Below the pieces are notes generated by a model that ran no database searches, was not told where the DNA came from, and saw only the letters and a program-made list of their open reading frames with translations. The translations under genes and the position numbers were made by a program. A stretch of 64,000 nucleotides of DNA from Cenococcum geophilum (taxonomy: Eukaryota): NCBI GenBank assembly GCA_050273025.1, contig CP158635.1:2542001-2606000 (forward strand), read 5' to 3'. Every line of letters begins with the position of its first letter. Position 1 is the first letter of the stretch. Shown here piece after piece: positions 1 through 64,000 of the stretch.

Positions 1-258
1 TATCAAGCTATAAGTATTTTTTAAAAAAAAAAATTTGACGTACTTCGGTGTTTTTTTGGTGTTTTTAGCCGTGCGTTGAGTGGGAACGTGCACGGCGGGG
101 GGCAAAACTTTAAACTCCGATTGTTTTGTTTTGAAACGACTTCAATCGCGTCTCTGCAAGGAACTTCTACAAAAGCCCCAAACCTTCCCTTGATAATACA
201 ATCGAGTGCCGACCGCGAATACGCCAATTGCTGGTGATAAAATACGACGATATCATTG

Positions 259-1052
259 ATGGATTTCAACGCTGCAACGCATGTCATGGATGGGCAACCA
301 GAGCCCACAAATGCGGAATTAGTCGAACAGTTTCAAGAGGTTATCGAACTCCAGGAGAAGCTGAGCAGAGAATTTACCACACATTTCATCGCAACGTATA
401 ATGATACCATTATTATTATTATTGTGGTTAGCAGCGCTAATAGCAGCCTAGGACTCGGAACATCGATGCTCTCATTTACAACAGTCGATTAGGTGAAACC
501 GATCGCATTCTCGAGATTGTAGACGACTTCACTGGTACACACTTTGGTAATTTCCCTGCAAGGCTGAAGGATATCCGAGCGTGGAATGGTAAGAATAGTG
601 GCTATATCTTTCTAGATTTAGACGAGTGCTAATTGCTAGAAGGCGTCGAGATTCACGACTTTATGATCTTTCTACGATGCCCTAATCCATTACCAAGGAC
701 AGATACATGCGAGGGAGAGACAAAGGAGCAGGCAATAGAGCAGATCAAGAAGAAGCTTGGCTTACCCCCCGCCGAGCCTCCAAAAGTAGCTAAGACCCTG
801 CCAGCCGACCATGTCAGTAATATCTCGTTCTGTCCTCTTCTTAAAGCTGATACCTTCCTATCAGATGGATAAGACCGTCTATAACATGGCTTCTGGTAAT
901 ATAGTAGGTTCGCCCTTCAATCTATCTATTTGATTTATCTACTTACACACATTTAGAAGTCAAGCAAACGAGCTAAGACTAGACCGTCCGGGCCCACAGG
1001 TATATCCTCTAGCCGCATTGCCAAGTCTGCCTCAAAACAGAGAGGAAAGTGA
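259..1052 (+). CDS. 5-exon gene, ~193 aa: N-terminal coiled coil, Mug135_C/DUF1773-like domain, basic tail
   Basis: Exons 259-395, 452-588, 640-812, 865-903 and 957-1052 join in frame (582 nt). Introns are 51-56 nt with GT..AG ends and CTAAT/CTGAT/CTTAC branch-like sites. The spliced protein contains RNIDALIYNSRLGETDRILEIVDDFTGTHFGNFPARLKDI...KEQAIEQIKKKLGL, which fits my recollection of the N.AR..NS....L.P....G....FP.T..DL......R...IGL pattern. Confidence 0.7.
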
Positions 1053-1467
1053 ACTTCTTCGAAGACATGGTGGAAACTCGTAATGCTAGTGCAGGTGTGG
1101 ATGCTAGAGGCGGTGTGGCATGCGTTATAACGGAATAATTCTTGGGGCGTCTTGTTTGTTGAACAAGGAGTGGTGAAGCCGTGAGGGGTGGTTATCTTTG
1201 TGTGTAGGAAATACAATTAGGTTGTTAAACTGCGCCTAGCTTAGATGTAATGATCTCGAGTCTGAACACGATAGCTCTTTAAATGCTAAGGTCGATGAGT
1301 CTAATGCTGAAGTCTTATCAACGCCGAGGTCGACTCACGACATTTGGGGCCGTCATTATAGCCAGTCGATAATATTCTATATTTCGGAGATTTCGATTGG
1401 CCCCGGCACTTTTAAACGAGATCTTCTCTATGAAACTACTTTGTCGGAAGCCCGATACTAAAATCTT

Positions 1468-3607
1468 TATAGCATTATATATTTTTTGGCTTAAGGGTTA
1501 GCGTTCTATATATAGCCTATATACTTAACCTTACTGAAGGCCTCTAGGATCGGAGAGACTATATACTATAGGTAAGTGCCTCCGGCACGTGACTGATGAC
1601 TATTTAAGGTGTCCCAAGGGCATTTTAAGGTAATAGCAATAATATCCCTTATATTCCCTCCCCTGTTTTTTATAGTCGGCCCCTAACTACTATTACCTTA
1701 TAGTAGAGGAAGATTATTTAAAGCTTGTCTTAGAAGGGGTTTAGAGAGCTATTAGCCTACTGCTATATATATTTTTAACTATCTAACCCCTATTTTAAAC
1801 TCCTAAAAAAAGCTTAGTAAAGAAAAACATAACTAAAGAAAATTACTACAATATATATTAGACGCCTACTAGAAATATACCGGTAACTATCTAGGTTAAC
1901 TTAAGGATTTTTATATAACTGTATATTTAAGGCTTTACGCTACTCTATAATTAATTAAATAATTTAATAGTTCTAGAATAGTTCTATAGAACCTTTAGTA
2001 CAGGATTTAGAGTATAGGGCCTTAGATTACCGCCGCTCCTAACCACTAATATTATCTATAATCTTTTTATAATCTTCTATAATACTAATATATTACTTCT
2101 ATATTTACCCTTAAGCTATTAAATATAGCTAAAGTATTAATTAGTTAGTTAAAGAGATTTATCTCCTAAGATTTAGTATATATACTTCTAAATCTAATAG
2201 TCTTATACTATATAGTTCGCGTAGCTCTACTACCTAATAAATAGAAAAAATACTTTATAATAGCACCTACAGCTATTATACGATTATTAAAACGTCTATA
2301 ACGTTATTCTTTAATACTATAATATTATTTATATATAATTTAACCCATTTACGTCTTTAACTAACACCTTAGTTACCTTCCCCTAGCGGTGTAGTAAGTT
2401 TTTATTAGGAATTTATAGCCTAATAGCTTGTCATCGTATTTTTTCCTTTTAAATCACTACTATAATAGAGTTATATTAGTAAGGTTATAGCTATATACTA
2501 AAAGGGTATTAGGAGGTAAATTATAAAGATGCCTTACTTATTAAACTTAATTCTTTTCCTTACTATTAATCTTTATCTAGCTTTATATTTTTCCTTAATA
2601 TTTTATTATACCTCTTAGGTCTTCTACTAATTACTTTTTTAAGCTAATATCTATTACGGGACACCCCCGTGACGCCTTATACACATCTACCTATTTTTAC
2701 GGACTTAGCAACCAGAGATTGACTACGAGATAGCAATCTGACGGCAATCTGCCGCATTCTGCTATATTCCGCCAAGTTCTACTAAATCCCGCCAAGTTCT
2801 GCCAGGACTACTACCTAAATCCTATTCTACTCTATATACGTTTTAACTAAGTAACTAAGCTAATAATATATACTCTTTTTTCCCGTTTTTCTACCTTATT
2901 TCCTTACGTAACGTTTTAACTTTATTACGCGGTTTGTGTGTATAGCTTAATAGTATCTACTTCGCTATATATTATCGCCGCTTATACTTATTCCGTGATA
3001 ATTTCTTAACGTATTTTAGCTCTACCCTTATAATTAAAACCTTAGCCTCTATTAACTCGTAACTAGTACTAGTTCTATTTAAATAACTTTATCTATACCT
3101 TCTTAAAAGACTAGAAGTCTAATAAAAAGATTATAAAAGCTTATAATAGGATTTACTATATATAATCTAATACCTTTGGTCCTTATAATTAGTATATATG
3201 TACTAAGAGTAGTAATTATATTAAGATAAGTTTTTCTATCCTTAGATAGTATTCTATTACTAACTTTAAGCTCTCTAATAGCCTAGGCCTAAGTAGCGGC
3301 ATATCTATTATAGAACATCCCTATAATACCTTATATATATCTACCTATTTCTATTATATAACTCCCGTTCTATACGCTATATTATATACGTAGCTAGCGT
3401 TATAGGATTCCCTTTATTGTTTATTGGTTTATTTATATCGTTTAGTAAATAGTTTATCCGCCTCTATGTCCCTATATAGATTTAGCCGCAGCTATATTCC
3501 TTTTAAGCTTTTTAATAAGCCGCTTAAGTCTCCACAACAGCTATATATAGCTATTAATTCTTTAAATCTAATATCTGTTTATCTAGCGTTCGTACATAAT
3601 ACTTTGT
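1468..3607 (-). mobile_element. 3' end of an LTR retrotransposon: 3' LTR ending ~1653, PPT, and a long 3' internal region
   Basis: LTR-like end ...atatcccttata is followed by ttccctcccctg (minus-strand polypurine tract). The left boundary is approximate. No recognisable integrase or chromodomain in the next ~1.6 kb. Confidence 0.5.
2652..3000 (+). mobile_element. Solo LTR of Gypsy family B
   Basis: Reverse complement of the LTRs at 9282-9617 and 14908-15247. Flanks ATATC / ATTTC match at 4 of 5 positions as a TSD. Confidence 0.85.
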
Positions 3608-5565
3608 TATTATAACAATTTCTACTAACTTAGTAGTAGAGGCCGATTATAAGACCATAATCTACTGCAATCTACCGCAATCTGCTGTTCTTTAATATAT
3701 TCTATTATACTCTATATATATTAACTAAGCAACTAAGTTAATAATATATACCCTTTCTTCCTACTTCCTTACTTTCTTCCCTTATATAACGTCTTAACTT
3801 TATTATATAGTTTATATATATAGCTTAATAATATCCTTTTTTTCTTCAATCCATTGTATTATACTACGTATAATACTGCGCATGCAGCCTCTAGGCTATG
3901 GCGCTATAGTTTTATATATATAAATCCTCTCTAGGTAGCTTAATATATACTAATAGCTATATCTTAATAGTTTATAAACCCTTAGGGTTTATAGCTCTCT
4001 AGTGAAGTACTAAATTGCTATAACTATTAGGTAGTAAAAGGAAATAGTAAAAAAGACTTAATAAAAGAAGAAGAACCTAAGCGCCTATCCCTATCCTATT
4101 TTGGTTTAATTCTGTCCTTTTACTTACTAATATCTATTTACTAAAAGCCTAGTAGGAGTTACCTCATTCTAAAGATCCTACTGCTATTAGCCACTTTCTA
4201 GTAGCTATTCCTATACTCTATAAAAATAAAAAAAGCGCCTCTCTTCCTTTCTTTATATAAAATAACTTTTTTAAAGAGAGCGACGATCCTAGTTTCCTTT
4301 GCATCTCTTTTCTATCCTTTATATATAGGTTGCAGTCTAGTAGTAGGTGCTTAGGGGTTTGTAAAGCCTTATATTCCCTAAAGCATCTGCCTTTTTTTAT
4401 CTTTCCCTATTGTTTTAAAGAAGGATTTAAAGTAGCCTTTTCCTAGCTTTAGCTGAAAGAAAGCTAACTATAGCTTTTTAGGATATTTATTCTTAGGAGC
4501 TTTAAGAGAAAAGGAATAGCTTCCTTTATAGATCCTAGTGTAGTATTTTCCTTTATTTTTGTTCTGCTGCCAATTAGTTTTTTACTATTCTAATATTGTT
4601 TCTCTTGCTGCTCTCCCTATATAAGCTAAAGAAGTATAAGAAGATTGTATTTTTCTTCTAGAGAGGCCCTTTTTAGCTAGTTTATCTACTATTTCATTTC
4701 CGTAAAATTCCTAAATGGCTAGGAACCCAATAGAAGTTAATAGAGATATTCCTACTAACTAGATAGGAACAACTTTGTGTAATTTTAAAGACTAGTTTTT
4801 GCCCTCCTGTAAGAGAATTAAGCTATAATCTTTTAATAGCTGCTTGGCTATCTATATTAATAATATCTACTTTATTACCGCTTATACTTACTCCGCAATA
4901 CTATACTACGTTAAACTATACTCTATACCGCTCCGCCTAGTATATAAATAAAATAACCTATACGCCACGCTTACCAAACAAATAAAGAGCCTGTAAAAGG
5001 CTTTTATAGACGCCCTTACTTAATAAGAGACCTAATATTACGGGATAATCAAGTCCCTAAGAAAAGAGGTTAAAGAGATCCGTTAAAACCTACTATCTCT
5101 ATTAGTATTAACCTATAAGTACTAAGTAGAAGAAACGTGTCTAGAACTAGCTCCTTAACCCTAAATTTACTAATTTAGGCTTATATAAAAAAGCTAGCCT
5201 AATATCTTTCCAATCTTTCTGCCTATTCTAGTAAAAGAAAGAAGCTACGCTTCTTTTTTAACTGGCTTTAAAATAAGCTAAACGGTAATATTAATCGTTA
5301 CTCCACCCTTAATAGTTAGCTATAATATACTATAAGTCGCTTAAAAAGAGACGCCGTGGAAATTATATACCTGTTTTAACCAAACACTATAAAAGAGCTA
5401 GTCGCTATACTAGAAGTATCCTATAGTAACCCTAACTAAATTACTACGGTATAAAGGAAACTAAATAAGATAATATAAGGCTCTAAGAACCTCCTATTAC
5501 ATCTTACTAAGTTATACCACTACGCTAAAGAGACTAGATAGAATAATACACCTTAATTAATCGTC
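3608..5565 (+). mobile_element. 5' LTR and gag fragment of a Gypsy B-related element, split by a LINE and truncated by a DNA transposon
   Basis: LTR homology at ~3660-3835 resumes at 4868-4900 (...ctccgcaata). It is followed by leader and gag sequence matching the reverse complement of 14170-14907. Confidence 0.75.
3836..4856 (-). mobile_element. 5'-truncated Tad1-like LINE (RNase H end, Zn-knuckle, 3' UTR, A-rich tail)
   Basis: Minus strand reads DSQAAIKR...FYWVPSHLGI.GNEI.DKLAK and FFQLKLGKGYFKSF...C..LQTPKHLLLDC...GIATRKWL*. A T-rich tail lies at 3837-3846 and an 11-bp TSD TTAATAATATC at 3825-3835 / 4857-4867. Confidence 0.88.
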
Positions 5566-6608
5566 TATATTGGCAAAACATCATCTCCCATCAATGGCCT
5601 CAATGGTTAGTAGTTGACGCAATTGGCGCGTAGTTAAGGGCATTTAGCAACTCGACCAACTAGCCAATATCGTGTTTTTTTACGCGCAGCCTACGCGCGG
5701 CCTGCGCGCAATTTACGCAATTAGTAATTTAGTTTATTTACCTTTTTACTTATAAAATATTAAAAGTCTTTTAAGTCTTGTCTCGTTCTCAGACCTTTTT
5801 ACTAAGGCTTACCTTGCTAAGCCACTAGCCGCTTTTAGCAAGACCTTTATAAAAAGGTCTAGTATATAGTTTGGATTTTTATTAGTCCCGCGTAGAGTAT
5901 TTAGGCCTATATACACCTACTTTAAACTAAATTATCTTAACTTTTATAGCTCTCTAAGCTATTCCTAATGGCTAGAATTACTAAATTATACCTAGCGAAG
6001 AAGGCTATATTGACCAATTTGCCTAATTCTAATTTATTGTCTAATTGTCGCGTCTAACACCCCTAAGTTATAGCAGCCGCACCTCCCTTATAACTACCGC
6101 CGCCCTCTTTTTACTATAGCTAGAGTATCTAAACTAACGAGCTAGCTTTAAATAATAATTAAGGACTATAAGTCTTTTATTTAGAACTTAAAGGAGTTAA
6201 TTTAATATTAGAATAGCTATATAAGCACTACTAAAGCTTTATAACTTTTATTAAGTATTATATAACTACTTCCAACCCTTTTAATTACGATATACTAGAG
6301 TAATGTATAAATAGGCTATAGAAGGCAATATTTAAAGAGCTAAAAGTTAAGGAACAGCTTATAGTGAATAGTAATTGCTAGCTAGAAAGGCTTTATTAAG
6401 AACCTCTATATAAGTAGATAGAGTAAGAGTTAGAGGATCTTATACGCCTAAAAGAAAAGAACGGAGTTATTATTCCTAGTAAGCTTAGATGTTTTAACGC
6501 TAAAGAACCAGTTAAAAAGCTTAGGCTTAATATAATTACTGCTAATATATAGCGCCTTACTCTAACGCTATAGAGTTTCCTTAGAGCTTTAGTTTAGTAA
6601 AGGCCATA

Positions 6609-7006
6609 ACGTAGTCGGTGGGCTAGTGGCCCACGTAGGCTAGTGGCCCACTTTAAAACTTACTAAATTTATACCTTAATATCTTAACAACCACTTAATA
6701 ATAAATTCCAATAATTTAGATTTGGACTTTTATATACACTCTACAGCTTCTATTAAAGTTGCATAGTAATTAAGTTAGTAGTTTTTAAGATATTAAATTT
6801 CGGGGGCTAAAATAAGGCTAAATTACTATATCTTAAAAACTACGGAACTATTTACTATATAACTTTAATAAAAGCCATAAAGTATATATAAAAGTCTAAA
6901 TCTAAATTATTAAAATATATTATTAAGTGGTTATTAAGATATTAAAGTATAAATTTTCTAATTTTTGGTTAGGTTTTGAGGTGGGCCACTAGCCCGCGGA
7001 CTACGT
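6609..7006. mobile_element. Tc1/mariner-type foldback MITE, 398 bp
   Basis: TA|ACGTAGTC...GACTACGT|TA termini. The two halves are long imperfect inverted repeats. Confidence 0.85.
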
Positions 7007-7920
7007 TATACCAATTCTCGCGATATTACGCCTTACTATAATAAGATCTTTATAGTGTGCGTAATCCTAGCAAATATATAAGCCCCTTAAGCCGGCTTCT
7101 GGTTCTATACTACTTTAGGGATTTATTTATATATTTTATAGGTATTAAGTAAAGGTATATTACACTTCTTTATAAGTTAGGAGTTATAATATTATATACT
7201 AGCTTTACTAAAATATAAAAGGAGCTAGAGAAAGTTAGTAGAGTATATACTTCTATACTTAAGGGTTTAGATAAGATATCTCCGTTACTATAGGCAGAGG
7301 ATATAGTTAAGGTATCTTAGCTATAGATCGCGCACTTAAGACGTCTTAGTTACTGCTAGTATAATAAATAGTAACTTTCTTATAGTATATAATTAAGGTA
7401 ACTGCTTTAAAGAACTAGAACCAGCTAATAATTATATATAATAACTTTAACTAAAATAAAAAGGGTTTAATATAAGACTATATTAAACACTAATAAATAC
7501 TTCTCTGCTACTACTTCTAAACTTATACTTAATCCCAAGTTTCTATATAACGGTCTTTATATTTCTATACTTAAAACTATAGAATAGCTTACTTATAGCG
7601 CGATCTTTAATTATCCTAGTAATTAAGTAGACAGATATATAGAACAATACTAGTTATATTAGATTGCTAAGGCTATTACATATATAATACTAAAAGTTGA
7701 AGAGCTTAATATTGCCGCAGACTTCTAGCCTAATATACCTATTATTAATCGTCTCCTTCTATAAAAGCTATACTACTTTATATTAGGTCTAATTCTAGAC
7801 AATAAGGGCGCTTCAGAGGGCATGTATAGTGCTATTAGGAATTTATTTAGTGGTAATAACGGCGAATATAGGTTTTAAGAGGGCTAGCTAGGATAAGCTG
7901 CCTAAAACTCTTAAGAGTGT

Positions 7921-8043
7921 AATAAAGCCTTATAGAAAATACTACGGTAGATTTATTAATAGGCTAGGTATATAGGTAATATAATAAAGCCTTATAGTAG
8001 AAACTACGGTAGACTTATTAATGGGCTAGGTGTATAGGTAAAT
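7921..8043. repeat. Tandem duplication, 2 x ~62 bp
   Basis: aataaagccttatag...actacggtaga.ttattaat.ggctagg..tataggtaa occurs twice in tandem. Confidence 0.8.
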
Positions 8044-8574
8044 AGGAAGTTAATAATATAATAATAACTAATAGAGTAGTTACCTAATAGATTAACTCTA
8101 ATTATATTTTAAGATTTATTATAAAGAAGAGAACTATCTAGGTAGGGACTATAGTCCTTTAAATACACAATACTGCGCCTAAGAAATGTACTAAGTACGT
8201 TAGTACATTACGTTCCTATATTCCTACGTTTCTATATTCTAAACTTATTACGTAACTAACTACGTAACTTAGCTACCCCTTATCCTATAGTTTAACTAGT
8301 TCTAGCACCTCTTGTACTTTTACCACTAGTCCATTTATATCTCTCCTTAATAGTACCACTACTGCTAATATAAGGTCCGTAACACTATCCCCCTCCTTTT
8401 TATTTTTGTCCTTAAAAATATCTCTTATCTCTAAGTTATTTATTAAAGGTATAGCATTCCTATCTTTAATTTAATAACCTTTATTATTCCTAATGCCTTT
8501 TATTAGATCTTCTATATCTAATTATTGTAATTAGCTAATAACGTTAATTTTTTCACTTAGTAAAGTTATACTAT

Positions 8575-9186
8575 TCTATTTTTAGTACGCGGAAAAGAAG
8601 TTAGTATATGTTATAATTACGGCTCTATCTAGTTACTAACCTTCCTCCTATACTAAGTGTATATAAGCGAATATATAATTGTCTTATAATATTTAATCCG
8701 TTTCTAACGCTAAATATATACGTTTTACGATTTTATATAATTGTCTTATTCCTTATTTAATTTATCTTAGGGTCTTACGTATTAGTAGCAGCTAAAAGAC
8801 TAAAGAGTAAGCTAGCTAAGGCTCTTACTAAGGTTTAATATTACTCTAATAAAGCGTCTTAGGCCCTAAAAGCTTAACTAGATACTTATACTTAGTTATT
8901 TCGTTTAGTAAAAGCTTATAAGAAGGTGCGCTCTAAATAGTTACGTCTTATTAAGTAAGGTCTCTTTAAGCTTAAGGCTAAGGAGGCTAAAAAGGATTCT
9001 AATTAAGTTAAGGCGGAAACAGCTAATACGCTAGTGGTAGATCCCTTAAATAATCTGGTTTATTTATCGCCTTTAACTAATTCCTTTATCTTTAGCTCCT
9101 TCTTAATATTACCTAACTCATTCTCCTTTAATACTCCTATACCTTTTCTATAGCGTTTTTTAGGTTTTATAGTAGCTCCTAGGTAG
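8575..9186 (+). pseudogene. RIPped antisense accessory gene of Gypsy A: Cys cluster, coiled coil, acidic/Ser-Phe tail
   Basis: De-RIPped reading: ...VRGKEVSMC.NC.../SSCAEC..ANM.LSCDV.SVSDAEW, then an intron at 8716-8770 ending TAG, then SRVLAAAERLESELAEALAEVQ...ARLFRL.KA.KKVRSEQLRLIEQGLFELEAEEA...FSFDTP. There is one apparent frameshift or deletion in the Cys region. Confidence 0.6.
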
Positions 9187-9281
9187 TCTTATTATAGCCT
9201 ATTTACTTTATTTATACTCTATTTTATAATTAATGTCCTTATAATTAATAATCTTTAAAACTTACTATTTATCTTCCTTTT

Positions 9282-12200
9282 TATTACAGAGTAAGTATAA
9301 GCGACGATAATATATAGCAAGGTAGATATTATTAAGCTATATAAACTGTATAAGGAGATTAAGACGTTATGTAAGGAAAGAAGGTAGGAAAACGGGAAGA
9401 AAGGGTATATATTATTAACTTAGTTGTTTAGTTAATACGTATACGGAGTAGGATAGGATTTAGGATATAGTTCTAGTAGAACTTAGCAGAATTTAGTAAA
9501 AATTAGCAAAATATAGCAGATTCCCGTCAGATTACTATAAGTCGCGGCAAATTACGGTCTTGTAGATAGTAGAAGTAGGTAGGCGTGTATAAGGTATTAC
9601 GGAGATGTCCTATAACAGTACTCCCTCTTTAAACTCAAGCTTCTGTAAAATGGGGCTGTAGTAGTTCTAGGTGGAGTTTATAAAAGTCTTCTATAGCTTA
9701 TATAAGTTCTATAGAGTTAACGGGTTCCTATAAGGGCTTAGTAAAGCCTCTTTATTTTATAAGATATATATATTAGCGTTTCCGTTTATTATACTTAATA
9801 TTATTAATTCTTTGAATAAAGTACTCGTTTTTACTATTTACTTTAACTAGTAGGGGAGGGTCTTATATTTATCTAGGCAGGGCGTTTAATATAAGGGTAG
9901 TAGGGTGGAGAATTAACGTATAGAATACGGGGTGGATTTTAACCGTATTAGGGAGCTTTAGTTAGTAGGCGTAAGAGGAAATAACCTTATTAATCTTATA
10001 AGGGCTAGCGTTCTTCTAATTAAGTTTCTTAGTAGGTTATTTTATATTTAGGTTTCTTATATTTAGCTAAATAAAGTTACTAATTTAGTAGGCTGGTGCT
10101 AGGGTTTGTTTCTTATTCGCTGTGGCTTTATAGATAGATTGGGCCCATATTATTTTATTAGTAAGAAACTGTTATAGTTCCTCTATCTTCTTTATAAATT
10201 TATTTACTTTTATAACTTATAAGGCGTAATATATAGGGCAAGGAACATTCCTAAAAGGTTTAAAACCTATTTATAGGTGCTAGCTATAATTGGCTAGGAA
10301 TAGGGAGACCTTTATAGTTTCTGAGACGGAATTATTTATAGTAAACTTAGTAAATATATGCCAGTTAATTTAGTTATTTTATAAATATAACGTGTATATC
10401 TGGATATACTATTCTATTATAGCGTTTATACGTTCCGTTTAACTGTCTACTTCTAGGTAATATATAGTAAATAGTAGTGCTTTAATACGGAGTTAGGTAG
10501 TTAGTTTTTTCTAAAATATAGAGATAAACTAGCTGCCTCTATTAGAGATAATCGTTTTAGGGAGTCTATAGAGTTATTATATATAATCTAGGAATAGTTA
10601 GGCAATAGTAGGCGTTAATATATTAGGGCAGGCGATTAAGTGCCTTATCTTAGATAGTTAGTCTATAACTACTATAATATTTATATAGCCTTTACTTACG
10701 GGGAGGTCAACAATAAAGTTAATTAAGATATCCTTCTATCTTTAGTTTAGAACAGGTAGTGGCTTTAGGAGGCCGTTATACGTCTTATATAAAGCTTTAG
10801 CTCATTAGTAGATATAGTAGCTAGAGACGTATCTTCGTATTATATTATATATATTCGGCTAATAGTATCTTTATTAAAGCAGTTCTAGGGTTTTTCCTTA
10901 GCCTAGGTGGCTAGCTATTAGTAGATTATATATATATTTAAGGAGCTTAAGCTTAAGTTTGTTATGGTTAGGTATAATTAGGCGGTTTTAGTAATATAAG
11001 CAGTTTCTACAAGCTTTGCATTTACTTAAAGAAATCTTTTTAGAGCGTTTAATGCCATCTTATATTAGCTTAAGCGTCTCTTAAATAAACTTGTTATTTA
11101 GGTATTTGTTAACTATAATCTATTTAATTAATTAATTAGTTATTTTAAGGACATGTATTATAAAATCTTTAATAGGAGGGTTAAATAGTTTAGGGCGAAG
11201 TAGGGTCTAATTTTAGTAAGAGCGCGCTTCTTTTAGGGCTAGCGCGTCTTATAAGTATTAGGTTAGGGCGTTAGGCTTTTAACCTTAAATGCCCAGGCGG
11301 TATATAATTAAGAATTAGAAATAAGATAGATATTCTAACTAGCGGGCCTAATAATAACTTAGCTATTTTATAGTTGTAAAGTACTATAGGTTCTTATAGT
11401 CGCTAAGGACCTTAATTAAAAATTTGGCGCCTTTTAGTTTGGGTTGCCATTATTTAAAATATCTAATAATAGCTAATAATTCCTTATTATAGATCTTGTA
11501 GTTATATTTAGCTAGGCTTAGTTATTTTAAGAAGTATACTATAGGGTATAATACTCTATCCTCATTATATTGAGATAGGATGCCTTTAGTAACGTAGTTA
11601 GATAAGTTGGCTTTTATAACACTTATTTAGTTTAGGTTAAAGTGTTAAAGTATAAGCGTAGTAGTAAATATAACCTTTAGATAGGCAAAGGCCTTCTTAT
11701 ATTCCTTATTAAAGATAAAGACTTTATCCTTTTAGGTTAGAGCTATAAGAGGTAAAACTAGGGCGGAGAAGTTATTAATAAACTATTAGTAGAAATTAGC
11801 AAATTTTATAAATGCTCTTACGTCCTTAACGTTCTTAGGTTCTTACTAGTTTATAGTTACTTTAACTTTCTTTAGGTCTATTTATATACTATTTATAAAA
11901 ATAAAGAGTTTAAGGTATAGGACTTCCGTTTTATAAAACTTGTATTTATTTATATCTAATTATAGACTAGCTCCGTATAAGGTTTATAAAATAAGATTAA
12001 CATATTTCTAATATTGGGTTAGGTTATTACTATATATTAGGATGTTATTAATATAAGTAGTATAAAAGATGTCTAAGTAGAAACGTAGGGTATTATTTAT
12101 ATAATTTTAAAACAAGCTTAGAGCGTTTATAAGGCCAAAGTGTGTTACTAAGTACTTAAATAGTCTATATTGGGTATGAAATGCAGTAAGCCATTTATCT

Positions 12201-15200
12201 CCTTTTGTAATGCGGAGACGGTTAAATACAAAAATGATATTAAGCTTTGTATAATAATAAGCCTTACTTAGTCAGTTTAGTGTCTTTTATATTAATGGGA
12301 TTGGATATTAGTTCTTAACGGTAACAGTATTAAGAGCTTAGTAGTCTATATAGAAGCATAAACCGCTACTAGGTTCCTTAATAAAGATTACTAGTACGGC
12401 TATAGGCGATAAGCTTACTCTAATAAATCCTTTACTTAGGTTCTTGTCTAAATACTTTTATAGCACTTAAAGTTTATTTTAGATTATTTTAGATTATTTT
12501 ATATAAAGGTCTAAATCTAGACTGCTTTCCTTCTTTAAGTATAATCTTATAGTTGTATAGTTAGTATTCTAGTAGCTTATCGGCTTCCTTTTATAATAAT
12601 GCATTTAGGCAATAATAATACTCTACTAGTACCTTTATGGTAGGGTTAGTATGCTTCTTTAGTGCTAAGGCCTTCTTAATATTAGCTATTATAACAGCGA
12701 AGATCGTATACTCGGGTTTTTTAGCAAGTTGCGCTAGTGGGGTAGCTCTAATTATATAGATATCTAGGGTGCTAAGCTTGCTTAGATTATCTATAGTTTC
12801 TTATTTAGGCTTAGGTTTAGTATTAAGTACGGAGTTAGTATTAGATTTAGGTTTAGGTTCTTTAAGAATTCTTTTTATAGTAGAATACTAGTCCTTTTAG
12901 TATTTTTATATATAGAGCTTAAGCTTCTACTTAGCTTAGGGCGGTATAGTGCTTAGTAATAACTTATAGAATTTAGTAGAGTTTTCGGATCCTTAGTAGG
13001 TGTTAGTAAAATTCTTATACTAGTAGAATCTAGTAGATTCCTTAGGCGTAGAGTGGACATTAATAGAAATCTTATATTAGTAGAATTTAGTAGAATTCCT
13101 AGGTTAGTGGAATTTAGTGGATTCCTTAGGTACGGGGTAGATAGTTATTATAATCTTAGACTAGTAGATTCTAGTAGATTTTTTAGATTTTAGTTTTAGG
13201 TCTAAGTAGCAAGTTATAAGGCACTTCTGCTTATAATAGAAGGTGGTAAATAGAAGCTTAAGGTTATCCTAATTAATAGTTACCTTATATAGCTTTATCT
13301 AGGGTTATTTAAGGATTACTGGGTAACCTAGGGTAGTAATAAAAAGTTTAATTAATTCTTCGTGGTTTAGGTATTAGAGTCTTAGGAATACTACGTAAGT
13401 AATATATCCTAAAATAGTGTGTTTGCTATTAAATCTAAATACGTTAATATACTAGTTAATAGGGGTTAGGGTAAAACTATTATCTTATATAAAGATCTTG
13501 TTAATAAATCCTATACCGCTAGCTCTTATGTTAATTAGGATTTAAGTATTAGCCTATTAACTATTCTACCAAAGACGGCAGTTAATAGTTATGCTATATT
13601 CCTAAGAGTTAGAGTTTATAACATTAAATGTGTTTAATAAGATCCTATAGTAGAACTGTTTTAGAAAGCGACTTAGCTCTAGGACTTTCCTTTTAGAGGT
13701 AATTAGGGTAGGGTTCTTATAGAATATTAGTTGTAGCTTCGTCCTTATAAATAGTACTTACTAAATATAGGGCTAAAACTAGGTAAAAATTAGGGATAGT
13801 AACTAGAAGATTAATGCGGTAAACGGCTGCTAGTATTAGCCGTTTATAAATTATGTTTAGGTATAGCGACGGAGCAGTAGTTAGAGGTAAGAGCTACTTC
13901 TATATTTAAAGCAGAGGCCTAGCTTAATACGTCGTTCTTATTTAAAGGACCCTAGTAAGGCGTACCCTAGGGTTCTAGTGTTAATATCCATAGCGTTAAG
14001 GTGCTTAGGCTAAGATAATAACTTAATAGATATTTATAGGGTTGTTATATTATATTAAGGAGCGGGCTTCGGTATTAGGCGTAGTATATTATTATACCGT
14101 TTATTAATAACGTTTATATAGGTATTAAGGGCTCCTAGTGGGTCTATGCCTATTAGGGAGGTTTTTAGTTTAGGACTTAGGGATTTAATAAGGCTATTAA
14201 TTAGTGCGGAATCGTTTTAGCCTATTTCCTTTATATAATGGTTAAATTTAAAGAAGTATATTAGAAAACTTTTTATTCCTTAAGTTATATAGTTTATCTT
14301 TCTTTAAGCAGTAGCTTAGTGGTTTAGGTTACTATATATAGCTTTAAGAAGTACAACTAGGCTTTATACTAAGTTTAGCTAAAGAGGTTTAATAAGGTTA
14401 GCTATATCTCCTTTTAGTCAACTTAGGGCGTAATAGAGTTGGTTAGCTTTAGTTAGGTAATAGTTAGTATTACTAGTTAGCTTATTTTTAAGCTAGCTTA
14501 GAAATAATTAGAGCTTTTATTATTTATTAATAAATACTAAAGAATCTAGTAGTTATTTAGATTGTTTTAGTATAGTAGTTAGCTTAGGGTAAGTAACTAC
14601 TATAGGTTCGGGGCTTATGTTCCATAGATTTATCTCCAAAAATAGTATTTAGTCTTAAGGTCCTAGCGTAGGCATCTTAAGGGCGCGGACTTCTTCTTTG
14701 AGGTCCTTAATTAATTGCTAGTATTATACTTCTTATTTAGCTTATTATTAATTTAAAGTAGCTTAGTTTTATTTAAGGGCGTTTATAAAAGACTTCTATA
14801 TCCTTACTAATTATTTTTAAAGTATGGATATAATACCGGCGGCTGTTATAAGGGCTTTAGGTTTATTCTATATATTAACAATAGTATAGGTAGTTAACGT
14901 AATATAGTATTACAGAGTAAGTATAAGCGACGATAATATATAGTAAGGTAGATATTATTAAACTATATATATAAACTGTATATAGAGGTTAAGACATTAT
15001 ATAAGGAAAGAAGGTAGAAAAAGGGGAAGAAAGGGTATATATTGTTAACTTAGTTACTTAATTAATATATATACGGAGCAGAATAGGATTTAAGATATAG
15101 TCTTAGTAGAACTTAGCAGGATTTAATAAAACTTAGCAGAATATAGCAGATTGCCGTTAGATTACTATAGGTCGCGGCAAATTGCGGTCTCGTAAATAGT

Positions 15201-15247
15201 GAAAGCAGGTAGGCGTGTATAAGGTATTACAGGGGTATCCCATGACA
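9282..15247 (-). mobile_element. Full-length Gypsy/chromovirus family B (gag, protease, RT, RNase H, integrase, chromodomain), RIPped
   Basis: LTRs at 9282-9617 and 14908-15247, TSD CTTTT (9277-9281 / 15248-15252), PPT complement at 9618-9630. The RT YIDD-type motif lies near 12040-12055 on the minus strand. Confidence 0.95.
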
Positions 15248-16408
15248 CTTTTATCCTCTATATATATCTACTTTATAAACTAGTAGCTCTACGTCTCTAT
15301 ATACTAGCTTTAGTATTATAATATATTATATAGGGTAAATCTTTATTTTTATTAGTAAGTTAAGTTTATATATAACTTTTAAAATCTTAGCTATAATTTT
15401 AAATAGTCCTAGTTTAACGTAATCTAACTTCTTACTTAGTTGTTAACTTATAAAAGTTTTATATAATAGCTATACTTTATCTCCCTCCTTTAGATCTAGT
15501 CCCTTAAATCTCTTAGCATTATAGTACTTTTTAATTTTATTTTATACTATTTTTATTATAAAACAGAGGTCCTTATATAAAATTTTATTAGAGTCTTAAT
15601 TTTTTCCTTTACTATACTACTTATTTTCTTTACTTATTATAGTAATAACGATATTTTAGGCTTATATCTATAATTTACCTAAAATAGTAATATCTTTATA
15701 TCTTTCTATAGTATCGCATTATATATAAACTATATAACTAGTAATAATAATACCTAATTATTCTATGCGTAATTAATATAATATCTTAGATACTGCTCTA
15801 ATATCTAATTTAATCTTTTTATTTACCCGTCTATCTGCGAATAATATATAATAAAAGTTACTACTTTAACTCCTTATTCCGCTAAAAATACCTCCTAGAA
15901 TACTATTATAAATCTTAAATCTCTATTTAATATAATTTTTCTTAGTACTCTATATCTTATAAACACTTCTTTAATATAAACTCTAGCGATATCCTCTACT
16001 AAGATTTCTTCTATACATGCTATAAAGTAGCCCTATTTAGTTAACTTGTCTACTATTATAAGAATTATATTATACTCTTATCCGGTAATAGGATCTCTTA
16101 ACCTTAGTAGTTTTATAATAAAGTTCTATAATATAACTTCCTATAGTCTTTGTAGTATCTTAATAGGCTATAGCTTTCTATACAGCTTATACCTTATTAG
16201 TTTATTCCTTTAGTAATTTAGATATTCCCTTATAGCTTCTCTTACTAAACCCTAGATTCTATTAATAATATACTCCTCTTAGAGTCTTAACACTAGCCCT
16301 TAGGCTCCGTTATATCCCTACGTTATTCCCTTATAGAATTCTTTAATAAACTCTTTTATAATTAACTTAGGTATATACATTACTTCTTAGTTCTTATACT
16401 ACTCTATA

Positions 16409-16720
16409 TATTACGGGGCGGGGGCAGTGGCTATAGAGCGTATGTATTTAAGGAGTCTATAAGACGTTACGCGATTAATTATAAGGATTAAGAGCGTAAG
16501 GAGGTGATATACCTACGCGTAGCTGACGTAAGCTATACGCGAGGTGTATGCAAGAGCACGGGGCTCTCCTATAGAGGCCCCTACGGTGGGGTTCCGTAAC
16601 ACTACCCCCCCTTCTATAAAGGTGGAGCTCCGGCGATACTATGGTTACTATATATATATAGAAGGGACACTTAAGGTATATAGAGAAGAAAAAAGGGGTA
16701 TCGCTAAAGGCTTGTAATAA
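16409..16720 (-). mobile_element. 3' LTR (16409-16601), PPT and short internal remnant of a further Gypsy family
   Basis: TATTACGG...CCGTAACA termini followed by ctacccccccttc. Confidence 0.7.
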
Positions 16721-18721
16721 TGTTACGTAATAAGACTTAGCACCTAAAAATCTAACTAATTAGATAATTTTAACCGCTGGTTAAAGTTCCTAGATATCTT
16801 GACAAGTTTCTAGTTACGTAATCGCACTTTACCGTTATATAATGGCAATCTGCGGCAATTTAATGGTAATTTAATAGCAATTTGCCCTTATATAGTAATG
16901 TATAACGGCTTAACTCTATAAGGGCTCCTATAGAGGATTAAGTATAAAATCTCTGCTTAGGCCTAGTTTCTATAGTTTCGCGTAATAAAAATCGCTAATT
17001 AGATACTTTATATCTTTAAAGTCTTTCTATAGTTACTATTCTGGCTAATTTATATTAAATCCTGTATAGATAGCTCTATAGTAGAGCCACCGTCCTCTGC
17101 CTTTACTAAAGTATTTAGAATTAATAATTTGTTTAATGGTCTACTCCTTATAGTTCTTATCTTTATTCTTGTCTTAGATTAGTACTAATAGGGTATAGCG
17201 GTTATAGATAATAGTGTAGTTAAGGTAGGTCGTCTAGGTAGATTTACTTATTAGGATTATATACGCGTATAAATATCCTAGTTAGTTATAGGCGGTAATA
17301 GCGTTATAAAATAATTTTTAAATAAATATATAATAAATATATAATAAATATTGATGAGTTTAGCGATTTTAAAAGCGAATTAGCCACGTAGTAACTGCGT
17401 TTAATATTCGCGAATATTGCAGAAGGTCTTAGCATTGTGCGTTACTAAGATGGATACTATAAGCAATATATAGACGCTAGTATATAATTATAGTTGCCAA
17501 ATACGCAGGTTGCTAGCAGGTTGTACGTAGGTTACGCGTAGGCTATACGCAGGCCGCGTGTTAAAAAAACACGATATAGGCTAGTCGGTTAAGTTGCTAA
17601 ATGCCCTTAACTACGCGCTAATTGCGTTAACCACTAACCATTGAGGCCATTAGTAGGGTACTATATTTTGCCAATATATAGATTTTTATAGTCGCTAAGG
17701 ACCTTAATTAGAAATCCGGCGCCTTCTAGTTTGGGTTACTATTATTTAAAATATCTAATAATAGCTAGTAATTCTTTATCGTAAATCTTATAGTTATATT
17801 TAGCTAGGTTTAATTGTTTTAAAAAGTATACTATAGGGTATAATACTTCTTCTTTATTATATTAAGATAGAATACCTCTAGTAACGTAATTAGATAAGTC
17901 AGCTTTTATAACACTTATTTATTTTAGGTTAAAGTGTTAAAGTATAGGTATAGTAGTAAATATAACCTTTAGATAAGTAAAGGCCTTCTTATATTCCTTA
18001 TCGAAGATAAAGACTTTATCCTTTTAGGTTAGAGCTATAAGGGGTAAAACTAGAGCGAAGAAGTTATTAATAAACCGTTAGTAGAAATTGGCAAATCCTA
18101 TAAAGGCTCTTATATCCTTAACGTTCTTAAGTTCTTACTAGTTTATAATTACTTCGACTTTCTTTAGGTCTATTTATATACTATTTATAGAAATAAGAAG
18201 CCTAAGGTATAGGTCTTCTATTTTATAGAATTTGTATTTATCTATATCTAATTATAGACTAGCTCCTTATAGGGCTTATAGGATAAGATTAATGTATTTC
18301 TAGTATTTCGTTAGGTTATTACTATATATTAGAATATTGTTAATATAAGCAGTGTAGAAGATATATAGGTAGGGGCGTAGGGTATTATTTACGTAATATT
18401 AAAACGAGCTTAAGGCGTTTATAAGGCCGAATAATATTACTAAGTACTTAAATAATTTATACTAGGTACGGAACGTAGTAAGCTATTTATCTCCTTTAAT
18501 AATATAGAGCGGTTAAATATAGAGATAATATTAAGCTTCGTATAATAGCAAGCCCTACTTAGTTAGTTTAGTATTTTCTATATTAATAGGATCGGATATT
18601 AGTTCTTAATAGTAACGGCGTTAAGAGCTTAGTAGTTTATATAGAAGCGTAAACCGCCGCTAGGTTTCTTACTAGTATAGCTATAGGTAAAGAGCTTTGC
18701 TCTAATAAATCCTTTACTTAG

Positions 18722-21700
18722 TATTAGGCTATAGAGACGCACTAGCCGTAACCGGCTTAGCGTAGGCGAGGCGCAGGCGAGGCGCCTATAAAACGTAGTC
18801 GCCCCGCATTAGAGAACAGCAGAATTTAGTTCTATAGTTCTACTTCATTAAGAACTAGATACTCTTTGCATCCCGCTACTGTTATTATATTACTACATAC
18901 CCTAAGGACCTTAGCGTCCTAACAGTACTGAATTCTTATCCCTTTTTAGGGGTGGTGGCCCGACAACACAGCGGTCTACTAAGGCCACAACTACGTAGCG
19001 GCAACCCTCTGTCGAGAAGACGACCTATATTTATTAACTATATCACAGCCTATCGACCTAATGGCGAGACGAGGGTGTACTAGCGTAGTGCGTACTATTA
19101 AGCCTGGAGATCGGCCCTAGGATAATATAGGCGAACCTATATCGTCCCGGACAGAACCAGAAGCTACGGATAAAGGGGATATATAGGAAAAAATATAACG
19201 GCTAGAAAACGAAAAGCTATAACTCCTAGAGTAAAGTAAACTATACTTACTTAGGAAAGAGGTGGAAGTGCTAAGACGGCGTTAACGCGGTAAGGTGACG
19301 TTGACTCCCATTCCTGACCTAGATCTATAACCTTAAACTATCCTATTGGAGTACTTAGATGGTAGCTAGATGCGTCCGAACCTTAAGCGGAAGGCTACTA
19401 ATATAATAGGCGCTTTATTAAAACGGGCCGTTAAAATAGAGAAGATTGCTTTATATTATGGTAAGACCATATAAGAGTACTAAGACTTCTATAATAGCTT
19501 AAAGCTAGCGTTCTACCTAGAGTATAACGGCTTCGCGGATAAGGATACTAAAGTTGCGTTTACTATATAATATATAAAGGGGACCAACCGAACCCTTTGG
19601 CTGTAGTATAAAGATAACCACCTAGACACGCAGTTTACCTAGGAGGAGCTAATAGAATTCCTAATTAACCAAATTAAAAGTCCTATTAATTGAGAACTCT
19701 ATATAGCCCTAATATATGTAAGGGCAATGTAACGAACCAATTAACCTATAAACGAGTTTACTGCTTACCTAACCTCCTTAGAAGTATAAATTAATCCTCC
19801 CTATAATATAAAGCATCTAATAATATACCTGTTCGCGAAGCTATGGCTAGAGCTACGGCTATTAGGAGTTTCTATAAACTTAAAATTAGCTAGTTTCTTT
19901 AGCTGCCCTATTAAGGAAAAACCAAAAGAGCGTAAGTGCCCTATAGGCTAGAAGTAATAGGCGCGCCGTGAACTTAAATATAAAGACTACCCCATCGGGT
20001 AACTTAGGGAAAGTAGACTCTAAAACCACCGCTAGCGATATAACGGCGGGGTAAAGTAGTACCGCTAGGGGTTTAACCCAACCTAAGGAGAACTACAAAA
20101 ATTATGGCAAGCTAGGATATTAGTGGCGACAGTGCCTAAAAACACGATAGTACCAGCCGTAGTTAAGTAGCGTAAACGCTATCTTAACGCTAGGAAAAGG
20201 CAGGCGCCCTTGGAGCCCCTTATACTTATAGGGCGTAAGCTACTACTAGATTATAAGGAAGCTATTACTATTTTAGGAGAAGTCCTATCTAAGCAAACCT
20301 AAAAGGAGACCTTAGTAATGCTTAATCTCGGCGCCGAAGTAAATGTAATTAATTAGCAATTCATAATAGAGTATAACTTTAAAACACTAGACGTAGAATT
20401 GCCTACTTACTTTTAGTTAAATAAAACTTAGGTATATTACTATAAAGCCTATAAGGTACTATTAAGAATAAAGGACAGCTAGGGCAGGATAAGGGAAGTA
20501 ACCCTTATCTGCTATAGAATGGCTAACACATCCCCCACTATTACCCTAGGTATGCTAGGGTTAAAGAAGGCCCGACTTTTTATTAACTATAAGGCGAAGG
20601 CGTGGCGACAGAAGCTAGATGGCTCGTCCCTGTTACTATAAACCCCTAAGGGTTTTGCGGAGTCTCTCTAGAGGGAATCTAGGGTCTTCTCCCTAGTAAT
20701 TACTAAATTAATACCTAGTAAATAAGACGACGGCAGCTTACTGGTTCTTCCCCTATAGTTAAAAGAAGCTAGCGATATCTTCTTATATAAGGAAGCAGGA
20801 AAGCTACCCTAATACTACTAGGGCGACTATGCTATTAACCTAGAAGAGGGATAGGAGGTCCTATATAGACCGCTCTATAACCTTTCGGTTAAGGAGCTAG
20901 AGGTACTAAAGGAGTACTTAGATAATGCCTTAGCTAAAGGTTAGATCTAACTAAGTACTAGTCCCGTAGGGGTACCTATCCTATTTATACCTAAAAAGAA
21001 TAGGAAGCTATGGCTCTGTATAGATTATAGAGGCCTTAATAAGGTAATAATTAAGAATCGTCTCGCACTACTATTAATTAGTAAGACCTTGGACCGCTTA
21101 GTAGGTTCTAAGATTTTTACTAAGTTAGACTTAACGAATGCGTACTACCGCCTTTGTATCTATTGGGGCGACAAGTAAAAGACGGCGTTCCGCATACGTT
21201 ATAGCCACTTTAAGTATTTAGTTTTGCCTTTTAGGCTAACTAATAGACTAGCGACCTTTTAGGGCTATATTAATCGGGCCTTATTAGGACTGGTAGACGT
21301 CTTCTATATAGTCTACCTTAATAATATTCTAATTTTCTCTAAAAATCTAGAGGAACACTAGCGCCACGTACTAGAAGTGCTATATAGGTTATAGTAATAT
21401 TAACTATATATAAACCTTAAGAAGTGTAGGTTTAGTGTATAAGAGGTTAAGTTCCTAGGATATATTATTAGTCCTAAAGGCGTAGCGATAGATCCTAGCC
21501 GGGTAAAAGCTATTACTAAGTAGGAGAGCCCTTAATCCTATAGGGATATCTAGGTCTTTCTAGGTTTTGCTAACTTCTATTACCGGTTTATCTATAAGTA
21601 CTCTGCTATTGCGAAGCCTATTACTAATCTCCTTAAGGGAGTAAAGAACGGCTGTAAAGCTAGGCCTCTTAGTTAGCCTAAAGAGGCGAAGCAGGCAATG

Positions 21701-24700
21701 CGCTGGCTCTGCGACGCCTTTACAACGGCGCCGCTTCTGCGACACTATACGCTGGGCTTACTGACCCGGTTAGAGACTAATACCTCTATATAAGGCCTAG
21801 TAGCAATTATATTATAGCTGTTTAAAGATAGTCTTTAGTATCTAATAGCCTTTTAGTCTAGGAAGCTTTCGCCAGCAGAGTATAATTATAAAACCTATAA
21901 TTAGGAGCTACTAGCTATTGTGGAGGCTTTTAAGCATTAGAGATACTATATTAAGGGGCTATTAAGCCGCCTAGAAGTGCTTACAGACTATAATAATCTA
22001 AAGGGTTTTATAAAGTAAAAGCCCTTAATAGACGGTAAGCTAGATAGGCTATAGCATTAGCTGCCTATAACTTTGTTATTAAGTATAGGGCGGGAAAAAC
22101 GAACCCCGTAGACGCGCTGTTAAGGCGACCCCTAGGCGTAGGGGGTCCGCTAGAAGAAGACACTATGCTACTATTACTCTAAAGGACTTTAGGAATATAG
22201 GGCCACTAACCTAAGGTAAAAGTCCCACTAGGTGTATAAGAAAACGAGCCTTTTATAAAGGTGTTGTTTCTATAGCTATAAGCCAGTAACCTGACGGCGG
22301 TACGCCTAGGCTATATAGTATTATAGTTTAACTAGGCAACCTATACGTATACTGTTAAGCAGCGTGCAATAAGGACCTAAGTTAGAGAAGCTAGTACTTA
22401 AGAGAGTGCTTATAAGTCTAGTATGGAAACAGTTGTTAAGCTTATTAAAGGACTTTAGACTAAAGATGACTTTATGCTACAAAAGCGCAGCGACAGCGTA
22501 GATATTGCGAGACGCCGTTAACGCGCTTGCTTAAAGCTAGTATAGCAGTTTAATTCCGCTAGACTACTTTATTACCGCGGGAGGCTATATATGCCCCTAG
22601 ACCCAGCGGTTTGTGTAGAACTCCTATAGATCCACCACAATAATGCCCTAGCTGGGCACTTTGGTAAGAAAAAGACTCTAAATCTACTTTTACGTAAATA
22701 CTACTAGCCTAGTATAAATGCGGACGTTATAAACTACATCCCTACCTATAATTTATGCCAACGTATACATGCGCCTTAATATCGCCCTTATGGTAAGCTT
22801 TAAGCGCTACCTTACCCAGACCAGCCGTGGTAGGAGATTATAATAGACTTTATTATAGGCCTACCGCCTAGTAAATGAGGCGATAAGGTATATAACGCAA
22901 TATATATAATAGTCGACCGCTATACTAAGATGGCCTTATATCTGCCTATAGTAAAAACTATTACTATAACCGAACTCGCGGATCTCTTTTTTAATAAAGT
23001 AGTACGCCGTTTTAGAGCCCCTAGGGGGATTATATCTAATTACGGTAGTATCTTCACTAGTAAGTTTTAGTCGGAGCTATACTTTACTGCGAAGATTAAA
23101 TATAGGCTAAGTACGGCCTTTTACCCACAAACTAATGGGTAAATAAAACGCCAGAACTAAACCTTAGAGTATTACCTCCGTATATTTTATAACGAAAAGT
23201 AGAGCAACTAGGTAGGCCTCTTATTATTAGCCGAATTTACCTATAATAATGCTAAATATAGCAAGATGGGTATAAGCCTGTTCTATACCTGCTACGGGTT
23301 TTACCTATATCTAGAATACAAAGTTAAGGCAGATAATAGTAGTTCTATTTTAGCCGCCTTTAAAAGGATTAAAAGGATATCCCTTAAACATAAAGCGCCA
23401 GTAAAACGCTAGGAACACGCTGCCGAGGCATAGGCAAAATACTATAATCGTTATTACTAACTATAGGCATATAAAGTAGGGGATCTAGTCTTGCTATTAA
23501 CTAAGAACCTTAAACTAAAAAGGCTAAGTAAGAAACTTACAGCATGCTTTATTAGACCTTTTAGTATAGCTGAACTAGTTAGAAAGTAAGCATACTGACT
23601 ATATCTACCCACGTCTTACTATATCTACCCAGTGTTTTATATTAGCTTACTAGAGCTATATAAATAACGTAAGGGCACTACTAGAGACCCTCTACTAGGG
23701 CCTATTAAGCTAGACGATTAAGCGGACTAAGAGGACTAATATAAGGTAGAAGAAGTATGTAGAAGGAAGGGATATAACTAGACCCTACAGTACCTGGTTA
23801 AGTAGAAAGGCTAGCTAAAAGAATATAATAAATAGGTCCTAGTAGAGGACATTAATAAGAACGCAAAGAAGACGTATAATAGTTACTTTACCCTAAGGGG
23901 TAAACGGAAAAGAAAGTAGGTAGGAGAATAAAAAACTTTTAATTATAACTAAGGTTATGCTCTACTAGTGGGGCGACAACGGAATAACGGCGGAGTGATG
24001 GTAATATGCTAATAGAAATATAGATACTTTACAGCTCTAGTAAATCCTCCCTTTCCTTCCCTCCTTCCTTATCCTCCTTCTCCTCTCCCTCCTTATCCTC
24101 CTTCTCTCCCTCCTCCTTATCCTCCTTACCCTTATTCTCCTTCTTATCCCTTATAATGGGAGGCATATTAGCCTACAGGTACTATTAGCATACGCTATAA
24201 CGGCGAAACACCTACGCTATAACATGTACTAAAGCGCGTATTACGTTAAGAATTCCTTTAAGAGTATAATAGATGGCCTATAATTCCTGCACTTAGAGCA
24301 GGGGAAAGTCTTCGCCCTTTAGGCGCTGGCGGAGACCGTGCTTAGCGCCGGTGCGTACTAAGGCCTTAATATCCTTTATAAAGGACTTCTAGGCGGCAGC
24401 GACGCGAGTATTAAGGTCAGCCGTGTCCCCGCTAGTAACCCGCCGGCGCTTAGCCCTATCAATAAGGGCGAGTAGCTTATTTAGGCGGCTATAGAAGGCC
24501 TTAGGGACCTAGTCTGTTAGCTATTAGAACCTAAACCAATACACTTAGACGTACTGGTTGGCACGACTTATTTAGTTATTAGTAGGACCTATAATTACGG
24601 TTAGCCTACTTACCGCAGGTGACCCACCTAGTAGTAGCTACACGCTTAGTGTAACGGAGGTAGATTAGTTCTAGCAAAGCTAGGGGAGCGGCTTATAAGC

Positions 24701-25297
24701 GGTATAGGAGCTTTAACAGCGCCTAGTAGGGTTAGCGACAGCTATAAGCTAGTATAAAGAATACTTACGGAAGACTCGCGAGCAGGCAAACTAACGGCTT
24801 AGCGCTTGCGATTTATAATTAATTAGAAGTTGTAAAGAAGGCAAGTCGTAGGCTAAACAAATTAAAATGGAATTAGAAGGGAAATCTAATGTCCTATCTA
24901 GGTAGGAACTCCTACCTTTATAGATCTCTACAAGGTCCTATTATTATATTATCCTATTATTATATTACCCTATTATTACATTATTTGATTTACTTAAATT
25001 TATCAAAAACTTTTTATTTAGAGAAGGGCAATAATAGTACTCCTATTGTATAATAGCGTCGGCTGAGGACAGCCGCTTAAGAAGGGGGGGCAATTATTAG
25101 GCCATAGAGACGCACTGGCCGTAACCGGCTTAGCGCAGGCGAGGCGCAGGCGAGGCGCCTACAAAACGTAGTCGCCCCGCATTAGAGAACAGCAGAATTC
25201 AGTTTTATAGTTCTACTTCATTAAGAACCAGATACTCTTTGCATCCCGCTACTATTATTACGTTACTATATACCCTAAGGACCTTGGCGTCCTAACA
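18722..25297 (+). mobile_element. Full-length Gypsy/chromovirus family C with an extended 3' region, RIPped
   Basis: 203-bp LTRs at 18722-18924 and 25095-25297, TSD CTTAG, PPT gaagggggggcaat at 25081-25094. Protease LD.GAEVN ~20320, RT YLDDIL ~21313, integrase, chromodomain ~23740-23880. Confidence 0.96.
24029..24816 (-). pseudogene. RIPped 4-exon antisense accessory gene of Gypsy C, ~212 aa: Zn2Cys6-like cluster, coiled coil, acidic tail
   Basis: Exons 24816-24769, 24722-24555, 24508-24230 and 24172-24029 are all multiples of 3. Three phase-0 introns of 46, 46 and 57 nt: GTAAGT..GCTAAC..TAG, GTACGT..GCTAAC..TAG, GTACAT..GCTAAT..TAG. Confidence 0.8.
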
Positions 25298-27279
25298 CTT
25301 AGGTTCTCGTCTAGATACTTTTATAGTACTTAGAGTTTATTTTAGGATATCCTGTATAGGGGTCTAAATCCAGGCTACTTTCCTTCTCTAAGTATAATTT
25401 TATAGTCGTACGGTCGGTATTCTAGTAGCTTATTAGCTTTCTTTTATAAAAATGCTTCTAAACGATTATATTATTCTACTAGTACCTTTATAGCAGGGTT
25501 AGTGTACTTCTTTAGTACTAAGGCCTTTTTAATATCGGCTATTATAACGGCAAAGATCGTATATTTAGATTTCTTAGCAAGTTATACTAGCGGAGTAGCT
25601 CTAATTATGCGGATATTTAGGGTACCGAGCTTACTTCGATTGTCCATAGTTCCTTATTTAGGTTTAGGTTTAGGTTTAGTATTAAGTATAGAGTTAATAT
25701 TAGACTTAGGTTCGAGTTCTTTAAATATTTTTTTTATTATAGAGTACTAGTTCTTCTAGTAGTTTTATATACTAAGCTTAAGCTTCTATTTAGTTTGGGG
25801 CAGTATAGTGCTTAGTATTAGCTTATAGAATATAGTAGAATTTTTAAATCCTTAATAGGTGTTGGTAGAATTCTTATATTGGTAAAATTTAGTAGAATTC
25901 CTATGCTAATGAAATCTAGTAGATTCCTTAGGCGTAGGGTAGACATTAGTAGAAATTTTAGGTTGGTAGATCTTAGTAGATTTCCTAGATTTTAGTTTAG
26001 GGTTAGGGCGGCACGTTATAGAGTATTCCTTTCTATAATAAAGGGCAGTAAATAAAAGCTTAAGGTTATTTTAATTAATAACTACCTTATATAGCTTTAT
26101 CTAGGGTTGTTTAAGGATTACTAGGTAACCTAAGGTAGTAATAAATAGCTTAATTAGTTCTTTATAGTTTAGGTATTAGAGTCTTAGGGCTACTATATAA
26201 GTAATACGACCTAAAATAGTACGTTTGCTATTAAATCCAAATACGTTAGTATACTAGTTAAGGGGGATTAGGGTAAAACTATTATCTTATATAAAGATCT
26301 TATTAATAAATCCTATATCGCTAGCTCTTATATTAATTAGGATTTAAGTATTAGCCTATTAACTATTCTACTAAAGATAGCAGTTAATAGTTATGCTATA
26401 GTCCTAAGAGTTAGAGTTTATAATATTAAATGCGTTTAACGAAATTCTATAGCAGAGCTGTCTTAAAAGGCAACTTAGCTCCAGGACTTTCCTTTTAAAG
26501 GCAATTAAGGCGGGGTTTTTATAGGACGTTAGTTAGAGCCTTATCCTTATAAACGGTGCTTACTAGTTATTAAGCTAGAGCTAAATAAAGATTAGGGACA
26601 GTAGCTAGAGGATTAAGGCGGTAGGCTACTAGCGTTAACTATTTATAGGTCTTTTTAAAAAGAGGTGAAGTAGTAGTTAAAGAGGTAGAAGTTACTTCTA
26701 TATTTAAAGCAGAGGCCTAGCTTAATGCGTCGTTTTTATTTAAAGGACCCTAGTAGGGCGTATCCTAGGGTCCTAGTGTTAATATCTATAGCGTTAGGGT
26801 GCTTAAGCTAAGATAACTTAGTAGACGTTTACAGGGCTATTATATTGTATTAAGGAGCGTATTTCGGTATTAGACGTAGTATATTATTATACTATTTATT
26901 AATAACATTTATATAGGCATTTAGGGCTCCTAGTAGGTCTACGTCTATTAGGAATATTTTTAGTTTAGGGCTTAAGGATTTAATAAATTGTTAATTAATA
27001 TAGAGTCGTTCCAACCTATTTCCCTTACATAATAGTTAAATTTAGAGAAATATATTAGGAAACTCTTTATTCCTTAAGCTATATAGTTTATTTTTCTTTA
27101 AGTAATAGCTTAACGGTTTAGGTTATTATATATAGCTTTAAGAAATATAACTAGGCTTTATACTAAGTTCGGCTAAAGAGGTTTAATAAAGTTAGCTACC
27201 TCTTCTTCTAGTTAACTTAGGGCGTAATAAAGTTAGTTAGCTTTAGTTAGGTATTGGTTAATATTACTAGTTAGCTTAT

Positions 27280-27503
27280 TATAAGCTTTGCAGTGTGTAG
27301 GAATTGAATAAACGACTTGATTGTAAATGTAGCTTTAAAGTATCTATATATATACGAACAAAGATAGGTCACAAGTACCCCTTAATCTTATCCTCAATAT
27401 AGCCGTAATTGACCTTTTAGGCTAATTAAGGCGGCTGTAGCCATTACGGTCCACAGTAGGTGATACAGTAGTGTTTTTAACGTAGTACTGGTAGTCGGTT
27501 ACA
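27280..27503. mobile_element. Solo LTR (224 bp) inserted in the gag of the second Gypsy B copy
   Basis: TATAA(TGTAA)...TTACA termini with TSD CTTAT. Absent from the homologous site (~14481) of the first copy. Confidence 0.9.
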
Positions 27504-29481
27504 CTTATTTTTAAGCTAGCTTAAAAATAATTAGAGCTTTTATTATTTACTAATAAATACTAGAGGGTCTAGTAGTCGTTTAAATCGTTATAGTACTGTA
27601 GTTGGTTTGGATTAAATAACTATTATAGGTTTAAAACTTATGTTCCGCGTATTTATCTCTAAAGATAGCGTTTAGTCTTAGGATCCTAATATAGGCATCT
27701 TAAGGGTATAGACTTCTTCTTAGAGGTCCTTAATTAATTATTAGTGTCGTGGTTTTTATTTAGCTTCTTATTAAGCTAAAGTGGCTTAGTTTTATATAAG
27801 GGCGTCTATAAAGGACTTCTATATCTCTACTAATTGTTTTTAAAGTGCGGATATAATACTAGCGGCTATTATAGGGGTTTTAGGGTTATTTTATATTTTA
27901 GAGGGTAATATATAGGTTTAATATAACGTAGTATTACGGAGTAAGTATAAGTGACGATAATATATAGTAAGCTATATATATAAACTAGGTACGGAAATTA
28001 AGACATTATATAAGAAAAAAAGGTAGGAAAATAGGAAGGAAGGGTATATATCGTTAACTTAGTTGCTTAGTTAATATATATATAGAGTAGAATAGGATTT
28101 ACGTAGTAGTCCTAGTAGAACTTAGTAGAATTTAGTGGAACTTAGTAGAATATAGCAGAATATAGTAGATTGCCATTAGATTGCTATAAGTTGCGGCAAA
28201 TTACAGTCTTATTAATAGTGGAAATAAGTAGGTATATAAAAGGTGTTATAGGGGTGTTCTGTAATATATACTAGCTAGCTAACGTCTTTATTTATTCTAA
28301 GCTTAAGCGTACCTATATTAATTATAAGCTTATGCCGTAAAAGCTTTATTAGTATTAGTTTAGACCTAATATTAGTATTAAGCATTTAAGGATCTCTGCC
28401 CTAGCTACACCTTATTATTCTACCCCTACTAAAGGGTCTAGATACTATTCTTATTAGCTATTACTTAGTGGCCTAATAGATACTAATCCTACTCCTAAAG
28501 ATAAGGCATAGTGGCTTTTTAGATTAGGCATTTAGGATTTGCTCTTATATATAGTAATAATTAAAGACCTTAATTAAGTGTTTAAAAAGGCCTTAAAAGG
28601 CTTTTAGGAAGGGCTTAAAAGCCCTAAAAATAGTATTCTTAATATAGATTAATTAATAGGAATACGATTCTAGCAAAATGCCCTATTAATTCTATACTAT
28701 ATACGTAAAAAGGCTAAGGACCTATTCTGCCTTAGGCTGTAGCCCTATCCCTATAGTTTCCAGAGTCTATCTATACTATATCTAATTTAATCAATTTACT
28801 CTTTAAAGCCTTTTACGGCCTACTATAAACCTTCTTTATAGGTTATAATAATACTATAGTATTAGAGTGCTTTCTGCGATTTATAGATTATAAACCTTAG
28901 TTTTAATATTCTTTTAGAATATCTTTATAATAATTAAGGTAATCTTCTAGTTCCTATATAGAGTTCTTAATAGCCTAGCCTAGCTATTTAACTTTATATT
29001 AAAGCTTATTCTTAATAGACTTATAATATAATATAGCTTTAACCTTATACCAATTGCCTACTACTTTAAAATATTTAATTAGGCTTAAACAAAAGTTCTT
29101 TTCTAATAGTAGTCCATACTATAGCTCTAGTAGGTTTATATAAAACACTAAATATATATAGGCTATAAATAGGGGTAGCCAGAGATACGTAATAACTATT
29201 TTATAAAGGAGTATCAATAGTAGTAGTTCTTAAGATTTTACTATCCTATATAAAAACTTATACTACTACCTACAACGTTTTAATAGCTAATAGGTCCTAC
29301 CTATACGCTATATAACGTATCTACGTTATCTCTACTAAGTCTAAACTTTAAAGACTACAGGTTTGTAGCCGCCACTATATATAGGTACAGAGTCCGATTT
29401 TGACGGCCTCTACTAAAATACTATTAGAAGAAAGGATTTAGGCCTATTAATAAACCTGTTAAATAAGTAGAAGAAGAGTTA

Positions 29482-29883
29482 ACATGTTCTATTAGTGGCC
29501 TACATACCCTAGTAAGTTACGTAGCGAAAAACACACTAAAATTTAGAAAATTTAAACCATTATATCTTAACAATAATCTAATAATAAATTCTATAAATTT
29601 AATCCTGGCCTTTTATATCCACTTTAAAACTTTACTTAAAGTTCTAAAGTAATACGCTTAGCTATTATTAAGATATTAAGATATAGCTTCTAATTTTAAA
29701 CTAACTAATAGATTACTTCTAAACTTTAACTAGGCTCTTAAAGTGGATATAAAAGGCTAGGATTAAATTTATATAATATATTATTAGATTATTATTAAAA
29801 TATAAAAGTTTAAATTTTCTAGACTTTAGTGTGTTTTTCGCTGCGTAGCTTACTAGGGTATATAGGTCACTGGTGGAACACGT
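29482..29883. mobile_element. Tc1/mariner-type foldback MITE, 402 bp
   Basis: TA|ACATGTTC(ACGTGTTC)...GAACACGT|TA termini with ~170-bp inverted arms. Confidence 0.85.
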
Positions 29884-29908
29884 TATTATTAAAAGCTTTT
29901 ATCTTACT

Positions 29909-32900
29909 TATTATGGCACTAGCAGAACTTGGCAGAACTTTACATCGGCAAGTTGCCACAGATTGCCGTATATTGCGGTCACGTGATATAAAGATCTTAT
30001 AAAACATTAAACGGCGCTGCTCTTCTTTTCCTTTTCATTCCCTAGCTTTAGATTCTTGTTTATAGACAATCTAATTATATAGGCTTGCGTGTCCCCTTTA
30101 CCGTACCTATACCTTAATTAACTAAGTCGCTAACATTATCTAAAGCTTACTCTATTCTTTCTTCCTAAGAAGGAACTTAAATATATCTATAAGACTATAA
30201 ATAGGACAAGAATATAAAATAAGACCCTAAAATATTACTAGAACTATAAAAACAGGACCTAAAAAAAAGAATAGAACTCTAAGGAAAGGACCTACAAGAT
30301 ATATATAGACTAGAACCCCTAAAGAAATTACCTAGAATTACCTAATACCCCTACCACTATGCCACGAAATATAGTAGTAGGTAAAGCAGCTATAGGACCC
30401 TTAAATACTTTAGACGAAGAAATAATTAACATTTTAACCCCCTAGGCGGAGCTTACGGCTACTAATACTAAAATTAAATAACTATAAGAGCTGCTTAAAG
30501 CTAGAGATACCCCTATATCTAATAATAAGTTATTATTAAACAACTAAAGACTTACTATAGTTCTTTAGGCCTTATACTAGCGCCTTAGTAGATCTACTAA
30601 GGCCTATATAGCACTAAAGCGGTTAATAAAGGTCGCGGACCCCCTACTACTTATAAACGGAACTAACCCTATATTTAATAATTAGAAGCTTTAATTACGG
30701 AATAAGCTTAAAGTTAATATAGACTACTTCCCTAGCGCCTAAGCCAGAATAGCCTATATCTTTAGCCGTACTGGCGGAGACGCCTAAATATATTTACGCC
30801 CGTAATACACTAAAGACTTAATAGACCCCTTTATCTCTAAAGAAGAAATAATTAAATACTTATCTTTTATTTATAAAGACCCTTTTAAAGTATAAAACGC
30901 CTACCTTAGCTATAAAAGCCTAAATATAAAAACAACGGAGACCTTTTTAGTTTTTTAAACCCGCTTTTTATACCTAGCCAGATAGGCCTAGATCCCCTAG
31001 AAAGACCTACTACTAAACATCTTTAATAAGCTTACCCTAGACCTATAACGGGCCGTATTACTAGCTTATACTATAGTATAGACGTTAAAGGAACTTATAG
31101 ATTATTGTCTAGCTATTAACTAAGGCCTCTATTAAATTAAGGCATATGCTAATTAGCTAAAAACTAAAAACCTTATAAACTAGGCCGTAAGTACTATAAG
31201 TACAGCCTATAGTGCCCCGATATAATTGGCAACCCCTATAATTAACTTAGCAGCTAACCGCGTAGCTACCCCTACTATAGGCCTGATATACACCTAGCCT
31301 ATATATAGTGACCCCTATATATAGGCCCTTAGCAATTAAGGAGCTTACTTCTTATATAGTTAAATAGGCTACCCTATAAGGAACTGCCTAATAAAGGCAA
31401 AAACAAATAAGGTCCTATTAATTTAAAAAAATAGTATAGAGTCGGAAAAAGAGGAACCCTAGAGGAAGACTCCTTTTTAGGGTTAAAAGGGATTGATATA
31501 TTATATATTAATCTAGGTCGGCTAGTTAGTAGAAGAAGCTGCACTATCCCTTATACTTTATTTTGTAATAAATATTAAGTTTTAACCTCTGCTTTAGCTA
31601 ACTTAGGAGTAAATACCTTTACCTTAATTAATATAAAGTGCGCTGTAAAACTAGCTAACTTTTTAAATATACCCCTTAAAGAACTACCTAAACTAATTCC
31701 TATTTGCGGTTATAACGGACAGATAGGGCTACCTATTATAACTATCTTATAAATCTACCTCCGCGTTAATAAATAAAGGCAGTATAATATCCCCTTCCTT
31801 ATTACGGACCTTAAAAGCTATAATATAATCTTAAAGAGAAAATAGCTAGCCTATTTAGGCTTATAGCTTAATATATAAAATAGACAGCTTATCTAGCCTA
31901 AAACTATACCCTTAACGCCTTCCTTTATAAAAGAGATTAGTATTATAATAGAAAACCTTATACGGCCGTAAATAGACACTATTTACTAGGCCAATATAAC
32001 GTATAGGGACTAGGCTTTTAAGAAGGATATATAGCTTAATCTGCAGCGGATCCGTATATTACACCGCCCCTAAACTGCCTATATTATACTACCTATACTA
32101 GAGATTTAGGAAGTTAGTAGTAGCCTAGTTAAGTCCCTAATAGAGAACCTAGGCCCTATATAGCTATAAAGGAAGGCCAGGGGTATTAGATAATACACTA
32201 AACTAATAAACTAGAAGGATAACTTATAGAAAATAAAATATAAGCTAAGGAAGACTATAAACCCTATACCGCAAAATACGGCCTAATAAATATCTATAAA
32301 GAAACCTGCGGACCTCCCACTAGTTAATATCTGCTATATTAGCGCTATAGGATTCTACTAGAACCTAGTTTAGCCTAATACCGTTACCTTTATAACTAGC
32401 TTATACGAAATTAATTAAATAATTAAAAAGAAAGAAGCCCTAGCCTAAGAGAAAGGTAAGCTTATAAATAAGGAGCTAGTAGAACGGAAACTGCCCCATT
32501 AATACCAGAAATTTAAAGATATTTTCTCTAAAGCAGCGTCTAATATACTCCTGCCTTACCAACCATATAACTATAAAATTAAAATTAAGCCGGATAAGGT
32601 GGTTACCCTTAGCTATAGCCCCCTCTAACAGCAATCTACTGCCGAATTATAGGCTATAAAGTAGTATTTTATTAATAACCTAGATAAGGGCTTTATTAAG
32701 CCTAATTAAGCCCCTTTTAACTTACCTATTTTCTTTACTAAAAAGCTAAATAGAGGACTTTGTTTTTGTATTAACTACTATAAGCTTAATAATTTAACCC
32801 TTAAAGACCGCTACCCACTGCCTTTACTTAATAAGACTTTAGCCTAAATAAGTAAAGCTCAGATCTTTATAAAGCTTAATATCCACTAAGCTTTTTACCA

Positions 32901-35900
32901 AATTAAGATAGACCCTAAATTAGAAAACCTTACTATATTTTAAACCTATTACGGAATATATAAATATAAAGTATTACTTTTTAGATTAACTAACGGACTG
33001 GCTATATACCAACGATATATAAATAATATACTATTTAACTACCTTAATAACTTATATATAGTATACCTAGATAATATTATAATCTACTCTAAAAATAAAT
33101 TAGGATATAAAAAGTATATCTATAAAGTTTTATAACGGCTTTAGAAAGCTAGCCTCTAAGCTAATATTAAAAAGTTAGAATTTAGTGTTAAGCATATAAA
33201 GTACCTAAGGTTTATTATTAGTATAAACAAAATTAAGGTAGACCTAGAAAAGACGGCTATAATTAACTAATAGGTACCCCTAAGGACTATAAAGGGGGTA
33301 TAGTTATTCTTAGGGTTTTATAACTTCTACTAACGCTTTATTAAGAACTATAGTAGAATTACCTAGCTACTAAGCCTACTTACCTATAAGGACCAGCCCT
33401 TTTACTTTAACACTATATATAGGCAGGCCTTTAATAAGCTTAAGAAACAACTAGTCTCTACTCCCTTACTCGCCCACTTTAACCTAAAATAGCCCTTAAT
33501 ACTAGAAACTAATACCTTAAATAGTGTTATAGCTAGCGTTTACTCCTAAAAGCAAATAAACAGAGAATAGCACCCTGTTGCTTACTATTTAAAGACTACA
33601 GTAGATGCTAAACTAAACTACCTAATTTACGATAAAGAAATGCTAGCTATTATCTCTAGCTTTTAGCACTAGCGAGCCTAACTAGAAGGCACTACTAAGC
33701 CTATTTAGGTAGTTTCCGATTATAAGGCTTTAGAATATTTTATAATAATAAAGGCCCTTATAGCCCGATAGGCGCGCTAGGCAGATACCCTATCTTAGTT
33801 TAACTTCCTAACTATATATAGGCTAAACGCTACTAACCGTACGGATGCCCTTATAAGGCGTAAATAGGATATAAATAACCAGATAGCTATAAAGATCTTA
33901 TTATAGACCTAAGCGCTATTATAACTAGAGCACCTTAACTCTTAGATATAAGCGGAACTGAGTATAAACTCTTTAGATGCTAAGATATACCCTATTAACT
34001 TTATAGAACTAGACCTTATTAATAAATTACTATAGGCGAACTGTATAGCCCCTTCTCTATAGGAGTACTATAAAAAGGTAAAGAACGTTTCTAGCCCATA
34101 GTCCCTTAAAAGTAGACTACTTAAGTACCGTAAACGGCTAGTAGTAGTAGAGGAATAGAACTTATAGACTCGGCTTATTGCCGAAGCATATACCTAAGTC
34201 TTTACAGCCTACTTTAAAAAAAATAAGACCTATAAGATTATTGGCGACCGCTACTACTAGCCCGGAATAATTATAAATATTAACCGCTATATATAGAACT
34301 ATAATAACTACTATAGGTCTATAATTCTATAAGATAAGACCCTAGGATTATTAAAACCCCTTCTAATACCTAACCGCCCCTAGTAATATATCTCTATAAA
34401 CTTTTATAAGCTACCTCCAGACCGTAATAGATACGATATAGTTATAATCCTAGTTAACCGCTTTAGCAAGCGCCTGTTCTTAATTCCCTATTATAAGGAT
34501 ATTAACGCTAAAGAGGCGGCCTAACTATATATTTACTACGTCTACCAAATTTATGGACTACTAGATACTATTATATCTAACTATAGGCCGCAGTTTATAT
34601 TAGCCTTTTAGAATAAGTTTACCCGGATCCTAGGCATTAAGCTAAAGCTTTCTATAGTATATTACCCCTAAATAGACGGTTAAACGGAGATTATAAATTA
34701 ATACTTAGACTAGAGACTTTGGCCTTTTATTAACTACTTTTAGAATAACTAGGCCGAACTATTACCCTTAATAAACTACGCCTAAGCGACCTTACCCCAT
34801 AACTCTACCGGATTTGCCCCTATTTAACTAGAAATAGGTTACCTACCCTATATAAGCTTTAACTAGGAAAGACTAAAAGGGCCCTAGACTATACGTGAAA
34901 AACCGTCTTATAAGGAAGCCCAGTAGTACGCTAAGCGCTTAAAAGAAGCCTAAAAAGTAGCCTATACAAACCTAAAAAAGGCCTAAAAATTAATAGAATA
35001 GTAGGTAAATAAGTATAGGCGCGAGCTTAACTTTATTATAGGCGATATAGTCTAAGTTATAATAAAGAACTAGAAGATAGAACGGCCTAGCTATAAGCTA
35101 AACTATAAAATAGTAAAACCGTATAAGATTCTTAATAAAGTAGGCAACTCTTATAAGGTTAAGCTCCCAGACTTAATTAAAGTTTACTCTATCTTCTTAC
35201 TAAATAAGCTATACAGTCAAATCTCTTTAGTACGATACGGTTTGTTCGGCCGAACGTATTGTAATACTAATAGTATTGTTATATAAAGAGTCACGTATAG
35301 GGTGAATAAGCAGGAAAAGGGTGAGTTTAATGCCTAAAAAGGCTTAGGATGTCTACATTACGGGCCAAATAGGGCCCTCTTCCATACAAAATCTCTACTG
35401 GTTATACCGATATTGGTGGTAAGTACTTAACGATATTGTTAAAAGTCAGATTATCGTAATATTACACCAAAAAAGATTTGATTAAGGGGTGTAAATTATA
35501 ATATAAATGATATCGTTATATACCCAATATCGTACTAAAGAGATTTGACTGTAGAAAGCTATAAATAACCTACTACCTAGATAAAAGAATAAACCTCCCC
35601 TACTAATTTAAGTTAATAGCGATAATAAATAGGAAATTAAAGAAATACTAGCCTATAAACTTATAAAGGGAATATTAAAGTATTATATTAGTTAGAAAGG
35701 ATATAACCTAAACCCCACTTAGTACCCTATATAGAACTTTATAGGTAGTCCCTATAAGCTTTAAAAGTTTTATAGCTATTACCCTAATAAACCTAGACCG
35801 CTAAAGTACTTAAATAAGTAGATAGAATGCTAATATAATAAAGATAATAAGCTACTAGAAGAACATAAGGACAAAAATACCCTAGAAATTTCTTAGTTAT

Positions 35901-36249
35901 ATAAGATATTAAAATATCTAAGAACTTTAACCAGCGGTTAAAGTTATCTAATTAGTTAGATTCTCTTACTAAGACTTTTAGCAATAAAGCCTAAGGGCAG
36001 GCTTTTTTGGAGGGGGGGGTAATATTACAGCACTAGCAGAACTTAGCAGAACTTCGCACCGGCAAGTTGCCACAGATTGCCGCATATTGCGGTTATATAA
36101 CGCGAAGATCTTATAAAACATCGAACGGCGCTACTCTTCTTCTCCTTTCCGTTCCCTAGCTTTAGATTCTCGTTTATAGACAATCCAATCGTACAGGCTT
36201 GCGCGTCCCCTTTGCCGTGCCCATGCCTCGATTGACTGAGTCGCTAACA
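29909..36249 (+). mobile_element. Full-length Gypsy/chromovirus family D, RIPped
   Basis: 227-bp LTRs at 29909-30135 and 36023-36249, TSD TTACT, PPT ggaggggggggtaa. gag, protease, RT (YLDDI ~33064), RNase H, integrase and chromodomain are all recognisable. Confidence 0.96.
35214..35551. mobile_element. pogo/Tigger-type MITE, 338 bp, inserted in the Gypsy D integrase C-terminus
   Basis: Perfect 24-bp TIR CAGTCAAATCTCTTTAGTACGATA with TA TSD. Removal restores DKL.KA. Confidence 0.92.
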
Positions 36250-36924
36250 TTACTAACTCGCTCGCTCTAAAGATAACAGAGCTACCTTTTATAGCCTTAA
36301 AAAAGTTATAGAGGCTTAAAACATATATAGTAGGTAATAAATGTTAATAAGAGGATGTAGCATTAATTAGATAAGGAAGAGAAGTAGTGTATTATCGTCT
36401 AGAATAAGAAGGTATAGAGGAAAGAGATTACTAAGTTTAAAAGCTCGCCTAGAAAGAAGCTAGTAAGGTAAAGGAAGTTTAGAAAAATATTACTAATACT
36501 AGAAAATCTTTACGTAATAGGAAAGAGAAGGCCTTAATTATAATATTAGGTAAAGAGGACTATTAATGTTAATATAGGAGTAGTAGAGAGTAGTATAGCT
36601 CCCATTCTTGAATCCCGCCTAAGGCCTTCTACAACACCTCTAGGGCTACTAAATTAAGCTAGGTTAATAGAGCAATATCGAAAGTCTGTTCTACCTCATT
36701 CTTAAGTATATTGAATATATTGGTGTTGCGAATAGCATCAAAATTCGAGTCAAATTTTGGTGGGGTGCACCGTGCAGACAGTGGCTGCGTGCACGCGGTG
36801 GCCGAAGCTTCTATTACGATTTGGTAATGTTATTTCAGTTGTGAGGAATGATCACTGACAACGAGAGGCAAATATCGTAATTTAAGAACCTGTTGGTCAA
36901 GGTATCCAGCCTGCTTTTATATTT

Positions 36925-38258
36925 ATGATGCTCCCTCCGATTGACCCTTCTACTCTTGAGCAGAACCCGGGGTTCAAGGCTCTCTACAAAGATCTCTCCA
37001 CAAGGAGACTTAATCCGGACGGGTCTTCAAAAGATCTTAAAAAGCAGCGAGCTCAAGATGAGACGCGGAAGGTAGGTATTCCAATTTAGCATAACTTCAA
37101 AGCAAGAGTAATTCTCTGCTTATTTCTCACCTCTCATGTTCAATCTTTAACGTCTTCAGAAACTCAATACGGCGAGAACAGAAATAGCAAAGTCACAAAT
37201 CCTGCGAGACTCTCTTATTGACTTACCGTCAAAAGCCGGCAATCTGCCGCCGGAGGTCTGTCATCATTCCAATATGGATATTTCCAGCGTCTCAAATCAT
37301 TTAGCTTCACGAAGTCACCGAAATTGTCTGCGCTCAATTACACGGCCAAGCACTTCCAGAAGACCACGAGATCTTGGAAGATGATATCGAATACTTCCTC
37401 GTAAGTCCTAAATCTATCTCTAAGGCATTCATAGTATATTTCTTCAGCAATATACAAACATATACTAGGAAAAGATCACTCCAGTTTCCAACGCCATCTC
37501 CGCCCTTCTTGAATCCACCACCCTCCACCTCACACGAATAGCAAACCCAGAAGGTACTCCCCCAGCACCAACAGTCAACCCTAAACCACACCCCCTCAAC
37601 TAATGCCCGTCACCTAGCACCTCCCCCTAACCTCCCGACCCTAAGCGCCAACCTCCCGGCCACCGCAACCACCCTTCGTGACTCAACCACTGCCCTCGCC
37701 GACACCCTAACGCAAGAGCGGCTCTCCCTCGCCAACGTTGCCTCCGAAGTCCTCGCAGCCCACCGCGACCTGCTCGAGGCCATCATCCGCATTCTAGAGC
37801 AGACGATGCACGGCAGCGTAGCGCGCGCCACGCGGGCAAAGGCCGAGCACCTAGCCGTGAAGGCGGCGGGGGCGGAGATGAAGCTGAAGTGAGTGACCAT
37901 CCCTCCATGAATCCATGAATCAAACACTTCATCCCGTCCCTCCTGCATCATCTTCTCATAGCATTTCTGTATCGGCATCTGTTACGAGCGCCGGGGCCCG
38001 CTGATACCAGCGCACAGCATCCATGCGGCGACGCATCCGCCTCCGCCTGCACTGACGTCCGCGCTGAAGTCGTATAACGCTCACCTCTTGTCGTTGCAGG
38101 CGGGGCTGCGGACGCGCGAGCAGGCGGCGGAGAAGACGCTGCAGCAGTACGAGCGCGCGGGCGGGAAGGGCATGCTCGAAATCGCGGGTCGGTACGCGCA
38201 GCTGACGGAGGAGATTGAGAGGGTTAAAGACGAGATAGCTCGGTTGGAAGGGAAGTAG
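36925..38258 (+). CDS. 6-exon conserved fungal coiled-coil protein, probably augmin/HAUS4-like subunit
   Basis: MMLPPIDPSTLEQNPGFKALYKDLSTRRLNPDGSS...IRILEQTMHGSVARATRAKAEHLA...ALKSYNAHL...YERAGGKGMLEIAGRYAQLTEEIERVKDEIARLEGK*. Five GT-AG introns keep the frame open. The ORF track misses this gene. The family assignment is from memory. Confidence 0.65.
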
Positions 38259-38605
38259 GCTGAGCAAACTGAGCTCTGTTTTTGAGTATGGCAAGGTTGA
38301 GGGTTGCAAGGTACGGGATGCGCAGAGGGGAAAGTTTGTAAAGTCTACACAAATCGGTTTGATTCGCGAGTAATTGTACTACACTATAATATCACAAGTG
38401 TTTCCTGCCCAGAAACAACTCCGACACATCCCGAAACATCGTTTGACAGCCACACTAACGGGGCCGATTTCCAACCAAGAAACGCCTTTGCGCCGTCTTA
38501 TGAAGCCATACGTAGTGACCCAAGAATTATTTCCTTCGAATCCTTCTTTTCTACGGATTCTCCTTTTTACTTCCCTGTTATCTTTTCTCACACTCATGAA
38601 GTGAA

Positions 38606-39754
38606 CTAATCATCACTCTTGCCAGGACCCTTGCCCTCTAAGAGATCAAAGAAAGGCTGCATCTCGTCCACGCAGCTCCGCCCATCCCTATCGCACCCGA
38701 TGAAATTGGCAACAAAATCCCCTTCCGAGTACATGCCTGCGATGTCCGTGCCTAAGGGGTTGTGGGTATAGGAGTTGAAGGTGCGTTGAGGGATGAGAGC
38801 TAGTTTAGCTAAAATAGTTCCGTGCCATCTAAACAAAGGGTTCAGGTCAGAAAGTGAAAAAGCGGAGAACACATTAGGCGAAGTGATATTCCAAAGCAAA
38901 GGGAAGCCTTCACTACTTGTGAAACTCGGCGAAAAGAATTTACGTACTGAACAATATGCTCTAGAGCATGACCTTCCGCCTTCTGGAAATTGTAACTCCG
39001 ATATAGTGGGTCGAACCACGCGTCTAAGAAGTATTTTGCCCATTCACCCCTCCTAATAATGAAACTGGATTGGCACAACCCGTCCCTGTCCTGGGCGACC
39101 ACCAAATCGATCCTGTCCCCCTTGATGTGGTCGAAAGTCTTGATTACACTATCAGGAGGCACGACAGGCTTGTTCACGATCATAAGAGATTCGAGGTGCT
39201 CTTTATCCACGATGTGGCCTGTGAGGGAGAGAGAGTGGTTCATGATGAGAGCGGTTGGGTCGAGGTACCAGAAGTATGTTGACGAGGGATATAGGGTTAT
39301 GGCGTGGCGCATGGCGGGGACTTTAGACCAAGACAATGGAGAGTTTTTCAGGTTATAGTCGGTCGTGCTGGGGAAGAAGGTTGTGTACCCTGGAAGAAAT
39401 ATTGTGTGAGTTGAGGGCTGCAATGGTAGTATAGAATTGTTCTGAAGAAACCTTACCATGTCGCGCCGCGTAATCTCGCCTGTTCTTCTTGATCTTTTCC
39501 ACAAATGCGGGATCCCATGATTCATTTATTACAGTTACTATCACCACTAGTGGTGTTCCGGCCGGTATGACTTCTGAGGAGTCTGAAGAGAAAAGATGGC
39601 CGAGTAGGTATATTATTCCAATGCATCCTAATAGTATTACGGCGAGAAACCGCAGCCTATCTCGCCTAAAGAGGGCCTTGAGCGGTGATCTCGAGTTTCG
39701 GACGGCGTAGGGAGGCGGCCATGATGTTTTGCGTGGAGGCATTGCGAAATGCAT
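38606..39754 (-). CDS. mnn11: GT34 glycosyltransferase, alpha-1,6-mannosyltransferase subunit Mnn11-like (3 exons)
   Basis: MHFAMPPRKTS N-terminus, a TM anchor, NRRDYAARHGY, WSKVPAMRHA, PVVPPDSVIKTF, LYRSYNFQKAE.HALEHIVQWHGTIL, YSEGDFVANF.GC. Confidence 0.85.
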
Positions 39755-40542
39755 GCCAGGTAATGGTGGACAAATGCCCGATGGAAGAGCGGGTCGCGGT
39801 AGCTAAAAGGACTTCGCAAAGGGGCCTGGCTCAAGGAATCATGTCTGAAGCGTCCCGCAATGGTCAGCCTTGGACAGAGGTCGAAGAGGTCAAAGAGGGA
39901 GCTGACAAGTATAATCAAAAGGAGATGGATAGCTGGTGGAACCCTGCAAAGGTTGACGATAAGGCTTGGCGGATTGTCCCTGTGGCGCTTTTCGTTCGCA
40001 TGTTGCCCCCGCCGCACCACGAGTCTTGTTTAATCGCTGGCACCATCAACACCATCAACACCATCGGCCGGGAAATCCTGACGAGACTTCCGTATCCCTT
40101 TGCAAGGCAGTTTGTACGATTCCTTAGATTCTTAGGATTCTTAAGAAACTCATTCCTACAGCCATGTTAAGCTTAAATTCATGCTTGTTTGCCGTGTTTC
40201 GGGTCTAGCAATAGTAGCGTCCCAATGTTAGACAGCCTAGGGGATGGTGGACGCCTTTCTCAGCCTTCAATCTCAACACCACGCGACTTAGACGTCGGAT
40301 TTTTAAAACGATAAGATTGGCGGACCATCCTGCGTAGAATTATACGCCACCCGGTTCTTCGCCATGGTAGCACAACGGGAGATGCGCTTCTATGACGTTG
40401 ATCGCCCGTCACAATTCACTCTGCTAAGCTCCGGGGCCATTGCCATACATAAAAAGAGAGCCATTCCTTGTAATCATCTTATAATCCTACTTCGGCGTCT
40501 TTTATCTGTTGAGTGCATATTCGTTCCTCTAATCCTCCAACC

Positions 40543-41268
40543 ATGGTCGAGAAGGTGCTCCAATTGAAATGCAATTGCAATCAGTATCCATGGGGACGGA
40601 AAGGCTCCGAGTCACTAGCTGCACGCCTCTGTGCCAAAACTCTAGGTACGGACTTCAAAATTGACGAGAACAAGCCCTACTCTGAGATGTAAGAAGTACT
40701 CTCCCTTGTCCGTTCAATAGCTTCAGCAATTGACCTGCGGTTTCGACTAGGTGGATGGACACATTCTCAAGACAGGAGAGGACCTTCAGGATGTCCTCGA
40801 CGCACACCCACAGGAGTTGATTGGTAAGACTGTGACAGAAATTAAGTACACAAAGCTTCCATACCTCTCGAAGGTCCTCTCAGCTGCGAAAGCTCTACCC
40901 TTACACCTACATCCGGTATGTTACCGACACGCCTTTTTAGAGCATCTCACCAGTCCCAAGTATAGAACAAGAACGTTGCGAGTGAACTCCATCGCCGAGA
41001 TCCCTCGAACTTCACTAATTCCAACCACAAACCCGAAATTGCTCTCGCCTTGACCGAGTGCGAAGCCTTCCGCGACTTCAAGCCGCCCGCCGCCATTGAC
41101 CGCCTAACGAAACTCCCACCTCTCCAAGTCTCTCCACCACAAGTAAAAAAGCCGGAATTCAACGACCAAACATTAAAATATATTGCCAAGAGGATGCTCG
41201 AAGCGTCCGATGAGGTCATCTGAGAGGCCGACGATGCGCTCATGCAACTTCCCAAGGAGGCGTTCCCC
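40543..41268 (+). pseudogene. Mannose-6-phosphate isomerase (type I, paralogue) pseudogene
   Basis: MVEKVLQLKCNCNQYPWG...PYSEMWM, LPYL.KVLS.AKALPLHLHP, NHKPEIALAL. It has a deletion/frameshift after WM (~40758), an in-frame TGA at 41221, and has lost the C-terminal half at a transposon junction. Confidence 0.85.
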
Positions 41269-41470
41269 GCTGCGTGTATGGCCGCACTCAATGCACACCA
41301 AAATCCAAAAACACCAAAAATTCAACTCTATCGTATACAATTAAAATGGACCCAATTAACGCCGCTCTTGCTGCATTAGAGCTGCAAGATCCTCCTAATT
41401 ACACTCGGATAGCTAAATAATTTAATATTATTTATTCTACGCTTTCCCGGTGTTATCGGTAGATTACTTA
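41269..41470 (+). mobile_element. 5' remnant of a Fot1/pogo-like transposon
   Basis: Subterminal tgcacaccaaaa repeats, then MDPINAALAALELQDPPNYTRIAK*FNI..STLSR..R (psq-type HTH) with RIP-type changes. Confidence 0.7.
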
Positions 41471-42282
41471 TGCTCGCTGCCTCAGATCCATCCCACTCCG
41501 CCTATCCACTTTCTTTGCCAGGAGGCCTTGCCCAAATGAATAATCTACGGGATTAAATCCGCATATATTCTCGGGTCTACGCAATGCATGCAGCTGAAGT
41601 CATGGCTCCGCTTAGACGTGCGTCTCCGCATTGCACTCCACTTGAATATATTCTCCGCACTCAGCACCTCTCCTCGCATTCCGCAACGTCTTCTTAAACC
41701 TCGCACTTTCTCTTCGTAGATTTTCCGGGTACGACTTCTTTTTTTTGGCTTTCTATTTGGCATCCTCTAATTACTTGAAGCGCTAGAAAATCTGCTGCAG
41801 ATCATGCGGATGTCTGATATTTGATATTTGACAAGTTAGTTATTTTCATTGCTCAAGGAGCTCATCATCCCAGCAGAGAAATAATCATGATTTCATGCTA
41901 GGTTTTTGGGGCTATTACCATGAGAACGTATGGTTATATGAAAGCCCAAAAAGCTAATGGCAGAAGACCAGCCATAGACTCTGACTAGCTGAGGTCCAGT
42001 GGCCACCAAACAAAAGTCCACGGACCCAACGCCAGCGCAACCACCTTTTCAGGGTGCGTCCATGGATTATCTCAGCAAAACCTAGAGAGCAGCCAACTAT
42101 CCACCAACCCTCCGGCCTCTTCTCCCTCCCTGCCTCACTCCGCAACCGAATCTACGCCCACCTCAACACTGAGAAGTCAACATCGGCCAGCCCGGCGCCT
42201 CCTACACCCACACCCTCCCCTGCCCTCCTCCTCTTCCTCCACCCTGATCCAATTCCACGCCTCCTCCTCCTAAATCCTAATC

Positions 42283-43395
42283 CTACCCAAACCCCACCCA
42301 CCCAACCTCCTCATACTCCTCCCCAACCACCGCTCCCCCCTCATCCAACACCTTCCTCGCGCCCATCCTACAAATCGCCACCTTATCAACCCTCAACCCC
42401 TCCGCCCAAACAAACCCCTCAAACCGCTCCAACAACCCCCTAGCATCGAACCGGAGAGGCGCGCGCGCATTCGGCCCATGCCCGCGCGACCGATCCGGGA
42501 CGGGATCCACCCCCGTTCCGTCCGCCGCACCGGCGCCATTCCCCGCGTCCCCCGCTCCCGCTCCTACTCCCCCTCCCACTCCGCGCCCGATCCCGCCGCC
42601 CCCGCGCGCGCGTCCGCCCCGCCCGCCTGCTTTCGCGTAGATGGTGTTCAGGACCGTCGCGTGCAGCTTGAGGGGCCGGTCGTCGGGGAGGAGGAAGCCG
42701 CGCTGGGTGAAGAGGCGCTGGAGGGAGAGGCAGAAGGGGAGGAGGCGGTTTCCGGGGTCCGAGGGGGCGGCGTAGAGGATGGAGGTTCTGGTTGCGGGGT
42801 GCATGGAGTAGAGGGATGTGAGGGAGAGGATGAGCTGGGGTGGTGGGGGTGAGAGTGGGACGGGGATGGGGACGGCGCCGTCTGCTGAGGTGGTCGTGGC
42901 TGGGGGAGGTGGATGTGGGGTTGGTTTCGTGCTGGGCGCTGGCCGGGTCGGGGGATCGAGAGGAGGGCCTGGGGCCGAGGCGGTCGTCTGGATTTCCGCC
43001 AGCAACGCTCTCAGATTCAAGCCTTGCAGTAACTCCACGGCTTCCCGCACTCTCTCTTCCCCCGCCAGACTCATCACCCCGAGCGTCAGATGCAGCGTTC
43101 CAACTGGTCTGACAGCCTTCTCGGGCACGCCCACCTCGCCGCTCTCTCCGCCCCTCCCCAGCTCGTCCCTGAACCGCTGCAGCGAGGTTTCCAACTGCGG
43201 ACGCGACGAGGAAGTGACGAGCGGGATACAGAGGAAGTGGGTCAGGGGCGGCTTTTTGGTCACGTGACCGGGTTTTTTCGCGTTAGAGAATTGAGAGTAC
43301 GGTTGTGGTTTGGTGGTAGCCGAGGCCGAGGGCAAGGGAGGCTCTTCGCCTTCCACGAAGTCATTGGGAGCGGGGTTGCGGCGGGGTCGTGGCAT
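42283..43395 (-). CDS. AKAP7-like 2H phosphoesterase (2'-5' RNA ligase-like / ASCC1-like)
   Basis: LTHFLCIPL plus two HxT motifs (GTLHLTLGVM, LKLHATVLNT) and ICRMGA. The likely start is MPRPRR (43395), though the frame is open up to 43611. Confidence 0.85.
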   Translation of the reverse strand: MPRPRRNPAPNDFVEGEEPPLPSASATTKPQPYSQFSNAKKPGHVTKKPPLTHFLCIPLVTSSSRPQLETSLQRFRDELGRGGESGEVGVPEKAVRPVGTLHLTLGVMSLAGEERVREAVELLQGLNLRALLAEIQTTASAPGPPLDPPTRPAPSTKPTPHPPPPATTTSADGAVPIPVPLSPPPPQLILSLTSLYSMHPATRTSILYAAPSDPGNRLLPFCLSLQRLFTQRGFLLPDDRPLKLHATVLNTIYAKAGGRGGRARGGGGIGRGVGGGVGAGAGDAGNGAGAADGTGVDPVPDRSRGHGPNARAPLRFDARGLLERFEGFVWAEGLRVDKVAICRMGARKVLDEGGAVVGEEYEEVGWVGFG

Positions 43396-44233
43396 TCCTT
43401 CGGTCGTGGTGTGATAGTGACAGATGTGGTGGTGAGAGGGGTTGATGAGGCTGGGGAGCATTATAGACGGAAAGAAACGGAGGGCAATTGAGGCTGAGGC
43501 GGAGAGAAGTGATGAGTCAAAATGGAAGCAACGACTGGTGGAAATGGAATATTTGTTTATGATTTGATTGCAGAAGGAGAGCTGTGGGAGTGTGAAGAGT
43601 TGTAGGAGCATATGGAGACGTTTTGGGTTAGTCGGTGACTGAGTGGTCGTGGGTCAATCCCAGAAGCAGATTCAAACCAGATGCAAACAAGATAGTGAAG
43701 CGAATGAGTAGCGAATGAGAGACTCGAAATAGGTGGACTCAGCCAGAGTCACATCATATTTTCTACTATTGGCTGGTTGGATGGAACCGAAAAAGCATGA
43801 AAACATGCAAGAGAACTTTCTGTCAGGATACGACAAACGTGACTAATGCACTTCTTTTGCACAATCCCGTCATCAAATTTAGTGCTGACTGTGAGGTCAT
43901 GGGCTGAAATCCTAAGCCCACCCACCCCCACCATAACTCGCCCGAGACACCAACCCAAGATCGTCAGGCAAACACACCGTAACAGAGAAAAGACTACCCT
44001 ATATCCACCCAACCTTGCATTCACGAATTCGCTCACTGGTTCTCCGGAATAAAACGACAGCCACGCGTCTTACACTAGGTAGACAGCTCAGGCCCATTAT
44101 GAAAGCCTGGGTTTAGTTATAATAACAAGCGCCCCACGTCATGCAAAAACACTATCATGCTTCCCGTTCCCCCCAATGCTACGGGTTCCATAATGATCCG
44201 TACTCTCCAAGAATGCCCTCCGTAGTGTTGAAA

Positions 44234-44262
44234 AATAATGATGATAATAATAATAATAATAA
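44234..44262. repeat. (AAT)n microsatellite
   Basis: aataatgatgataataataataataataa. Confidence 0.7.
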
Positions 44263-44461
44263 AAGGAAGTGATGCCTGAGAAAAGGCTCAAAGCAGAGGT
44301 TGAGAAATTTTGATTCGCCTTGTCTCTCCGTCCGTACCAGTCGAGTGATGCAAAGCCGGCAGCCCCAATCCCGCCATATCAACAGAAGTACCGGATACGC
44401 CCAACTTCAACAACGAAAATGAAACCATGTCCGACTTTTATCCTTTCAACGACCGTTTATC

Positions 44462-45108
44462 TCATGATTCGCGGTAGAAATTCTTCAGCACCTCCTCGAC
44501 CTCGGCGAATTCTTGCTTTGCTTGCTTTATTGTTGTCTCCAATCGCTTAAGACACACATCGTCGTCTAGCTCGTCCTTTGTTCCGGTTTCATCCTTTTTT
44601 GCGCCGAAGTGTTGGATCTTCTCACAGCTGTCCTTGACTTTAGTGAGTCCGAGCGTGGCCGAAGAGCCTTTGAGGAAATGCCCGAGAGCCGAAAGTTGTG
44701 CTAGGTCCCTTTTCACCCTGCCGAAATGCTGTCAGAAAATAGATTGCAGCTTGCGCGTAACGAATTATCAACAAGACCACTTACAGACATGAATTCATCT
44801 TGTCAAAGGTGCTTTCGGCCTGCGTGAAGAAGTCGAACACGATGCTCTTGGAGAAATCTCTCTCCTCGTCATCGTCCATTTCAAGAATCTGCTCGAATGT
44901 CGCCGCATCAATGCTGTCGCCTGCTTCCGGCAGTACCATTGTCTCGCCCTCACTCTATTTTGGTTTATAGGTTAGCCGTTTATCTTCGTTTATGCCGTGT
45001 CCCGCAGCGTTGCAGCCTCGCAGGTTTCGATGGTGAGTGGGGGTGAAGGGAAGAGCGATGGAGGGGCAGACAAACCCTGTTACTATCGTCCGGGTCTGTT
45101 CTAGCCAT
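44462..45108 (-). CDS. ypd1: Histidine phosphotransfer (HPt) protein Ypd1 (3 exons)
   Basis: TFEQILEMDDDEERDFSKSIVFDFFTQAESTF and LSALGHFLKGSSATLGLTKVKDSCEKIQHFG. Confidence 0.95.
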
Positions 45109-46030
45109 AGTTTATCCGAGAGGGCGCTTCCAGGTTCTTCTGTTGCGAAATACCTGCTCTTTGTCCGGCGCAGTCAACGAGGTCCGCAATGAATTTTTTG
45201 GTTTTTGGTTTTTGTTTGGCCACCGATTCCTTTCATACACGCGCAACTGGGTATTTTTCCGCTGTCAAGCGCGGCCTAGCTCTTCCGGTGTGGTGGGTAT
45301 GACGAAAGAAGGTTCGGCCCGTTTTGACAGAAATGTTCTACTCTAACAGGGCCCGGGAATAATATGAAAGAAGCTTTTCCAGGTGCGTAGGGGGTGTAGC
45401 TTGATAGCAAGGGAAAAAATTTTGGAGCTCTCTGTTAAATTAGTTTCCAAGGGTGCCCCGCCTTAAGGGTCGCAATGGCGCCGAGCTGGGGAAATGGTAT
45501 GGGGTATGCAGATTGGGTCGACGGCAAAGGTTGATGAAAGGGGATCGGTAAAAGATAAGGTGGTAGAGCAAGGTCGGATTGTCACTCTTGGATATTTTGA
45601 AATAATAATAATCAGCGTGGTGTGGGCATTTGGAGGTGTGGGGTTTTTCTTCCCCAATTGGTAAAGGTTAAGTTTCCGAGTATCACAGCTGGAAGGGAAA
45701 GGCAGTGAGATGAGAAGATCAGCAGGCGTTTGACTGGCTCACCAGCCAGACGGGCCTTTCAACGCGGGCCCGCAAAAAGCCCACATTTTTCTCAGACAAC
45801 CCCGACCAGATACTCCAGGCGAAAGTAGTCGAAGCATCAAATCGCTCATGAAGCAAAAACGTGGTGGTGGAGGGGTATATAGGTCTAGAACAGGTCGATT
45901 CGTCCAATGGCCGCTAACCGAGTCACCTACGTCACCAATGCAGCACACTGTGGACGCCGCTGAACGACGTAATTCCCAGACGCATGGGTTTCGGTCCCTA
46001 GATCCGCATTTTGTCGCCGACCGCGCGCGC

Positions 46031-46090
46031 AAAGCAGGGTGAAGCGGCATGAAGCAGCATGAAGCAGGGTGAAGCAGCAGCATGAAGCAA
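46031..46090. repeat. ~10-bp tandem repeat (TGAAGCAGSR) upstream of ypd1
   Basis: aagcagggt gaagcggcat gaagcagcat gaagcagggt gaagcagcag catgaagcaa. Confidence 0.7.
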
Positions 46091-46958
46091 CACAGCTCGC
46101 TGCTAACAATGCTCCCACCCGCCCTGGCCAGCCCGCGAATGGCCCGTCTGCGAGCCCACCCTGGAAGCGATGCAGTTGCCAAGCGCCGCCGACACGCAGG
46201 GTCTTCCACCTACCTTGCGCTTTGGCGCATGACTGCCCGCCTGTTGTGCCTCGTCGACCGCTCCACCGCATTTTCCCTCAACCGCGCCGCTGTGGAGTCC
46301 ACGGCAACCCGGATTCCCATTTGTAGCTTCTTTGATTTCGATTTTTTGATTTTCCAGCACTCTTTTCTGCGTGTAGGCTGATGGGGATGAGACGCTCTTC
46401 ACACGCAAAAGAAAATCACAGCTCAGTACATCGGGCCAAACGGGACGGGAAGGTGCTGGCGGGACCCTTGGAGGCTGGCAACGGAAGAAGCAATGATCAG
46501 CAGTCTCGCTCAAGACACAATTTTCAAGGCCGAGACGATAGCCTCCGTTTTGCTCGGCGTCTTTCGTCAAGTTGTTGCCGTGCAGCTCCGTTTCGGGATC
46601 GCGGGGTAGCTTCAGCTGCTCCCAGGATAACTGGTTCGATCTATTAGAAATCTACCGAGAGGGATCCAAAACAGTCCAAGGCCCAGCACCATAAACTCTA
46701 GGTTATCGGGGATGCCCTTCGGGCTTCGATTCCGATCACCCATCGGGTCGCAATCACTGCTCAAGGTAAGATCCAACGCTAACGATGATGGATGCAGAGT
46801 GATGAAAGTGATTGACTTGCTTTTCTATTAGATTCTCTACTCCCGGTCCATTTTCGTTTCAGTCGTACTTCAATCGCACTCTACAGTCTACAGTACAGCA
46901 CACTTTGTCTAATGTATTCAAGGAGAAGCGGTGAGATCCAAAAGGTAAAACAAGACAT

Positions 46959-48601
46959 TTAACCAGTTACTTTGTAGATTGCCTCGGCGAGGCGTTTAAC
47001 ATTTCCAGTCGTGATGCCCGCAACCGAAATTCGTCCATCTTTGGTAGCATATACAGAATGCTAATGCAAGTCAGCTTATGCATTATGTACCCTTTTTAGG
47101 GATACCAGTGTTCAGCAGGAAAATTAAAGCTTTACTTCTTTGGCGAGCACATCCATCTGCTCAGGCTTCAGACCCGTAAATGCGAACATGCCAATCTGAG
47201 ACGTGATGTGGCTCCAGTCGTGTTTGCTTCCTAGCTTCTCGAGATTCTCTTTCAGCAAGGCACGCATGGTGATGATGCGGTCCGCCATGTCCTTGACCTC
47301 GCCTAGCCATTGCTTGTTCAACACAGGGTCGTTCAGGATCTCGGAGGCGATTCGAGCGCCGTGAATCGGAGGATTGGAGTAGAGGGGTCGTACAAGAATC
47401 TTGATTTGGGAGTCTACTCGCTTCTTCTCCTCGGCGGACTCGCAAACAACAGAGAATGCACCAACACGCTCACCATACAAGCCCTGTTTTCACGTGTTAC
47501 CTACTAATGCAGAGCAGACGTCAAGACATATAACTTACCATGTTCTTTGCAAAGCTCTGCGCTAGGCAGGGTCGCAGTCCCTCCTCGATGAAGTGCCTCA
47601 GAGCAAATGCATCCTTGTTGGTGTCACCGCTAGCGAAGCCCTGGTAGGCCATGTCGAAGAATGGGTAGTGGTCGCCCTCCTTCACAGCTTCTGCAATTGC
47701 CACCCATTGCCCTTCGGTGGGATCGACACCGGTTGGGTTGTGCGCACAGGCATGGAGAAGAATTATGCTGCCCCTTGGCATAGCCTTGATATCTGCAACC
47801 ATGCCATCGAAGTCAAGGCCGATCGTATCTTTGTTATAATAACGATATTTCTCTACTTTCAATCCTGAATCCTTGAAAACCGCATTGTGATTTGCCCAGC
47901 TAGGAGTGGGGATGTAGATGGTCGTCGCGCCGGGGTAGAATCGTTCCAAGAACGCGCCACCAATCCGCAAAGCGCCGGTACCTGAGATGGACTGCGTGAT
48001 AGCTACTCTGTCCTCCTTGATGACTGCCGAGTCTGAACCGTACGCCAGTAGAGCAGCAGCCTTAGCGAACGCAGGCACACCAGTGATGCCTGCATATTCT
48101 TTGTCCAATTTTGATTCCACAATCTTCTTCTCCGCCGTCCGCACCGATGGGAGAACGAATGGCTTGCCTTTATCGTCTCGGTATGCGCCAACACCTCGTT
48201 AAGGTCAGAAGGTTGATGTGAAGACGTCATTCGCAGACGAGGTTACGGAGCATACCCAAATTGATCTTTTTAGGGTTGCTGTCCGCTTTGTAGGCCTCAG
48301 TAATACCTGGTTGATGTTAGAAAAAGAAAGTCTCAACGCTACGGAGACACTTCCGCACTGCTCACCTAGAATTGCCTGAAAATGCGGGGAAGCAGTGAGT
48401 AAGAGCTCATATGAAAGTAGGGAAAGGAATGCGCACATCCTAAATATCAGTCAGTTTCATTTTTACGAGGAATTGACTACTACAACCCACTGGAGGCCCT
48501 TGGGGAACCTTTGCCCAAGCCGACACCGCTCTGGCCCCAGCCTTGATGGATAATTGCCCCTTCGCAGCTCGACCCACAGCAGTTCTCGAAGAAGCGAGCA
48601 T
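46959..48601 (-). CDS. Mitochondrial aspartate aminotransferase (multi-exon)
   Basis: Presequence [13 protein letters not shown], then [51 protein letters not shown] (PLP lysine) and [10 protein letters not shown]. Confidence 0.95.
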
Positions 48602-48883
48602 TCTGACGAGCCGGTAAAATACGTGAAGGAAAACGGATATGAGCGAAGACTCGTTAAGATGTAGTCGCAAAGAGTCAAAAAAAGTCTGATTGTTGGATTA
48701 CCTAGGAGAAATAGCATTTTGAGCTTGGACGCGCGCGGAGTTCGCCGAGCCGACCCGTTTCGGCGTATGTTAAATCCGATGTAGCAAAGACGCCAAGGCC
48801 TTCTAGAAAAAGAATCTTAGGATGAATAAAGTACTCAATTATGCAGACACGTCCATTGTAGCCAATACCATTACCACCCAGGC

Positions 48884-51001
48884 ATGCGCACCACTCTTCA
48901 ACACGCCAGCAAGCTTCTTCTGCATTGTGAAGCTGCCACACCTCACGCCTCTATTCCCGCATTTCTCTGCCCAGCTTTATTAAGGAGTCAACCAGTAACG
49001 GGATTCCCGCCGCAGAACCTCCCACGACCGAAGAAAGCCTTTTCAACTTTTGGACGAAAACGAACACCAGATACCGCTATAGCCACTCCTTCACCTGCTA
49101 GTAGCACACCTCCCGCACCGCAGCCTAATAAACGCGTGCTTCCGGTATGCTGTCCAGGATGTGGAGCTCCAACCCAGATTCTGGCATCAAGTGAAGCAGG
49201 ATACTACTCTCTCTCGCGAGGTGCTGTAAAATCATATCTCAACTACGATGATAGCCAAACGAAAGCTACCGAGGATGATGTCTTTACCAAAGCAATCAAG
49301 CAGGTAGACAATAAGGTCTTAGAGGACCTAGGTCTAGACAGGACTGTATTGTGTAAGTACCCATTGGCCGCCCACCTTGTACACCACTAATACGAGAAAC
49401 ACGCAGCAACACCCCTCGAGAAACCTGAGCCTCCAATTCCGATCTGCGACCGGTGCCACAACCTAATCCACCACTCATCGGGGGTGCCGATCTATCACCC
49501 CACCATCGAGGCCATTCAAGATACTATCGCCGAGTCCCCACACAGGCGCAACCACGTCTACCACATCATTGACGCGGCAGACTTCCCCATGTCGCTCATC
49601 ACGAACCTGAACAGAGCGCTCCACCTCCCTCAATTACGTACCCAGAACCGCCGGTCGAAACACCGTGTATGGCAGAGCGGGGACCGGATCGCTGAAGTCA
49701 GCTTCATAATCACGCGCTCCGACCTGCTTGCGCCACTGAAAGAACAGGTGGATCGATTAATGCCGTATGCGAAGGAAGTCCTGCGCGAGGCATTAGGGCG
49801 GACCGGCCGGAACGTCCGACTGGGCAATGTGAGCATGGTCAGTGCGAAGAGAGGGTGGTGGACAAAAGAGGTTAAAGAAGATATTTGGGAGCGCGGAGGC
49901 GGCGGGTGGATGGTTGGCAAGGTCAACGTTGGCAAGAGTAATCTGTTCGAGGTCGTCTTCCCGAAAGGACGAGGCGATCAAGACGTCAACGTCAAAAAGA
50001 TACGGAGCGCAGCAGAGCGGGAGCACCTAAAAGCCGAGCGAGAGCGTTTAGAAGCCACCGCAACGTCTCTTGAGGAGCTCGTACAAATCCAATCCAGCGC
50101 GGCGGAAAAAGAAAGAAGCCTAGCTGATGATGACGGTACTGCGGAAACGCCTCGGAAGGAAGAGGAGATTCTGGACGACGACTCCCTGCTCCCCCCGCCT
50201 CGAAAAGAAACTCCTTATCCCGCTATGCCCACCATCTCCGCCCTCCCTGGCACTACCGCTTCGCCCATCCGCATCCCTTTCGGCAACGGGAAAGGCGAGC
50301 TAATCGACCTGCCCGGCCTCGCCCGCAGCAACCTCGACACCTACGTCCGGCCCGAGCACAAGCTCGACCTCGTCATGAAAAGCCGCATCACGCCCCAAAA
50401 ACAGTCTATCAAGCCAGGCTCCTCGCTGCTGCTAGGCGGCCTGATCCGCATCACGCCGCGGACGCCCGATCTTGTGTTTCTGGCCCACCCGTTCGTGCCG
50501 ATAGACGCGCACGTCACGTCGACAGAGAAGGCCGAGGGCATCCAGAACCGCACAAGGGAGTCAGGCGTCCCGGTCATCACGGAGCCCTGGGCCGGCGAGA
50601 AGATGAAGTCGGCGGGGATGTTCCAGCTGAAATGGGACGTCACGAGGAAGCAGACGGGTCCGCTCACCAACCCTGTAGCTGTGAAGCTCAAGCCGGAGCG
50701 GCTGCCTTTCATCGTCTACTCTGCCGATGTCCTCATTGAAGGGTGTGGGTGGGTCGAGCTGGTTGCGCAAGTACGGAAACCGAAACAGAGCGCCGACGAT
50801 GCGCTCATGGGGCCGGTCTTCCCTGAGGTCGAGGTGTTCAGTCCTGAGGGTAAATATGTTGCTGTAAGGCCGCCTATGGGCGCTTCTGTGCTCGGAGGGC
50901 CGAAGCCGAAGGGCAGGAATGAGAGGCATGCGAGGCCGAGGCGGAGTATGAAATCTGTGAAGGCGCAGAGGAAACCAAAGCCTAAGGGCTCCCAGGAATA
51001 A
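48884..51001 (+). CDS. gep3: Mitochondrial circularly permuted GTPase Gep3/Mtg3 (YqeH/NOA1 family), one intron at ~49352-49407
   Basis: CPGCGA and CDRCH Zn-site, IIDAADFP, ITRSD, VSAKRGW, GKVNVGKS, PGTT, IDLPGL. Confidence 0.92.
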
Positions 51002-51456
51002 TCTCGTGTATATATCACTCCTGCATATGGTAATGCTTTATGATTACTATACTAAGTACTATATGCCTTTACTTATGCACCATTACCGCCATGCCGTGCC
51101 GTTTAGGGATTGGGAGAAGTAGAAAATGGGAAATGGTCGTCAAATTGTGCAATCGCTCTCCACTCACCTCGTATCAGACTCATAGACCAGTCTGGCAGAT
51201 ATGCATCTTGGCCAGCGTATGGGAAGTTTTGTAGCTCTGAACTTGCCTCATTGATAGCTTCAATGTGTTAAACAACCCTGTCCCACTGCCGCAAGACATT
51301 TTGTGCCTTTTCTTCAGATATCCACCAAGAGAAAGACCAGTCCAAACCACTTTGCACTCTTAGCCACCTTCAATACCCCGGAGCACCCACCCCACTTAAA
51401 CTCGATGACCCCGGCTCCATCGAGCATGACTGGATCCCAAAACCCCCTTGATGGGA

Positions 51457-52578
51457 CTAACTATCAGTCCACTCATTGGTTACATGGCCCGGCTGAGCTT
51501 GACCTCCATTGCTTCTTTCGCCCGGCAAAGCATCCTTCGTTCGTCCTTCGATAACTCTCCTCCTCTTATTCCCATTCTCGCTCTCGTTCTCACTCTGGTC
51601 CTCCTCCTCCGTGATACGGTTATCAGTATCCTGATAGGCTATCGCCCGTCGTGGACTGTTGCTGTTCCCCTGTTCCTCATCATCGACAGGTTCTACGGAT
51701 TGAGCGAGGATCTCTCTAAACCACGGAGAGCGCGTCGATGGCGCGACGACAATGACCAACTGCGATTTCAAACCAGTCAGCATTGGACTCAACGACGGCG
51801 GCCGGACTTGTTCGACGTCTAGAGCCTGAGGCTACGAAGCGGTTTCTTACCTGCCATATAACCACCAATCCCACGACTCCCATCAGCACACCCGACATGC
51901 TCTGTTCCGCTCCCCTCCAGCTTTCAAAACAGCCTTGGCTCCAGCCAAATTTTTTTTCACACAAGGGAACATTATCCTTCCCGTGCGAAAACGGAAATCC
52001 CTTGTCGACCTTGCTATGAAGCCCGCAACACTTGAATGTATCCTGTATGGTTTTGATAGCGTCGCCGTCTTTAGCGCGAAATAAGGATAGCCAACGCTCA
52101 TCGAGGCCACAGAGGAGGCTCGATGTAGGGCCCGTGTGCGTGCCTAGGAGGGTGATGACGACGGTCGAGTATACCAGAATGAGCGCGTTGGCGATGATAG
52201 CGTATAAGGCATTAGGAGGAGGGCTAGGGACGGGTCTGTTGCGCTTGGAGCGGCGGTGGGTTAGGTCATAGCTACCTCCGAGCAGCAGGCCGGCTATTAT
52301 AGGTAGGGAGGAGGTGAAGCCGGTGAGAGATTTAGGGATAGGGAGGGAGAGGTTGCTAGCACGGGACGCTGCGTAACTGGTAAGCGTGTTAGCGGTTTGA
52401 GTTTGGACTTTTGACGAGATGGCAGATATACCCTGCAACGGCCGTGAGGACGATAAGATACTATGGATTCTGTGAGCTTTAAGGTCTGATATGGTCTTGC
52501 GGGGTATTAAGCAAGATAACAGTACAAGCTTACCACTATGCTCACAGCCGTGACCACCTGCCTCCTTGTATAATGCAT
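51457..52578 (-). CDS. tsp3: Tetraspanin Tsp3-like (4 exons)
   Basis: MHYTRRQVVTAVSIV|YLIVLTAVAG|YAA..., four TM segments, IQDTFKCCGL in the large loop, and an acidic C-terminal tail after the last intron. Confidence 0.8.
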
Positions 52579-53915
52579 ACTGAAAGAGAAAGTAAACACT
52601 AAAGACTAGAAGCCTTTTCGAAGAAGTAAATGAGGTTATGAAGCTATCACAGCCCCGGAACCCGTTGAGCACGAGCTACTTCGGCTCCCCTCTAAAGCAA
52701 ATAAAGGATGCCTGGAGTTTTGAGGATTTAAGGCGTTTCTAGGTTTAAGAAGGAAGGAGCTTTCGCCGGATGTTGTAGCTCTATTTAGCACGCATGAACA
52801 CAGTGAAGAAGGATGAGGTTATCAAACCGAGCAGTTGTGGCAGGAGTCTGCACCTTGCAATAGAGTTCTGCTAACCGGTGAGCGACAAAGTGGGTGGTCA
52901 GAGCTGGCAACAGGGCTTCTTGTTGGTCGAGCATCAAGCAGTGTGACAGGCGTATGTACCATTAGTGGGGTCGTCGCTTATCCGTCCATTTAAGACGGCA
53001 AAGGTCAATTGGCTCGGAGAATTTACAGCAACGATGAATACTCGGAGTGAGGACTGGTGGAGCTTTCTCCCGCGGCGTTAATAGAGGCGGTATTTAGTTA
53101 TTTGGTAAGCTCCTTGTTCTGGATGAGCTTGTACCCTATCATGCCTACGTAGCTCGGCCAGCGCAGTGTGGGGTAAACTCATAACTTGAGGAACAAAGCG
53201 AACAGGAGTTCTGATTTGAATTTGTAGACAAGCTACACCAGCCATGTGGAGCATGTCAATGTTTAGGAAGAGTTGGTAGCGCGCGAAGGTGTTCCCGAAT
53301 CCGAACGTCTTTAAGTCAAAGATAACATCCTATCACCATTTAGGAATACGCTTTGCAATGAGCTTGTTGGCGATCAGGAAAACCCTTGCTGCCATCCATC
53401 ACGTTTCACATGCAGACACCATCTCGGAATTATCGACCAATAAGCAGTCTGTCTCCCCCAAGCACCAAAGCGCCGATCCCACCCACCTTCGCGTTCCAAG
53501 ATTATTGTCACACCTCACTATCAGGCTACATTTTCCAAAATCTTTGAGGGCATATCAGCCACCTGCATGCAAGAGAGTTGAGGTGTTGAAGAATGGTTTT
53601 TCGGCATCTTCGTAAAGCCGCACGTTAAGGGCGTGGAAAGGAATGTGGAATTCAAGCCTGCTCTGATGTACATTGGTATAACGTTACAGTCCCATGAAAA
53701 TCAGTCGTTTAGAGGAAGCGAAGAAAAGTAACCATTCCGCGACTCGAATACGTTCCAGCCGTAATCGCTTGCGCATTTGTAGGCGAGTAATCATGAGAGA
53801 CATCCGCAACCGTCGTTGTAGTCCCTAACACCAAACGCCATTCGTGGCTAATTCGGGACGTTCCCATTACTGCGAATATCTTTTCTGTCGCCACCATAGC
53901 TCCCTGCGTTCATTA

Positions 53916-54725
53916 CTACGAGGAGCCTCTGGAGCTGACAGCCTTGGTATTCTTGAACGTGATTCCAACAAGTAAGTATGTAAGAATGGTAATCATCTCT
54001 TCGGGAATCTGAAGACAGGCCTGGATGACAATATCACCTCCGATAGGGCTGAATTTTACGTTCTGGGTGAAGAAAAAGATCGCCGAGTAGACCAGACGAA
54101 CGCAGAGGAACGGAATACTGAACACAATGGCTAAGAGAAACTTCTTCTCCGGAAGCGACATATGAAAGCCGATCCTAGAAAAAGTCAAGACGGTAAGAAG
54201 CACCAAGACGAGGAAGGAGAGCATCAAGAGAGTAATTCCGACGCTGGCAAGAGTCTTGTATTTGGAGGTGTCGCTTCCATCAGGTTTGAAGAGTTTCTTT
54301 GCTCCAACGAGGATAAAAACCAGACCGGTGAGGATTGGAAGGTGAAGTACCACGAAAAACTTCGTGTTCAGTCTACACTGCGGCAAACCCTTACATCTAA
54401 AGCAGGTTGAGTAAGTTGAAAGACGACTTTTGAAATGAAACACTCACGCAACCGTCAACAACCCTAAAGTCGCCAAAAGGAGCGGTGAAAGACCGACGCC
54501 ATCCAAGATTCCTGCAATCTGATACTTGCTTAGATCATTTTTCTCCTCAGCCAAAACCTCCATTATGCAGCCCACGATGCGAATACTGCAGAATACGAAG
54601 ACATAAAACCAACACAAACTCTTGCTCAATCCGAGACGGATGGCAATGAGAGGACAGAGGATTGCGGATGTTCCGTAAATGGCCAACTGTGCCACAGCGA
54701 GTTGGCCGTGGTCGTCAAGCGTCAT
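53916..54725 (-). CDS. Multi-pass membrane protein, DUF7702/RTA1-like (2 exons)
   Basis: LAVAQLAIY, WFYVFVFCSIRIVG, GLSPLLLATLGLL, SIPFLCVRLVYS, LQIPEEMI; about seven hydrophobic segments. Confidence 0.75.
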
Positions 54726-55629
54726 TTTGACAGCAGGACGTGAGTGACTTCAACAATTACAGAGGTAGTTTCAGAGTTTATTCCAAACTTGAGAAGTAGA
54801 GATTGTGGAGTTTATGTTCTTCAAGGAATAAAACGAAGCAATGTGAAAGGATTTAGTCGTTCTTAGGGAGAGTCGATGTTGAGCCATGACTGAGGTATAG
54901 GTAGGTCATTGATTTACACCAAGCGTGGCGAAATTCGAATATGAGATCCTCGATGTTTGAGAGTGAAGAGTAACGGACCATCGGCGGAGATGGCGTCCTT
55001 TAGTGCTGACGTTTAGATTCCGGAGCTGGGGTTGAGGCTCAGCAACACCACCCGGCACATCCCTTCTGCATCATCAGCGGCCACAAATAATTCTTGCGAA
55101 ACTTTGCACACACGAGCAAATACGTCGAGGATTTAGTTATTAGTTATCGCATCTAAAACGTAGTTGCGTTTCTTGAGGCACTGGTGTCGATCATATTCTG
55201 TACTTAGCGGACTCCGGGTTTTCAATTACGTATCATCATGGGTATCAAGACCCGGACAACTCTTTGACCCCTGCTGACTACAGTCGGAATCACAGAGTCT
55301 CAGCACTATATTTTGCAGAATGCACGTCCTGCCTATCAACGGCGGTTCTTTTTCAAGTAAACTCCGACTCCGATACTGTCGGTAGCTCTCATTAGCCACA
55401 ATGACTTTATAGCACATAGTAAGACAAAGAAATAGTCCGATATGAATTAGGTACAACCAGTCTTCTAAAGAAGTGGATTTTTACCTCCACTCACAATTGT
55501 TCTCTTTCCTCTAACCACGTCAAGGGCTTTCTTTCAAAGGTTCTGAGCTCCCACAGGTGTTTTCTCAGCTTTGCATTTAACATCTGTGGTATTCAATTGG
55601 GACATTCAATACTCCAGTCCACACTAATC

Positions 55630-57325
55630 ATGCTAAATCCACTGCCACTCCTTTCATCTCATCCCGTCCTTCTTGTTGTCAGTCTTATAGTCCTTAGCGT
55701 CGCTTTCCAGATATACCAAAGTCGAACTGCAGGACTAGACCATATTCCAGGACCTTTCCTCGCAAAATACACCAATGTCTGGCGGTTGATTGAGACGAGA
55801 AGAATGGGTGGCGATGCCGATTACATGCATGCTATGCACAAAGTTTATGGCGATGTTGTAAGAGTTGGACCTCACGCAGTCAGTGTTGCGGACCCACAAA
55901 GCATCCCGCTCATATATGGAACAAAAGCAAGACTCCACAAGGTACAATCTGGTTTAACGCTAACACAAAGTTTGCTTTATGCTAATTCATTATTTACAGC
56001 CAGCCGCGATAGATGTTATCAAGTCACATGGAAGAGGGGATAACGTCGTTACCATTCGAGACCCAGATAAACATGGCAAATACAGACGTCCAATTGCAGG
56101 GGCCTATGCGCTATCTTCTCTTCTTGATTATGAAGTCCAGGTTGATGAGATGTTGGATAAGCTCCTTGAAAAAATCGAAAAGATCACGAGTGGAAACAAA
56201 CAAATGGATATTGCCCGGTGGCTCTTCTACTGTTAGATCCCTAACCAATGTATGGCGAGCATGAACAACTGACTCTATAAAGATGCATACGATGTAGTCG
56301 GTTACCTTTCGTTCGGCTCACCTATCGGGTTTCTTGATTCAGGCAAAGACGTCTACAGCTTAATCAAATTTCAAGGCTACATTGTCGATTACGTTCGCTT
56401 GGTTATTCAAATGCCGGTTCTCCATAAGTTTCTGGCAGGAAGTCCTATAGTCGCGTTTCTGGGGGTGCTTGCTCCTACTCGTGACTCATTCGTCGAGTTT
56501 TCGGAAGTGAAAGTCAAAAATCGTCTGAACGCCCCACCGCCGGAGCAGCTGGACATGCTCGCTCACTTCATCGCTAGCGCAGAAAAATATCCGGATATAA
56601 TGACTCCAGACCAAATAACCTCCACTGCCGTTGTTAACATGGGCGCTGGGGCTTTGGGCTCTTCTAAGGTCTTGCAAGGCATTGTTAGGTACCTAGTTGA
56701 GAACCCAGACAAACAAGACCAGCTTTACAACGATATGAAGGCAGCAAACTGCAGTTACCCAATCAACTGGAAGCAGATCCAAGAGCTCCCATTTCTTGAG
56801 GGTATTGTTAAAGAAGGCGTACGCTTGCATCTTTCGGTGGGTGTACCTCTGATCCGCGAGTCACCCCCGAACGGCCTTCGTCTTGCCGACGGTACCGTTA
56901 TCCCTGCAGGTATCGAGGTTGGCATGAAGCCATATGTTGTGGCACGCCGGAAGGAAGTTTGGGGTCCGAATGCGGAAGAATGGGAGCCAGAGAGGTGGAT
57001 GCAGCGATCCAACGAGACCGAAGAGGAGTTCAAGGAGCGCAGGACAATCATGGAACGTGGCGATCTTTCATTCGGGCATGGAGCAAGGACTTGCATCGGA
57101 AAGAATATTGCGATGTTGCAGGTTTACAAAGTTGTTTCTAACATGGTGTTTCTATACAAGGTACGTTTGATACTTCTTTCTTACCATATAGCTGTAGTAG
57201 GCTATATATGAACTGGGGGTGTGAGCTAACAAGCTGGACTTTTGTAGCTGCTTCCGGCACCGAATCCCAACGCAATTTCTGAGAAACGATCAGTTTATGC
57301 TTATATGAAGAAGAGGGAAGCTTGA
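55630..57325 (+). CDS. Cytochrome P450 (CYP53/57-clan-like, 4 exons) with an atypical I-helix
   Basis: IPGPFLAKYT, YGDVVRVGP, KEGVRL (ExxR), WEPERW, SFGHGARTCIG (heme Cys). Confidence 0.93.
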
Positions 57326-57459
57326 GGATAGGAGATCGGCAGTGCAGACAAGCAGAAAACTTAAATGTAACTTAAGAAACCGGTCAGATTGTCTTTATGT
57401 AGCATATGAAACAAATGATAGAATTTCATTTCTCCACTAGTTTGCAGTCACAGAAACAG

Positions 57460-58359
57460 TGATCTATTTGGATCGGATCCTTTTTGGCGTGGATGGTTGG
57501 AGCCAACTTGCATTGGCTATGGATTTGTTGGTTTTACTGGTGGCGCAGAGTGGATCTTAAGGCTTCGGAGCTCTAAGAGCGCCAGTAGTATATCTAATTA
57601 GAAGGAGGCTGTAGAGTACGGCTCAAAAAGGTGCCAAAGCGTGGTGTTAAGCCAATCGGCAGAGCCACGCAATAATTAAACTTTCTGGAATACGAGCATC
57701 CTTCATACAATCTAGGAAGCCTGCTTATTTTACTTCCCTCCCTACTTTCCTTCCCATATTCTCAATCACTTAGTAGTTCAATTTTGCCTCTCTCAATTGC
57801 AATGGTGCGATTCTTTCTTATACGCGCCCACCGACAACATCATCCTTGCACCAAAATCAATCAACCCAGGAGCCGACAAGTCTTAAGAATTCGACGGGTT
57901 TCGGCTATATGGCAGGCAGTGCATCGCTTGTAAAGAAGCCGAAGAACACCAAGCAGCTCGGACGAATGCGAGAGGCTCTTCAGCAGCTGCAAGATTCTTC
58001 TTAAGGATCGTCGCTCTCGATTGCGGATGGATATAATTGAGGCAAATGAGTATCTTCGGCACTCGTACGGCCTCTACAAAAAAGGCGCGTTTGACAATCA
58101 GGAAGTTCGAGAGGTAGGAGGAGAGCATGCAGCTCCTACAATATCGCCCGCACAAGCTTCTGCGGCTCGTAAAGCTGCAGGGCTGCCTCAACCACCTACT
58201 ACTTCTGATACTTGGGGTTCCGGCTTTGATGAGGAGTTCGATGCGATTAAGGGCGTTGAGGTAGAGGCTGAGAGTGAGGCTACGTCCGACGGTGAGGTGG
58301 TGGTTATTGAGAACGATGATATTACAAAGGAAGATGAGGAATCTGATGAGCCCATTTAA
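57460..58359 (+). mobile_element. Internally deleted hAT transposon remnant
   Basis: PSSSDECERLFSSCKILLKDRRSRLRMDIIEANEYLR at ~57949-58060 is the hAT C-terminal dimerisation motif. Upstream GGATC/TTGG-rich subterminal-like sequence; termini not defined. Confidence 0.75.
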
Positions 58360-59323
58360 CGATGTTTTTGGTACGTTTAAAGGCCGCCTACCTCTCGAAT
58401 ACTATACCAAATTTGTGCCAAGACTTACTATAAATAGTATAACATGCGGAACGTTGATCCCCCAACGTAAATTTTGACCCGAGTTTATAAGTAATAAGCC
58501 AATCAATTTTAGAGCTTTATTATATAGACTTTAATTAATATATATAGAGATAAGGTTTTCCAGGGGGAGACCCCCTGGGACCCCCCTATATAGAGCTTTT
58601 GCTTAATTTAGAAGTAGTAGTAAGATTAAGGCGCCTTAGTTACTGCTAGGTAAGGATCTACTACAGTGACCGAGGCGCCCTACTTAAGCTGGGCTTAAGG
58701 ATTATATTAGTCACGAATCTAGTATATATTTGGACTACAGAGCTTAATACAGAGCCCTCTACGTAGGATCTAATATAGTAGATTATAATTCCAATTTAAA
58801 GCTTTATATACTAAATATTTTTAATGCCTAATAACTAAATCGCCGTATAGCTAGAATTAAAGTAAGTTTACTACCCCAACTTGATTAAATACGCGTGTAA
58901 GAAGAGATATAACTATATACAGAGACGTCTAACATAATTAAGTAACCACGTTATTGCCCACCTAGTTCGGACGTATAATAACGCAATGGCTCGGCGACGA
59001 CACAATAGCTTGGCGCCGAGTAATAGGAGGAGGGAGGAGATTGGGGGTAGCTTAGCCACTGCAAGAAGGTCGTAATATTAGTATAGTATTAAACTTTAAA
59101 AATCGTGTCCCGGGAGCTTAATTAACAACCCCTATATAAAACGTTAACAACGTTTAATTATAGAGCTTTAAACCAGCAGATCTTCTAGGAATGCCTATTA
59201 TAAGTAACTCTAAGTGCAAAATCTAGAATATTTAGTAGTAGTAGTATAAGTATGGGATGGGGGTATATATTTACGTTCCTAAATATCGTCACATAACGTA
59301 ATTTTTAGGTAATAAAAACCGCC

Positions 59324-60322
59324 GTTAACGTTGCTCGACTAACACCTACTAAAGGTTCCTCCGTCCTTCCTATCTCCTCTCTTACCCGTCTCCTCGTCTA
59401 ATACTATCCATATCGCTATATTAACTAATAGATCCCTTAATAGAGATTAGGGAGGGGTATTAGAGCGCCTCTAGCTCTTATAAGAAAGAAGAAAGAAAAA
59501 GAAAGGAAGGTATAAAGGAGGGAGTATTTATAGACGGGAGGAGGCCTACGAATGGGAGATTAGGCAGCTATAATATAGACATTAATATTGCTCGACTAAT
59601 ACCTACCAGACGCCCCTCTGTCCTTCCTGTCTCCTCTTTTACCTATCTCCTCGTTAGATGCTGTCTATATCGCCACGTCAACCAATAGATCCCTTAGTGG
59701 GGACTAGGGAGGGGTATTAGAGCACCTCTAGCTCTTATAAGGAAGAAGAAAAGAAGAGAGAAAGGTATAAAGAAGGGAGTATTTATAGACGAGAGGAGGC
59801 CTATAAGCATAGGAGATTAGGCAGCTATAATATAGATATTAACGTTACTTAACTAATACCTACTGGACGCCCCTCTATCCTTCCTATCTCCGCTCTTACC
59901 CGTCTCCTTATTAAATGCTGTTTATATCGCTATATTAACTAATAGATCCCTTAGTAGGGACTAGGGAAAGGTATTAAAGCACCTCTAGCTCTTATAAGGA
60001 AGAAGAAAAGAAGAAAGGAAGGTATAAAGGAGGGAGTATTTATAGACGGGAGAAGGCCTGCGAGTATAGGAGATTAGGCAGCTATAATATAGCTAGTAAC
60101 ATTGCTCGACTAATATATACCGGAGGCTCCTCCGTCCTTCCTATCCTCTCTCGCCCGCTTTATTATCCGATGCTATCTATATTGCTATATTAACTAATAG
60201 ATCCCTTAGTAGGGACTAGGGAGAGGTATTAGAGCACCTCTAGCTCTTATAAGGAAGAAGAAAAAAGAAGAAAGGAAGGTATAGAGGAGGGAGTATTTAT
60301 AGATAGGAGGAGGCCCTATAAG
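59324..60322. repeat. Tandem array, 4 x ~257 bp
   Basis: Units start at ~59324, 59581, 59838 and 60095 (ttaacgttgctcgactaa...aatagatccctta...gggagtatttatagac). Confidence 0.92.
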
Positions 60323-60399
60323 TACGTGATTTAGTAAGTACTAATAGCATAAGATTCTCATATAAAATAGGCTTAATTGCTTACTAAAATACGGGGTGT

Positions 60400-61174
60400 C
60401 TCTATTACTACAGTGGCTACTACAGTAGTAGAGACGCCTTAAATATTTAATGTAACTAACTACTAAGGCTATTAATAAGTAAAAGGTAGGCTACCAATAT
60501 GGTGCAAACAATGTAGTTATTAATATCGTTTATAGCCTGTTTTTACTTCTAGTATACGCGTAAATCGTCCTTATATTTAGCGTAGAGCTAGTTATAGGTA
60601 GTAAGCTAGTTTAAGTCTAGCTTTGCTATTAATATAGCTATAGATAGTATATCCCTTAGTATAGGCCAACTTGGTAGTTCTAACTTTAGAAGATTATCTT
60701 TCTTCTTAGATAGGTCGATATACTGCTATACCTTATTAGTTTTGGCTATATTTTAGATAATAAAGAACTATTAAATCCAATTAGATGGCTTATTAAGGAT
60801 AAGGTTAATTTTTAATTTGGTAGAGGTTATTATTTTTAAAATTTAATAGGTTAGGAAAAGTCTAGGTTAGGGTTTAGCTAGCGTCTTAGCAGAACCTTAT
60901 TTAGACGTTCCGAACTTTTAATTTAATTTATTAGTTTGTTTATTAGTTGGATTTTATTATAGGGAGCGCGATTAATAACCCCTACTAATAGCTCTAACTA
61001 CGTCTAATTTTTAATTTATAAATTAGCAGATCTATAAGTAATAGTTATTTTAAGCAGCTCCAGGTGCGGTATATATAAAATCTTAACTATAGTATAAAGA
61101 AGTCGTGGCTGCTAATATACGGTCCTAAGTAGTATATATTCTCGGAGGTTACGTAACTCCTTATATAAGCGACA
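60400..61174 (-). mobile_element. 5' fragment of a Copia-like element (putative LTR, PBS-like site, gag N-terminus)
   Basis: De-RIPped AKTNEVWQYIDPS...LEPPSWP.P...YNQLYAEYKDDLRVYQKQKQAINDINNYIV.T. TGTCG start at 61174 on the minus strand and tagttagagc near 60991-61000. Confidence 0.55.
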
Positions 61175-64000
61175 TTTCCGCCCTTTAAAAAAAACTTAAA
61201 AATTTTTAAAAATTAATTAACGCTACAGACAGCAGCAATATTAATCTGGCAATACTACTAATTCTCCCTATATACTATTATATGTATACCTAATAGCCCT
61301 AAAAGCGGTAAGAAGGTAAAATAGATAGGGGGGTTAAAATTTAGAAAATTAAATTTCGCGGTTAAGCTATTTAAAAGTTAGGAAACTAAGACAAATACTA
61401 TATTCTCTACTTACCTCTAAGCCAGTATATGATTTCCTAATTAGGAAAAGTTGTTTATAAGTAGTTGCTACTACCTCCGTACAAAATCTTCTTATTATAC
61501 CTCTTTAGTCTTACTTATAGATAACTAAAATCGTTTTATATTGAACCTACGTTCAAATATAAGCCCTAAAAGCTTTTTAACTCGTAAGATTGCTATATAA
61601 GTTAGCCTAGCTATTTTATCCTTTTCCTTAATATCTAAAACTACCTAGTTAAGTATTAGGCCCTAGCTTTTATATACAGTAAGAGCAAAAGCTAGAGTAA
61701 TTAGAAATTAACGCCGTAAGTAAGAGCCTTTTATACCCTCTTATTTATAAAGTACGGAAAATATAAGGATGACTTTCTTACTATCCTGCTAAGTAAATAG
61801 AGTAAGTCCATTATACCTATCTACCGTAATTAGTAGTAACTAAGGCTAATCCTTTTTAATATCCGCGTGTCCCTTCTATACGACATCTTTAACTATACTA
61901 GTAGTACTGTTTACTAAGCCTAGTTTAACCCAGATATTTTATATTAGTATTACTTTCGCGCTAATACATAGGGCTAGATTCTCTATAGTATTGTACTAAT
62001 TAGAAGTAACTTTCCGCGTACCTATACTAGTATTAACTAACTTAATAGCCACTACTGGCTGTAAAAGGTTACAAAGCCGAATAGTATTATACTTACCTAT
62101 AGCAGCACGTGTGCTATATAGCCAAATTATATTATTAAAGCCCGTAACCTTATTAGTAGATAGGCCCTGCTTATACCTAGTTAAAAGAAGCTTTTAGGTT
62201 AAATTACTTATAGAATCACTATATAGCTCTATAAGGGCGGTCCTAAATATAGAGCTCTTAGCGTTATTACCACCCTGCCACATAACTTAATCTAGGATAG
62301 CTGTTTAGTTAATTGCCTTATAGGCTTCCTTTCTATAGCTGGCTAGCTCTAACAGCCTAGCAGGTAAATTGCTGTATAAGGCCGCCTAACCTATAGGGGG
62401 AAGCTAATAAAAATCGCCTACTAGTAAGATGTTTAAGCCTCTAAAGTAGTTATTGTTACGCGTAGGGTAGATTTAATAGAGGCGGTAATTAATCTAGGCT
62501 AGATGTACTTGCCTAATTATAGATTTCTCGTTAAGGATAAGATAGTAAATATCCTTAAAAGCTTATTATAGAGGCGTAAGACTAGTAGTAGGCAATTTGT
62601 TAAACGGATGGTTTACTAGCAACCTTAATAGATTATATATAGTTCTGCCGTTAATACTAAAGGTAGCTATCCTAGTAGGGGCAGCTCGAGCTAATAGCAA
62701 TGGCTTGCTATTAGCCCTTACTATATTACAGAGTATAGTAGAGAGGACAGTAATAAAATGCAATTTACCGGTTCCTGCCTCTCCATTAACGTTAATCCGC
62801 AGTAGAGGGGGGCCAAGGCCCACTTAAATCTGCCTATAGTAATTAACTATAGCGTTATAGATATAACACTAACCTAGTTATAAGGAGGACGGGGTTGCTA
62901 TTTAGAATAGGCGGCTTAACAGTAGAGGCTGTAACCGTACTTCCTGCTAATAAGTCCTTTTATTAAGCTGCGGGTACGTACCCCAATATATACTCTAGTC
63001 GTAGTTATAATTAAGCTCCCTATTACTAAGCCTATTAGGATCCTTAATTTTAACTCTATTAGTATTTTAAACGCGGGTATATAGGGCCTTAAAGGACTAG
63101 TATAGCTCTAAGTTATCTGCGAAATCGCCCTTAAACTTATTAATATTATTAGCAGTTTCGCGACCTTCCTCTAGTTTCTAATTATAGAAGTAGTTAGGTG
63201 GGTGCTAATAAGAGTTAACGCAAGCCTAATAAGAAGCCATATAATTAGGGGCCCCGAATCTATTAGTATAAGTAGCCACTTCCTTATACTCCCTCTATAG
63301 GTAATAAAGAATAAGCTTTATACGGTAGAACTTAGAATACTATAGATAGGAACGATCGCCGTTATATCGCGGAAAGTATGATATAACTTAAGGCCTTACT
63401 CTTAGCTAACGCTTATAAGCAGAGTAATTAAAATAGAGTAGAAAATTAAGGAAAGTAATGTCCTCTACCCTATCTAGACGGCGCTTATATTTCTTATAGT
63501 TAGACAGCCCACACCCTCTTAATTGCCTATTATTAAGCTTATATATAGCGCTTTAATCGTCCTCCTAGTAGTAGTTTAAAGTTACTATATTCCTAGAGCC
63601 TTTGCAAAGGGGAATATTAAAAAGTAAATAGTATACCTCTTACGCTAACCAATTGCATTTAGTAATAAGTTTATTTATAAACCTAGCCACAACCAAACTA
63701 AAGGCATAAAGGCTATTGGCGTGCGGCTATACTAATTAGAGTAGCTCCTAGTAGGAAGTTAACTTCTTCTCTTCCTTACTGCAATATTTGCCTATATAGT
63801 TAACTATTATTAATACGCTTATAGCGGGTGATGTATTAATATTCGCCATCTACGCTAATATTATAGCTACGTTATAACTATTAAGAAGCTTATTATTACG
63901 CTATAGATAAAACGTCTAGTAATATGGATTTTAATCCTTTAATACAGCGGCCTTATTATAAAAAGAGCGTGGAAAATAGAAGCGGCACTCCTTTACTCTA

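Follow-up and report, generated by a model that had tools for sequence, protein, structure and literature searches.

A probable RIP-mutated, two-exon antisense accessory gene in a Gypsy lineage at a Cenococcum geophilum locus

The window analysed here is a stretch of 64,000 nt of Cenococcum geophilum contig CP158635.1 (GCA_050273025.1, positions 2,542,001–2,606,000). It contains a minus-strand Gypsy element which is interrupted by another Gypsy element and which holds, in the interval of about 700 bp between the chromodomain end of its pol gene and the PPT and 3′ LTR, what is very probably an accessory gene on the opposite strand (8493–9153, plus strand). The coordinates of these features, and those of a comparable gene elsewhere in the window, are collected in Table 1.

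Table 1. Features of the outer Gypsy element, its antisense gene and related elements in the 64,000-nt window
Feature	Position	Strand	Basis or remarks
3′ LTR of the outer Gypsy element ("Gypsy A")	7980..8384	-	minus-strand start TGTTACGG at 8384; read directly
Polypurine tract, AAAAAGGAGGGGG on the minus strand	8389..8401	-	read directly
Conserved non-coding stretch 5′ of the antisense ATG	8403..8492	+	transversion columns without periodicity
Antisense gene, exon 1	8493..8715	+	74 codons + 1 base; Cys cluster
Spliceosomal intron, 55 nt, phase 1	8716..8770	+	GT (now AT) donor, TAG acceptor
Antisense gene, exon 2	8771..9153	+	stop TAG 9151–9153; 7 internal stops in the window
Chromodomain and probable stop (TAG 9115–9113) of the outer pol	9113..9281	-	codon table, 68 copies
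Nested Gypsy element, unrelated to the outer element	9282..15247	-	336/340-bp LTRs, TSD
Continuation of the outer pol (integrase part)	15253..16600	-	tblastn and translation across the excised insertion
"Gypsy C" antisense ORF	24032..24541		on the minus strand of the element 18722–25297

The outer element does carry the antisense gene, as the first-pass annotation had it for "Gypsy A", but it is truncated upstream (on its 5′ side) and cut by the nested element. The latter is inserted in the chromodomain region, between two copies of the duplicated target site CTTTT (9277–9281 and 15248–15252); its two LTRs are 87% identical, and its minus strand encodes RT, RNase H, integrase and SH3_Tf2-1. 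Since this insertion splits the outer element, the outer pol resumes at 15253; its integrase (16191–15667) is related to Gypsy according to tblastn, with 33% identity to the integrase of the nested element.

The edge of the 3′ LTR agrees with the metagenome loci that resemble the window: 45 HSPs among 80 loci begin their homology at 7975–7984, and contigs have their loose ends at 7979/7980. In the PPT region (8386–8402), none of the 17 columns is polymorphic by transversion in 68 copies. The outer element is probably a chromodomain Gypsy, judging from the codon table of the RIPped copies, in which the motifs TWEP..NL.NA...VWEYW and ..VKxxGY..TWEP..NL.NA.. are legible. The W codons of the chromodomain are TAG or TAA in 62–65 of the 68 copies, the TAG at 9115 is present in 63 of them, and the Pfam chromo family gives no match on the RIPped translation of the window.

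The antisense gene starts further 5′ than position 8575, where the feature had been placed initially, at an ATG (8493) that the window has kept intact and that 17 of 68 aligned rows read as M. Exon 1, which aligns with residues 1–80 of the un-RIPped relative P0215, has acquired six stops. The splice signals are where the first-pass annotation saw them: the donor reads ATATAC at 8716–8721 (GTACGC ancestrally), the acceptor TAG occupies 8768–8770, with a CTAAT branch at 8757–8761, and T8715 would be joined to GG (8771–8772) into a TGG codon. Exon 2 encodes a variable half of the coiled coil (to about 8900), a conserved core and a C-terminal tail; from 8773 onwards the plus frame is open to its terminal TAG save for the internal stops, all of which are TAA or TAG. 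It ends tail-to-tail over the last helix of the chromodomain, encoded on the minus strand, an overlap of the final 12 codons or so that had also been recognised. The stop at 9151 is found in 59 of 60 copies and in all 8 copies of a sister subfamily. The end of the protein, noted as SFDTP, is SxNTP in the RIPped family (N in 60 of 61) and SSDTP in the un-RIPped relatives. With 13 stops, Cys codons turned into Tyr codons and a donor changed from GT to AT, the copy in the window is nonfunctional. Upstream of the ATG, the transversion-polymorphic columns of 8403–8477 are distributed over the three phases as 2/25, 5/25 and 6/25, with no periodicity; the stretch 8403–8492 may be the 5′UTR or promoter of the antisense gene, or else the 3′UTR of the element.

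The coding signal was read across some 68 RIPped copies found on metagenome contigs, 8 of them from a sister subfamily. Most of the 80 metagenome loci span 8300–9281, at 75–86% identity, and 60 colinear copies of this interval were recovered. The columns that are polymorphic by transversion are most frequent at the third codon position in 8478–8567 (11/30, 8/30 and 26/30 by phase), in exon 1 from 8568 to 8714 (9/49, 5/49 and 20/49) and in the two halves of exon 2 (23/43, 23/43 and 35/43, then 17/83, 23/83 and 35/83); the excess has p = 0.001 for exon 1 and p = 0.008 for both halves of exon 2. The intron has no such codon periodicity (7/19, 9/18 and 4/18). Within exon 1 read in the plus frame, third-position transversions are seen at 40 of 57 fourfold sites, as against 6 of 22 sites elsewhere (odds ratio 6.27, p = 0.0008), whereas the shadow frame on the minus strand gives an odds ratio of 0.71 (p = 0.49). 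All seven indels between the consensuses of two subfamilies are multiples of 3, and those of exon 2 measure 21, 6, 3, 15 and 3 nt. The frame and its coding constraint are kept in at least nine subfamilies, and, of 85 copies, 72 have a family-A integrase just past the gene on the other strand, none has one on the gene's own strand, and in 13 it was not found.

The openness of a de-RIPped consensus was rejected as a test, for a threshold of two or three copies raises the GC content to 57–63% and leaves three frames nearly open; the true chromodomain frame retains six stops in that consensus because its TGG and CAA sites are saturated. The minority G at the donor position 8716 (1 of 60 copies, and 1 of 8 in the sister subfamily) was likewise discarded, as it lies within the noise of A-majority columns in the histogram, so that the donor call rests on un-RIPped relatives. 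A 34-mer with fixed G/C and degenerate A/T, scanned against metagenome contigs, gave no match.

Such relatives do exist. In the frame of exon 2, 29 metagenome ORFs were retrieved (E 4e-27 to 5e-14), and at E ≤ 1e-3 one search returned 71 representatives and another 130 proteins. The chromovirus module of the first-pass annotation may be "widespread, optional": the family amounts to at least 130 protein clusters, but all of them are from metagenomes or from one NCBI record. P0106, an un-RIPped genomic sequence, aligns without gaps to 8689–9147, straight through the intron, and has Val (GTN) and Arg facing the ATA and TAC of the window at 8716–8721. Since Val stands on ATA 8716, we consider that the GT donor postulated there is real. 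Conversely, the exons are joined at 8715/8771 in 7 of 236 proteins (P0043, P0192, P0215 and P0218–P0221), which are intron-less; in P0043, for instance, residues 3–15 fall on 8679–8717 and residues 16–138 on 8773–9150. P0192, P0215 and P0218–P0221 match, residue for residue, the junction that had been predicted from the window, SVSDAEW/SRV, and the plus frame proposed for 8771–9150 is wholly open in P0106, P0052 and the P0218–P0221 group. One cluster at 90% combines two unspliced members, one of them on a contig of 120,785 bp, and four spliced members on contigs of 984–1629 bp. The intron-less coding sequences presumably derive from mRNA.

One may wonder whether there is a gene at all, or whether the frame has been over-read from AT-rich RIPped DNA, in which any TAA or TAG can be "repaired" to Gln or Trp. 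The window itself would be compatible with the latter: exon 2 has 7 stops in 127 codons where about 10 are expected at 29% GC, and several frames open together when the consensus is de-RIPped aggressively, so that openness alone is unconvincing; in addition, the donor polymorphism is uninformative and Pfam returns no family on any of the six RIPped frames of 8386–9281. The case for the gene is based instead on comparative and homologue evidence, namely un-RIPped ORFs that cover all of both exons (P0106, P0215 and P0218–P0221), codon periodicity, enrichment at fourfold sites and in-frame indels, which leaves a negligible chance that no gene is present. The alternative that the minus strand is coding, with a short third ORF after pol in the wobble-aligned shadow frame and the plus ORF as its mirror image, finds some support in the data. 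The shadow frame is indeed the second most open of all, with a mean of 8.8 stops per copy (n = 68) against 6.8 for the proposed frame, which has the fewest, and 12.9–17.9 for the others; the exon 2 differences between the two consensuses, transversions that number 13, 25 and 29 by codon position, fit the order pos2<pos1<pos3 if read on the minus strand; and the fourfold test does not tell the strands apart in exon 2 (odds ratios 1.89 for plus and 1.87 for the minus shadow). On the contrary, the fourfold test of exon 1 supports the plus strand only, splice signals and the exact removal of 55 nt are sensible on that strand only, the six-Cys motif and the high-confidence helix described below belong to the plus frame, and the shadow frame has no in-frame connection to pol, whose stop is at 9115. 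The chance that the minus strand is the coding one is very slim.

Other readings accept the gene and differ as to what it is. The intron-less forms could be DNA, either processed copies or lineages which have lost the intron or never had it, and one RNA run agrees with this: at 80% likeness, about 12% of the run gave 108 reads, each lying only in part within the stretch, and none over 8523–9090. This null result says little, however, because the copy in the window no longer functions and differs by about 20% from any intact one, while the 90% cluster, unspliced on a long contig and spliced on four contigs of mRNA-like length, and the precise difference of 55 nt bounded by GT..AG have the footprint of splicing. 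The ORF could also be a captured host fragment without any role for the element, against which stand the constraint kept across subfamilies and the constant place and orientation of the gene relative to the integrase. We judge these two readings, taken jointly, to be improbable. Our preferred reading, which we hold with high confidence, is that 8493–9153 is a dead, RIP-mutated two-exon accessory gene of one lineage of fungal, probably chromodomain-bearing, Gypsy elements.

The intact relatives encode a protein of about 200 amino acids with a six-Cys cluster, a long helix and a conserved tail rich in Pro and Phe. In P0215 the cysteines are spaced C-x2-C-x6-C-x13-C-x2-C-x8-C, with the long helix after them. 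The cluster is also recoverable from minority Cys codons in the RIPped copies, so the restored six-Cys cluster that the first-pass annotation anticipated is there, with a spacing different from the one it gave. In the AF2 model the helix extends over residues 58–151, with pLDDT means of 96–99 in blocks of ten residues from residue 81 on, and the Cys region has a pLDDT of only 51–59. A homodimer model of residues 72–152 scores 0.54, against 0.00 for the best of three controls. Of 30 proteins solved as same-chain pairs, 21 attain that mark, and of 23 solved as single chains, none does; on eukaryotes 17 of 29 attain it, but only 1 of 7 that have no earlier solved relative. At least 93% of the contacts are common to the runs, with a partner pLDDT of at least 87. 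The long helix is thus modelled as a homodimeric coiled coil, antiparallel, unlike the zippers of the Gal4 type.

Six cysteines spaced x2, x6, x2 and x8 ahead of a dimerising helix, in Ascomycota-like hosts, call to mind the Zn2Cys6 regulators such as Gal4 and PPR1. These proteins have the pattern C-x2-C-x6-C-x(5-12)-C-x2-C-x(6-8)-C, and basic residues between their second and third cysteines contact DNA. The middle loop of P0215, with 13 residues, is one above that range, and its Cys2–Cys3 stretch, AKEGLV, contains one Lys. The Pfam Zn_clus profile scores P0215 at E = 0.075 and 13.6 bits, below the gathering cut-off of 21, and aligns only residues 32–51 to profile positions 18–36 of 39, which sets the first Cys triad against the second half of the model. 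A search of the PDB gives PPR1 at E = 0.56, which is not significant, and a profile search of the PDB gives chance coiled-coil matches only (E ≥ 0.3). The neighbours in the Atlas are unnamed Ascomycota clusters (0.90/0.89), none of them Zn_clus. Given the sub-threshold score, the alignment to the wrong half, the single Lys and the antiparallel dimer, we do not assign the protein to the Zn2Cys6 family (PF00172). No bZIP family is among the Pfam matches of six proteins at E ≤ 10 either and, at the level of sequence, the antisense protein has no detectable homology to any Pfam family.

We tentatively propose, as the most likely role, that the protein is a zinc-binding, dimeric, nucleic-acid-binding regulator of transcription. 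The antisense mRNA would start within the 3′ LTR or close to it, and the protein, much like the antisense proteins of retroviruses, would tune how the element, or else host genes, are transcribed. The genomic RNA of the element would be the other strand, and the intron would be removed from the antisense mRNA only; because of this opposition of strands, the intron would outlive retrotransposition. A more specific scheme, which we regard as doubtful, is that an ascomycete Gypsy lineage has its own spliced antisense gene for a dimeric zinc-cluster protein similar to a transcription factor, controlling the expression of the element through LTR or host promoters. If it were true, this protein would be either related to the fungal Zn2Cys6 regulators or convergent with them, and the fast evolution of the first half of the coiled coil, with its heptad indels, would reflect an arms race, or else a specificity for partners that differs from one subfamily to the next. 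It would also be a fungal counterpart of HBZ of HTLV-1, a small, dimerising coiled-coil protein, putatively DNA-binding, which is encoded by a spliced antisense gene at the 3′ end. On paper the two have in common the antisense spliced gene at the 3′ end, the coiled-coil helix and a putative DNA-binding part; the present protein is not a bZIP, however, and has the Cys cluster where the basic region would be. A review (PMC7264820) speaks of antisense promoters located in the 3′ LTR.

Genes of this kind are already known, brtn of Boty being an example; what appears to be new is the protein family, together with its documented splicing. To our knowledge, antisense accessory genes of LTR retrotransposons have been described without a function being established for any of them, and in fungi essentially one, brtn, is cited. 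The latter is the antisense gene of Boty/BcGypsy1, in Botrytis cinerea and Sclerotinia (Zhao et al. 2011, Virology 417:248, as cited in PMC8365987 and PMC7264820). Like the gene described here, it is an additional gene of a fungal Gypsy element, with pol on one side and the 3′ LTR on the other, and runs antisense to gag-pol. The present gene comes from a different set of elements, associated with soil and roots, and is one with a documented intron of 55 nt, six clustered cysteines and a coiled coil; brtn is likened to it by position and strand only. No match named BRTN is among the database relatives of the antisense protein, and literature listings and abstracts searched for a spliced antisense gene in a fungal Gypsy element yielded brtn only.

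In plants, the aORF-3R genes include gene23 of maize Grande, and those of rice RIRE2, Silene Retand and Phaseolus PvRetro13 (PMC7264820). They lie at the same place and in the same orientation, occur in the majority of the copies of their families, resemble no known protein and are suspected of a regulatory or nuclear role, according to this review, in which a search for spliced antisense transcripts is urged. The gene of Gypsy A also lies between pol and the PPT, on the strand opposite to gag-pol, and is conserved in most copies of its family; it belongs to another kingdom and other element lineages, has no sequence relation to the plant genes, and its exon junction is documented in database proteins.

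The window contains another case, the antisense gene of Gypsy C, which has the same position and orientation in a different Gypsy family. Its little-mutated homologues in metagenomes form four clusters, with 67–70% identity (E 7e-36 to 3e-32). The two genes had been said to follow the same logic, which holds for their position and as an analogy; homology is not detected, a profile–profile comparison of the two proteins with hhalign giving a probability of 0.06%. Nor is the acidic tail attributed to the Gypsy C protein retained, since the metagenome homologues end at SVC, short of that tail. That two Gypsy families within a single 64-kb window each hold an antisense gene, the two genes being unrelated, suggests that the annotation of transposable elements routinely misses this layer.

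The gene of Gypsy A adds to brtn a second protein family, in which a Cys6 cluster, a dimerising helix and a conserved tail make up a clear architecture, and it brings direct sequence evidence of an antisense intron which genomic copies keep and which intron-less coding sequences lack. Genes of this kind can be obtained even from fully RIPped genomes, by way of many dead copies, transition-blind statistics and un-RIPped relatives from the environment. Last, we note that read mapping shows a high copy number of the Gypsy A family in a root metagenome as well as in organisms A and B.

Between pol and the 3' LTR of the outer Gypsy element lies the plus-strand relic of a genuine antisense accessory gene, conserved and spliced, that belongs to a Gypsy lineage. 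The first-pass annotation, which had one wrecked copy to reconstruct it from, got it essentially right, exon junction included. The first 37 kb of the window are nested transposon debris, AT-rich (GC about 0.25-0.40) and RIP-like (RIP, repeat-induced point mutation). A complete Gypsy insertion sits within the chromodomain region of the outer element; when it is excised in silico, 9281 joins 15253 and a second, different minus-strand Gypsy becomes readable. This is the 'Gypsy A' of the earlier annotation, and the 700-bp interval claimed between its chromodomain and polypurine tract (PPT) is real. The antisense gene is outside the nested element, whose own chromodomain directly adjoins its own PPT, so that the nested family has no room for such a gene. 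Self-comparison found no second copy of the chromodomain-PPT interval within the window.

Features of the antisense gene and of the two Gypsy elements; tallies are transversion-polymorphic columns by codon position (1/2/3)
Feature	Positions	Strand	Details
Outer element 3' LTR	about 7980-8384	minus	
Outer element PPT	8389-8401	minus	~700 bp beyond chromodomain
Segment upstream of and into exon 1	8478-8567	plus	11/30, 8/30, 26/30; p ~0 (printed as 0.0)
Exon 1	8493-8715	plus	
Remainder of exon 1	8568-8714	plus	9/49, 5/49, 20/49; p 0.001
Proposed intron	8716-8770	plus	7/19, 9/18, 4/18, phased from 8716, not codon positions; n.s.
Exon 2	8771-9153	plus	
Exon 2, first half		plus	23/43, 23/43, 35/43; p 0.008
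Exon 2, second half		plus	17/83, 23/83, 35/83; p 0.008
Outer element SH3-like region, then chromodomain	chromodomain about 9255-9114	minus	translation across excised insertion
Nested Gypsy, complete insertion	9282-15247	minus	RT, RNase H, integrase, SH3_Tf2-1 domains
Nested Gypsy LTR pair	9282-9617 and 14908-15247		336/340 bp, 87% identical; self-comparison
Target-site duplication CTTTT, 5 bp	flanks nested LTR pair		insertion with duplication 9277-15252
Outer element integrase	16191-15667	minus	33% to nested element's integrase

The copy of the gene in this window is dead. It reads ATATAC at 8716 and TAG at 8768-8770, as the earlier annotation gave, and between 8773 and the TAG at 9151 its plus frame holds seven stops, all TAA or TAG, where about ten are expected in 127 codons at 29% GC. 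By itself this openness is weak evidence, since RIP can 'explain' every TAA or TAG. Pfam found no family in any of the six frames of this copy.

The plus-frame translation, with stops as X, matched 29 metagenome ORFs (70-99 aa, 57-74% identical, E 4e-27 to 5e-14), all 29 in the proposed frame and 28 of them with the common stop at the end. Retrieval of DNA through the alignment of these ORFs gave 596 pattern matches, of which 127 were confirmed; the best 80 loci were kept, and from these come 60 stretches colinear with window 8300-9281, every one of them RIPped (GC 25-35%); eight more belong to a sister family at 65-68% identity. In 72 of 85 copies a family-A integrase is found just past the 3' end of the ORF, encoded on the opposite strand; none has it on the same strand, and the other 13 gave no integrase match. 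The family therefore carries this interval, in this orientation, as a fixed trait.

A full profile search returned 71 cluster representatives at E<=1e-3; a word-indexed one, run next on a broader alignment, yielded 130 proteins, from JGI, ENA or SRC metagenome data bar one NCBI record. Several of these relatives are not RIPped. One of these, P0106 (154 aa, on a 120,785-bp contig, in a 90% cluster of six members), aligns to the window plus frame without a gap over 8689-9147, and therefore reads through the intron region. It has Val (GTN) opposite ATA 8716-8718 and Arg opposite TAC 8719-8721, so that the GT donor (GTACGC) on which the first-pass annotation had staked its reading exists in un-RIPped DNA. 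In the related protein P0043, residues 3-15 map in the exon-1 frame to 8679-8717, and residues 16-138 in the exon-2 frame to 8773-9150: exactly 8716-8770 is omitted, and a Trp is built from T+GG. The junction was predicted beforehand and occurs in seven of 236 proteins, P0043 and, as SVSDAEW-SRVQ, P0192, P0215 and P0218-P0221. The intron-less P0218-P0221 (141 aa, on contigs of 984-1629 bp) share a 90% cluster with the unspliced P0106 and P0217; judged from these sequences, one and the same element exists both with the intron, in a genomic form, and without it. IMG-type gene callers are not known to model introns, and the intron-less proteins must therefore derive from contiguous sequence, whose source would most simply be cDNA of a spliced antisense mRNA. 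A branch-like CTAAT/CTGAT stands 10 nt ahead of the TAG acceptor in the family and the sister family alike.

Since RIP makes transitions only, transversions were scored, a column counting as polymorphic when at least 2 copies carry one (table). Over 8478-8714, third-position transversions in the plus frame fall at 40/57 fourfold codons vs 6/22 other codons (OR 6.3, p=0.0008), and this enrichment is absent from the minus shadow frame, the one wobble-aligned with the plus coding frame (OR 0.71, p=0.49); on exon 2 the same test did not tell the strands apart. Every indel that separates the two subfamily consensuses keeps the frame, its length being a multiple of three (21, 6, 3, 15 and 3 nt in exon 2, 3 in exon 1, 3 upstream), the 21-nt one being one heptad in the coiled-coil part. 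Mean stops per copy (n=68) are 6.8 in the proposed exon-2 frame, 8.8 in its shadow and 12.9-17.9 in the others; the loci were picked with plus-frame exon-2 proteins, which could bias this count, though not the tests on exon 1. Coding signal is already present upstream of the stretch first annotated; at ATG 8493, 17 rows have M and 49 have ATA.

Two other lines of evidence were given up. A de-RIP consensus, built by taking C or G at any site where it survives in 2-3 copies, opens the proposed frame, also its minus shadow, and a third frame in part; in the undoubted chromodomain frame it leaves six stops, since nearly every copy is saturated at its TGG and CAA/CAG sites. The donor G at 8716, kept in 1/60 family copies and 1/8 sister copies, was set aside too, since A-majority columns outside RIP context give like counts (one G in 20 columns, two in 8, none in 38).

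P0215, in which the entire exon 1 is joined to exon 2, has a Ser/Arg-rich start, six Cys spaced x2, x6, x13, x2, x8, and then a long helix. The proposed six-Cys cluster is thus present in an un-RIPped protein, and the Tyr-majority codons of RIPped copies (8577, 8586, 8607, 8649, 8658, 8685) are each still Cys in 1-23 of 69 rows. AF2, run on a 30-row alignment (mean pLDDT 79), models residues 58-151 as a single helix, in which the 10-residue blocks from residue 81 onward average 96-99, and gives only 51-59 on the Cys part. Two copies of residues 72-152 score 0.54 as a homodimer (best of three controls, 0.00), a mark reached by 21/30 proteins solved as one-chain pairs and 0/23 solved as single chains, and by 17/29 from eukaryotes but only 1/7 without an older solved relative. 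The runs share at least 93% of contacts (pLDDT at least 87), and contacts such as 136 with 90 and 115 with 115 indicate an antiparallel arrangement of the modelled pair. The first half of the coiled coil (8775-8900 and its counterpart in the 80 loci) is hypervariable among at least nine subfamilies between conserved flanks, and remains helical and heptad-like, with a recurrent length difference of 21 nt, one heptad. The C-terminal third is conserved (..DPxxxP..L..PF.F..SFS.LP[DN]..S.[DN]TP..), and its overlap with opposite-strand pol is confined to the last ~12 codons.

The Cys spacing and the dimerisation helix after the cluster resemble those of fungal Zn2Cys6 proteins. Membership is not supported by the comparisons made: Pfam Zn_clus scores P0215 at 13.6 bits against a cut-off of 21, its first Cys triad aligns to the second half of the model, a single basic residue stands between Cys2 and Cys3, and PPR1 matches only at E=0.56. 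Atlas neighbours are unnamed Ascomycota proteins. Our best guess, held with low confidence, is that the protein would act as a dimer, bind zinc and nucleic acid, and regulate expression of the element itself.

This kind of gene is already known: two papers treat ORFs that lie antisense between pol and 3' LTR as an established, functionally unexplained kind, with brtn in Boty/BcGypsy1 and plant Grande, RIRE2 and Retand as examples (PMC8365987, PMC7264820), and one, a review, calls for searches for antisense spliced transcripts (PMC7264820). Among the listings and abstracts of a full-text literature search, no fungal case other than brtn was found. The protein family, its architecture and the documented intron appear to be new, brtn being compared by description only. 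The antisense gene of 'Gypsy C' (ORF 24032-24541, minus strand), with which a profile comparison had been suggested, shows no detectable homology to that of 'Gypsy A'; it has metagenome homologues of its own, four little-mutated clusters (P0030-P0033, 99-105 aa, 67-70% identical). These all terminate at SVC, so that the Glu/Lys-rich tail of the window ORF lies beyond the homologues' stop.

Elsewhere in the window, the stretch from PPT to ORF (8403-8477) is conserved, with transversions in 13/75 columns and no codon periodicity; it could serve the antisense gene as promoter/5'UTR, or act in cis within the RNA of the retrotransposon. Reads of one RNA run give few, partial matches over two LTR regions (7955-8167 and 9233-9445); all 108 lie only partly on the stretch, mostly at <90% likeness, their loose ends run into unrelated sequence of higher GC, and they may be transcripts of other, diverged LTR copies. 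The nested family recurs as a 3'-truncated copy (17677-28276, 80-85% identical to 11385-15236), which is broken at 18722-25297 by another Gypsy, the 'Gypsy C' element that carries the ORF 24032-24541; this one is much less RIPped, to judge from its 203-bp LTRs (94% identical) and GC of about 0.36-0.42. At 2651-3001 and 3696-3835 the nested family is represented by an LTR in opposite orientation, solo or fragmentary (74-83% identical). GC jumps abruptly to 0.44-0.66 over 37000-58000, presumably where the transposon nest gives way to a flank that bears genes and is not RIPped, and 59325-60322 is a tandem array in which the period is about 257 bp and the copies are about 84% identical.
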